NCBI GenBank assembly: GCA_002269645.1
Contig: NIVC01002955.1
Location: 1 to 64,000, forward strand
Origin: Macrostomum lignano
Lineage: Eukaryota
Direction of reading: 5' to 3'
DNA: 64,000 nt
In this document: piece by piece, positions 1 through 64,000 of the stretch
Numbering within the stretch: the stretch's first letter is position 1
Layout of the letters: each line of letters begins with the position of its first letter
Program-made: the position numbers and the translations under genes
Notes under the pieces: model-generated
Told to the model about the DNA's origin: nothing
Seen by the model: the letters and a program-made list of their open reading frames with translations, nothing else
Database searches by the model: none

Positions 1-3000
1 CTGAGATTTCTTTGTTGCACTGAACACTTCGTGTTTATCGTGAATGCATTTGTTGATAAGCTCAGATTTTGAAAGTGCATTTGTGCCTAGTCTAAGCACC
101 GACACCACATCAAACGTATCAGAATCCAACGACTTCAGAGCGGACTGCCGACCACATGGATCTTTCGTATTGCGGAACTTGAGCACGCATGACCTGAGAG
201 GCCAGACGAATAGAAGTGGCAAACTTGGAGTGAAGCAGCAGGCAACAGGTACAGCAAGTTTGCAGTCGAACAGTTTCTCTGCAACTATCTGCTTCAGCCG
301 AGCATCGCAGCAAAGAAACGTGATCAGGAAGACGTCAGAGTGGAGAAGTTCAGCATGATCGGAAACGTCTGGGTTGTCATACACAGAATTCGATGATGAA
401 TCTGGTGTAGGGTGCAATGATTCGGGCTCTGAGTCATAATCATCAGACCAACCATATCCACTAGGTTCCAACTGTTTTTTATTACACAATGCTTGTTGTG
501 CCTCTGAAACGATGCTCCTGAATGTCTTGTAGTTGTCATGACGACTGCTTTCAGCATGAGCAGTGGCAAATCTTTAATATCCTTCACCAGAATCTGAGCT
601 TCTAATTGCTCATCTCTTAGCTCCATCACTTCACCGAGGAAATATTTCCAGGAAACTTGTCCTGCAGTCCAAGAGTCTCCAGCACTTCATTTTGCTTGTT
701 TGTCAGCGATTCCAGACACAGTAAATCTGCTGCTGCATCCTCGTATGTACTGGATGTATTGCTCATAGTCCGCACTCTCTGCTCCCCCAACTCCACACGC
801 CAACGTGAACCGTCTGACTTGAAGTTACCCAGCATTTTGTTCACAGCTTCACTTAATTTGCTCCAGTCGCCTGATGCCTGAAACGACTCTACTGCTTCTT
901 GCACTTCAGGAGTCCATGAGTTTTGGCCATAGATGCTGAGTAGCTGCATAGCATTTGCGTTGTTACAGGAATCTCCGTAGCTATCAATGAGGAGTTTGAG
1001 CAGACTTAACTGTACGAATTCTGACTCTGAGCTTCTCTCTAGCGACTTCAGAAATTTAATTTTATCACCAAGCGCTTCTGTGAACTGCTCCAGCTTCTCC
1101 AGAGTGAGCAGCAGATCAAAGGCCTGTTCCTTCAGTTGAAATGAGTAGGTCCCCAAGACCAAGCTTGTAACGAACATCTCGCTGCGATTAGAATTTTCCC
1201 TCATTTGCTCCAGAAGGTATCTCACTGCTGCTGTAAGATCCTGCCTAACCACCTGAAGTATGTTCCCTTTGCCGATTGTCTGCTGAGCGATCGCATTGCG
1301 TACATCAGGTATAACTCGATCATGCATAAGATTCACGAGTTGTTCAGGACTTGTGACCTTGCTATCAGAGAGTATCGAATATTTCAGTGGATCAATAGAG
1401 TCACTGCAGATCAGCTCAGCAATTTCGAGTCTCAGTGGAAAGTCGCAGTTTCCTGCCATGTGCATCATGTGTTTTAGATGCGACTTTATCGATGTAGCCT
1501 CAATGTCATCAAACTGGTCTTTGACCTGCAGTAGAGACTGAAAAACTCTGCGTAGAGACGGCATGCCTGTCCAGCTCATACCTTTGCGCTCAGGAGCTGT
1601 GCGATCGTCGATAGCTTGCAGTTTGCTACACAGGATTTTAAGCTGACTTTCCCATTGGTGAGGAGTTAGCTGTGACTCAGTCAACTGACTGCACAGCTCC
1701 TTCAGAAATGATTCAGCTGAGGCGATAGCTTCGTAATCTTCGTCTATTGTCTGCGGATCCTCTGTAAGTCCAGTGAGCGACTGCCAAATGGATTTGAGTA
1801 AACGAGACAAACCTTTTGCGTCCTTAAATTTCTCTTCGCAACGCCTTACCAGAGTCCACACACCTATTTTGCAGTCACTTACCCGAATGACTGCCAGATC
1901 AGATGCCAAATGTGTCTCTGACTCACTTGAAGTTATTTTGCCGACCTCCTTAGTCTTAATGTTCACCTCCGACATTTCACTGTGATGCGATTCCGTCACA
2001 CTGTCTCCTTGCAGCCTGTCGCGTTCACCGGATGCAGTTACTCCAAAGATAGCAGCGAAAGCAACTGGAAGGCAAGCATGCAGCTTCGAATTTGCAAGCC
2101 ACTTGACTTCTTCGAAAGAGCGCTTTTTTTCACTTTGATACACAGCAGAAGTGATTGATGCAGCACCAAAATGAACAATGCCGCAGGTGGCGTGGCTGCC
2201 AAATTTTTTGAAGAACGCAGCAGTTGACTGGCTGACTGACTGACTGGCCTCTCCTCTGAGTAAGATCTGCGCTTCAATTTTCTGTAGCTCCTCAATCGCT
2301 GGTTCAGTTAGTTGCAGCTGTCTATCATTGAGACTGCAGGCTGCTGCTGCTTGAAACTTCACAATGCTACGGGAAAAGAACTGAATGGTTTGAAGTTCAT
2401 CCTGACTTTTGCCATCCTCTTTTACAGAAGAAGTACCGAAGCCTACTGCACCTGCTATGGGCTTATCAACCATTTCTCCCTTAGCTTTGAGTGATGCCGA
2501 CCAGCCCAATGATGCTACATTCTTTCTGAGTTTTTTGTGCTGCTCATCTTTGTAAGCATCCTTGTGATCTAAATCTTGTTCGAACTCAGGCGAGCTCGGA
2601 CACACCTCCACAATGTTGACAAGCTGGCGGTCACATTTGTGCCATTCTTCATCCTCAAATACCCATCCCCTTTGTAGGTAATTACCTGATGCGGAATTCA
2701 CATTCTGCAGAGGGATTTCGGATGACGGGCAGTGACTCGAAAGTTGCTGTTGCTGCTGTTGGACACTTTGATCGATTTTTTCCCTGATCTGCTGTTCATC
2801 AGAACTCAGCGAATCTGCATCCTTTTTAACATCTTGTCCCATTAGAAGCTGAACTTGCTTGTCTTTAGCAAGAACTCTGGCTGGACGAGTGTCACTCGAC
2901 TGTCGATGTTCAGCCAATACGTAAGCTCGAGCTGCAGCCGCATTTCTGTCATCTTCATCGCCAGGACTGGTGCTACTCATGCCGAACCAAACTTCTGAGG

Positions 3001-3024
3001 CTTTTGCTTCGTTTGCTTTAGTCA
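1..3024 (-). CDS. GVIN1: Interferon-inducible very large GTPase (VLIG/GVIN1-like), large internal exon with two 1-nt frameshifts; gene continues beyond the left edge
   Basis: The 799-aa ORF has GVIN1-like blocks (ASGNYLQRG, SLGWSASLKAKG, QLQLTEPAIEELQKIE, FFKKFGSHATCGIVHFG, LKSIWQSLTGL, LETLGLQDKFP). Shifting frame at ~638 and ~535 gives ISLGEVMEL...LPLLMLKAVVM...LHSDVFLITFLCCDARLKQIVAEKLFDCKLAVP...VWPLR...VSVLRLGTNALSKSELIN, typical of GVIN1/URGCP. A splice acceptor tttcag lies at 3025-3030, so the ORF-track GTG is not the real start. Confidence 0.85.
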
Positions 3025-4198
3025 CTGAAATTCAAGGGGACTACTTATATTGTTGAAAAAATAGACGCGTCCCTAAAACTATTTTGGGTGTTAGGGGAGA
3101 ACTACCGGGCACAAGAATTGTAGAGGTCGTGCTCCATCCATTAAAAATAAAAATGATAAGCTACATAAAGTCAATATCGCATACTTAAAGGGGGCTCCCC
3201 GATTAAAGTGAGCTTGCATGTTTATCAAAGACCACCAGAATTAGAGCCTGAAAGAAATATCAGCAGTGTTACATAAAACAATAAACTTTGCCGGCGTCTA
3301 AAACAAAACTGTTTCAAAAATGGAGGTGATGCATTCTTAGTGGAACATGTTTGCAGCTTGGATGTTGCAAGCTACAGCTGAGAGCCTTATAAGTTTCCTA
3401 GTTGGCCGCAAACTAAGAACCTTACATATAGTTAATATTATATTTATTATCCGCTCACTAACCCACTCAGCCTTCGCTGATCATCAGCCCCACTAACACG
3501 AACTACTCTGATTTGAATAAGTAAATTGATAATTGATAATTGATGATTATGTATCCCTAACTTAATATATTTATACAATTATTAAACCGATGAATTATGA
3601 ATATTAACAAGCTAAGCAGTGGGGGGGGGTAAGTCTGAGCAATTCCATCGCCTAGCACTGGGGCTGATTTAGCCATTACTACTCTATCTGATCTGCATAT
3701 CTAATGCTAATTACTTAAGTGATCATAATCAAATTACATAGTCATGGCACGCTCAGTCTTACCCAAGTAATGAGCAGTAGCGAAGGCACGCACAGTAGAA
3801 CTTGCAGATATTACAACTTGGAGAGTATGTAGAGTTTTTAGAGAATAGAAGGCAGTGATAATTTAGTCAAAATCATACTTATATTAATAGTAATTATTGC
3901 CCGCGCAGTTCCCAGTCATCTAGTCCAGCACCCCAGTCTTCTGCGATATTTCACACGCCCTTCCGTTCTTTCGTTCCCGTCGTGCGTCATCAGATGTCGC
4001 CTTCTCCAACTCGTTACCTCCTTCCAGACTCGATGACATCAGTTCCCAAGTTCCCACCGATTCTGAAATGCTTAACCTGCGTAAAAGATTAGTTGGCCCC
4101 CACCCCACAAATACCCTAATGGACCCTCAAGAGTAGCAAGAGTAGAAATACGGCCTTCGTTTTAATGGCTCGTAATATCCAGCTGTTCGCAATCAATA

Positions 4199-4722
4199 GG
4201 CCGTGTGAATAAACTGAGCAAATTCTCAAACTCCAGAAAATGCTCAGGTCAGTAAGAATAAGCTGAGCTCTTACTCGGGAGCAAATTTCTCAGATTCCTG
4301 AGAAAGTTCTCGGCTGCAGAGCAATTGCTCCAGTCAGTAAGAATAAAAACATGGTCATAAACAAAAGAGCGGAGCATTTGCTCAAAAAACGCTGAGGCAG
4401 CTCTAAAGCTGACTCAGCCGGTAAAAGCCACTGTGTTTTCATTTTTTCTCTTGTAAGAAATCTCTTGCTATTGCTTTAATCAGGCTCTTTTTTCACATGG
4501 AAGTCCTAGTCCATGGTCAAGCTTCAAGTGAACTCAAGCCTAAAGCAGTCAAGCTGCTGCTCAAGCGGCTGAGCAATTACTCTGAGTCTGAGTTTTTTGT
4601 TTATTCATACTGAATTGTTGCATTTGCTCGGATTCAGAGCATTTACTCAGCCTCGAGCAAATGCTCCAGCTCAGAGTGCGAGCATTTGCTCAAGAGCATT
4701 TGCTCAGTTTATTCATACGGCC
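4199..4722. mobile_element. MITE / non-autonomous DNA transposon (PIF-Harbinger-like termini)
   Basis: Terminal inverted repeats GGCCGTGTGAATAAACTGAGCAAA / TTTGCTCAGTTTATTCATACGGCC (1 mismatch), flanked by TA, or by an AAT duplication if one more base is included. Internal GAGCATTTGCTC repeats; no ORF. Confidence 0.75.
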
Positions 4723-6779
4723 TAATAAATTTCTGCTTCCTAGAGGCACATGCTATAGAAGAAATCGCACAATACTCCAATGCTAAATTTATAGACTTGT
4801 CGTCATAAGAAATTTTTGAAGTTCATTAACTCGAGCGTGCAACGCAAAGCCCACCTCCAAACACCCTGGTCCAGTGCTGGCCAATCCCAGCTAAAAAATT
4901 ACTGCTTTAAATCTTTCAATCGATTCTTATCCACTTGAAACTCAAAAAACTAATATAGCGTTCGGATTATTCTTACTGCAGATTTTTTTCTTCAGGAGTC
5001 TCTCAGGAGCGTCTCCTGTGCAATCGTACGGCTGTTTAGTCCTAGGACTGGTGAAGAGTTCGCTTTAGCACATTAGAGAGAGAGAGAGAGAGGGAAAGAG
5101 AGGGAGAAAGAGAGAGCCAGAATTAGATCTAGTGTCTAAACGCACGAACTCCCACTTCCAGACCGTGAGTCTGGGAGCAGAATGTAGTGATCACTTACTA
5201 TTGTGGGCTCCTCTTGTTGTCGGGCAGGTCTTGGAATCAAGGACTACTTAAGTAGAAGGACGCAAGACTCAGAATTGGTGAAAATTTCATTGGAGGCCGA
5301 TTTTTCAATGCATCTCCTGTGTACGCTATTGATCGTAAGATGCTTATTTCTGCGCAGAATAGGCAGTAACATATGCCCTTTCATTTAAGACATCAATAAG
5401 TTGAACAATTCGGACTTGAAAAATCTCAAAATACTTGTCAACAGTACAGTCCTATATACCAAAAATCATCTAAAATTGCTACGTTACTACGTTACATTAG
5501 TCGTCCTTGCTTGGAATCGGAAGTCAGTCGAATATGAGAGCACTTTAACGAACGTAACAATTTAATCCGTCGACGTTAATGTATTCCTTGTGGTCAGCAA
5601 TCACCGATATCCGGGATGCGCCCTAATAATAAAATCAACTCTATAACAATAACGAGGTCCTCCAAAAGGGCTTCTTCTACAATAGAAATAACAGAATCGG
5701 AGTCGTATGCCCTTCCCTGTTACTCTAGGGTACCAATAATCAATCAATCAATAATCGTCAAGAGTATCGGAATCGATCCAAGTGGATCCTATCCAATCCC
5801 TTAGTAATAGGGAGGCATTTAATTCAATGACTCAATATAAATCAATGGAACGAAAACGGCCGGCAATGACACAGCTCTCAACAATAAAATAACAAAAACT
5901 TCAACAAAGGCTAACCCATTGGCATAAAATTCTCTCAGAGATGTAGCCTCTTTCCAGTGGTGGTTCTGGATAAGTTTCAAGCTCTTTTGAGGCTTCTTTG
6001 AGGCTGCTCCGAGTCTGGGATTTCAGCTCGGATTTTTCGCTTATATTTATACCTAATTTGAGTCGAACTTGAACTCAAACCGGTTTTTTGATTAGGTCAA
6101 GAAAGGAATTTTATCATTTGACAGGTGGGGCTTTCGAATTGAAAAGGTGAAAATAATTGGGTCGATTTTGCCATATTTGGAAGTTCCAAGAATAGGGTTT
6201 GAACGCGACATTTAAAATTTTTGGTTCTTAACATATTATATTGTACTACTTCTAGTAGTCTGCTCATACTGTATTTTGGAAATCTCTACACTGGGGGGGG
6301 GGGTCGTCACACACACCCTCAATTACCCAGCTAGTCCAGGATTAGCCAGGATTTTTATCCAGGGCTAGCCAAGGTTTTATTCATTATCTTGTTGGCCTTA
6401 TTTAGCAGATTAACATATACTCTGACGTCAAACGTCAACCGTCGACAAGTACGAGTACTATCTGTGCCTTTATGAAGTCAAATCTTAAAAATAGTTTGAC
6501 GGAAGCCGACGTGGTTGAAGATGAGCAAGTTCTACTGGAAGGAGTGACACTTGAGCAGTGGAGATTTATGCTACTCGAGCGAGAGCGACTGATCGAAGCT
6601 GTGTTCGCAGCGACATCTGTTTTTAAGAGTTGATTGAACCTCCAAGGGATCGAGATAGCAGTCGATAGAGACTTCGAATACATAGCATAACAATCATAAC
6701 AAACATAACACTACAATACATAATAGCCTAATATATAAAGGGGAGGAGGGAAGTTGTGCTACGCTCGTACATGTAACGG

Positions 6780-8500
6780 AAACGGAGATCCGAGCAGAGA
6801 GCATAGGAGTCACAAAGCCCTGCAAAAGATGATCGATGGCAAGCAGAGAATGCCAGAAAGAGGACGGTAACAGGGGAATGCAGACTGACGACAAACACCA
6901 AAGAAGCAGGACAGGACTTGATTGACTGGTGTTCGATCAACAAACTCGCCAACAGTAACTCACCGTATAGAAAAGAGGAACCTACAAAGCCACAAAGAAA
7001 TGGTACGAACAGGATGGTTTCATCATGAGGAAGCTGAGGAAGACAGGCACAAGATCAGGGCAATGAAAATCTACGCAACGGAGGAATTCGCCTTATCAGA
7101 CAATAAACATCTCACGATTACCCTCACAAAAACACAGAAGAGAAACTCAAGAAACGGAAAGTCAAGAAAACTTGAGAAAGCATGATAAAGAGAAACTGAA
7201 CTGGGACGAGATCGCACAAGTACTAACTAACCGATGCAACGCGGCAACAGAAACATGTAGAACAAAGAGGAAGACTATATAGCTAACCTTTAGACAATCA
7301 TCCATGCTAGAGAACTGAAAGCAATACATGACAAAATCAATTCATACTAGTCGAGGAAAGCAACATTCTAGCGGAATCGACTACATGAAAGGATATCAAA
7401 ACAATCTCAAGAGGTGAGAAAAGAACTAAATATAAAACTAAAAGAATGGTGGAAAGAAATAATCTCAGAAAGTATCGCAGCGAGTGAAAGGGATAACCCA
7501 AGAATCATGTACAATAACAGGCCATGAAAAAACTAGTGCAGCGAAACAGCAGATTCAACACCAGTTCGAGATCATCTCAACAGAAGACGTTGAAGACCTA
7601 ATTGAAAAATGTGATCCAAAAGATGCAAGGTGAAAATCCGTGAAAATTTGAAACTAACGGGGTCTTAAAAGATCCTCGGAGGAGAGACATGCGACGATGA
7701 ACCTCATATCAACCGAAGAAGAGATTACTTGACTTGACTCAGCTGCAGGGGTTCCGGGCATCCGGACACTGCGCGGGAAGGCGTTGGCGCCCATTCCGCA
7801 AACCACTGGCGACCACGTGTAGCTGGTGCTGCGGTGTTGCGCAGGGAGGTCCAGGAGATTGATAGTCACTCGCCCGTTAGCCCTCAAGTAGCGCAAGAGC
7901 TGGCAGAAATAAAAACGTCAGAGAGGTCCGGGTTTGGGCCGAGGTTGGTGAGCCTGTCTTGCCAGAATAAAGGCGGAACATTCAGAGATGAAGTGCAGCT
8001 CCGCATTCTCAACACCGGAGAGGCAGAATGGGCATTCCTCTGTAAGCATTTTTCCTAGAGTAGCGATGCCTGGCAAAACAGCCATGACCCGAGAGGAAGA
8101 GATTAAGCAAGCAATCAAGAAAGTAAAAGACTCGGTCCCAGGTAAAGATGAGGTCCGCTAGCTATATGTACATCAAAGCAGTTGATAAAAAGAGCAGGTA
8201 AATGGGAAGAAACTCTAAAAACAGGCAATGTTGGCAATTGGCAATCATGACAATGTTCAAGAAGGGCGATAGAAACGACCCAAAACAACTACAGAGGAGT
8301 GCGCTTACTCCTCTGTACTCCTTGGAGCTTTAATCCACCAATGGACAGCAGAACTCAGAATAATCGCAGACTGAACAGCTGGTAAGAAAAACTGAACATC
8401 TTCGACGAACATCAGAACTGTTTTAGACGGGGACGCTCAACATTGGATGCCGCACAGTGCTACTCGTACACTTATTGAAGAAGTCGGAGATAAGAAATCT
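6780..8500 (+). mobile_element. Degenerate non-LTR retrotransposon (LINE) ORF2 remnant: APE endonuclease end plus RT N-terminus
   Basis: Fragmented frames read GQDLIDWCSINKL, WYEQDGFIM, LSDNKH (SDH-like), then REEEIKQAIKKVKDSVPGKDEV, MFKKGDRNDP-NNYRGVRLL and DEHQNCFRRGRSTLDAAQ. Many stops and frameshifts. Confidence 0.75.
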
Positions 8501-9706
8501 TGCTCTTCTTGATGGCTCCAAACGGGCTGACTTTGACGAGGATAACTCTTCCGTCCCAGCTCTGATGCGCGACACAGCCGCTGGTCTTGACCTCCTTTTT
8601 GATCAGGGACTCAACCAGCGCAGGCAAACAGCAGTTGAGACGGTAGGCTAAGGCGGCGAGCGCGGCGTCGATCCATCAGTCTTTTTTGGACCCGAGCTTT
8701 TGCTGAACTGATGGGCCGCTGGCATCTGCCGTTGCTTTTGAAGAAAAGGCCGTAGATTGTCTGGCCTCCTGATGTTGGCTGGTTTCTTCCAGAATACATA
8801 TTGCTGCTTTTTCTTCGCAGCTCGCCAATGATAAGTGTCGAAATTAAGGTTTAAAATCTAAATCCTTTAGAGACGACAATCGAGCTGACTGGACTCAAGC
8901 AGCTGGCAACTATACTATGAAAGTGTTTGGATCGGGCGGATATTTTCGCCGCTGCGTCGCTGTCTCCACCGGGAACCGAACGGCGACAGACGAGTCAGTC
9001 AGTGTCAATGGGATCGATATTGGGACCTGCAACTGAGCTAAGAAAAAGAGAATTGAAGAGGTTTCAGTTCAGTCTAGAAATTAATGGTTCGAGCATTTAG
9101 AAAAATAGAATTGTTATCAGCTATGAGTGTACCTGTAATAAGTGATTCTGACATGCTGATATTTTCAGCACTTGCCTTTAATACATATGTTCCCCAATTA
9201 ATTTTAATTAACTTCTACGAGCTACAGCACAAATAGATTTTTAACGCAAAAAATGCAACCATTTCTGACTTTGCGCACTGCATGCCTCCATTTGATCTTC
9301 AGTGAGAGTTCAGTCTGCCATATCTACAATAGTATATGAGACCCGGTTTCATATAATGCACAAGGTTTATGTACACACAGTATGCTTTCACCTAATCCTG
9401 TTTCTATTTCCTGCTTTAGTTTTGCACAGATGCACTACGCTAGTACTCTACAAATAAATGTCTTTAAAAAAGTAATCGTCACTTCATTTGCCACAGACAA
9501 ATAGGTATAGACAAAAAAGATACAGATACATGACAGCCAGACATAAGGACAGTCACGTCTGTCAGCCTAAGCCTATACTTAACTTCTCTAAAAGTGACGA
9601 ACATAAGATAAAAATATATCGCTGATTGATGGCATTGGCTCTTTAGCGTTTATATTTTTGTCGCATATTAAAGCAAACAGATCTTATCCTATTTAGCAAC
9701 TACACA

Positions 9707-10216
9707 TCAGATCAAACTTTGGTAATTAAGCTGCACACTCGAGTCAGCCAGTTCACCTTCCCGCGATCGTTCGGGTAAAGCTAGACTTCGATTTTCGAAG
9801 CTCGACTGCCTAGCAACCAGTTTGCAGCTCCGTCTACGCTCAGCCAGCTCCTCTTCGAGTTTAATAATTGGAGCCTGGCGGAGGTAGGCCACGATCTCTC
9901 TGTCCAGGTCGTGCTTTGCTGCCCGGCGTCCGACATGCGACAAGATCATGAAGAATATGGCCATGGCGTACACTGTAACCACGGCAACCACGAATAGCAT
10001 GGCTCCTTTATGATCGGAAATTTTGCTAGGAGTAAAGGACTCTGGACTGACAGTGATTGCTGCAGAGTGTCTCGGGACTGATCGCGCCGATTCTAGCAGT
10101 TCAACCAATCGATTGCTAATTGTACTTTTTGCTGGCTGACGAGTGCTTGATTGTTGATAATCAACAAATGAGTTCGAAATGTTGAGCAGCTGATGCAATC
10201 TAAGCCTAGGGTGCAT
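9707..10216 (-). CDS. Small single-pass membrane protein (169 aa), family uncertain
   Basis: ATG-to-stop ORF in GC-richer sequence with one strong hydrophobic helix (GAMLFVVAVVTVYAMAIFFMILSHV), followed by a basic stop-transfer segment and a charged tail. Confidence 0.7.
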   Translation of the reverse strand: MHPRLRLHQLLNISNSFVDYQQSSTRQPAKSTISNRLVELLESARSVPRHSAAITVSPESFTPSKISDHKGAMLFVVAVVTVYAMAIFFMILSHVGRRAAKHDLDREIVAYLRQAPIIKLEEELAERRRSCKLVARQSSFENRSLALPERSREGELADSSVQLNYQSLI

Positions 10217-10769
10217 GATTGAAACCTCTAATTGTAAAGGAGTCTACAGTTTCTACTGAGTTGAAATGTCGCAAATATATACTGCAGTATTTATTCACTA
10301 AACACACTGCAGTGTTCATGCAACCCATGTATGGTAGCACACATGGCTTTAGCTACTGAGTGCATCATGCATGCTGCAAGTGAAACTACGCTCGTAGTAC
10401 AATTTCAAATCGCTGCACACGGCGCTAGATGTAATTTTTTTAACTGCGGATTGCATTTAACCAGTAATGGAAGCGCGCATTTCCTGTTTACTTCATCTAT
10501 ATAGCGACTGTCCGTCCCCTGCCTCTGCAGGACGTTTTGCTGCAATTTACGACTTACAGGAAAGAGGCGACACAAATTTTGTTTCTAAGAAACTTTATGA
10601 AGGCTGGTTAGAAATCTTTATTTGCCAAAGCAAGTTTTTCAGCTAGCTAAGCTTTTTAATTGAATTCTTAAACCACGGGGCTTGGCAAACTTTTTACCGC
10701 AATGGCCAAATAGAGAACCCGGCGTTGCTACGGGCCTGGGGCAAAAAAAGGAAGGCAAGGAAATAAATG

Positions 10770-10880
10770 AGAGAAAAGAGGAGAGTAAAGGAGAGGAGGG
10801 AGGAGAGATGGGAGAGGAGAGAAGAGGGTACGAGAAAGGAGAGGAGAGAAAAGGAGAGATGAGAGGAGAGCTGAGAAGAG
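10770..10880 (+). repeat. GA-rich low-complexity tract
   Basis: Near-pure purine run (GAGAG/GGAG); the overlapping ORFs are artefacts. Confidence 0.7.
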
Positions 10881-11905
10881 ACATAAACCTTGAGCAGGCT
10901 AGATTGCTATTGTGAAGTTTCAAAGGACCCGAAGGCCGAAGAGGTTTTGCGGACCGCAGCATTTATAATATACAGAAGATGTCTAGTAAAAAATGCATCC
11001 AATAAAAAACCATCACTACAAAAACTTCTTGTACCGAAAAATAAAAAGTACCTATATTTGGATAGTATGGTACTCTTGTATTTTCTCTAAGAAACGAAGT
11101 GCCGGTCTGCTTGGCCTTCAATTTTTCCAACTTAACCTTCCACGATATTAATTTTGAGTACATTACCTAACTGTTAAAGGGTTGACAAGCTAACGAATGC
11201 AGTCTTACAATAAAATTAAAAAAGGCATGTACAATAAACTTGTCTTATTTAAATTCTCTGAACCAATTTAGGCAAAAGAGAAAACCTTATCAAATAAAGA
11301 AACTAACGCACTATATACTACGCGTTTATTGCTACTGAATAGATAGAAAATCAACTCAGTAGTATATGCAGTATAGTCATTCTATATAGAAAAGTTGGTA
11401 CATGAAATATTATTTAACACGCAATTGAATCTTGAATGGGCAAAATTTATACCAAAACTTCTTTCTTACAACCCAAACCTGCAAGTAAGGAAAAATACAA
11501 GGGAACAAAACAAAAATTTGTGGCCACAACTTACCGCATGTAATTAAAGACGGTTTCAACACAGCGGACATTAGTTGGACATTTCAGAATTGGTGACAGC
11601 AGAGTGAAACAAATGAAATAAATTTCAACTAAAAAACGCAGATTTCTTGTATTTGTGACGAATTCAGTAAGGTCGCAATAAGGCTTGACAAGGAAACACA
11701 TTGTACCCTGATTAAAACCATTCAGTTGCATATAGATTAAATAAAACATTCTGCATTCATAGCTGATTGAGAAATTGGCGAAAAACGTTTAAAACAAAAT
11801 GTGCGAATTAAAACCAACAGTGCCGTGTTTCATTAATCATGCATATAAATCTCTCCATGAGCTACATTTTACAAATATGAAATATTAATATAATCATCAA
11901 CTTGG

Positions 11906-12973
11906 GATATCTAATTTAGGTCACTCTGAATACCCATTATGATATCTAATTTAGGTCACTCTGAATACCCATTATGATATCTAATTTAGGTCACTCTGAG
12001 TACCTATTATGATATCTAATTTAGGTCACTCTGAATACACATTATGATATCTAATTTAGGTCACTCTGAATACCCATTATGATATCTAATTTAGGTCACT
12101 CTGAGTACCCATTATGATATCTAATTTAGGTCACTCTGAGTACCCATTATGATATCTAATTTAGGTCACTCTGAGTACTCATTATGATATCTAATTTAGG
12201 TCACTCTGAGTACCCATTATGATATCTAATTTAGGTCACTCTGAGTACCCATTATGATATCTAATTTAGGTCACTCTGAGTACTCATTATGATATCTAAT
12301 TTAGGTCACTCTGAGTACCCATTATGATATCTAATTTAGGTCACTCTGAGTACTCATTATGATATCTAATTTAGGTCACTCTGAGTACCCATTATGATAT
12401 CTAATTTAGGTCACTCTGAATACACATTATGATATCTAATTTAGGTCACTCTGAATACCCATTATGATATCTAATTTAGGTCACTCTGAGTACCCATTAT
12501 GATATCTAATTTAGGTCACTCTGAATGCCCATTATGATATCTAATTTATGTCACTCTGAATGCCCATCATGATATCTAATTTAGGTCACTCTGAATGCCC
12601 ATCATGATATCTAATTTAGGTCACTCTGAATACACATTATGATATCTAATTTAGGTCACTCTGAATACCCATTATGATATCTAATTTATGTCACTCTGAA
12701 TGCCCATCATGATATCTAATTTACGTCACTCTGAGTACCCATTATGATATCTAATTTAGGTCACTCTGAATACACATTATGATATCTAATTTAGGTCACT
12801 CTGAATACCCATTATGATATCTAATTTAGGTCACTCTGAGTACAAATTATGATATCTAATTTAGGTCACTCTGAATGCCCATTATGATATCTAATTTATG
12901 TCACTCTGAATGCCCATCATGATATCTAATTTAGGTCACTCTGAATGCCCATTATGATATTTAATTTAAGTCA
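11906..12973. repeat. 35-bp minisatellite, ~30 copies
   Basis: Unit GATATCTAATTTAGGTCACTCTGAGTACCCATTAT repeated head-to-tail, with variation mainly in the 3' third. Confidence 0.97.
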
Positions 12974-13081
12974 GTTAGAATATTACCTAAAAAATTAATT
13001 AGAAGAGGCATATCTAAAGATGAGCTTGTAAAAAACCCACCAGTAAAAGTCAGTCAATCTGTAATACGCTCGTATCGCTGT

Positions 13082-13752
13082 TTAAATTAAAGCCCTGCCT
13101 TCCTCATTAGCAGCCACAGCAGATTCTGACTCATCCCTGCCTCGCTGGTTGCCAATAGCAACATTCTCAACCGGCTTATCCAACAGCACATTATCATGTT
13201 TTTTCTTTCTCCTAGGTGGGGGCGGTCGCAGTACCATTGTTGAAGAAGACTCGATATTCGAAGCTCCGGCACTATGAACAGCTCTTGTACCAGATACAGT
13301 TGATTGTTTGAACTTTGAATTAGTCGTCGACAATGTCATATTATTCAAATTTTCAGTAGTATTATTAACGCCCGTTCGAGTTGTTTGATTTCCAACAATA
13401 TTAACCGTCGAAGGCTGAGTAGCATTAACCAACAATAACTTAGTAGTAATATTAGTAGGACTAATGGTTTTTGACATTGCTTCTAGAGCATCAATTCGTT
13501 TCTGCAGCAATTTCTCGCTAGCTAGAGCTCTTTCCAGTTGCTTGTGCAGAAGCACCAGTGCGTCGCTGTCATTAGCCACTCGTTCCTGTTGTCTTTTCTT
13601 TAATTCGTTATTCTCTCGCTCTAGGCCAGTTCTCAGCTCAGTCAGCTGTTTAACTTGGCTCTCCAAATCTACTACTCGTTCATTGGACTGGCGTACTTGA
13701 TCGCTGGAGTCCGATAGAGACTTTTTAGCGGCCGAACGGGATGCGTCTAGCG
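13082..13752 (-). CDS. Terminal coding exon of a GOLIM4-like type II Golgi membrane protein (coiled coil plus Thr/Asn-rich luminal region)
   Basis: Acceptor atttgcag ends at 13753; phase-1 exon reading (A)LDASRSAAKK...ESQVKQLTELRTGLERENNELKK..., with many N-x-T sequons and a stop at 13082. Its phase matches the exon at 39247-39412. Confidence 0.75.
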
Positions 13753-13807
13753 CTGCAAATTGGATAAATGATAATTTACCTATTAACTATCTACTGTTCA
13801 AGTTAGC

Positions 13808-14836
13808 AATCTGAATATCTACGGACTGAGGCTTTCTAAGAATGTAAATATCTAGGGACTAGGACTTTCTAGGAATCCAAAAATCTAGGGAATATGGCTT
13901 TCTAAGAATCCGAATATCTAGGGACTAGGACTTTCTAGGAATCCAAATATCTAGGGACTGGGACTTCCTAGAAATCCAAATATCTACGGAATATGGCTTT
14001 CTAAGAATCCGAATATCTAGGGACTAGGACTTTCTAAGAATCTAAATATCTAGGGACCCTGAGGATTTCTAAGAATGTAAATATCTAGGGACTGGGATTT
14101 CTAGGAATCTCAATATTTACGGACTGGGACTTTCTAGGAATCTAAATATCTAGGGGCTAGGACTTTCTAGGAATCCAAATATCTAGGGACTAGGACTTTC
14201 TAGGAATCCAAATATCTACGGAATATGGCTTTCTAAGAATCCGAATATCTAGGGAATGGTGCTTTCTAAGAAACTAAATATCTAGGGAATGAGGCTTTCT
14301 AAGAACGTAAATATCTAGGGACTGGGATTTCTAGGAATCTCAATATCTACGGGCTGGGACTTTTTAGGAATCTAAATTTCTAGGGACTGGGACTTTCTAA
14401 GAATCTGAATATCTAGGGACTGGGGCTTTCTAAGAATCTGAATATCTTGGGACTGGGACTTTCTAAGAATCTGAATATCTAGGGACTGGGGCTTTCTAAG
14501 AATCTGAATATCTAGGGACTGGGACTTTCTAAGAATCTGAATATCTTGGGACTGGGACTTTCTAAGAATCTGAATATCTAGGGACTGGGGCTTTCTAAGA
14601 ATCTGAATATCTAGAAACTTGGGCTTTCTAAGAATCTGAATATCTAGGGACTGGGACTTTCTAAGAATCTGAATATCTAGGGACTGGGACTTTCTAAGAA
14701 TCTGAATATCTTGGGACTGGGACTTTCTAAGAATCTGAATATCTAGAAACTTGGGCTTTCTAAGAATCTAAATATCTAGGAAATGGCTCTTTCTAGGATT
14801 CTGAATATCCAGCGACTGGGATTCTAAGAGTCTAAA
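13808..14836. repeat. 33-bp minisatellite, ~31 copies
   Basis: Unit GAATCTGAATATCTAGGGACTGGGACTTTCTAA; degenerate at the left end and homogeneous at the right. Confidence 0.95.
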
Positions 14837-15652
14837 TGTATATAAGGCCTGCATAATCAATTTGTTGTTGTAGGTGATATATTTATACATATTCATGGTC
14901 ACTGATACACAAACAATACAGTACACATGCAAGGTTAAAAAATATAATTTCACCTGTTTGCAAATCAGTTGCACGTTTCTTTTCATTCTCAAACTTTATT
15001 CCCCACTGCTGTTTTCGTTCGGTACATTCTAAAAAAATTGAAACATTTTTTATTAATAAAAAAGTAATTGTTAATTTACTATAATATGCAACTTATGATT
15101 ATTATAGCCTCTAGTTGTAGTATAGTTTTAGTTAAGATAAAGTCCAATTTTAAATAGGATTAAAACAATGTCGATTTAGGATAAAAATCCTAGCTATTAT
15201 TGCTTTTACTGAGATCCCTAAAATGTTAAACAGCCTAATTTGAATATAAAAATAGGTCTTTTTAAAGTATTTACACCATATATATTTTGAATATATCCAA
15301 GTTGATAAGTTGATTATGGACAAATTTTGCGACTGTCCTTGGGCTTTTTTTAGTCATGGAATAGCAAACATGCACTGGGAACTGTACTTGCTTGAACAAT
15401 AAGGCAAGTTCAATGAAATAATTATAAATACATACACTTTGCAGAAATACAAAATACAAATACATACACAGAGTGCCCTTTTCCAGATTCTGTGATTTTT
15501 GCCTCAGATTAGTTGATGATTGCTTGATTGCTTGATGCTTGATTGCTTGATGATTAGCCTGGTGCCAATTAGCTTTGGGGCATTTAAGTTGTGAAGTAGC
15601 ATAGTTGGTGCACCCACTTTTAACTGAAGAGATATTTCCAGCGGCTCTAGAG

Positions 15653-15972
15653 CAGGGATTAGCAAACTTTTTTTCCTCAAGGGCCAGATGACAATACAGC
15701 TTATGGTTGTGTGTCTGATGAGAGTGGAAAGTAGAGGTAATAGAAGATGAGAGATGAGAGATGGATGAAAGAAAAGATAGAAGAAAAAAGGAGAGAAGAG
15801 TGGAGAGAAGAGAAGGGGTAGAGAAGGTGGGGGAGATGGGAGAGGGGAGAGAGGAAGAGAAGAAATGAGAGAAGAAGGAAGAGAGGAGAGAGGAGAGAGG
15901 AGTGAGGAATGAGAAGAGGGGATAGAGAGAAGAGAAAGAAAGTGGTCTCTAGGCCAGAGTTTGCAAACCCTG
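15653..15972. mobile_element. hAT (Charlie-like) MITE, 320 bp
   Basis: TIRs CAGGGATTAGCAAAC / GTTTGCAAACCCTG; 8-bp TSD CTCTAGAG / CTTTAGAG (NTCTAGAN type); GA-rich interior. Confidence 0.8.
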
Positions 15973-16221
15973 CTTTAGAGCTTAGAACTCAACAGGAAAT
16001 TGTTGGCACCAGCTGCTAGTGTCAATGATCTTGTCTATGGTTAAAGCTTCACTTTTCTGGATTCGCTCCCCTTTTGTCACACTTGCACTCAACCTGGTCT
16101 GTGCAGAGCTACCTGTGTTGTCTGCTATCTCTGTGCTGTGACAATGTGACGTTACTGCAGCACCGAAATGACCTGATAATATGGCATTCTTAGAAGGAAT
16201 TTAAGTACAAGGTATCACTAG

Positions 16222-16491
16222 TATAAGCTGACTAATGCATACAACGATATATGCCGTGTAACAGGGCATAGCAGCACCGCCGTGGAGAAGTACATTGGAG
16301 TGTCCGTAAACCAACAGAGAATGATCAGCGAGACGCTCAGGATGACGTCTGGAGTAGCGACAACAACACCTGTGCCTACAGCTCCGCCTGATGCCGTCTC
16401 AACGTCTGCTGTTGACACTGCGACCCCCAAAAAGAAGATGCGACTAGAAATTTGCGGTGAGACTAACAGAATCAGCATCCACTTTGATTGA
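16222..16491 (+). pseudogene. C-terminal fragment of a Crypton-type (DUF3504/KCTD1-ZMYM-like) tyrosine recombinase
   Basis: The open frame reads DICRVTGHSSTAVEKYIGVSVNQQRMISETL, matching the YR catalytic end pattern I-x-x-x-TGH-x-S-x(4-5)-Y-x(3)-S-x-x-QQ-x-x-x-S-x-x-L. It is followed by a Thr/Pro linker and ISIHFD-stop; upstream coding sequence is decayed. Confidence 0.7.
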
Positions 16492-16663
16492 TCATTAATT
16501 AATTAATTTAATTAACTTCGTTTTACAACAATAAGCGTTTATATACATTTCAATGATATCTAATTAGACTTAATCTCCGTTTTTGTTCAAAACATTGCTT
16601 GTTAAATCGTTTGCTGCTTGTTCATTTGTAACTCAAAATACAGGTCTATGTCAAAAGTTGCAT

Positions 16664-16839
16664 CATTTATCTGGCCCAGCCAAATAAATGAATGGCTCTT
16701 TTCTATTGGTTTAGCCATTTATTTGGCTGGGCCAGATAAATGAATGGCTCTTTTCTATTGGTTTAGCCATTTATTTGGCTGGGCAAGATAAATGATTCTT
16801 GCTTTCCTATTGGTGGAGCCATTTATTTGGCCCGGCCCA
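16664..16839. repeat. Perfect 27-bp inverted repeat embedded in 52-bp direct repeats
   Basis: CATTTATCTGGCCCAGCCAAATAAATG (16664-16690) is the exact reverse complement of 16716-16742. The spacer-plus-arm unit recurs at 16743-16794 and again in degenerate form. Confidence 0.9.
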
Positions 16840-17441
16840 AGTGGGGGATAAATTTTCAAGAGCCTTTAAGTCCAACAGATGAAAAATCTACCATTGAACC
16901 ATTTCATTCAAATTTCTTTAAAGATCAATTGGGATACAACAAAAGTCAAAGCTTATTATGTACAGCTTTCTAAAAAAGTATTCAAGACCATTTGAAAGCT
17001 ACTTTGGACTTTTGAATTAAAATCAAAAGAACCATTCAAGTGTCTACTCAGCAGCTTATTTTCAAAGTGTCAAGATTTGCTACTTAACAGCAGAATATAA
17101 TTCCCCCCTAAGTGTTTTTCCTAGATATAGTAGTAAGACAAGTTTAGACAACAGAGCTTAGTGATCTAAAAACTAAGAAGCAAGAAGTTCAATCAGTTGA
17201 TAGATCATTTAACAATATTAACAATTTGGAAGAGCAACAGTGGAACAAAGATTACCATTGCTAGCTTTACTTCCTAATTACCAGGTTTTTATGTCAGGCT
17301 GGTAGCCATAGAAGGCCTTAGCAGTCTAGTAATAATATACCTAATAAGGATGATTCTGTGACACAATGCATAATAAAATTTAGAAATTACATGTACGCTA
17401 GACATATTTTTAGAATTTTCCAGAAAAAATTTTGGTGCAAT

Positions 17442-17941
17442 TGTGGTAGGCCGGTCTACCACTTGGAGGATGACAGCAGTCGTTGATGCAAACAAGGCAA
17501 CTCTCCACCTGATGAACGATTGACGTCATTAATTTTCATCTGCTGATGATGGAAGTACTGACGGGGGCGCAGACGCCGCGAATAGGCCGCGAGGCCCCTA
17601 TCGAAACCCCAAGGTAAAATAGCACAAGGATTAAGCCTGGGGGTGCGCCCAGTCCCCTGTGCGCCCAATCTGTTGATGATTGATCCCTTGTCTGTTCTCC
17701 CGGCTGTCCCGTCCGTTGTTGCCCTGTTTGCTCCATTTGCTGCCCCATACCTTGTCCGTTTTGTTTTACTGTGTCCCACGGCTGGCTTTTTCCCTTTTCC
17801 TTTGGGTGCCCTTTTCACTGTTCCTTTCGGTGCCCCACCCTCTAGGATTAGTCATGCCCAATACTATTTATGTCTGTGTAACCAATTTTGCTCTCATTCT
17901 ACTCCTTGGTTGTGTTGCATTCCGTTTTAGTTTGTTCTTTT
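17442..17941 (+). mobile_element. Left half of an older solo LTR (same family as the 17942-29595 element), split by that insertion
   Basis: Starts TGTGGTAGG..CTACCAC, paralleling the young LTR start TGTGGCAGG..TGCCAC. The left flank CAAT matches the CAAT after 30261 (4-bp TSD). Confidence 0.7.
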
Positions 17942-18936
17942 TGTGGCAGGTGGGTTGCCACTAAAACTTTAATACGTCTAATAACAATGATAATAACAAT
18001 TTTAATTTAATTCGACTCCCAATTCCCGGACATTTTTCCTTGTTACTTTTCCCACGGTTGTGTCTCCTTTTTCCCGGTGTTGTTTTGAGTTCTCCTATGG
18101 TTGTCCCTTCGGTTTGCCCCGCCGTTGGAATGTGTTTTCCTTTTGTTGATATTTCCCAATTTTGCTACCTTATGTGCTGCGATTTTTTGGTCTATCCGGT
18201 TGCCCACGGGCTCGCCCACTCTGTTGTCCTGTCATCCGTCCCAACCCCCGCCCTGGGATTGAATTTAATGTCTTTTCTTATTTAAGTTTCGGTTTCTGCC
18301 GCGATGTTTTTTACTTCTTCCTTCGCTCTCTCCTTGTTTAGTTTTAGTTAATTTTATTCATTGCGCTGTCTCGGCATCCGTCGTCGCCCCCCCCCCATTT
18401 TTTTCGTTCGCAACAAAATATATTTCCAACGCCTGCTAACAAAACGTTTTAATGAATTATAATTAATAAACAAATAACGCCGACGAATTAAATTATTAAC
18501 TACTCTTTATCCGTTGATTTAAGCCATAGCCTATCTTGAATCCTTTGCCCGTGGGGCAAAAATAACCGAAGTCTCATCTCAAAGAAAGCTCTGAGACCAT
18601 TAGACGTTCCGTAATACGTGAATTACGGTGGTGGCAGCAACTACCCTACTAAAAGTAACAAGTTCAACTCATCGACGCATTAATTTACGGAGTCAGAATC
18701 TCCTGTGTTTCTACAACTGAACGACCGTGCCGCTCTACGACCGCTCCGCTACGATTACAACTAACCTCCCCCCGGACTTGAGAACCCGGCTGTCGGAGTA
18801 AAAGGAGAAGAAATTCGTTGGGATTCACCTGCGCGATCTTTCCGGCTTAATTCGTGCGAACACAACGCTAACCGGTTTCGAAGAAAACCCGAACAACCCC
18901 ACTTCAAATTTTAAATTCTTCTCCACCCCCACCTCA
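17942..18936 (+). repeat. 5' LTR (995 bp)
   Basis: TGTGGCAGGTGGG...CCCCCACCTCA; direct repeat of 28602-29595. Confidence 0.96.
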
Positions 18937-18937
18937 C

Positions 18938-18957
18938 TGGTGTCAGCTAAGTGGGAT
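18938..18957 (+). promoter_or_regulatory. Primer-binding site, tRNA-Leu type with a 2-nt insertion
   Basis: TGGTGTCAG-CT-AAGTGGGAT lies one base after the LTR end. TGGTGTCAGAAGTGGGAT is the complement of a common eukaryotic tRNA-Leu 3' end. Confidence 0.75.
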
Positions 18958-19003
18958 AACGAGACGCCAAAACCCATTCGACGAGTCGTTCAGAATCTAC
19001 GTT

Positions 19004-20382
19004 ATGGCTTCAACTACTAATTCAACGGCCGCGGATGCGACAACCGACGCCGCAGGCCCCGACAACACCGCGACGAGACCGACGTACGACGAGATGATTC
19101 GAGCAGTGACCGACGAGGTGCGCCGGCGCTTGGAGCAGACCAGCCTGGGTCAGCCGCAACACCATCATCATGTGTACCAGCAGCCCCAGCAGCAGGATCG
19201 AGCTCCGGCGCCGAAACCGGTCAAGATTCAGCGGTACACGCCCAACCAGGAATTCGACGTCTGGATCAAGGCTCTCGAGGAGCGATGCGAGCTCAACGGG
19301 ATCGTTGACGACAGACGAAAGAAGGCGGAGGACATCGCCACCACCTACCCCGCAGTCGTTAGGATGGAGTTGCCGGATAATCTGGCGTTTGGTGAGTTCA
19401 AACAGCGATTATCTGAACGCTTTACGCATGTTGCCGACACGCTGGAGTACCGGGAGCAGTTCTGAAGCTGCCAGCAGGGCAAGAACGAGAGTGTGGATGA
19501 CTACGGCGACCGACTAATTGCTCTTGCCGATCGAGCGTTTCCGCATTTTACCCCGGTTCAGAAGCAGGCTGAACTGGTGGATCAGTTCACTGTGGGAGTC
19601 CGGATTGCTCAGTCGGCGAGAGAACAGCTAATCCATGGTGCGACCGCAGAATCTGACCGCAGCGAGAAGGGCTGTGCTACGCCTAGAAACAGCAGCTAGC
19701 CTGGCTCAGCGTGTAGCACCGCCGCCAGCAGCGAGACACGTCCGGGTCCTGGAGAATGACGACAGTCAGACGCCCACTGGGGTGCAACACGACGCCAAGT
19801 CATCTCGGCCAGAGGAAAACTGGTTGCGCGAGGTGATGGAACAACAAGCCGAGACTCTGCAAGAGCAGCGACGTCTACTTGAGACTTTAAGTAGCGAGAT
19901 GCGAGAGTTCTACTCGCGGGGATCGCGCGATAACGACACCCCGGAGCCATGGGAACCTAGCCATCAGCCACGGGACTCGTGGGGCCAGCGCTCCAGATGC
20001 TTGGTACCCCCGACTCCTCGTCGCAGCGCCGATGGAAGCGCCCCAATTTACGACACCCGGCACACGAATGGTGCCGCAGCAACCGTTCTATCGACTTCAG
20101 AAACCACGAGACGGCAGCAACCCGCCGCCGAGAACGCCGCCAGCAGGAGGTCAACGTCAGCAGCAGCAGCAGCTGCAGCAACGGTCGAGTTCGAGGCCGC
20201 CGCCCTATCAACAGCGGCGGCAGAATGCAATGTGCTGCAGGTGCAACCGCGAGCATCGCGCTGACGAATGCCCGCACCGACGGTCGGCCAGCACCGCGCC
20301 CCAGCGCAACAGCAGCTCGGGAAACGGGACGGCTGGACGCGCCATCGGGGGCAGCGCCATCCAGCAGCCGAGCCAGCACTAA
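19004..20382 (+). pseudogene. gag: Gypsy gag (disrupted)
   Basis: ATG at 19004; capsid-like FDVWIKALEERCELNG and EQF*SCQQGKNESVDDYGDRLIALADRAFP; zinc knuckle CCRCNREHRADECPH. One in-frame TGA (19463) and at least two frameshifts (~19633 and ~19950-20030). Confidence 0.88.
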
Positions 20383-23300
20383 AGTCCCCGCCGCGGACTT
20401 TAGTCGCTCAGCAGGCTACTGCTGAGACCGCCTCCGCCGCACCTGTACAGACATTTGCACCCAAGCGACCTCGGAGAGACCCCTTTCTAACTGGTGAGAT
20501 TCAGGGCCGCTATTTTGCTTTCTTGCTTGACACCGGGTCCAAGTGCGAAGTCCTTGGATTCAGCACCTGGCACCGCCTATGTACTGACGACCCGACCCTG
20601 CGTGGCCAAATTGAGCCCTGCCTGCAGCCCATTGTAACCTACAATGGCGAACCTATTAAGATGGCAGGCCAGCTTTCTATTAAAGTTAAAATTGGCAATT
20701 TCGAGCCAACTGTCAAGTTTCTGCTAGCGAAGGGATCGCATGACAACATCTTGGGCTTCGAGTTCCTGGAGAAGTACGGCACCTCACTGGATCTCACAGC
20801 CGGGATGCTGTTCTTCAAGGACGGCACCGCCGCACCACTTCGCTACACGCGAACTGAAGCTACCACGTGCAGAATTTACACGGCCGAGAGCACAACCGTG
20901 CCGCCGCTGTCATCAGCCCGAATCAAAATTAAGCTAGCTAAAGGACGTGAAGAAAACCAGGGTACACCCGCTGTGATCGAGCCGCTGAAACCGGCTCGGC
21001 GCGAAGAAGATGTGCAGCACCTGGACGCCGCGCCTGCCCTAATCTCCATGGCTAACGGAGAAGGCGCTATCGAGATGATCAATCGAGGCACCACGGCCAT
21101 CAAAGTGCGAGCGAATGTCCTAGTTGGGATTGCAAGACCAATCAGACTGCCCGAGCTACAATTTTTTCCGCTGAAATCAGAAGATTCTGTCAATCAAGTC
21201 CAAGACGAGGATCCCGATGCTTGGATTAAGGAGATCGATATCAGCGAGGATCTGTCCGGTGACCAGCGCGCTCAAGTCATCGAGCTATTGAAGAAGTACA
21301 AGACCATCTTCTCTCAGGGGCCACACGACCTCGGCCGAACTCATCTGGTCACCCACAGTATTGTACTAAAGGACACGAATCCTGTGCAGCTACAGACTCG
21401 CCGGATCCCGCCGCATCTGCTGCCCAAAGTGGATCAGCTACTCGATGACCTGCTGGCCAAAGGCGTGATCCGACCGAGTTTCTCCAGCTACAACACCCCG
21501 CTGGTGATCATCCCGAAGAAGGACGGTAGCCTGCGAATTGTACAAGATTTTCGGAGTCTGAATCAGAAGTGCGAGTACTTTCCGTACCCGATTCCTAACA
21601 TCCAAGAAGCATTCTCCAGCCTCGAAGGAAGCCAACTATTCAGCACATTTGATCTGAACAGCGGCTATTATCAGATTCCTCTGCGTCCAGAAGACCAAGA
21701 CCTGACAGCCTTTGCTACGCTGCACCGCGGACAATTCGCCTACAACGTTATGCCAATGGGATTAAGTTCGGCGCCAGCCAGCTTCATGCGCCTCATGAAT
21801 GCTGTGCTCAACGGGATCGCCTACAAAAGTGCTATCGCCTATCTGGATGATGTAATAGTCTATTCTAAGAAATTTAATGACCATCTACAGTATATGGAAG
21901 AAGTATTCAAACGAGTCCAAAAAGCCAACCTAAAGTTCAAAGGCAAGAAGTGCCATCTATTTCGGGCAAGTCTAAACTACCTGGGACATGTGGTGACAAA
22001 AGACGGAATCAGGACCGACCCAGCGAAGATTGAGGCAATTCAAACCTGGCCAAGACCAAGGACAGCCCGACAGCTTAAAAGTTTTGTCTGCACGTGCGCT
22101 TACTATGCTAAATTCGTACCTGGCTATGCAGAACTTGCTGCTCCGCTCCACGATTTAATCAAAGAGAAGAAAATCCGAAATTTCAATTGTCTATGGGGAA
22201 AAGCCCAGCAAGACGCGTTCGATCAGCTCAAGGCAGCAATGACTTCGACATCAGTGCTCGCGTATCGGCAGTTCAGCGAGGATCCTAATGTAATGTTTAT
22301 CCTGGACACGGATGCTTCTGCGACCAGAATCGGAGCCTGCCTGAGCCAACGCCAAGCTGATGGAGTTGAGCAACCAATTGGCTATTTCTCCCGGCGACTC
22401 AAACCGACCGAAGCCCGGTATCCGATCACTAAACAGGAACTCTTGGCAGTCGTAGATGGGATGCGACATTTCTGATTCTACCTTCTGGCCAAGAAGTTCA
22501 TCTGCCGAACCGATCATGCCGCATTAACCTGGATCTTAAGGCAAACTCAGCAAGAAGGAATCTTTGGAAGATGGCTACAGCGCCTCAGTGAATTCGAGTT
22601 CGAGATCCAACACCGAAAGTCTAGTCAGCATCAGAACGCCGACGGTCTCTCAAGACGGCCTGAGGACGACGCTGAATGCATGGAGGAGGCCCAGCGTGAG
22701 GCCGCAGTCGAGGACCAAAGTAAGCAGCCAGCCGCGATAACTGGCGCAGCGGCGCCGAAGGTCCACGACAGCAGCCACCCTAGTCCTCCACCGAGCAAGA
22801 AGCGACCGACCCGCCGTCACCGACGAAAGCCGCCGACGCAGTCAACAGAGTCCAACGGCGAGACGACGCCACCCGCAACACCGACAGCCGACAGCAAGCC
22901 GCTGACAGAGCTGCATCCGCCGGTGACGGAGGTCGGTGACGCTGACAGAGGTCGCCTACCAGCTTTAGCAGCACGACATGTTGCCCGACAAGGAGCCGCC
23001 GTCTACTAGCTGAAGGCGACAAGGACAGCGACCACAGCGCAGCGCGAGATGACCGCTGCCGGCCCGCTCGCTGCCCTAAGTTCAAGAAGAAGGTGAGATT
23101 CAGCAGCGACGCCGACAGCTCTGCTGACTCATCAACATCCGCTGACGACTCCAATTCCGACAACAGTGACGCCGAAACTACCGACGAAGATCGGCCTTCA
23201 AATTCATCAACAGCCCGGCAACCGGTCAGAGTAGCGATCATGCGGAGGGAGCTCCAGACCCCGAACCATGCCGCCACAGCCGAAGCCGCGCCGACAAATT

Positions 23301-24886
23301 CTACCGACAGACGCCGAACTTTAAACTTAACTGATCACATCCCGAGACCAGTCACCCGCGAGGAGCTCCAGACCCATCAGCGTGCTGACTCCGCCATCGC
23401 GATGATGATCAACTTAATCGAAAGTCGACAACCGAAACCGCCGCTGAATCAGCGCTTAAACCTGTCAAGAGACGAGCGAAACCTATTAGCGTTCTATGAA
23501 CAATTGGAAGTCCGAGACGATGGACTTTTAGTCATCCATCTCGATGATATTGGCGAGGAGGACAAAGCGAGGATCGTCTTGCCGAAGATTCTCGATGCCA
23601 CCGTGTTCGCCGACCTTTATGGTTCGCCCTACTGCGGACACATGGGCCGAGATCTCCCTATCGCGAAGGTGCGTGAAAGATTCTGGCGACCGGCCCTGGC
23701 CAAGGCCGTGTCCGACTACGTCGCTTCCTGCCAGACCTGCACCCAGAGCAAAGGACGGCGACGCATCCCGGCACATGTACAATCGTTTCTGGTCTGCGAA
23801 ATCTATGGGCGATGCGCAATCGACATCATGGGCCCTACTGGCGACCCGACAGACCGAGGCAATAAGTACATCCTCACCTATGTCGACACGACGTCGAAGT
23901 ACCCTTTCGCCTTCGCCATGAAAAATCAGCGCGCTAAGACGATAATAACTCTCCTGCAAGAACAAGTCTTCCCGATCACCGGAATCCCCGCTTGGATCCA
24001 TTCGGATCAAGGCAAGCAGTTCACAGGACATGAGTTTCGACATTTCTGCGAAGTTTATGGCATTCGACAAACAACGACGCCGCCATACTCGCCCTGGGCC
24101 AATGGACAAGCTGAATCGTGCAACAAAAACATTAAGAAGGTGCTCACTTGTCTCCTAGAAGACCATCAGCAATGGGACAAGATGCTGCCAGCCGCTTTGA
24201 CAGCCCTGCGATCAGCTGTCAACCGTACGACGGGATTCTCGCCGCATTACGTCATCTACAGAGTGCCCTATCGGTACCCCATCGATAACACCCTAGACCG
24301 CCTGGACGTATCACCGGACCTCCCCGAGTACATTGCAAAGCATCAGCGCAGACTGGCCGAGACCGAGAGGATTGTGCGACAGCGATTGCGAGCTGAGATC
24401 CAGCGCCGCGAAGAGTATTACGAGAACCGACCCAAGCCCGTGGAACTGCAGCCCGGAGACCTGGTCTGCCTGGCCAACCCGAAGCTCGAGTTGGGCGAGC
24501 TGCCAAAGTTTCACCGGCCGTACAAGAGTATGTACAAGGTCAACAGAAAAGTCGGCGAAGTAGCCTATTGGATCCAGCCAGCAACAGCCCGACGTGGACG
24601 CCCAGCCGAAATGTTAGTACATCGCAACAACATAATCAAGGTGCCGCAGATGATGGCAGACCGACCGCAGGAGCCGCCGCACCAAACTGAGCGGCCAATG
24701 TTGCCCTTCGAGTCGAGTGACGAAAGCGAAGTCGACCCCGCCGATCAGCCCGCGCCAGAGCAGCCAGCCGCAGCCTCGCCTGAGCTGCGCGGCAGTCAGC
24801 TGTTCGAACCGAGCCTCCGCCATCCGGGAGTACTGCCTGAAGGCGACCCGGATCTGCCCGACATCGGTAGGGAGATCGAGGTTTAA
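20268..24886 (+). pseudogene. pol: Gypsy pol (protease, RT, RNase H, long linker, integrase), disrupted
   Basis: LLDTGS protease; RT motifs FDLNSGYYQ, MPMGL and YLDD; RNase H motifs LDTDAS, QELLAVV, TDH and NADGLSR; integrase GHMG..CQTC, AIDIMGP, HSDQG and a GPY/F-like RPYKSMYKV. TGA at 22473 and frame breaks at ~22950-23010. Confidence 0.93.
20319..20378 (+). promoter_or_regulatory. -1 programmed ribosomal frameshift signal (slippery heptamer plus downstream stem)
   Basis: G GGA AAC is in X XXY YYZ register in the gag frame, pol overlaps in the -1 frame, and a GC-rich inverted repeat (CGGCTGGA...TCCAGCAGCCG) starts ~5 nt downstream. Confidence 0.75.
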
Positions 24887-25064
24887 ACAGGTATTTACCA
24901 GCGAAATTCATTATTATTGCGTCTAATTGCTAATTAACGATGCGCATTACTAAAAGTAGTCAAGCCGGTGAACGCGTTTTAATTATGTATTTGCTGTAAG
25001 CTTTCTCGGCACCCGCTCTGTGCTGAAAGCAGAATTCTAATTTAGCGGTTCAATTTGCTGTAAT

Positions 25065-25335
25065 TTTCCCGTTTAATTCCTCCTTATGCTTTCAGGATAA
25101 AAGCAGGCGTCATTTGTAACTTTCCGTTCAATTTGTGTACTTTTCCTTATGCTTCAGGGTTAAAAGCAATCAATTCGTGTATTTTCCTTATGCTTCAGGG
25201 TTAAAAGCAATCATTTGTACTTCCTTATGCTTGAGGGTCAAAAGCAGTTTCATTTCAATGTACTTTCCTTATGCTTGAGGGTTAAAAGCAGCTTTTCATT
25301 TTGCCGTTCCCTACGCTTTCCGGTTAAAAGCAGTG
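25065..25335 (+). repeat. Imperfect ~40-50-bp tandem repeats in the Gypsy 3' region
   Basis: Five to six copies of a TTCCTTATGCTT(C/G)AGGGTTAAAAGCA core. Confidence 0.75.
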
Positions 25336-26147
25336 TATATTTTGAACAGTTTTCGGTACCCACGTTAAGTGCGCGATTTGCTAGTTATCCAATGCGTTTC
25401 AATAATTCAGCACTCATGCGCTATATACTTATCCTTAAGCTTTCCGGCTAAAGCTCGCACCAATGCGATCATGCTTATTCAACGCGACAAATATTTATCC
25501 AATGCAAAATATTTAATCAATGCGATACAGTAAAGCCATTGCTCAATCGCGCATCCCCATTTCATGTAAGCTTCGTTGCACACGCTCAAAGTGCAGAAGT
25601 GCCCTTTTCATTATGCTTACAGAAAAGCAACCGAGTTTGTAAGCCTTCCAGTTCGATTAAAACTGAAGGTATTTCTTTCCCGTTTGCGAGCCCACTGTCT
25701 AAGGGCCCAAACTGTCCGGTGCCCCGCTCAGGTCTGGCCGCCCCGGATCCAGGCCTTGCCCTCAGCGGAAGGCATTCAAGGACTCGACCCCCCCTTTTTT
25801 TCTTTGTTCTGATTTTGAGCCTGGGAACCCGTGAAGGCCGCCGGTTTGGCTCCTCTTCCCAGTGCCATTTGTCAGCCCTGTGCATTGTAACTCTTTACGG
25901 ACGCCTCCTTGCGAATCTTATATATATGTTAACTTACTACTATTTCTATTATTCTATTTTAACTTTCTGTTTACGCGATTTTAGTTTTCTCAACCGCCAA
26001 CCTGTTCAATGTAAGCCCTTCAAAGGCCCCCATCTGATTTCATTTAGTTCTGCCCCCGCTGTGCGGTTATCTGTTTTATTGCCTTTGATTTCATGCGCCC
26101 ACCCCATTCTGTGCGCGCCCGCCATAGAGTGCAAGGAGGGGTGCCAG

Positions 26148-27498
26148 CACAGACCATATAGAATATAGACTGCGAATCTCGGGGGCCTGCCCAGGCACGT
26201 TGTGGGACAAAAAAGCAACACAAAAAATGGTCCTTCCCCAAAGCCCCAACTTCGATCGATATGTGGGACAAAAAATGGGCAAGTGCAAGTTTTCAAGCTT
26301 GAAATTTACTTATTATAGAGTTTAAAACCCCAGGGAGGCAAAATAAATGTAAATTAGATTTGAATTGAATTGATCGAATTGAATTGAATTGAAATTGAAT
26401 TGAATTGAATTGAGTTGAAATTGAAATTGATTTGAATTAGAATTTCCTTGCAAAAATATCCAGCAAAAAATCAATTAAAGCATTCTTATCCATGCAGCCA
26501 GCTTCTATAGTGTATCAAAAAGGAGAAAAGCGCCAGAAAATGTGGCAACTAGTGCTGTGCTCAGGGAGCTGAACAAGAAGCACGAGCGACTAAGGGCGCG
26601 GTTAAAGTCACAGACAGAAATTGTGAAAGTGCTGAAGGTAAAGAATATTGTGGATGTAGCTGCAGCATCCCATCTGCAGTTTCTGTCATCAAATTCATTG
26701 TTAGTGCCAACTAAAAACAAGAGGATAAAAAGTTTCCCCCTGAAGTTCGGCGATTTGCTTCCACGTTGCACTACAGTCCTAAGGCATACGAAATTACGAA
26801 TACGTGAGAAAATTTTTCCAGCTTCCGCGCATCTATCTTCTTTACGGAAATGGATCTCAAGTGTGCGATGCTTTCCAGGATTCTGCGTCCAAGCATTCCA
26901 ATAACTATTCTGCTGAACACCGAAACGATTATTCGCCGCTCCGGCTTTGATAGCTGCTTTTCAAGCTCAATCGCTGTGTCAAGAGACTTTGAATTAGAAT
27001 TTCACTTTGAATTTCAACTGCTATTCTCTGAATTAGATTCGCATTCAGCAGCTGTTAGCACAGGTATTGAGTCACACAAGCTGCAGCTGTTAGCACAGGT
27101 ATTGAGTCAAGAAAGTTATGAGCATTTTTTACATCAGAATTCGCATGAAGAAAATTGCGAAAGACATGTCGCACTTATTAAGAAAGGCAGGAAGGAGACA
27201 GAAGCTGCTGCGCACAGCAATTTTTCTTATTCTGAAAGCTCGGACTTTGAAGGACATTTTGGGGTAATTTAATTTAATTTCATTACTTTTATGTAATTTG
27301 GTTTGCGTGGCGTTTTTGTAAAAAGTAAGAAAAAATGTATCTCAATTGCATGTGTCCAATAGGAGCACAATGGAAAAGAGGCCCGCCCTGTACCACATAT
27401 CGATCTAGCTGGGGTGGGTGAGAGGGACCAGTTTCTTATGGGGGAAAATGGCCCACTTTTTTCTTCACTTTACTGGTTTATATTCTATATGGTCTGTG
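26148..27498 (+). mobile_element. Internally deleted P-element/THAP9-family DNA transposon (1351 bp) nested in the Gypsy
   Basis: Perfect 20-bp TIR CACAGACCATATAGAATATA plus a subterminal inverted GATCGATATGTGG. N-terminal transposase remnant RFASTLHY-SPKAYE..IREKIF..HLSSLRKWISSVRCFPGF and C-terminal remnant FYIRIRMKKIAK..RQKLLRTAIF. Internal (GAATT)n at ~26360-26440. No clean TSD. Confidence 0.85.
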
Positions 27499-27762
27499 GT
27501 TGAGCCCTTTTCCCCCTTTTTCAACTGTTGGTTGTTTGCCGGCCTATTTAAGCCAGCGCGCCGGCCCGGACCAGTTTTCTCTAAACCGTGTAATATTTCT
27601 GGTTTTGTAACCATCAATTTGCGACCATTTAGCGACCTAATTTTTGAAAAATCTTCAATCGGCGACCAAGTTCTGTGACTATCAAACAGCGACCAAGGCT
27701 GCGAATCATCCCTAGCGACCTGATTGGCGATCGTCAATTGCGGCCAGATCTTTCAACTCAGC

Positions 27763-28551
27763 ATGGCTCAAGACCCCATGTGGCACGGCGCTGAAGCTAG
27801 CCCTTCGCTGTTGAGCCTACTTGAGGAGGGCGGAATTGAGCCTGCCCAACTCGCCGTAGCTGAGCCACCGGCGCCACCGCCAAGCCCGGACGCTTGGGTG
27901 AATGGCTACCTGGACCAGGTCCGGGCGGCCCAAACACCAGAAATCGCCGATCTGGACATCGTCCGAATCCTGGGACCCGACCGCGTCGTACCACCAATGC
28001 CGCCAGCCGGCTGGGAGCCTGGTAGCAGTCCGGCGCTGCCTGCTGACCAGCTTCAGCCAGAGGCCCCGCAGCCGCCCGCACCTGAGCTGGAGCCCGCACA
28101 GCTCCTAGCGGAGCTGCTCAGTTGGGAACTGCGAAGCGGCCTGGGCACTCGGTGGGTTAATGATTGTCACCATTGGACAGTTTTTGCCCGACACTACCCG
28201 CCTTCCGCGGCCGCACTGGCAATTGAGGCCGTTATTTCTCAGCTGGGCGACCACCTTAAGAGAAGCAAGGCGGGGCCGCAGGTCGGCCCGACATGCAGCC
28301 TTTTGGCACTCTTGGTCGAGCACGCGGCCCTGAGGCAAGGCATCTCGCCCAGACTGGATAAGTTCTTCCAGACCACCCGAGTGGCCAGCTGGGCCCCTGC
28401 TCCGGGACCACTACATCGGCCTCCGAAGAGTCTGATGGCCAAGAGGATGCCGCCGACCTGCAGGATCAAGCCGCCCGACCACCGCGACAGAGCCGCAAGT
28501 CACCCTTCGAATCGCGAAGGATGGGCTCCCGCTAAAAGAGGCCAATACTAA
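27763..28551 (+). CDS. Intact accessory ORF3 (262 aa) of the Gypsy element, unknown function, not env-like
   Basis: ATG-to-TAA ORF ending 50 bp before the 3' LTR. Acidic Pro-rich N-terminal half, helical-looking core and basic tail; no signal peptide or TM segment. Confidence 0.7.
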   Translation: MAQDPMWHGAEASPSLLSLLEEGGIEPAQLAVAEPPAPPPSPDAWVNGYLDQVRAAQTPEIADLDIVRILGPDRVVPPMPPAGWEPGSSPALPADQLQPEAPQPPAPELEPAQLLAELLSWELRSGLGTRWVNDCHHWTVFARHYPPSAAALAIEAVISQLGDHLKRSKAGPQVGPTCSLLALLVEHAALRQGISPRLDKFFQTTRVASWAPAPGPLHRPPKSLMAKRMPPTCRIKPPDHRDRAASHPSNREGWAPAKRGQY

Positions 28552-28601
28552 GAGGCAAGGAGTTGCCTAATTCTCGCAACACCCTACGGCGCCCCCGAGC
28601 C

Positions 28602-29595
28602 TGTGGCAGGTGGGTTGCCACTAAAACTTTAATATGTCTAATAACAATAATAATAACAATTTTAATTTAATTCGACTCCCAATTCCCGGAAATTTTTCCT
28701 TGTTACTTTTTGCACGGTTGTGTCTCCTTTTTCCCGGCGTTGTTTGGAGTTCTCCTATGGTTGTCCCTTCGGTTTGCCCCGCCGTTGGAATGTGTTTCCC
28801 TTTTGTTGATATTTCCCAATTTTGCTACCTTATGTGTTGCGATTTTTTGGTTCATCTGGTTGCCCACGGGCTCGCCCACCCTGTTGTCCTGTCATCCGTC
28901 CCAACCCCCACCCTGGGATTGAATTTAATGTCTTTTCTTATTTAAGTTTTGGTTTCTGGTACGATGTTTTTTACTTCTTCCTTCGCTCTCTCCTTGTTTA
29001 GTTTTAGTTAATTTTATTCATTGTGCTGTCTCAGCATCCGTTGTCGCCCCCCCCCATTTTTCTCGTTCACAACAAAATAAATTTCCAATGCCTGCTAACA
29101 AAATGTTTTAATGAATTATAATTAATAAACAAATAACGCCGACGAATTAAATTATTAACTACTCTTTATCCATTGATTTAAGCCATAGCCTATCTTGAAT
29201 CCTTTGCCCGTGGGGCAAAAATAACCGAAGTCTCATCTCAAAGAAAACTCTGAGACCATTAGACGTTCCGTAATACATGAATTACGGTGGTGGCAGCAAC
29301 TACCCTACTAAAACTAACAAGTTCAACTCATCGACGCATTAATTTACGGAGTCAGAATCTCCTGTGTTTCTACAACTGAACGACCGTGCCGCTCTACAAC
29401 TGCTCCGCTACGATTACAACTACCCTCCCCCCGGACTTGAGAACCCAGCTGTCGGAGTAAAAGGAGAAGAAATTCGTTGGGATTCACCTGCGCAGTCTTT
29501 CTGGCTTAATTCGTGCGAACGCAACACTAACCGGTTTCAAAGAAAACCCAAACAACCCCACTTCAAATTTTAAATTCTTCTCCACCCCCACCTCA
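28602..29595 (+). repeat. 3' LTR (994 bp)
   Basis: Direct repeat of 17942-18936 (~42 differences by hand count), followed by the TSD TTTT. Confidence 0.96.
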
Positions 29596-29599
29596 TTTT

Positions 29600-30261
29600 G
29601 TGTTCTAGTAAGCTTGTGCTCTATCTTGTGCATAACTACTTTGTTTGTTTATTCTTCAACTTAAGCACTGCTAGCATCTGATTTTATTTTAGTCACCCTA
29701 TTGCTCGCTCTTGGCACCACCGAATTGTTCTCCGTCGAGTCTGCCACAAAGTAATAATTTAGTAACACTTGCAGTATACCATTATCCAGTTTATCAGCAT
29801 AATAAAATTTAACCAATTTAATAATTATTTCTTCATTCATTCTTATTCGAAGCCCTTAGTTTTCTATTGAGTTATTTGCCCACAAGATGTAAAACAATCA
29901 ATTAGTCTCATCTCAAAGAAAGCACTGAGACCCTTAATGTTCCATAATACAAAATTATGGTGGTGGCAACACTACTCTACTACTGATAGTAACAAACCAA
30001 GCATATCAACAGATTATGAATTTTACAGTGTCTGGGGACCCAATTGAATGACTGTGCCATTAAAAGACTGTCTGCTGAGGTCCTCAATTCTGGGGGGAGG
30101 GTAGTTGTAATTCGCAGTTGAGCAGAGTATCAAAGGAGAAGCAATAAGAATCAGTTCTTGAAATTTTCTAGCTTTACAAGTGCCGAGACAACACAGGTGA
30201 CAATACAAACTTAGAAACCTGCCCACCCTTACAAATTCTTTTCTTCTCTGCTCCCACCTCA
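29600..30261 (+). mobile_element. Right half of the older solo LTR
   Basis: Colinear diverged homology to the young LTR (GTCTCATCTCAAAGAAAGCACTGAGAC block; terminus TTCTTCTCTGCTCCCACCTCA), followed by the TSD CAAT. Contains a ~55-bp inversion. Confidence 0.8.
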
Positions 30262-30599
30262 CAATCTTAAACTTATTCTAGAAATTTCCTTAATTCAATT
30301 AAATGTTAATTTTACTTCTAAATCCTAAATATAGAATATATATTTTTCAATTTTATTACTGCATTTGCATGGTAGCTTTATATATAAGCATTTAACACAT
30401 TCAACTTTATTTTAACAAATGAAGTTTTTAGAATTTTCTGGTAATATGCCACGTAGTAATATAAATAAATATGGACCAAATATACAATCCCTAGTTAAGT
30501 TTCTATCTACTAGATCTGATATTTTAAACCAAAGACCTTTCTCCTAGCTTTTAATTCTGTCACACCTTACCATTCCTTTATATTCTTACCAGTATCATC

Positions 30600-32050
30600 T
30601 ATTCAAGAAGCAAATAAGATTCTACTAAAAGCTAATGACCTTGATTATAAAGCAAAGTTTGTGCATCATTTGTCACTCATTGGAGGAAAAAAGCTATGCT
30701 TAGCATTTGTAAAGATTATATATAAACTCATGACAAATGGCATATAAGTCCACTATAACAGCACAGGTTCAGATAGAAATGAAGTATTCAAACCATTTTT
30801 TCTATTGTTAGGACAGCAATTGGGATGCAGTTCAAGAGCGCCAATGTCAATGATGATATAATTTATTTAGCCATTGTCACAGCTCTAAAAATGCTCTTGA
30901 CAAAGGTGATGATGACAAGCAAAGAATACAATGTGAACCATCAACTAGTAAGCAAGAAGCAAGTTCAAGGCAATGAAAAAGTGTCATGACAATAAATGGT
31001 AAAAGGTCAAAAAAGCTTAAATTGAGCAAGGTCAGCCCAACCTTGGCTGAAACCTACCTATATTATAATATACTCATAATTCAGAAATAAACTTTCTTTC
31101 ATTCACTAAGTTTGATAGCTATATTAATAGTTCAATGTGGATACTTCAAATAATAACCTATAGTGTGCTAAAGTTTACAATGTATATAATGAGGAGAACA
31201 TATAATATGCTTAAAAACAATGACAATAGCTTGCTATGTCATAGATAGATGCACTATACAATCATAAAGCAACCCCACAATTCAATAATTCTATTAAATG
31301 GTAATAAGAGAAAGTTAAAAATTTTCTATGTAATTAATGCCAATATTGTCTGGTATATTTTATAGTTTTTACCACATACAATGTCTTTTTAATACAAACT
31401 CAACTATATTACAATTATTAAACACATTATATGCTAATATAGCTACTAATACCCACAACTATACCTTGGTTTTAGTTGTAGAAAAATGAAGAAGCTGCTA
31501 TTTTTAGCTCATTCTGACCTACTAAAGGAGCTCAATAGTGCCAACATAGTTTTTACTGATGGAACATTTCATGTTTTTCTGACTTTTTTATTAGATGTTA
31601 ACAGTGGGAGTTTCAAAGAAGGGATGTTCCTTCCCTGCTTTCTTGCACTCTTGATTGGCAAGAATAAAGCAGTCTACAAGCTGGTATAGCAAAGCTAAAA
31701 AATTATGTTTAAAATTCTAACCTGCTAATCTAATGAATGATTTTGAGTTAGCTCTATATGACTCATTCATTGAGGCCTTCCCTTACTCTAAAGCTCATGG
31801 CTATTGGTTTCATTTCATGTAGGCTGTCCTTTTTAAGTTTAAAAAGTTGGCCTACAAAGTCATTTCTGCTGCAACATTGAGGTTTAAAGCTACATCTGGC
31901 TTATTCTATGCCTCCCTATAATGCTACATGAGCTTTCTGATTTCTATGGCAAGGAGCAAAGATTGGACAAACAGCAAGGAGTCATATCATAATTTTTGGA
32001 AAACTATGATTGAAGTACCTTACCCAAAACATGTGAGAATTTATTGGTGC
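30600..32050 (+). pseudogene. Decayed Mutator-like (MULE) transposase
   Basis: VFTDGTFHV...LPCFLALLIGKNKAVY...NLMNDFELALYDSFIEAFPYSKAHGYWFHF matches the MULE DDE core, with many stops. The left boundary is approximate. Confidence 0.75.
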
Positions 32051-33441
32051 ATATGTAGGGCTTTATTGTTTTTTTTCATTTGTAATTATAATTCTACTTT
32101 ATACTTTCTCTGAACAATTTTTCATTATAGTCACATTTTATGCATCAACAACTCAAAGTATATATGATGTTTATGCTATAGATCTGTGTAGGTTAAACTA
32201 GGGCCTGCAAATCTGGTGAATGCAAGATGAAAAAATCCTTAAATGTGCTCAAATCATGGAGCTTTATCAATGCCTTAATAATAGCAGTTTGTAATTTGAG
32301 ATTTCACAAAGCATTGCTCTTTTGCCACCAACTTTTTTTTCTAAATAAGGCATGCAATGCTGTTCTACTGCTTGCTATTGCTTAGCATGGACTGACTATT
32401 GCCACTGGTGCCAAGAAAAAGCAGCAATAACTATCACTTAGTATGGATAGACTATCACTGCTAGTGTTAAGAGCAAGCAGAAACACCTGGCTGCTGCTCA
32501 TTGCTAATGCCTAGTGTTTTTCAACAATATATTGTTGCTAAATGTTAAATGCATTGGTTAAAGCTTTTTTTCTGGATTTGCTCCCCTTTTGCCACACTTG
32601 TACTCAACCTGGTCTGTGCAGAGCTACCTATGTTGTCTGCTATCTCCTTTTTTTAAAAAAAATACTTTTCTCCTTTTCTTCTCCACACCCATCTCAATAG
32701 ATTATTTAATGATATTGACAATTTATTTAAGCAGAAACACCTAACTGCTGCTCATTGCCATTGTCTAGTGTGTTTCAACAATATGTTATTGCTAAATGCA
32801 GCTATGACTTGTGGCCATGTTGTTTGCACCTTTTGTGCCAATTGACTGACTTCTATAATTGCCGTTACCTTGGTTGGTTTATTATCAAGTTGTGCTTTAA
32901 TATTCCTATCTTCATTTATATACTTAATTATTAGACTTGCAAATTTGCACATTTTTATAAAGATAAAAGCAAAAATTTAAATTAGGGCATTCAAAGCCAG
33001 CCTCCAGTTACAGCCTGGAGATAATATTATAGCCATAAGATTATAACTTTTTATAATGAAATGTACCTACTTTTAGCAGTCTTCAATTTTTCAAAACTTA
33101 TCTTTTTCAAAGTTTCATTTCCTTAAAAAGCAGCTTTAATTTATGGTACACTTTTTAGGGGAATTAAACTTTGAGAACATGATAATGCCCTATTTATATT
33201 CTTAGTCTTAATGATTAATTCTAGCAGAAAAAATATTATTTATGTTTACATCAGGTGCAAAATGGCTTATCTACTGTTAATGCAACATTTTTATGTCTAT
33301 ATTTGTGCTAGCATTTTTTAATTTTTATATATTTTTAGTTAAATTATATAATCTTTATTGTTAAGACTACTTAATTTTTTCAACCACCCTTTCAAATGTA
33401 GCTTTAGCTGTATTTCATAATTTGATAATGTTACAAAACAG

Positions 33442-36400
33442 TGTCATGCCGCAGCCCTGCACTCGCTTGTTTTTGCTAAACGGGGTGCCTAGCAGTGTGG
33501 GGTGCTCACACACTGTACTTAGTTTGTGTACACTGTACCCCTGGCTTTCCTCCCCCCTTTTTATGCCTGTTATGCCTACGCAGCCACACGTGATTGGTCA
33601 AGACCTAAAGCCAAAAATATGTATCGGCGCTCTCGCCCTACTTGGAGGGCTAAGCATTTTTGCACTGCAAAATTGAGACTGACTTCTGAGCCATTACATT
33701 GGCGTCGCAAGGCCGGACCATGGCCTTTCTACAATTGCTGTCCCCAGGAAAATTCAGTCTCAGAGACAACCCTCACTCTGTGAGCAAGCGCTGGCAGGAC
33801 TGGTCCGCCAACCTGCAGCGATACCTGGTGGCAACGGGCATTACTGACGAAGCCCAGAAGCGACAAATTCTATTGTACACAGCTAGCAAAGAAGTGAGCG
33901 ACCTGTACAACCAAATTTCTGCAGACACAGCCGACAAACCAGTCCGACCAGGGCACTGCTCAGCAGCCAATGGTCGACCAGCTCATCCAGCAGTTCAGCA
34001 ACCACCTCAAAGACCAAGACAATGTAGTTTTCATTCGCTACCAATTCCAACAGTGCCACCAGGACGAAGGAGAGCCCATAGACGCCTGGCATAGCCGGCT
34101 GTGGGGAGCCTCAGAGGCCTGCCAGTTCGAGGGCCTCCGCCAGTCACTCATCAGGGACCAAATCGTGGCCAGCTGCCGCAGCGAGTCGCTGAGAAAAAGA
34201 CTGCTGAACGTGCCAAACATCAGCCTGGCGGACACCCTACAGCTGGCCAGAATGCACAAAGCCACAGAGAAGCAGGCAGCCATCATGTCCAACATAGCGG
34301 CAATCCCGGAGGAGGTGGCACAGCTTCGATGCCAGCGCCATCCACCACAAAAGCCACCACGCGACCTGCAGTCTACCTCCAAGTGCGTCCGTTGCAGTGA
34401 GCTGGGCTACCAAAGCTGCAGCAAAGCCCAAGGCAAGTGGTGCAGCAGCTGCGGCAAAATGAATCATCTGGCCAAGGCTTGCCTCAGTGGCCACTCAAAG
34501 ATCAACGCACTGCAGCCAGAGCAAGATCAGCCAGCCGACCAGTTGGTGAGCGAAGTGTTCTGCACCCTCAGCACCAAAGATGACAGAGCCAAATTCAGCA
34601 TCGACATCAATGGACAGCAAATCCACACCCTTATTGACAGTGGGGCAAGCTGCAATGTTCTGGACAAGGCAACATTCTGCAGAGTCTGCCGCCCTGGCAC
34701 GCCGCTGACACCGTCCAACACTAGAGTCTTCGCACTCGGCGCCAGCGAACCGCTGGAGGTGGCGGGCCAGATCAAGCTACCAGTCAGTGCAAACCACCGC
34801 GAGTTGGAGGCCACCTTTATCATCATCAACAGCAGCTGCACTCCGATACTCAGCAGAGTGTCCAGCACCAAACTCGGCATGCTGAGGGTTGGTCCAGAGG
34901 TCGGAAAAGAATCTGCGATAGTGGCCAGCCTGGCCAAGCCAGCGGACTGTGAGGACCGCCATCTGCCCAAGCAACTGCAGTTCCAGAGCATCCTGGCAGG
35001 CTTCAGCGACCGCTTCCAAGGCATCGGATACGTCAAGGGAGTCAGCGTCACCATCAAGCTAAGGCCAGATGCCAACCCAGTCTGCCAGCCATTGTCCCAC
35101 GTACCAGTCCACCTGAGGACAGCAGTTGTCAAGGAGCTCGAGGACCAACTGGCACAAGGCATCGTCGAGCGCGTGCACAGCCCAACAGCCTGGTGCTCCA
35201 GGATGGTGGTGGTCCCGAAGGCCGAGCAGGGAGAGGTGCGCATCACCCAAGATCTACGCCAGGTCAACAAGTACGTGGTCCTAGAAAAACAACCGATCCC
35301 AACATTCGAGGTGACTGATGAGATGGCCGGGTTTGAGTACTTCTCAGAGCTTGAGGTCGCCAAAGCCTTCCATCAAATTGAAGTCGCCAAAGAGTCCAGG
35401 GACCTACTGACGTTCTCCACGCCCATCGGCCTCCTGCGACTGCGCCGTCTCTGCATGGGCTATACATCCACCTCAGAGATCCTGCAGCGGGTGATGACCT
35501 CCATGCTGAGTGGTCTCCCAGGCATACGCTGGGTGCATGACGACATCCTGGTGTACGCGAAGGACATCAAGGAGCACAATCAGCGTCTTCGAGACTGCCT
35601 GGCTCAGCTAAAGGAGAGCAATATCACACTGAACGCCAAGAAGTGTCGATTCGCCCAGCAGGAGGTCGACTTCCTTGCCATGCGCCTCACGGCCGCCGGC
35701 ATCCACCCGAGCAAGGAGAAGGTGGAGGCTGTCCGCAGCTTCAAGCGGCCAACCAACGCGACCGAGGTCCGCTCCTTCCTGGGCCTTGTCACCTTCGTGG
35801 CCCGCTTCATCAGCAACCTGTCCGACAGAGCCCGGCCATTATGGGAGCTGATGAAGCGAGCTGCCGAGTGGACCTGGGGCGAGCAGCAGGAAGCCGCTTT
35901 TAACGACATCAAGCGCACAATCTCCAGCAGCCAGGCGCTGGCATTCTTCAACAGCGAACTGCAGACCCAGCTGATTGTCGACGCCAGCCCGACTGGCGTC
36001 GGCGCCATCCTGGCCCAGGTGCAGCCTGACGGATTGACACGATCCGAGATCGACACGGATCGACACGAGCGTTGGTGGCCTACACCAGCCGCAGTCTGAG
36101 CCCAACTGAGCAGCGCTACTCCCAGATGGAGTGCGAGGCCCTGGCAGTGAAGTACGGTGGCCTGAAATTCCGTCACTACCTCAGCGGCGGCGGACAGTTC
36201 AAGGTCATCACTGACCACGTCACCACAAGCCGCTGATCTCGCTGTTCAGCCCGGGATCTTGTCCACCGCCAAGGATCGAGCGAATGGCACTGTGGCTGCA
36301 AGACCTTGTGTTCCAGGTGGTGTACCAGCCTGGTGCCAACAACCCATCCAACGTTTTGAGCCGATGCCGCCCAACAACGTTGGTGAGCAAGAAGACGCCA

Positions 36401-38126
36401 TCTACGTGGCCACGGCAGTCCAAGCAGCAACGCTGGTGTCCATCAGCCTGGCCACCATCAAAGCGGCCTCCAACCAAGATGCCACAGTCCAAGCTGCACT
36501 CCATGGCATCTGCGGTCATTGCTGGGACAAGAGCGACCCGAACCTGAGGGGGCTGCACGGCGTTGCCCACGAGTTGTCCGAGCTTGATAGCCTGCTGCTG
36601 CGTCAGGGCCAGATCTTCATGCCAACAGCACTGCGCTACCAATGCCTGCAGCTGGCGCATCAAGGCCACCAGGGCATCAGAAAGATGCTGGATCGCCTTC
36701 AAGCCAAGGTCTGGTGGCCCAGAATGCGAGCATCAGTCGAGTCTCACGTGGCGGCCTGCCTGAGCTGCCAGATCTGCACCCGCGAGACCACGCCGAAGGG
36801 GACGCCGCTCAAGCCGACCGAACTACCGGCAGCGCCCTGGCTGGAGCTCGGCATGGACTTCCTCGGGCCCGTCAACGGCAAGTTGCTGCTTGTCTGCACG
36901 GACCACTTCTCGCGCTTCCCACTGGTCGAGGTCATGTCCAGCACCACCGCCGCCACAGTCATTCGCGTGCTACGGAATTGGTTCAGCATCTTTGGGCAGC
37001 TGATGAAAGTGACGACCAACAACAGCACGCCCTTCGTGTCGGCCGAGTTCAGCAGCTTCCTGGTGGACCAAGGCGCCAGGCACCACTGAATCACTCCGCT
37101 GTACCCACAGGCCAACGGCGCTACGGAAAGGTGCAACCAGGGACTCAACAAGGCCATCCGTGCGGATGTGGCCGAAGGCAGGGACTGGACGGCAGCAATC
37201 AACGAGTACCTGGCCGTGTACAGATGCACTCCGCACAGCGCTACTGGGATTGCGCCCGCCAGCCTTCTGTTTGGGTGGCAGATCACCAACACGATTCTCA
37301 ACCTCCAGCAATCGCAGCCGGTGGACGCGACGAGAGCAGCCATCAAGGACAAGGACCAGCAGTCCAAGGCGAAGATGAAGCACTACGCCGACCAAAGGAC
37401 CAAGGCAGCAGACCATGACATTCGGCCAGGAGACCATGTCCTGCGATGGCTGCAAACCAGACAAAAGGCCGACGCCTTCTATGAGTCGACGCTGTGGGTC
37501 GTGTCTGAAGTGCTCGGCAACTCGCTGGTCATGCAGCGCGACGACACCACCTGCCGCAGGCACGCCACGCAGGTCAAGCGGCTGCCAGAACCACCAGACC
37601 AGCCAGCCAGGCTGGCGCCGCAGCCGCCTGGCATCCCAGGCAGCTCGGACGAGGTGGAGTCGCCGATTGCGGCTCGGCCGCACCCGCGCCAGGCCAAAGG
37701 CAGAGACAAGAACTATAAACAAGCTGATTTGCACATGCACTAATTGACTGTTTGATTTCTTTGCAAACTTTTGTGCGCGCTTCGCTATTTATTTCTGGCA
37801 ATCATGTTGCCTCCAATATTCCTTTTTTTAGTCTAAATCCCTATTATTTTTATTCCACTTGGGGAGAATTGTCATGCCGCAGCCCTGCACTCGCTTGTTT
37901 TTGCTAAACAAGGTGCCCAGCAGTGTGGGGTGCTCACACACTGTACTTAGTTTGTGTACACTGTACCCCCGGCTTTCCTCCCCCCTTTTTATGCCTGTTA
38001 TGCCTATGCGGCCGCACGTGATTGGTCGAGACCTAAAGCCAAAAATATATATCGGCACTCTCGCCCTACTTGGAGGGCCAAGCGTTTTTGCACTGCAAAG
38101 TTGAGACTGACTTCTGAGCCATTACA
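33442..38126 (+). mobile_element. Complete compact Ty3/Gypsy (Mag/K02A2.6-like) LTR retrotransposon, 4685 bp, non-functional
   Basis: 257-bp LTRs (33442-33698, 37870-38126; 13 differences), 5-bp TSD AACAG, a PBS starting TGGCGTCGC at 33700 and a short PPT GGGGAGAA at 37861. Confidence 0.96.
33720..37743 (+). pseudogene. Single gag-pol ORF of the Mag-type element, disrupted
   Basis: Gag RWQDWSANLQRYLVATGI, paired Cys/His knuckles, protease LIDSGA, RT VHDD, RNase H VDAS..ECEALAV..ITDH, and integrase HQGH..CLSC, MDFLGP. Frameshifts at ~33950, ~36050 and ~36240, TGA at 37087, and the second integrase Asp changed to Asn. Confidence 0.92.
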
Positions 38127-39246
38127 AACAGCATAATATCCTTGATAGAATTTTGCTTTGTTGTACATCATACTACTATTTAAAGATATTATAAACAATG
38201 TTGCTTTGCCTTAAAATGCTAAGTTAGGCCTAAGAATTTCAAATAAACTTATTGGAGCAAGGTTAGGCCTACCAAAGGAGAGCTTAACAAAGTTTAGGAC
38301 AAAGGTGCCAGTTTTGGAAAATCTCTGTCTTTATTCCAGTGTTTAATGTTTTAATTTTATACAGTTCCATTTAATTTTTAGCAGTTGTTATATTATTATT
38401 AACAACTGTCTAGTCTCTATATTATTTAAATTTATGTTATTTCTATGTAGACTAAATTTGTCTTTAAATAATAATAAAATATGAAGGTGGCTGCTAAATC
38501 AATTTGTGACTTTTTGAGCTTGTGATGGTGACTGCTAAATGAGTTTTTGGTTATGTGAATTTATTTAGCCTAATATACATCATGCTAGAAAATCGTGGCA
38601 TGCATTTAGTTTGGTCTAAAAATTGTGGCATGCATTAGCATATATTTGGGTATTGCACACCAAAAGTGGCATGTTGGCGTGCTATAGCATGGAATACCTG
38701 GTGTAGAATGTGGCCTGGCATGATAGTGGGGCATGTTTTGTTGAGACAAAAGTTTATGAAAAGACATGGTATTATGAAGACATAAATTCATACTTTTTAT
38801 TTCCAAATTGACAAGTAAATTTTAATGTGCCAAAAAAGAAACATAGTATATTTGCATGCTACAAAAGTTTTTAAAAACATTAAAATGTTAAATGCTTCTT
38901 TTGAAGTGCATTTTTCAATATAAAAAGTTGCATGTTTTTTATAACATATTAGTTTGGCTAATCTATTTGGCACTGGCATGCATCTACTTGGCATTGGCAA
39001 TTGGCATGCATTGGTTCAGAGCATTCTGGCGTGCACTCAACATGATCTGGACTATGGAGTATGGCATGGCCTATGGGCTTAATGGACAACTAACAAGACA
39101 ACTATTAGGGGCCTAGGCCTAGCCATATCAATTATTATAAATATAATATAGCAAAGCAAAAAATATATATGACATCATTTTAAAACAATCAATCTATACT
39201 CATATTGCAAAGATCATTCAAAAATGATTTATAAAACCATGCTTAC

Positions 39247-39412
39247 CATTTAATTTAGCAGTTAGCTCATCAATATGCTTTTCATAGACCTCTGTTTCAT
39301 GTGAATAAGCAGCTAATTCTTTTTTCTGCTTCCAGTTGATATGAATAGTATAAACAAAAACAAATGAAACAAGAATGATAAAGATGGCGATGTTTCGGGT
39401 GTTCATTCTCAT
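39247..39412 (-). CDS. First coding exon of the GOLIM4-like type II Golgi membrane protein (signal-anchor)
   Basis: MRMNTRNIAIFIILVSFVFVYTIHINWKQKKELAAYSHETEVYEKHIDELTAKLN followed by G|GTAAGC (phase-1 donor). YEKHIDELTAKLN resembles GOLIM4 YQQHQESLSAQLQ. Joined to 13082-13752 it gives a 278-aa protein. Confidence 0.75.
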
Positions 39413-40203
39413 TACGGAAAAAATTAACTGTAAGTTGTGATAGAATAGATTGTTTCCTAACTTAAGACAGGAGACAATCTGAATCAGGACAGGACAGTAG
39501 GCCTATGAACAATTTTTTAAGCTTTTTCCTATCCTTAACTTATTATTATTTTTTTTGAAATGAAAATACTGACGAAGAATTTAGTTAAGGATGTGGCAGT
39601 TACCAGCTTACCAGTTAGCGGTCGCAGTGTCTGTCACTACCATTCGATCACTAAAAAAGGATTTCCTCGAATTTTTCAAAGCTGCTATTGATGATAATTT
39701 AATTTTTGTAACGTACTTTTTTGGCAGCTTTTAATTATTTAAATGTGTTTATTTTGTTTAAATTTATAAAAAGTGCTTAGCTTAATAATCTATTGGCTAT
39801 GGTCGATTGTGTTTTTGTTAAACTGCTCAAATTCGCTGTACCGGGTTAAATGATTAGTAGGTTTTTCATATTACCGAATCCAAAACCAGAATCGGTTCGA
39901 AGCTTTTCATATTGTCTGTTCCGTTTTCAGAATCGGTTCCAGAACCGTGATCCGATTCTGGAATTCGGTTTGAGAAATTTTCTACATCTATTTGTCATGT
40001 TTATTTTTTACACTTTTTAACAGTACAAAAAATATATATTTGAAATCGTCAATTTTTTATTATTGATATATTAGTACTCTGTTTTTTGTCATATCCAAGA
40101 CGAAGCAAAGTCAAGGAAAAACAAAATTATATTATAAAGACTGACAAACATAAAATAGGTTCGAAGCTTTTCGATCATTTTCCTACCGATTCTGGTTCTG
40201 GAA

Positions 40204-41680
40204 TTGGAATTATTCTGGTTCTGGAACCAATCTTCGGGAAAAGCCTATAGGAGCAGAGCTTTAATAGCCTTGCTTTTACGCAACAAAAATGCAACAGTGC
40301 AGGAAATTGAAGCACTTCAGTCGATGCTGCCGCAGCAAAGCACTCCAAGTCGAAGAGCAGACAAGATCGACGGTCATGATCTACGCGGTGCATGGCAGCG
40401 ACGAGATCCGAGTCGAGCTTCAACTGGGAAACTGCTCGGAGTCTCTCAGCCTGAATGGTCGACTGCGGCGCCAAAGTTTCTCTGCTCAACGAGGCTACGG
40501 CGAGAAGTCTGGGCGACATCGATTCTGAAGCCATCGGCAGTGCAGCTACGAGCTTACGGTGGGAAGAAGATCGCCGTCGCGGGGCTCGCAACAGTCGGCG
40601 TCGAGTACCGCGGCCAAGAACTGCAACAAGACTTTCACGTCACTAGGTCGGGCGAAAATATCGTCGGCCGCGATCTGATGCAGAAGCAGGGCATATCCAA
40701 GTGCCACTCCAGCCTCACGATGTCAACATCGGAATTGCCAACGTGGACATCTCCAGGGAGTTCCCAGCGGTCTTTGGCGTATTAATCGGTCGATCTCTGC
40801 AGAGAGGAGCGGTGCATTAACCGAGGATCGACACGGCTGTGCCACGGCCAGTGCAGCAGCCGCTGCGCCGCCTGCCACTCGCCAAGCAGCAACAGATTGG
40901 TGAGGAGTTCGACCGTCTGGAGGCAGCAGGCATCATCGAGCGGGTCAACTTAAGCCCATGGATTTCTAATCTGGTCGTAGCGAACAAGAAGGATGGCAGC
41001 ATTCGAGTGTGCATCGACGTGCGCGAAGCAAATAAGTCGCTAATCATCGACCGACACCCGATGCCGCAGCTGGACGAGATCTCCGCGAAGATCAAGGCGG
41101 CCGGCAACCGCATGTTCTTCAAGATCGACCTCAAGGCGGGCTACATGTACATGCAAATGCAGCTACATGAGTCATCACGTGACCTGACGGGGCTTGTACC
41201 GTTACTTCCGGGTGCCGTTTGGCCTAGCGTCTGCTCCGGCGGCCTTCCAGAGGATGCTGGACGACCTGATGGCCCATCTGCCTCACCGTCAACAAGGACC
41301 GGCTCCGCTGCAGCCCCTGCCATGGCCAGATTCGCCGTGGACAGAGATCGCCATCGACATCGTGGATGAACTGCAGGCAGCGCCGGCGTCGTCACGATTC
41401 CTACTGGTCATCACGAATCTGCACAGCAAGTGGCCGGAGGACTTCAAGGTCTGTAAGGTGCTACGCAGCCTGTTCGCACGCTGGGGCCTCTGCGAGAAGG
41501 TCCTCACCGACAACGGACCTCAGTTCGGCGACGCCTTCACCGGGTCCTGCGAGAGCGGGGCATCCAACACCTGAAGACTTGTCCGTACCAACTGAGCACC
41601 AAAGGCCAAACCGAGCGGCTCAACAGGTCCCTGATGGACAGCATTCGAGCGTCTAGAGCCGACAACGTGCCGATCTACCA
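40204..41680 (+). mobile_element. Heavily deleted Ty3/Gypsy internal remnant (gag-PR-RT-IN pieces), no LTRs seen
   Basis: Protease MVDCGAKVSLL..GRDL; RT NKKDGSIRVCIDVREAN..KIDLKAGY..VPFGLASAPAAFQ joined directly to integrase PWPDSPWTEIAIDI..LTDNGPQF. Confidence 0.88.
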
Positions 41681-42742
41681 TAAGTACCATAAGTATGGTA
41701 TAACGTAAATGCTAACTTTATTATTATTATTAGTGTTTTTTACGTATAATGCGGCCACTTTCAGTAGAGTAGTTGAAAAATTAACTGTATAATGTATTAT
41801 TGATCACGTGAAATCTCTGGCGATCTTTAATTTATCGATCCTGTAGTGTTTCTAAGATGACTAAAATATAATAAAGAAACTGTGCGCACCCTGGCACATT
41901 ACTTTCAACTACAACTATTACAACTACGCTCGTATTACAACTATTAACACAAAACAAACCTGTTATCCTTTCTCTCTTCTCTCTTCTCCCATCTTCTCTC
42001 TCCCATTTCGATCTTTTCTCTCTTCTATCTTCTATTCTCTTAATTCGGTCTCTCCTTAAAATTCTCTCTCCTCTCTTCCCTCTACTTTCCACTTCTGGCC
42101 TTGCAGCCAGGTAGAAAATTTTGACAACACCAGCAAAAAAGCTATCTACCCCAGCTCAGCTGGTTGAGTGCATGCAGTTTCATTTTTCAGACGAATTTTT
42201 CTGTGTTAGTATTATCCTAGCTGTCGCAAATACTAGGAGTACCTAATAAATTGATGTAATTGCATTAATTCTGCTAATAATCCATTTGAGAGAACAAGCA
42301 GTAGCACTGTACATGTACCTTAAATTCGCTTTTTCCTGTCTCCAACAGATACTGTACATTGTAAATTGACCCAACAACTTCAACAATGAAAATTCGGTAC
42401 ATTTAAATGTAAGACTTCAGCACAATATTACGTAATAATAATAATAATAACCGAAGGAGGGCTTCGGGCACCCTGGCGCCAACGCCTTCGCGGCGACATC
42501 GTCCCACACTACCAGCGCTGAGGCAATTCTGCCGCCCATTCCGCTGACTCCTGCATGAGCACATGCATGTACTGTACACACGCTCACACAGGGTGTACAT
42601 AGGTACAGCGGCCCTGACTTTCTAAGTGTCAGGCATGTACAAGCTCTCTGCGCCTTGGGGGTTGGCCTTCATAGCAAGGAAAGCTCGTTTCTTAGAAAAT
42701 TTTAGAAGGCAGGTTTTCCCGAAAAAATACACTACGGAGATA

Positions 42743-43268
42743 GGAAGTTTTCATTTTTCAGCACAAAAATTGTTATTGCTTTTAATAGGACGCAGATCCA
42801 GCGTGTTCATCTTTTGATATGTTGTGCCTTTCTTATTGCTCTATCGATATTCGTAAAGCTTTTCGTTCAAAAAATTAGGATTGTATGTTAATTTTTTATT
42901 CTACTTACATTTCCTCTGTAACTAAAAATAATAAAATTGCATTGCACAGCTCCAAATCATTGATTTTATGAATCCATTTTATCATTTGTGCTACGCATAT
43001 TTGTTACACAGTCAGCTAAGAATGATAAAATAGACTCATAAAACCAAAGAGCCGAGCTGTGCTATTTTAATGGTTTTTAGGCACAAGACATGCGCAAATG
43101 TACATATAGAATAAAAAATTAACATACAATCCTAATTTTCTGAACGAAAAGCTTTATAAATATCGATAGAGCAATAAGAAAGGCACAACATATCAAAAGA
43201 TGAACACGCTGGATCTGCGTCCTATTAAAAGCAATAGCAATTTTTGTGCTGAAAAAATGAAAACTTCC
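42743..43268. mobile_element. Foldback element / MITE with ~170-bp terminal inverted repeats
   Basis: 42743-42912 is a near-perfect reverse complement of 43096-43268 around a ~185-bp AT-rich spacer. Confidence 0.8.
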
Positions 43269-43779
43269 CATGAAGCAAGTCGACCGTCCTTGCTTCATAG
43301 CTGTGCAGAATTACACGACAACCCTGAGATCTGGCCAATTTTCGAACACACAAACCCCAAGATAATGTGGCCGTTCGCACCGAATCGAACCATCATGCAG
43401 GAGTCATGTGACGTATATCATAATATGCCACTCTATACATGATTGAAAATAAATTTAAATTGTGCCTAGAGAGACTTTAATGTCAATTTAGTAACCGAAA
43501 ATAGCCCTAAGATTATTAGGCATGACTCCAATTTACATGTAAACTATGGATTAGTCGATTTTGTTTATTTCTACAGGTCTACCAAGTTTATCCATATATA
43601 GTTCTATTATTAGAAATTTTATTGCTAAAATTCGGCAAGCCACTTCCGGGAAGTTGGTTACGAACAGCCACAAATACCTTGATTTCTTGGGTCTGGGTCG
43701 ATAATTTGCATCGAAAACGTTGAAAGCATTTAGGTTGAAAAAGGAACCTAAATTGATCACAGAATTATACGGAACGAAA

Positions 43780-46700
43780 ATGCGTTGGCAAGTTTGTTTA
43801 TTCTTAGTTTCAATTGTTCAAACCGTTTCTCCACTGAGACATAATCCAGTGGATTTTACTGAAGGTAAGTTTACAATTTGTCACTACGAAACTCTCGGGT
43901 GCGGTGAGATCGTGCTTAGATTGAAGAACCTACATTTTGATTTGAGATTCATATGGTAGCTTGGAGAGTCAGATGGTAGCTTGAGAGAGTCAGATGGTAG
44001 CTTGAATTGGGAGAGTCAGATGGTAGCTTCGAGAGTCAGATGGTATAGCTTGAATCGGGCGAGTCAGATGTTAGCTTGGAGAGTCAGAAGGTAGCTTAAA
44101 ATGGGAGAGTCAGATGATAGCCTGGGATAGTCAGATGGTAGCTTGGAGAGTCAGATAGTAGCCTGGAGAGTCAGATGGTAGCTTGAAATGGGAGAGTCAG
44201 ATGGTAGCTTGAAATGGGAGAGTCAGATGGTAGCTTGAAATGGGAGAGTCAGATGGTAGCTTGAAATGGGAGAGTCAGATGGTAGCTTGAATTGGGAGAG
44301 TCAGATTATAGCTTGGGAGAGTCAGATGGTAGCTTGGGAGAGTCAGATGGTAGCTTGGGAGAGTCAGATGGTAGCTTGAAATGGGAGAGTCAGATGGTAG
44401 CTTGGGAGAGTCAGATGGTAGCTTGAAATGGGAGAGTCAGATGGTAGCTTGAATTGGGAGAGTCAGATGGTAGCTTGGGATAGTCAGATGGTAGCTTGAA
44501 TTGGGAGAGTCAGATGGTAGCTTGAAATGGGAGAGTCAGATGGTAGCTTGAATTGGGAGAGTAAGATGGTAGCTTGAAATGGGAGAGTCAGATGGTAGCT
44601 TGAAATGGGAGAGTCAGATGGTAGCTTGAAATGGGAGAGTCAGATGGTAGCTTGAATTGGGAGAGTAAGATGGTAGCTTGAAATGGGAGAGTCAGATGGT
44701 AGCTTGAAATGGGAGAGTCAGATGGTAGCTTGGGATAGTCAGATGGTAGCTTGAATTGGGAGAGTCAGATGGTAGCTTGAAATGGGAGAGTCAGATGGTA
44801 GCTTGAAATGGGAGAGTAAGATGGTAGCTTGAAATGGGAGAGTCAGATGGTAGCTTGAAATGGGAGAGTCAGATGGTAGCTTGAAATGGGAGAGTCAGAT
44901 GGTAGCTTGAATTGGGAGAGTCAGATGGTAGCTTGCGATAGTCAGATGGTAGCTTGGGAGAGTCAGATGGTAGCTTGGGAGAGTCAGATGGTAGCTTGCG
45001 ATAGTCAGATGGTAGCTTGGGAGAGTCAGATAGTAGCTTGGGAGAGTCAGATTGTAGCTTGGGAGAGTCAGACGGTAGCTTGGGATAGTCAGACGGTAGC
45101 TTGGGAGAGTCAGATGGTAGCTTGGGAGAGTCAGATGGTAGCTTGCGATAGTCAGATGGTAGCTTGGGAGAGTCAGATGGTAGCTTGGGAGAGTCAGATG
45201 GTAGCTTGGGAGAGTCAGATGGTAGCTTGCGATAGTCAGATGGTAGCTTGGGAGAGTCAGATGGTAGCTTGGGAGAGTCAGATGGTAGCTTGGGAGAGTC
45301 AGATGGTAGCTTGGGAGAGTCAGATGGTAGCTTGGGAGAGTCAGATGGTAGCTTGAAATGGGAGAGTCAGATGGTAGCTTGGGAGAGTCAGATGGTAGCT
45401 TGAAATGGGAGAGTCAGATGGTAGCTTGAATTGGGAGAGTCAGATGGTAGCTTGGGAGAGTCAGATGGTAGCTTGGGAGAGTCAGATGGTAGCTTGGGAG
45501 AGTCAGATGGTATGCCTACTTGGCTTTTTTTAGTAAGTCAGAGTTTTGAATCTCAGGTGGAAAAAGAAAAAAAAACTGCTGTGCAGAAAATGAAAATGGC
45601 ACAATTTTGATTGACAGCCCAGAGCAGGTGGTGAATCTGTTCCCACTTCCAGATCGCCTGTACATCACTCCGAACAGCATCGCTGACTGCTGGCAGTCAT
45701 CCAGCTACAGCCAATCGGTTCGCGCTGAATCGACCTGTTTTAAAAACTACAACCAACTGACTGTCCCGATTGGTACTAGCAGTTTTTTCCGGTCTGACAT
45801 TGGTTTGGACTGGGTAACTGGAACCGGCGATCATTGGTTTGCAGTTCGATTGCGTCATCGAGAAATTGTGACTTCTGTTACCGTGTGGAATAAAGGTAGA
45901 TGAGCTTGTCACTGCATGCTTTCAAATAAATATTTAAACTTGGCATAGAAGTTACAGCACTAAATTATTATTATTTGATGACTAACTAGACCTGGAGGCG
46001 CCAAATGGTAGATTGAGGCGCCAAATGGTAGATTAAGGCGCCAAATGGTAGATTGATTTGCAAAATGGTAGATTGAGGCGCCAATTGGTAGATTGAGGCG
46101 TCAAAGGGTAGATTGAGGTGCCAAATGGTAGATTGACGCGTCAAATAGTAGATTTGGGCGCCAAATGGTAGATTGAGACGTCAAAAGGTAGATTGGGCGC
46201 CAAATAGTAGATTTGGGCGCCAAATGGTAGATTGAGGCGCTAAATGGTAGATTGACGCGTCAAATAGTAGATTGAGGCGCTAAATGATAGATTGAGGCGC
46301 TAAATGGTAGATTGAGGCGCTAAATCGTAGATTGAGGCGTCAAATCGTAGATTGAGGCGCCAAATGGTAGATTGAGGCGCCAATAGGTAGATTGGGCGCC
46401 AAATAGTAGATTGCGGCGCCAAATGTTAGATTGCGGCGCCAAATGGTAGATTAAGAGGCTCCAACTGGTAGGTCGAGGCGCCAACAGGTAGATTAAGTAT
46501 TAACTAACTTTTGTTGCAGAAACTTTGAGAAATTCTGACCAGCAAGCAAATTTGCTGACCCAATCGGACAACATCGAAGTCTGGCTTTCGTCTAAATTAT
46601 TCGACTTTGGTTCTGAGCACTGCTTTGCAGGAGATCTGCCCCTTGCCATAGAAACTCCCACATGGCACCAGTGCGGAGTCACTAATCTCACTGCAACCAC

Positions 46701-48310
46701 CGTTTTTTGCCACAATTACCAGGTGCGCGACAGTTAATTACTATTTAAAGTACACGTTGAATTTCTATGTCTAACTAAAGTTCTCGCACTTTCGCAGGCT
46801 GTCATGATGCTTCTAAGAAAGCGAGTGATTGACGAGTCCCAAGCGTTAAGGCAAGCCATGAGTTTCACCAACCTGTGGCTGCACAGAATCGATCCTGCCA
46901 GTGAGATTAATTGCTAGTTGCTATGGGTTTTGAGTATATATTAGTATTGTGTCTGTTTAAATCTATCGATCGATCTCTACCTTCTCTCTCCCCTGTCTCC
47001 TTTCCCCTCTCTCCCTCTCAACCTTCTCCCTCTCTCAACTGTCTCCTTTCCCCACTCTCCCTCTCGACCTTCTCCCTCTCTCACCTGTCTCCTTTCCCCA
47101 CTCTCCCTCTCGACCTTCTCCCTCTCTCACCTGTCTCCTTTCCCCACTCTCCCTCTCAACCTTCTCCAACTGTCTCCTTTCCCCACTCTCCCTCTCAACT
47201 TTCTCCCTCACCTGTTTCCTTTCCACACTCTCCCTCTCAACCTTCTCCCTCACCTGTCTCCTTTCCGCTTCCTTTCACCCCTTTTTACCTCTCCTCTGTC
47301 TACCTCTCGCCTCTGTCCATTGCCCCCTATCTTTCTCAGTTTCAAAAAGCATGTTTTGCTTTGCACTATCAGATCCTCCAATAAGGCTGTACCAACCAAA
47401 AGACGAGTTATCAGCAAACTGCAACAGCTCAGCTCAAAAAAATAAATCGCGGTTCCTTCTTGAGTATCCGCGAATCCATCGTGGCCAAATTGAACGAACT
47501 TGCGTGGCTGCGAGCCCTACCGATTTGAAATCTCAGTTGCAACTGAAATTTGAATCCAGTACAATCTTGAACGGAAGCACATACTCAGAGCAGTTGTCAT
47601 GTACTAATTGTCCATTAATTGTACATCACCTGGAGTGCAGCATTGTCCAGAGAAATTTTACCGGTGACGAAATTTGGAGAGTAACTAAGAGTTTAAAAAA
47701 TATTGTTAGGACATGCAGCTCAGGTAAGTAGTGGTCTGTTCTATTGAGAACCCCTATATTAAATGTATTGTTTATCGAACTCATTCAGAGCCTCTTTGGA
47801 AGTTAAATTAACACCCAAGACAAACTTTAATTAGCTACCTGTAACTGCAAATTGACGACACGGAAATACTTCTTCAAAAGTATACTTAAAAACACTTGTA
47901 GAGTAGCTACACCTCAAAAAATTACCTAAAAGTACACTTACAAACACTTACTTAAAAGTACACTTACATGTACATCACGTCATCACTTAATTAAATGTGC
48001 ACTTTCAAGCTTATTTTAAAGTACAACTTAATTAAATTAGATTTTTTTGTTAATTATTTGCAGACTCGCATTCAGTCAGCGTAAAGCAAATTTTGCTAAT
48101 TGGTTTTGGATCAATTGTTATTTTAATTACGACTTATTTTATTGTGGTGCTCGTTCGTAAGAGGGTAAATATTTGACCTTTATTGTTACTTGAACATTAC
48201 ATACATGTGTATGTGTATTGCTAGAACAGAAGACTTCATTTCTTTCGAACAAATATTTCTGTCGTATTTTAGAACGAGTACCCGAGCGATTCGACTGCCA
48301 TCGAAAATAA
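43780..48310 (+). CDS. Six-exon gene for a secreted Cys-rich protein (~366 aa) with an N-terminal F-type-lectin/discoidin-like domain
   Basis: Exons 43780-43864, 45623-45895, 46520-46722, 46798-46900, 47373-47723 and 48225-48310 all have GT..AG junctions with matching phases (1,1,0,1,1), totalling 1101 nt with a terminal TAA. Signal peptide MRWQVCLFLVSIVQTVSP; CWQSSSY...HWFAVRL..EIVTSVTVWN...IEVWL pattern. The last exon is the least certain. Confidence 0.7.
43957..45510. repeat. Minisatellite of interspersed 21-bp and 26-bp units
   Basis: GGGAGAGTCAGATGGTAGCTT with an optional GAAAT/GAATT extension; fills intron 1 of the secreted-protein gene. Confidence 0.96.
45993..46497. repeat. 20-bp minisatellite, ~25 copies
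   Basis: Unit GAGGCGCCAAATGGTAGATT; intron 2. Confidence 0.93.
46975..47340. repeat. CT-rich ~40-bp imperfect tandem repeat
   Basis: Copies of CACCTGTCTCCTTTCCCCACTCTCCCTCTCAACCTTCTCC; intron 4. Confidence 0.85.
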
Positions 48311-48699
48311 CAAAGCTCAATTTCCGTCTAAAACAGACCGGCCGATCAGTTCCTCGCGCAGACCCAGAAGTTTCTACGTGTTTTGACGAGCGTAAAAATC
48401 CCCATAGACACTATTTTTTGACGTGTAAAACTTTTGCAAAAGACTGTAAAGCACACATTTTTAAAACTCTGTGTGTTATTTTTTCATTATTTTTATTCAT
48501 TGCAACTTATTGCAGACTACATATGCATTGGGTGACTGTTTATCCTGTTTATATTCAGTGCTATTGTACAATAATTTATCCACAGTAATTACATATGTAG
48601 TTAACAATAATTCTTTTTCAATTATTCAGTTGATAAAAATGTTGCTATTTGTTTTTTTAAATTCTTTTTTATTAATAATAACCCAGTTAAGTAGTTACT

Positions 48700-50116
48700 G
48701 AGGATTTGGGAGGCTGGCCCAGCAACTGAGGATCTGGGAGGCTGGCCCAGCAACTGACACTCTGGGAGGCTGGCCCAGCAACTGACACTCTGGGAGGCTG
48801 GCCCAGCAACTGACACTCTGGGAGGCTGGCCCAGCAACTGACACTCTGGGAGGCTGGCCCAGCAACTGAGGATCTGGGAGGCTGGCCCAGCAACTGAGGA
48901 TCTGGGAGGCTGGCCCAGCAACGGACACTCTGGGAGGCTGGCCCAGCAACTGACACTCTGGGAGGCTGGCCCAGCAACTGACACTCTGGGAGTCTGGCCC
49001 AGCAACTGACACTCTGGGAGGCTGGCCCAGCAACTGACACTCTGGGAGGCTGGCCCAGCAACTGACACTCTGGGAGGCTGGCCCAGCAACTGACACTCTG
49101 GGAGGCTGGCCCAGCAACTGACACTCTGGGAGGCTGGCCTAGCAACTGACACTCTGGGAGTCTGGCCCAGCAACTGACACTCTGGGAGGCTGGCCCAGCA
49201 ACTGACACTCTGGGAGGCTGGCCCAGCAACTGACACTCTGGGAGGCTGGCCCAGCAACTGACACTCTGGGAGGCTGGCCCAGCAACTGACACTCTGGGAG
49301 GCTGGCCTAGCAACTGACACTCTGGGAGTCTGGCCCAGCAACTGACACTCTGGGAGGCTGGCCCAGCAACTGACACTCTGGGAGGCTGGCCCAGCAACTG
49401 ACACTCTGGGAGGCTGGCCCAGCAACTGAGGATCTGGGAGGCTGGCACAGCAACTGAGGATCTGGGAGGCTGGCCCAGCAACTGACACTCTGGGAGGCTG
49501 GCCCAGCAACTGACGATCTGGGAGGCTGGCCCAGCAACTGACACTCTGGGAGGCTGGCACAGCAACTGAGGATCTGGGAGGCTGGCCTAGCAACTGACAC
49601 TCTGGGAGGCTGGCCCAGCAACTGACACTCTGAGAGGCTGGCCCAGCAACTGAGGATCTGGGAGGCTGGCCTAGCAACTGACACTCTGGGAGGCTGGCCC
49701 AGCAACTGAGGATCTAGGCTGGCCCAGCAACTGACACTCTGGGAGGCTGGCCCAGCAACTGACGATCTGGGAGGCTGGCACAGCAACTGAGGATCTGGGA
49801 GGCTGGCCCAGCAACTGAGCATCTGAGAGGCTGGCCCAGCAACTGAGCATCTGGGAGGCTGGCCCAGCAACTGAGGATCTGGGAGGCTGGCCCAGCAACT
49901 GAGCATCTGGGAGGCTGGCCCAGCAACTGGGGATTTGAGAGGCTGGCACAGCAACTGAGGATCTGGGAGGCTGGCCCAGCAACTGAGGATCTGGGAGGTT
50001 GGCCCAGCAACTGAGGATCTACGAGGCTGGCCCAGCAACTGGGGATTTGGGAGGTTGGCCCAGCAACTGAGGATCTGAGAGGCTGGCCCAGCAACTGGGG
50101 ATTTGAGAGGCTGGCA
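48700..50116. repeat. 28-bp GC-rich minisatellite, ~50 copies
   Basis: Unit GGGAGGCTGGCCCAGCAACTGACACTCT, with a GAGGATCT variant. Confidence 0.97.
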
Positions 50117-50699
50117 TTTTATCCTGAAATGTAAAAAAGGACAATACACTCGTAAAACTCCTAGTTTACTACTGCTGATATGATACAATTCAAGTAGACA
50201 CGGAGATCCCATCTGCAATCCGCAACAGCTCAGTCAGTCTGCACATGTATTTTCCTTCGAGGTAAGAAACGAGCAAACGGGAAGACGCATGCAAGAACGA
50301 CGTCCAGCGCTATGAACAAAACAACAAAACAATGAACACAGAAACTGCCTGCTGATGAGGACAAGAGCTGTACAACTGCATGCAAGGGTCTATTTGTACT
50401 TGTATGGCGGCGCTATCACAAGATTACTGATAGAAGTAGTACAGTAAGTAAATATGTATTTTAATATTATTTTGGAAGTAGTCAGTCAAAGAAACAGAAG
50501 TTAACTGTATAACATTCTGGGTGGATTGAAGTGTTAGGAAGAAAAAAAACAGCAAATTACTTATTAATTTCTAGAAATTTTCGGACATTGAGGCTATAGG
50601 CTCGATTTCAATATTTAATCTTCTGTGTCTTCAGTTTCCAAGCTGAAATTAATTTTCGGGATTTTGACAAATTCTTGGTAAAATAAATGGTAGAAAAAC

Positions 50700-51910
50700 T
50701 TTGTGAATCACATTGAGATGGGGTGAATCACATTGAGATGGAGTGAATCACATTGAGATTGTGTGAATCACATTGAGATTGTGTGAATCACATTGAGATG
50801 GGGTGAATCACATTCAGATAGGGTGAATCACATTGAGATGGGATGAATCACATTTAGATGTGGTGAATCAAATTCAGATGGGGTGAATCACATTAAGATG
50901 TGGTGAATCACATTAAAATGAGGTTAATCACATTCAGATGGGGTGAATCACATTGAGATGGGGTGAATCACATTGAGATGGGGTGAATGACAGAGAGATG
51001 GGGTGAATGACATTGAGATGGGGTGAATGACAGAGAGATGGGGTGAATGACAGAGAGATGGGGTGAATGACAGAGAGATGGGGTGAATGACAGAGAGATG
51101 GGGTGAATGACAGAGAGATGGGGTGAATGACAGTGAGATGGGGTGAATGACAGAGAGATGGGGTGAATGATAGAGAGATGGGGTGAATGACAGAGAGATG
51201 GGGTGAATGGCAGAGAGATGGGGTGAATGACAGAGAGATGGGGTGAATGACAGAAAGATGGGGTGAATGACAGAGAGATGGGGTGAATGACATTGAGATG
51301 GGGTGAATGACAGAGAGATGGGGTGAATGACAGAGAGATGGGGTGAATGACAGAGAGATGGGGTGAATGACAGAGAGATGGGGTGAATGACAGAGAGATG
51401 GGGTGAATGACAGAAAGATGGGGTGAATGACAGTGAGATGGGGTGAATGACAGAGAGATGGGGTGAATGACAGAGAGATGGGGTGAATGACAGAGAGATG
51501 GGGTGAATGATAGAGAGATGGGGTGAATGACAGAGAGATGGGGTGAATGATAGAGAGATGGGGTGAATGACAGAGAGATGGGATGAATGTCAGTGAGATG
51601 GGGTGAATGACAGAGAGATGGGGTGAATGACAGAGAGATGGGGTGAATGACAGAGAGATGGGGTGAATGACAGAGAGATGGGATGAATGTCAGTGAGATG
51701 GGGTGAATGACAGAGAGATGGGGTGAATGACAGAGAGATGGGGTGAATGACAGAGAGATGGGGTGAATGATAGAGAGATGGGGTGAATGACAGAGAGATG
51801 GGGTGAATGACAGAGAGATGGGGTGAATGACAGAGAGATAGGGTGAATGACAGTGAGATGGGATGAATGACAGAGAGATGGGGCGAAGCACATTCAGATG
51901 CGGTGAATGG
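50700..51910. repeat. 20-bp minisatellite, ~60 copies, two sub-blocks
   Basis: GAGATGGGGTGAATCACATT units on the left give way to GAGATGGGGTGAATGACAGA units on the right. Confidence 0.97.
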
Positions 51911-51967
51911 CAGTGGGTTAAACTGAATGACAGCAGTTACTCACATTCGATAAGCATCCAGATGAGC

Positions 51968-52920
51968 TCAGCTGGTCATCTTGTCAGTGAGGGAGTTCCC
52001 AGCGGTCTCCAGGCACCAGCTGCAGGCCCGCAGTTCAGCCAGACAGGCAGTCCGCTCCGCCAGGCCCAGCCTGAACAGTTGCTCGACTTTAAGAAATTGA
52101 ACAGCCAGTCGGGTGTCGCCGCTGTTCAGCCCTAGGGCCAGGCAGCACTCGTCCTCGGTGACCCCCGGAACTGAATCTTGAACCTGACGCACTTGGCTTT
52201 GCTGCCATTGATGAGGCAGCAACGCGGAAGCAGCCGACGATGCTATAGCAGATCCAGGCGATGAAGCTGAGGATGTTGCTCTACGGCACAGCTTCTTCGC
52301 TCGACGGAAGCTGCCGCTGCCGCTGCTGCCGCTGCCGACGCCTGCGCCAGCGACCCCGCCGCTAGACTCAGATCGGCAGACTCTCCTTGGCGGAGGTGCT
52401 GGCGGCCGGACTTCGCCGAAGTTCTCGTACTCGACAATGCCGCCAGAAAGTTGATTCCGTCTGGCCTGTCGCTCCGGCAGAACCCAGTAGAAGTCCTTGG
52501 TCACCTGGCGGCCGTTCTGTAGGATTGGACAGATTCGAGTCCCTGCGGCCGGAGAGGGACTAGCGGGACTCTTGGAGATGGGATCTGGTGTTCCACTGTC
52601 TGGCTGGGGTTGCGGTGCACTAATGGCAACTGCTCTGGCGCTGACATCTTTGAGGCTGGGCGCGAAAGCCAGGTTCTGACGTCCGCCTGATGTTGTGTCG
52701 TTGACAGCAGGATCTGCAGCTGCATCGCTTGAAGAGACCGCAGCAACAGAGCGGCTGTCGTTGAGTTCTAACGAGGAGTCTGAGAAGTCTTCGCCTAGGC
52801 TTAAACTGGCTTCATCATCCACGTATTCTGCATTGTTTGAGGACAGCTTGTTTCCCATTGTAGGCAAGACAAGATCAACTTGAACTGGAGACGCGAATCT
52901 GCGCTTCGGGGGGGAGGCAT
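51968..52920 (-). CDS. Terminal exon of an ACK/TNK2-like gene: Mig6-homology motif plus C-terminal UBA-like domains
   Basis: RICPILQNGRQVTKDFYWVLPER resembles ACK1 [23 protein letters not shown], and VQDSVPGVTEDECCLAL..AVQFLKVEQLFRLGL..CSWCLETAG resembles the ACK1 C-terminus. The frame stays open up to an acceptor ttgcag at 52921. Confidence 0.85.
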
Positions 52921-53219
52921 CTGCAAGTTTGTCGGTTCGAAATTGACTTGGTCAGCTCGGGACTAACAGGTTTGCTAATTTTATACAACACCAGCTGACA
53001 CACGCTTTGGCCGGTCAGACGAAAACTGAACGGTTTCAGCTTTCACGCGGTGCCGACCAAGGACACCTTGAACCAGGATTTGGAGTTTTCAACTCTGATA
53101 CTTTCCAACTTTTTTCTAAATGCTTTATTTGCTTTATTCTTTAATCAGCTATCAAAACGTCAAAGTTTTATAGACTTTAATTTTGAAACATCAGAACTTT
53201 GAAGTCACAAGCGCGTATT

Positions 53220-53965
53220 TAGGCACTGCAGGCACTCATTTTGGCACTGCAGGCACTCATTTTGGCACTGCAGGCACTCATTTTGGCACTGCAGGCACTC
53301 ATTTTGGCACTGCAGGCACTCATTTTGACACTGCAGGCACTCATTTTGGCACTGCAGGCACTCATTTTGGCACTGCAGGCACTCATTTTGGCACTGAAGG
53401 CACTCATTTTGGCACTGAAGGCACTCATTTTGGCACTGAAGGCACTCATTTTGGCACTGCAGGCACTCATTTTGGCACTGAAGGCACTCATTTTGGCACT
53501 GCAGGCACTCATTTTGACACTGCAGGCACTCATTTTGGCACTGAAGGCACTCATTTTGGCACTGCAGGCACTCATTTTGACACTGCAGGCACTCACTTCG
53601 GCGCTGAAGGCACTCATTTTGGCACTGAAGGCACTCATTTTGGCACTACAGGCACTCATTTTGGCACTGCAGGCACTCATTTTGACACTGCAGGCACTCA
53701 TTTTGGCACTGCAGGCACTCATTTTGGCACTGAAGGCACTCATTTTGGCACTGAAGGCACTCATTTTGGCACTGCAGGCACTCATTTTGACACTGCAGGC
53801 ATTCATTTTGACACTGCAGGCACTCATTTTGGCACTGCAGGCACTCATTTTGGCACTGCAGGCACTCATTTTGACACTTCAGGCACTCATTTTGACACTT
53901 CAGGCACTCATTTTGGCACTGCAGGCACTCATTTTGACACTGCAGGCACTCACTTCGGCGCTGAA
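53220..53965. repeat. 21-bp minisatellite, ~35 copies
   Basis: Unit GGCACTGCAGGCACTCATTTT. Confidence 0.97.
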
Positions 53966-54579
53966 GACAATTATTTATAACAAAATTAAAATTCACTGGA
54001 AATTGATAATAAATTAATTAACTAATCAAGTCTCAAAATCAGGTTTCAGAAAAGAGTTGTCGTGACCAGATGTTCTATTCAAATTCTCCTTGATTAAACG
54101 TAGCTAAAAATTAGCATTTATAATTTAATGAGCCATTGGGGTGCCGCCCACACACGGCACCGCATGCAGTCGACAATTCTCTGATTCAAGCAAGTCATTT
54201 CTATATAGAATTTGCAGAAAAGAGTTAGAACTATTTTGCATGTAACTGTCAATCACCCGCCCTAGAATTCAATTTAGGACATTTAATAATGCTTCAATTA
54301 ATAGTGCAAATAGACTTGAATATAGAGTTACAAAATCTAAAAGTGCGATTTGGTGGCTATAACTCGCTTCAGTGTACTTTAATAACACTACCCCCGTGTT
54401 ACACTAGGGAAGTAGTTTGCTGTCTGCCTCCTGTCTGCAGTCTGTCATGGCTATGCACAGGCTTAATTTATCATTAAAACACGGGGAGTGCCGCATGAGT
54501 ACAGTGTAGTTCATTCTCTAGTTTCACTAATGGGAATCTATATATCTATTTGATGCTGAAGACAGGATGAAGAAACTGG

Positions 54580-57190
54580 GAGACTGAGGGAGACAGAGGG
54601 AGACACAGGAGACAGAAGGAGACACAGGAGACAGGGGGAGACACCGGAGACAGGGGGAGACCCAGGAGACAGGGAGACACACAGGGAGACAGGAAGACAC
54701 AATGGAAGACAGAGGGAGACACAAAGGGAGACACAGAGAGAGACAGAGGGAGACACAGTAGACACAGAGGGAGACAGGGAGACACAGAGAGAGACAGAGG
54801 GAGACACAGTAGACACAGAGGGAGACAGGGAGACACACTGGGAGACTGAGGGAGACAGAGGGAGACACAGGAGACAGGGGGAGACACAGGAGACAGAGAA
54901 AGACCCAGAGGGAGACAAACAACGAGACAGAAGGAAACACACAGAGAGACGGGGAGAGACACAGGGAGACCTAGGTTAGGCACAGGGGGGAGACACAAAA
55001 GGAAGACACAATGGGAGACAGATGGAGACACAAAGGGAGACAGGAGATACACAGGAGACAGAGGGAAACACACAGGGAGAAAGAGGGAGACACACAGGGC
55101 GACAGAGGGAGACACACAGGGAGACAGAGGGAAACACACAGGGAGACAAAGGGAAACACACAGGGAGACAGAGGGAAAAACACAGGGAGACAGAGGGAAA
55201 CACACAGGGAGACAGAGGGAAACACACAGGGAGACAGAGGGAAACACACAGGGAGACAGAGGGAAACACACAGGGAGACAGAGGGAAACACACAGGGAGA
55301 CAGAGGGAGACACACAGGGAGACAGAGGGAAACACACAGGGAGACAGAGGGAAACACACAGGGAGACAGAGGGAGACACACAGGGAGACAGAGGGAAACA
55401 CACAGGGAGACAGAGGGAAACACACAGGGAGACAGAGGGAGACACACAGGGAGACAGGAGATACACAGGAGACAGAGGAAACACACAGGAGACAGAGGGA
55501 AACACACAGGGAGACAGAGGGAAACACACAGGGAGACAGAGGGAAACACACAGGGAGACAGAGGGAAACACACAGGGAGACACAGGGAAACACACAGGGA
55601 GACACAGGGAAACACACAGGGAGACAGAGGGAAACACACAGGGAGACAGAGGGAAACACACAGGGAGACAGAGGGAAACACACAGGGAGACAGAGGGAGA
55701 CACACAGGGAGACAGAGGGAGACACACAGGGAGACAGAGGGAAACACACAGGGAGACAGAGGGAAACACACAGGGAGACAGAGGGAAACACACAGGGAGA
55801 CAGAGGGAAACACACAGGGAGAAAGAGGGAGACACACAGGGAGACAGAGGGAGACACACAGGGAGACAGAGGGAGACACACAGGGAGACAGAGGGAAACA
55901 CACAGGGAGACAGAGGGAAACACACAGGGAGACAGAGGGAAACACACAGGGAGACAGAGGGAAACACACAGGGAGACAGAGGGAAACACACAGGGAGACA
56001 GAGGAAACACACAGGAGACAGAGGGAAACACACAGGGAGACAGAGGAAACACACAGGGAGACAGAGGGAAAAACACAGGGAGACAGAGGGAAACACACAG
56101 GGAGACAGAGGGAGACACACAGGGAGACACAGGGAAACACACAGGGAGACAGAGGGAAACACACAGGGAGACAGAGGGAAACACACGGGGAGACAGAGGG
56201 AAACACACAGGGAGACAGAGGGAGACACACAGGGAGACAGAGGGAAACACACAGGGAGACAGAGGGAAACACACAGGGAGACAGAGGGAGACACACAGGG
56301 AGACAGAGGGAAACACACAGGGAGACAGAGGGAAACACACAGGGAGACAGAGGGAGACACACAGGGAGACAGGAGATACACAGGAGACAGAGGAAACACA
56401 CATGAGACAGAGGGAAACACACAGGGAGACAGAGGGAAACACACAGGGAGACAGAGGGAAACACACAGGGAGACAGAGGGAAACACACAGGGAGACAGAG
56501 GGAAACACACAGGGAGACAGAGGGAAACACACAGGGAGACAGAGGGAGACACACAGGGAGACACAGGGAAACACACAGGGAGACAGAGGGAGACACACAG
56601 GGAGACAGAGGGAAACACACAGGGAGACAGAGGGAAACACACAGGGAGACACAGGGAAACACACAGGGAGACAGAGGGAAACACACAGGGAGACAGAGGG
56701 AGACACACAGGGAGACAGAGGGAAACACACAGGGAGACAGAGGGAAACACACAGGGAGACAGAGGGAAACACACAGGGAGACAGAGGGAAACACACAGGG
56801 AGACAGAGGGAGACACACAGGGAGACAGGAGATACACAGGAGACAGAGGAAACACACAGGAGACAGAGGGAAACACACAGGGAGACAGAGGGAAACACAC
56901 AGGGAGACAGAGGGAAACACACAGGGAGACAGAGGGAAACACACAGGGAGACAGAGGGAAACACACAGGGAGACAGAGGGAAACACACAGGGAGACAGAG
57001 GGAAACACACAGGAGACAGAGGGAAACACACAGGGAGACAGAGGGAGACACACAGGGAGACAGAGGAAACACACAGGGAGACAGAGGGAAACACACAGGG
57101 AGACAGAGGGAAACACACAGGGAGACAGAGGGAAACACACAGGGAGACAAGAGACACACAGAGACAGGGAAACACAGAGCGAGACACAGG
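54580..57190. repeat. 22-bp GA/CA-rich minisatellite, ~2.6 kb
   Basis: Unit GGGAGACAGAGGGAAACACACA; the plus strand is almost free of T. Confidence 0.97.
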
Positions 57191-57764
57191 AAAGGGACAA
57201 TGCTGAATACAGTCAGTATGCAGGACATTATATTGCAGTTCTGGGGCAATAACTCACCAGTAAATTAGCACAACCGAATTATCCAGCGTTTGCGCATTTT
57301 TCTCGTTCTAATTAGCTTAGAAGATTAAATAAGATTAATAAGATAATTACTAAACTTTTTCGACCTTCTAGAAAGACAGATAAATCTTCAGCCTGGGTTT
57401 TTGCTTCTTTTCGTTTGTATTTTTATAATCAAGCAAAAAGCACTGCACACGAGCACGCTATCTGGGGCGCCTCAAAAGCGTTCTATTGTTAAATATTCTG
57501 CAGTTTACAGCCTGCCGATGCTGAGTAAGCGCGAAGGGTCAGGCGGTCAGTCCGGCCTCTCCATTCTATACTATAGGAGTACGCGTATTCAATATAGTTA
57601 GCTTGAGCTAGCTTACGGTCACGGGACCCCCACCCTCGCTATCTCTCTCTCCTTCGCTTATAATAAGCATGGAGTTCTAAGGCTTGCAACTGCCGGAATG
57701 GAACCTGCTTGTTTTGTGTCTCTCCGTCTCACTGGAGTCCACTCAGCATCTCGATCTCCATTTC

Positions 57765-58870
57765 AATGTCTCCATCTCACTCTCCATGTCACTGTCTCCA
57801 TCTCACTCTCCATGTCACTGTCTCCATCTCACTCTCCATGTCACTGTCTCCCTCTCACTCTCCATCTCACTCTCCATGTTATTGTCTCCCTCTCACTCTC
57901 CACCTTACTGTCTCCCGCTCGCTCTCCGTCTCACTATCTCCATCTCACTCTCCATCTCACTCTCCATGTCACTGTCTCCATCTCACTCTCCATCTCACTC
58001 TCCATGTTATTGTCTCCCTCTCACTCTCCACCTTACTGTCTCCCGCTTGCTCTCCGTCTCACTATCTCCATCTCACTCTCCACCTTACTGTCTCCCGCTC
58101 GCTCTCCGTCTCACTATCTCCATCTCACTCTCCATCTCACTCTCCATGTCACTGTCTCCATCTCACTCTCCATGTCACTGTCTCCATCTCACTCTCCATG
58201 TCACTGTCTCCATCTCACTCTCCATGTCACTGTCTCCATCTCACTCTCCATGTCACTGTCTCCCTCTCACTCTCCATCTCACTCTCCATGTTATTGTCTC
58301 CCTCTCACTCTCCACCTTACTGTCTCCGCTCGCTCTCCGTCTCACTATCTCCATCTCACTCTCCATCTCACTCTCCATGTCACTGTCTCCATCTCACTCT
58401 CCATCTCACTCTCCATGTTATTGTCTCCCTCTCACTCTCCACCTTACTGTCTCCCGCTCGCTCTCCGTCTCACTATCTCCATCTCACTCTCCATCTCACT
58501 CTCCATGTCACTGTCTCCATCTCACTCTCCATGTCACTGTCTCCATCTCACTCTCCATGTCACTGTCTCCATCTCACTCTCCATGTCACTGTCTCCATCT
58601 CACTCTCCATGTCACTGTCTCCATCTCACTCTCCATGTCACTGTCTCCATCTCACTCTCCATGTCACTGTCTCCATCTCACTCTCCATGTCACTGTCTCC
58701 ATCTCACTCTCCATGTCACTGTCTCCATCTCACTCTCCATGTCACTGTCTCCATCTCACTCTCCATGTCACTGTCTCCATCTCACTCTCCATGTCACTGT
58801 CTCCATCTCACTCTCCATGTCACTGTCTCCATCTCACTCTCCATGTCACTGTCTCCATCTCACCATCTGT
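57765..58870. repeat. 26-bp CT-rich minisatellite with higher-order variants
   Basis: Unit CTCCATCTCACTCTCCATGTCACTGT; longer composite units in the left half. Confidence 0.95.
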
Positions 58871-59480
58871 CTTTCTCCATCTCACTGCCTCCATCTCATT
58901 CTCTCTCCCTGACTATCTCCATCTCACTATCCATCCCAAGCGTACCATCTTTATCCCTTTCATTTCTTTCTCCAATAGATAAAACACGGGGCATTTATTT
59001 AGTAACTTGGCAACTTCAGAACTCTATATCCAATATTCCATGCAATACATGAGCCACTTGAGCTAAATATATATACCGTATATCTTGCCATCTTCTCAGC
59101 GAAAACACGCTGCAACTTGCCCCGAGTCAACCACCCACAGCCACCTACCAGACTGACCCTACAACACGCGGCAATCAAGCATATACATAAGCTCATATGT
59201 ATGCAGTCACTACACTAAATCATGTGGCGAATACAGCCCTTAGCCCTTGCTAGACTGTTTTCCACGCCAGCTGTTTTCTGACAGCACCATCTTCACTTAA
59301 CTTTGTTTGATCTATTTGGACAGCTATTCCTTTCTTTCCTTTGCAAATAGTCTCAAATCAAACAAACGTTTCAAGCTTGTGTACAGTACACAGGGAGAGG
59401 AAACGAGATAAGGCAGTGCAAAGTTAATTTGCTTGAATTTGAGTACTACTCATGGCTTTATCTTCCAAAAATAGAAGATT

Positions 59481-59870
<390 letters not shown>

Positions 59871-60261
59871 GACACATAAGTCTTACCCAAATTTAGTTGA
59901 TTTATTTACCAGAGGGGAGAGACTGACTGTCTGTAAGCAATACTTTGCGTAAAATAAATTCCGGTGTATTTGGATATATTTTAAACAAACAATAATGAGA
60001 TTGCAATATAAAAGCAAGCTAGCAAATTAAAAAAGAAAATTAATTAAACACGCTTGTAAGCAGACAGTACGAATAAAATGAAATACAGCTGTCACCATAA
60101 TAACTGACTTAAAAACAACAATTGCTCAACGTCGAATTTGAATTGCTAATCAACCAATCAACAAAATTTTACAAGTTGTCAAATCTTACGTATACAGATT
60201 TTGCGTCGTATAAAAATCATATTTTTACTCAGGGAGTTTAGTTTATACAATCCGCATCCAA

Positions 60262-60480
60262 TAGAACAGTCACTCCCATAGAATAGTCACTCCCATAGAA
60301 GTCACTCTAATAGAATAGTTACTCCCATAGAACAGTCACTCCCATAGAATAGTCACTCCCATAGAATAGTCACTCCCATAGAATAGTCACTCCCATAGAA
60401 TAGTCACTCCCATAGAATAGTCACTCCCATAGAATAGTCACTCCCATAGAATAGTCACTCACGTAGAATAGTCACTCCAT
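60262..60480. repeat. 17-bp minisatellite, ~13 copies
   Basis: Unit GAATAGTCACTCCCATA. Confidence 0.95.
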
Positions 60481-60528
60481 TAAAATTGTCACTCAAAAGC
60501 CTCAAAAAGTTCACTCCATCCAGCACTC

Positions 60529-60912
60529 CTACTGATTGTCCGTTTGTCCACCAACCGGATCGAGAGGACACGGCGGCAGGTCGGGCAGCTCCGGCAGGGT
60601 GACGGTGAGCACCGGCCGCTCAGCAGGCAGTCCGCGACGTCGCGGTCTTTGCCTCTCGTCGGCGGCCGCGTCAGAAGCGGCTTCAGCAAGCACCCGCAGC
60701 CGCTCCAGAGCCTCCTTGACAGTTGGCCAGTCGCGGACCGACCCAAACGCCGCGTCGGATGCGTCGACCGATTGCGAGGATGAGGCTGCGTCGTCGTCGA
60801 GGCCGTTGCCATGGTAACAGTCGGTTCCGACACCGGTTGGCAACAGAAGCAGCGGCTCGGGTGGAACCGAAATCGCTGGCGATTGGTTCAGACGGTCGGC
60901 CAGGGAGCGCAC
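60529..60912 (-). CDS. Probable terminal exon of an unidentified gene
   Basis: GC-rich open frame after the acceptor tttttatcggcag (phase 0), ending in TAG at 60529; joins the exon at 61584-61888. Confidence 0.65.
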   Translation of the reverse strand: MRSLADRLNQSPAISVPPEPLLLLPTGVGTDCYHGNGLDDDAASSSQSVDASDAAFGSVRDWPTVKEALERLRVLAEAASDAAADERQRPRRRGLPAERPVLTVTLPELPDLPPCPLDPVGGQTDNQ

Positions 60913-61078
60913 CTGCCGATAAAAAAGTCGGAAAAGTCCGTTTATATCTACTCAATAAGAAACCATTAGTAGTAAAGTTAGGCATGCGTAGCCAGGGAGG
61001 GGACAATGGGCTGCGGCACCCTTGCCTCAATTGGCTGGCAACCCCCCTTAGCAGTAGCTTTGGCGCCCCTGGGGGTCG

Positions 61079-61235
61079 CCATCACAAACCCGAAATATCA
61101 TAACTCCGAAAAAACAAAATAGTGTTGGAAATTGCTAGAACCTTCAAAGTGTGATATTTCGGGTTTGTGACATTTCGGGTTTATGATGGAATTGGAAAGC
61201 GCTTTTCGGAGTTGTGATATTTCGGGTTTTTGATG
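61079..61235. mobile_element. Small MITE-like inverted-repeat element
   Basis: CATCACAAACCCGAAATATCATAACTCCGAAAA is nearly complementary to TTTTCGGAGTTGTGATATTTCGGGTTTTTGATG; the outer boundaries are uncertain. Confidence 0.6.
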
Positions 61236-61436
61236 CCCCCCGCCCCTGGTGCTAAAGCCGCTGGTGCTAAATCTAGTGCCTAGTGCCCTAGTCATTGTCC
61301 TGAGCAAAATGACACTGGTCCAAATTTCGGTTCAATTAAATATTTTCTGGCCTGTATTTTCTTATTATGTGCGTTCACCCACCACCACTTTATCCACTTA
61401 TGTTTTCACGCGGTTTTCGTTTAACCTATCAATACT

Positions 61437-61478
61437 CATCGCCTGACGATGCCACTTGTGTGCCGAAACATGTCGCTA
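61437..61478 (+). ncRNA. Minimal type I hammerhead ribozyme motif (Penelope-like element remnant), slightly degenerate
   Basis: CUGACGA (61443-49), stem II (GCCAC-UUGU-GUGCC, one mismatch), GAAA (61465-68), palindromic ACAUGU helix III, GUC cleavage triplet (61472-74) and a short stem I (UCGC/GCUA, one mismatch). Confidence 0.65.
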
Positions 61479-61583
61479 AACTAAAATATATCGTTCACAA
61501 TATGTCGTTAGATATAGCTTATAATGATAAAGCTGTTTTTCTCACTACTAAATGTAAAAATGGCTGGAAGAAGGTAGCATCAC

Positions 61584-61888
61584 CTGCTCCTCGGTGCAGT
61601 CGGACCCCGACAGTCCCAGCATATAGAACGGATCGCGCTCCAAGTTGAGCACAAACCACACCAGCTCTTTGAGCGAATAAGCCACCCCGTGAGCTCGGAG
61701 TACCTCCAGCTGCGTGAGACATTTTCGAACAAAAGTTGAAGCCAGAAAACGAACCGCCGGATGCTCCCAGCCGGTGGCAGCGGGGCTTCCGGCATTCGAT
61801 GATGCGGCAGCAGCGGTGGTGGCAGCGTCATCAAAGGCACCGCTGTTTTCTGCTGCTAGAACTGCCTCCTTCACTTCGGCTAGTAGAG
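61584..61888 (-). CDS. Internal coding exon of an unidentified gene
   Basis: Acceptor taaacag, then a 305-nt open exon (LLAEVKEAVL..RFLASTFVRKCLTQLEVLRAHG..RDPFYMLGLSGSDCTEEQ) and donor CAG|GTGATG in phase 0. Confidence 0.7.
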
Positions 61889-63904
61889 CTGTTTATTGGG
61901 AATTAATAAATGAATGAAATTATATCATTTCGTGCTCAGTTTTCATTTAGTGTTTAATTCAAGACGAATTGGAATGAAAATATTGCTTTAGTTTTTAATA
62001 CAGTTTTAAATATCAATATTAGCAAGAGTCAAATAAAAAAAGATAAAAAATAATAGCCAAACTGTATTTTCCATATATGCACATGGATATAGGGAACCTG
62101 AAACAAATGTTCAACCTTATTAAAATATAGAATTAACCTTACCCTTTTATTTAAATAAATAAAAATCAAATCAATAAAAACTATAAAAGCAATGATTTCA
62201 ATATAGCATGGGATCATTAGGATCCTTAGGATCATTAGGATCCTAATGATCATTGGGATCATTAGCAAACAGAAGTTTAAAAGTATTTTACTAAGCTTAA
62301 AACTTTTTAACAGCCCTTTATTTTAATGCTAAAATAACAATATAAACATATCAATCTTGAAAGCTTTATATAGGAAATGATAACTACAAGTAGCTATAGT
62401 TTATCTTTTTAGAAAAGAAAAACACGGAGCTAATAAGCTCACTAATGAGACTTTAAACATGTCATTTTTAACAGAAACTATATGTATAGCATTTGGCAAT
62501 TTGCTTGTCTTTAATGCTTCAGTCAAGTCATTCTATCTGATATATATTTTTCTTTACAAAAAGCCTAAATATAATTCACATAATGGCCTGATTTTTCCTT
62601 GATTTAAATATCTCCATTTGGCATATTTAAAATGATAGGGCATAACTAAAGATGCGCACATTAAATTCAAATTGGTGCTGAATGGTATGGCATAATTCTA
62701 ATTTATCATTTAATAAGGCCTTATTTACTAATCGACTTTGAATTGGCTTCATTTAAACTTCAAATAGGCTTTATTAATAATAACAATTGATATTTAGTCA
62801 GCTCTATGATTGTGTTTCTTGTCAAATGTTTTTCAACATAAAGAAACAACAAGTTCATTACATATTTACCTTTTTCTGAATCACTAAGTGGCAGTAGATT
62901 AAATTCATCTGATTCCATCATTCATAAATTATTTAATACCACCTCTCCTAAGTAAAAAGTCTTTAAAAATTAAAAAATAGCTGTATATTAACTCTATCTA
63001 TTTTTAAAATCTACCTAAAAACCATACTTTGAGACAATGATAGGCGGGTCGTGTCTATTACAGTTCTATTTGCTTAATTACAAAAAAGAGTAGCTAATTA
63101 AATAAAATTCATGTATATTACACGGCTCACTCGAAAACTGCTCACAGATCAGATTGCCGAGTCACTAATTCTTAAATTTAGGTAGGATTAGGTCTAATCT
63201 ATGAATACCGAAAGCTTGAAATAAAATTATGATTAAGAACTAAGTCAACGTAACCTCAGCTGCTTTTTCTAAGAAAAAAGGATTTTGGGATTTTTTAAAT
63301 ATAATTTTCGCGCTGAAAACTCGTCATAAAACCCGGAATACAATTCTCAGGCTGGCCACAAAGTATGCTATTACATGTAGTTTGGAATCGGTCAATTTTG
63401 GTATTTTGGTCAGTTTCATATCATAATATCAGTGGTAGAAAACAATATTTTTTCTAAAAACCGTGTCTTTTGATCTACAAACTAACAACACCCCATCTAG
63501 AATTGTAATCATATGTGCTATACACATATAGACTGCCGCCTCACCCCTTTTTGATCTTTATATAGCTACCTCTCATTCATTATTTCATTCTTTTTGTACT
63601 TAGTAGTTAAATACACCTCATGTACACCGGTTAGATAATATATATGCATTTAAATGTACATGCCATCTTTAGGGACCAATGTTGCATGTTGCTACGATGC
63701 CACATTTCTATGTAACTTTTACGTAGTAACGGTATAACTTCTACTGATCCCAATATATTTTTGAAAGACTGTGCTGCGAGGGTTGGGGAAGCGTGTTGAC
63801 CAATTTCAAGATACAATTTGTAGCGGTCAGCAGCGCGGCTCCGAAAAAATGCAACATATATAAAACAGCATATTATTTTAATTCTACATGTATCTTATTT
63901 TAAG

Positions 63905-64000
63905 AACTCCGACGATGAAAATGCCACAGCAACAAACGATACAAGTGAGCACGAACTCAGGCGCTGCAGAAATGCTATGGAAATTTTGGGATTGATTGAC
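63905..64000 (+). CDS. Possible exon start running off the window (weak myosin-motor-like resemblance)
   Basis: tcttattttaag acceptor, then NSDDENATATNDTSEHELRRCRNAMEILGLID; too short to assign. Confidence 0.3.

What the first reader, a model, noticed from the sequence alone, without database searches (positions are those of the whole stretch)
27500..28601. Gypsy element with an intact non-env accessory gene that appears to have its own promoter: a possible complex-retrovirus-like regulatory module
Seen: a 262-aa ORF lies 2.9 kb after pol and ends 50 bp before the 3' LTR. It is uninterrupted, whereas gag and pol carry several lesions (it is also a smaller target). It has no signal peptide or TM, so it is not env; it has an acidic Pro-rich N-terminus, a helical core and a basic tail. 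A TATA-like TATTTAAG (27545) and five GCGACC hexamers (27621, 27632, 27662, 27689, 27715) precede the ATG. Known: foamy viruses express a transactivator from an internal promoter next to the 3' LTR. Inference: with the ~1-kb structured LTR, this could be an undescribed transactivator/response-element (or anti-silencing) system in an invertebrate LTR retrotransposon. I recognise no homologue.
Basis: partly seen in the sequence, partly recalled or inferred. Interest (0 to 1): 0.75.

Follow-up and report, generated by a model that had tools for sequence, protein, structure and literature searches.

The report
Fast-evolving orphan gene in flatworm retrotransposon
A jumping gene of a marine flatworm carries, just before its end repeat, an extra gene for a small non-envelope protein that a close sister element has in the same place in far more diverged form; it is likely read from its own promoter and likely helps the element get expressed, but neither is shown.

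Summary
The coordinates hold: a 262-aa ORF (27763-28551) ends 50 bp before the 3' LTR of a Macrostomum lignano Ty3/Gypsy element, with TATTTAAG at 27545 and five GCGACC. ORF3 is a real accessory gene. A sister element whose Gag/Pol is 85-91% identical has a collinear homologue at 33% in the same slot. A third relative is a transcript-derived M. lignano gene model. The core is predicted as five helices with no assignable fold; there is no membrane segment. An internal promoter is plausible: TATA plus an initiator-like motif 28 nt on, then an ATG-free leader.

Corrections: 1.35 kb of the 2.9-kb spacer is a nested P/THAP-like transposon. The hexamers lie downstream of the TATA and are absent from the LTR. 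The LTR is not globally structured. Intactness of this copy alone is uninformative (P 0.53). Nothing tested supports transactivation specifically. Non-env ORF3s, internal promoters and regulatory ORFs are already published for LTR elements (Tor, CERV, rotifer ORF3s), and this scan noted similar orphan ORF3s on other DNA. What is new is the protein family and its roughly 7-11-fold greater divergence than gag/pol.

The parts
17942..18936 (+). 5' LTR (TG..CA, 995 bp); TATTTAAG at 18279, AATAAA at 18465, small hairpin cluster about 18544-18635
   Evidence: 95.8% identical to the 3' LTR, K2P 0.043; 4-bp target duplication TTTT
18938..18956 (+). primer-binding site, tRNA-Leu-like (tRNA identity recalled, not tested)
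   Evidence: sequence directly after the 5' LTR
19007..20382 (+). gag, broken (in-frame stop and frame changes); CCHC-like knuckle near its end
   Evidence: 89-91% aa identical to the sister element in P0003
20265..24886 (+). pol: protease, RT, RNase H, long linker, integrase; broken by a stop and a frame change
   Evidence: Pfam RVT_1 E 3e-32, RT_RNaseH, rve, Integrase_H2C2; integrase 91% identical to M. lignano PAA81992
24887..26147 (+). non-coding spacer after pol, with six imperfect copies of a 35-nt repeat at 25078-25339
   Evidence: D3; divergent contigs lie on it
26148..27498 (+). nested non-autonomous DNA transposon with about 20-bp TIRs and a decayed fragment resembling THAP9/P transposase (resemblance recalled; Pfam gave no hit); no clean target duplication
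   Evidence: (I3); contigs with other flanks end exactly at 26148 (loose ends, run X12)
27545..27576 (+). candidate internal core promoter: TATTTAAG plus initiator-like CCAGTT (A at 27573, 28 nt after the first T)
   Evidence: only + strand match of the pattern in the 64-kb window; 3 of 5000 shuffles; pattern fixed after seeing the sequence
27573..27762 (+). predicted 190-nt 5' leader without ATG, holding five GCGACC hexamers; CAG directly before the start codon
   Evidence: not structured (z +0.83)
27763..28551 (+). ORF3, 262 aa: acidic Pro-rich N-part with a conserved W..G[YF]L..V.AAQ helix, five-helix core (residues 107-212), basic tail
28552..28601 (+). 50-nt gap to the 3' LTR; no polypurine tract abutting the LTR (purine-rich stretches end about 40 nt upstream)
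28602..29595 (+). 3' LTR (994 bp); its AATAAA at 29124 would terminate an ORF3 mRNA (inferred)
17442..17941 (+). left half of an older, related solo LTR into which the element inserted (probable)
   Evidence: TG start and CAAT flank; weak gapped similarity to the LTR
29600..30260 (+). right half of the same older solo LTR
   Evidence: 404 of 581 aligned positions identical to the 3' LTR, CA end and CAAT flank

Best explanation
ORF3 is a selected, non-envelope accessory gene of a Macrostomum Ty3/Gypsy family, likely transcribed as its own short mRNA from an internal TATA/initiator promoter, and predicted to make a soluble adaptor protein that would raise the element's own expression against host control. 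Shown: the open frame, the homologue in the same slot of a sister element, no membrane segment, and far greater divergence than gag/pol. Inferred: transcription starts near 27573, runs through a 190-nt ATG-free leader and ends at the 3' LTR poly(A) signal. The basic tail would bind nucleic acid or direct nuclear import, the helical core would bind a host or element partner, and the acidic Pro-rich part with one conserved amphipathic helix would recruit a cofactor. ORF3 and U3 appear to form a subfamily-specific 3' cassette on a shared gag-pol/R-U5 backbone. Step odds: real accessory gene 0.9; internal promoter rather than splicing 0.5; role in expression (transactivation, counter-silencing or RNA export) 0.45; transactivation of the LTR specifically about 0.15.
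For: phmmer of 1.84 billion representatives gave 2 hits, both M. lignano: P0002 (45%, E 1e-17) and P0003 (35%, E 2e-8). P0003 is a chimeric gene model that reads gag (91%, 89%), protease region (85%), linker (89%), integrase (84%; 72% in a gapped part), then the ORF3 homologue (33%), then LTR-like sequence. The match runs along the whole ORF. At that divergence about 11 nonsense changes would be expected without selection (P 1e-5; about 5, P 6e-3, against P0002). Amino-acid distance is 1.16 for ORF3 against 0.10-0.17 for gag/pol. The acidic-core-basic layout is shared with P0003. In contig runs, many divergent contigs lie on gag/pol and R-U5, whereas the ORF3 pieces listed have 0 differences (X4 record 23, X8 records 30-31, X12 records 7-8) and summed depth there is some 50-200-fold lower (not a copy number). 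TATA plus initiator spacing: 3 of 5000 shuffles; no ATG in 264 nt: 86 of 5000. The same 8-mer sits at LTR position 338. P0002's gene comes from an RNA-seq-based annotation (PMC5730564) and is listed as differentially expressed (PMC7336406 supplement), so a family member is transcribed. Foamy Tas proteins are of like size (209-308 aa), poorly conserved and carry an acidic activation domain (PMC3798896).
Against: No transcript, start site or protein of this copy was seen. The promoter pattern was fixed after seeing the sequence, uses a recalled initiator consensus, and could not be checked in a sister copy. A CAG sits 1 nt before the ATG, so splicing remains open. The core is not basic (net +1). 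Its best fold matches are generic helical stacks, Z 9.4 or less, under the bar of about 13 for helical bundles. GCGACC is absent from the LTR, and only one 10-mer is shared between the promoter region and the LTR. The family rests on three sequences from one species. P0003 is a chimeric prediction whose ORF3 start is a model junction, and the genomic context of P0002 is unknown. The 27 invariant columns of 109 are about what uniform rates give (about 25, my arithmetic), so no catalytic or binding motif stands out. Co-variation of ORF3 and U3 could be plain linkage. A basic RG-rich tail can also be a by-product of a purine tract.
Confidence: 0.4

Rival explanations
1. ORF3 is a real accessory gene but is expressed by splicing from the 5' LTR transcript, like env or like CERV of Cer1, and acts on genomic RNA (export, packaging, stability).
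For: CAG directly before the ATG. ORF3s are typically spliced units (PMC5408684). CERV precedent in an invertebrate Gypsy element (PMC10309623). Basic, partly RG-containing tails in all three proteins. Small hairpins in U5 are kept in the older solo LTR, one with a compensatory pair by my reading.
Against: No GT[GA]AG donor in the 5' leader. The one donor in gag (19392) is out of frame with both CAG acceptors that are open to the ORF; only a weak AAG downstream of the ATG is in frame. The CAG does not match the M. lignano trans-splice motif YTNCAG (PMC8629364). A protein binding conserved U5 hairpins would be expected to be conserved itself.
Confidence: 0.22
2. ORF3 is a structural or targeting accessory (particle or integration adaptor) and not a regulator of expression.
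For: The helical-stack topology resembles generic protein-interaction domains (MIF4G, translin, MUN). The element sits inside an older related solo LTR, which could reflect targeting.
Against: One insertion site is an anecdote. Gag and integrase are 85-91% conserved between sisters while ORF3 is 33%, which fits poorly with binding to them.
Confidence: 0.15
3. ORF3 is a captured fragment of a fast-evolving host gene family (P0002 being the host gene), carried passively or with a function unrelated to the element.
For: P0002 is annotated as a core gene after a filter against repeat overlap. Its older model P0007 joins it to a CHMP2A gene, not to gag/pol. It has an extra N-terminal region.
Against: The frame stayed open in two elements across 1.16 substitutions per site. 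The repeat filter also let an integrase of this family through (P0004). ORF3 is intronless, with GC3 like the element's integrase.
Confidence: 0.13
4. Strict foamy-like circuit: ORF3 binds DNA response elements at the internal promoter and in U3 and transactivates both, each subfamily with its own specificity.
For: Position, size, acidic region and candidate internal promoter parallel Tas; Tas proteins are poorly conserved and the response elements need not be alike. ORF3 and U3 are both the variable parts.
Against: No shared hexamer between promoter region and LTR. The hexamers lie downstream of the TATA. The core is not basic.
Confidence: 0.1

Closest known systems
Oikopleura Tor3b/Tor4b elements, third ORF from an internal promoter (PMC4402516; passages read)
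   Same: Invertebrate LTR retroelement; third ORF after pol; promoter in the intergenic space after pol (Tor4b)
   Different: Tor's ORF is a membrane glycoprotein (Env) and its start sites are mapped; here the protein is soluble and the promoter is only predicted
CERV of C. elegans Cer1 (PMC10309623; abstract and passages read)
   Same: Ty3/Gypsy, non-env ORF in the env slot, lineage-restricted, regulatory
   Different: CERV is a 517-aa spliced product sharing its N-terminus with Gag, with a Cys loop; no in-frame Gag fusion through the CAG acceptors here; no sequence match found
Foamy virus Tas and internal promoter (PMC3798896; passages read)
   Same: 200-300-aa poorly conserved protein with an acidic region next to the 3' LTR; candidate internal TATA promoter
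   Different: A retrovirus with env; DNA binding and transactivation are proven there and untested here; no sequence or fold match found
Additional ORFs of rotifer and plant LTR elements: GDSL, DEDDy, TM, coiled-coil ORF3s (PMC5408684, passages); Grande gene23 and other aORFs (PMC7264820, passages)
   Same: Family-specific extra ORF between pol and 3' LTR; Grande's is nuclear and has its own promoter (title of a cited paper only)
   Different: No Pfam match to those enzymes; sense orientation, whereas Grande's is antisense; plant antisense aORFs are described as conserved like gag/pol, whereas this one diverges 7-11 times more
VANC anti-silencing proteins of VANDAL DNA transposons (named in PMC13547354, passages; mechanism recalled)
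   Same: Fast-evolving element-encoded accessory protein with short repeated motifs in the element's non-coding DNA
   Different: Plant DNA transposons and DNA methylation; MAIN-derived fold; no match and no binding data here

Membership tests
Ty3/Gypsy LTR retrotransposon | Two TG..CA LTRs, target duplication, primer-binding site | tested here: met
Ty3/Gypsy LTR retrotransposon | Order protease-RT-RNase H-integrase | tested here: met
Ty3/Gypsy LTR retrotransposon | Polypurine tract abutting the 3' LTR | tested here: not met
   longest purine run is 8 nt at 28534; none next to the LTR. Atypical, and does not outweigh the other features
Gmr1/Osvaldo or another named clade | RT phylogeny with reference elements | not tested
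   no reference sequences at hand; M. lignano clades are listed in PMC12801592
env-like ORF3 | Transmembrane segment and hydrophobic signal sequence | tested here: not met
   best 19-residue hydropathy 1.05, in the core; acidic N-part; no dedicated signal-peptide predictor run
Foamy Tas/internal promoter system | Internal promoter driving the accessory ORF | tested here: inconclusive
   sequence pattern present; no start-site data
Foamy Tas/internal promoter system | Homology or fold likeness to Tas | tested here: inconclusive
   no Pfam, PDB-sequence, Foldseek pdb or viral match; not listed is not excluded
Foamy Tas/internal promoter system | DNA binding to response elements and transactivation of the LTR | not testable with these tools
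   GCGACC absent from the LTR, but foamy elements need not be alike
CERV/Rev-like export factor | Spliced mRNA joining the Gag N-terminus to the ORF | tested here: inconclusive
   the gag donor at 19392 is out of frame with both CAG acceptors, in frame only with a weak AAG; no RNA data
CERV/Rev-like export factor | Required for export of unspliced genomic RNA | not testable with these tools
   needs an experiment
Rotifer enzymatic ORF3s (GDSL, DEDDy) | Pfam-detectable alpha/beta enzyme domain | tested here: inconclusive
   0 Pfam families; the all-helical model at pLDDT 70.6 argues against it
VANC-like anti-silencer | Short motif arrays in non-coding element DNA bound by the protein | tested here: inconclusive
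   five GCGACC and six 35-nt repeats are present; binding untested

The most novel reading that the evidence does not exclude
A high-copy flatworm Gypsy family keeps one gag-pol/R-U5 backbone but carries a panel of deeply diverged, swappable ORF3-U3 cassettes. Each has its own internal promoter and encodes a self-specific activator or anti-silencer for its own U3: a foamy/VANC-like autoregulatory arms-race module in an animal retrotransposon, built on a new helical domain.
Probability: 0.12. Interest if true: 0.8.

Novelty: new variant of a known kind. Interest (0 to 1): 0.45.

Why it matters
Accessory ORFs of animal LTR retrotransposons are common but almost never functionally explained; CERV is the one worked-out invertebrate case I found. 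Here a new protein family diverges about 7-11 times more than gag/pol between sister elements while staying open, which points to host conflict or cassette exchange. The host has transgenesis and a published LTR-reporter assay (PMC12801592), so the question of whether animal retrotransposons encode their own activators or anti-silencers is directly testable. If ORF3 has no regulatory effect, this is one more orphan ORF3.

Tried and rejected
Homology. Word-index search with P0001: 0 hits among 8000 candidates (it also missed P0002, so it is insensitive). Profile search of longer proteins: 1 hit, P0002. Pfam and NCBIfam: 0 families. PDB sequences: 0. ESM Atlas: nothing usable for P0001 or P0002. 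Viral and metagenome contigs: 0 of 47 and 0 of 205 pattern matches confirmed. No second ORF3 copy in the window.

Structure. The single-sequence model was poor (pLDDT 46.6). Foldseek pdb and viral: 0 matches at E 0.001 or less. VIA wide search: only generic helical stacks, so no fold family is assigned and none is excluded. Homodimer job: no answer, alignment not used. The idea that the N-half of P0002 duplicates the core was rejected (126 of 2000 shuffles scored as well; HHalign 0.07%).

RNA. No RNA holder listed. X12 and X13 are only guessed RNA and their profiles resemble the DNA-like runs. X12 record 7 runs unspliced across 27463-27935. None of the 15 joints shown reaches 27762, and 122 were hidden. 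None of this is evidence on expression. Rfam: one chance hit. The leader and R-U5 do not fold better than shuffles. No canonical heat-shock element in the LTRs. SL trans-splicing at the pre-ATG AG: motif not matched. Hexamers as a high-copy MITE relic: not favoured, since summed depth there is as low as on ORF3.

No whole genome was held, so there is no dN/dS and no context for P0002 or P0003. Mlig013834 was not found in main texts or in the supplements of PMC12801592 and PMC7806878. The orthogroup file of PMC7336406 was cut when stored, so its silence is inconclusive.

Full report
Observation. The element runs from a 5' LTR at 17942-18936 to a 3' LTR at 28602-29595 (95.8% identical; K2P 0.043), with TG..CA ends, a TTTT target duplication and a primer-binding site. 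Pfam finds protease, RT, RNase H and integrase in Ty3/Gypsy order; gag and pol are broken. The integrase is 91% identical to a Macrostomum lignano protein, which names the host. The hexamer cluster is beyond chance (0 of 2000 shuffles), and so, more modestly, is the open frame (11 of 2000 on the + strand). GC and GC3 match the element's coding regions.

Nearly half of the 2.9-kb spacer is a nested 1351-bp DNA transposon (26148-27498) with terminal inverted repeats. Contigs with other flanks end at its left boundary, and it holds a decayed fragment that I recall as THAP9/P-like (no Pfam hit). It has no clean target duplication and ends 46 nt before the TATA, so whatever lay upstream of the candidate promoter is displaced or lost in this copy. 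The hexamers lie downstream of the TATA, in the predicted leader, and none occurs in either LTR. The LTR's R-U5 part folds no better than shuffles; 1 of 24 windows, a hairpin cluster at 18542-18621, stands out. That ORF3 is intact in this copy is weak evidence: P is about 0.53 of no nonsense change since insertion.

ORF3 is a real accessory gene. A phmmer scan of 1.84 billion representatives returned 2 proteins, both M. lignano. P0003 is a chimeric gene model that walks through a sister element: gag 91% and 89%, protease region 85%, linker 89%, integrase 84% (72% in a gapped part), then a 33% homologue of ORF3, then LTR-like sequence. The homology is collinear (9/32, 10/22, 13/39, 37/105 and 7/40 identities from N-end to tail). 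Where that ORF starts is uncertain, because it is a model junction. Without selection about 11 nonsense changes are expected at that distance (an analytic estimate that ignores indels). Amino-acid distance is 1.16 against 0.10-0.17 for gag/pol. P0002 (PAA73306.1, 291 aa) matches the core at 45%. It comes from an RNA-seq-based annotation (PMC5730564, passages) and is listed as lower in octets than in isolated worms (PMC7336406, one supplement row and passages), so a relative is transcribed. Whether P0002 lies in an element is unknown; an older model joins it to CHMP2A.

A variable 3' cassette. I laid 4 of the 24 listed runs, all contigs, on 17930-28620 at 85% likeness. Many divergent contigs lie on gag, pol and R-U5 (summed depth 1168-2889 in X8 and 684-1307 in X4 over gag/pol). 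Depth falls along the spacer and is 13-17 over the leader and ORF3, where the listed pieces have 0 differences; the first U3 bin is 139-147. Summed depth is not a copy number and the tables are cut (1898 variant rows, 122 joints and 11,186 pieces hidden). The contrast still indicates that this ORF3 has few or no close nucleotide relatives while gag-pol has many. This does not show that the other copies carry an ORF3 at all. I cannot separate fast evolution from cassette exchange without sister DNA.

Protein. There is no membrane segment. An acidic Pro-rich N-part, a neutral core and a basic tail are shared with P0003. With a three-sequence alignment the core folds to five helices (pLDDT 70.6, pTM 0.68). 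Foldseek found nothing at E 0.001 or less. The wide search gave Munc13 (Z 9.4, rmsd 3.9, 109 aligned), SepL (9.1, 2.1, 77), C3PO (9.0, 3.6, 100) and NOT1 MIF4G (7.7, 3.2, 98), all within the range of common helical arrangements. The fold gives no function.

Expression route. For an internal promoter: a TATA with an initiator-like motif 28 nt downstream is the only + strand match in the window (3 of 5000 shuffles); there is no ATG in the 264 nt before the start (86 of 5000); and the same 8-mer sits at LTR position 338, near where the variable and shared LTR parts meet. The pattern was set after seeing the sequence, from a recalled consensus. For splicing: a CAG lies 1 nt before the ATG. Against it, the leader has no GT[GA]AG donor, the gag donor is out of frame with both CAG acceptors, and the site does not match the species' trans-splice motif. 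No RNA evidence bears on this copy.

Mechanism. I commit to an internally promoted, soluble adaptor that raises the element's expression (overall 0.4). Rivals are spliced CERV-like action on genomic RNA (0.22), a structural or targeting role (0.15), passive capture of a host gene (0.13) and a strict Tas-like circuit (0.1). All functional steps are inferred from architecture and rate.

Comparison and novelty. Third ORFs from internal promoters (Tor; PMC4402516, passages), regulatory non-env ORFs (CERV; PMC10309623, abstract and passages) and diverse ORF3s (PMC5408684, PMC7264820, passages) are published. Tas is described from passages of PMC3798896 and VANC from passages of PMC13547354 plus recall. 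I found no description of this ORF in the searches (listings only), or in PMC12801592 (abstract, first part of the results, one methods section, term search, supplement 1 and the first parts of supplements 2 and 5). The 2020 classification of M. lignano LTR elements that it cites was not read and may mention it, and bioRxiv supplements were closed. Earlier notes of this scan report similar orphan ORF3s in other genomes (unchecked); none matched by sequence or place. Verdict: a new protein family in a known kind of arrangement, notable for its divergence relative to gag/pol; interest 0.45.

Noticed in passing
window 17442-17941 and 29600-30260: The element sits inside an older, related solo LTR (CAAT flanks, about 70% identity in the right half). 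It could be chance or targeting to family LTRs.
   Followed up: partly
window 29413-29445 and 18754-18786 versus 30079-30111: A 33-nt segment of U5, resembling a polypurine tract plus TG on the opposite strand, is inverted in the older solo LTR between short complementary arms.
   Followed up: no
window 28552-28601: No polypurine tract abuts the 3' LTR; how plus-strand synthesis is primed is unexplained.
   Followed up: partly
window 18544-18635, 29203-29294 and about 29904-29975: A cluster of small U5 hairpins is kept between the LTR and the diverged solo LTR, one with an apparent compensatory pair: a candidate cis-acting RNA element.
   Followed up: partly
window 22620-23330: An unusually long (about 230 aa) low-complexity linker between RNase H and integrase is conserved at 84-89% in the sister element.
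   Followed up: no
window 20319-20325: A GGGAAAC slippery-type heptamer at the gag-pol overlap: candidate -1 frameshift site (pattern recalled).
   Followed up: no
window 27541: Contigs of runs X4 and X8 both begin exactly at 27541, just before the TATA: either an allelic difference next to it or another locus sharing the TATA-containing 30-mer.
   Followed up: no
window 25078-25339: Six imperfect 35-nt repeats after pol, several ending in acceptor-like YTNCAG sites; they vary in number among contigs.
   Followed up: no
window 33442-38126 and 40159-41656: A second, decayed Gypsy element with 257-bp LTRs (94.9%) and no room for a third ORF, and fragments of a third element.
   Followed up: partly
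window 626-3031, minus strand: An 801-codon stop-free frame with no convincing Pfam family (best TPR_SYO1, E 0.06).
   Followed up: partly
window 42740-43271: A MITE-like inverted repeat with 150-nt arms at 97% complementarity.
   Followed up: no
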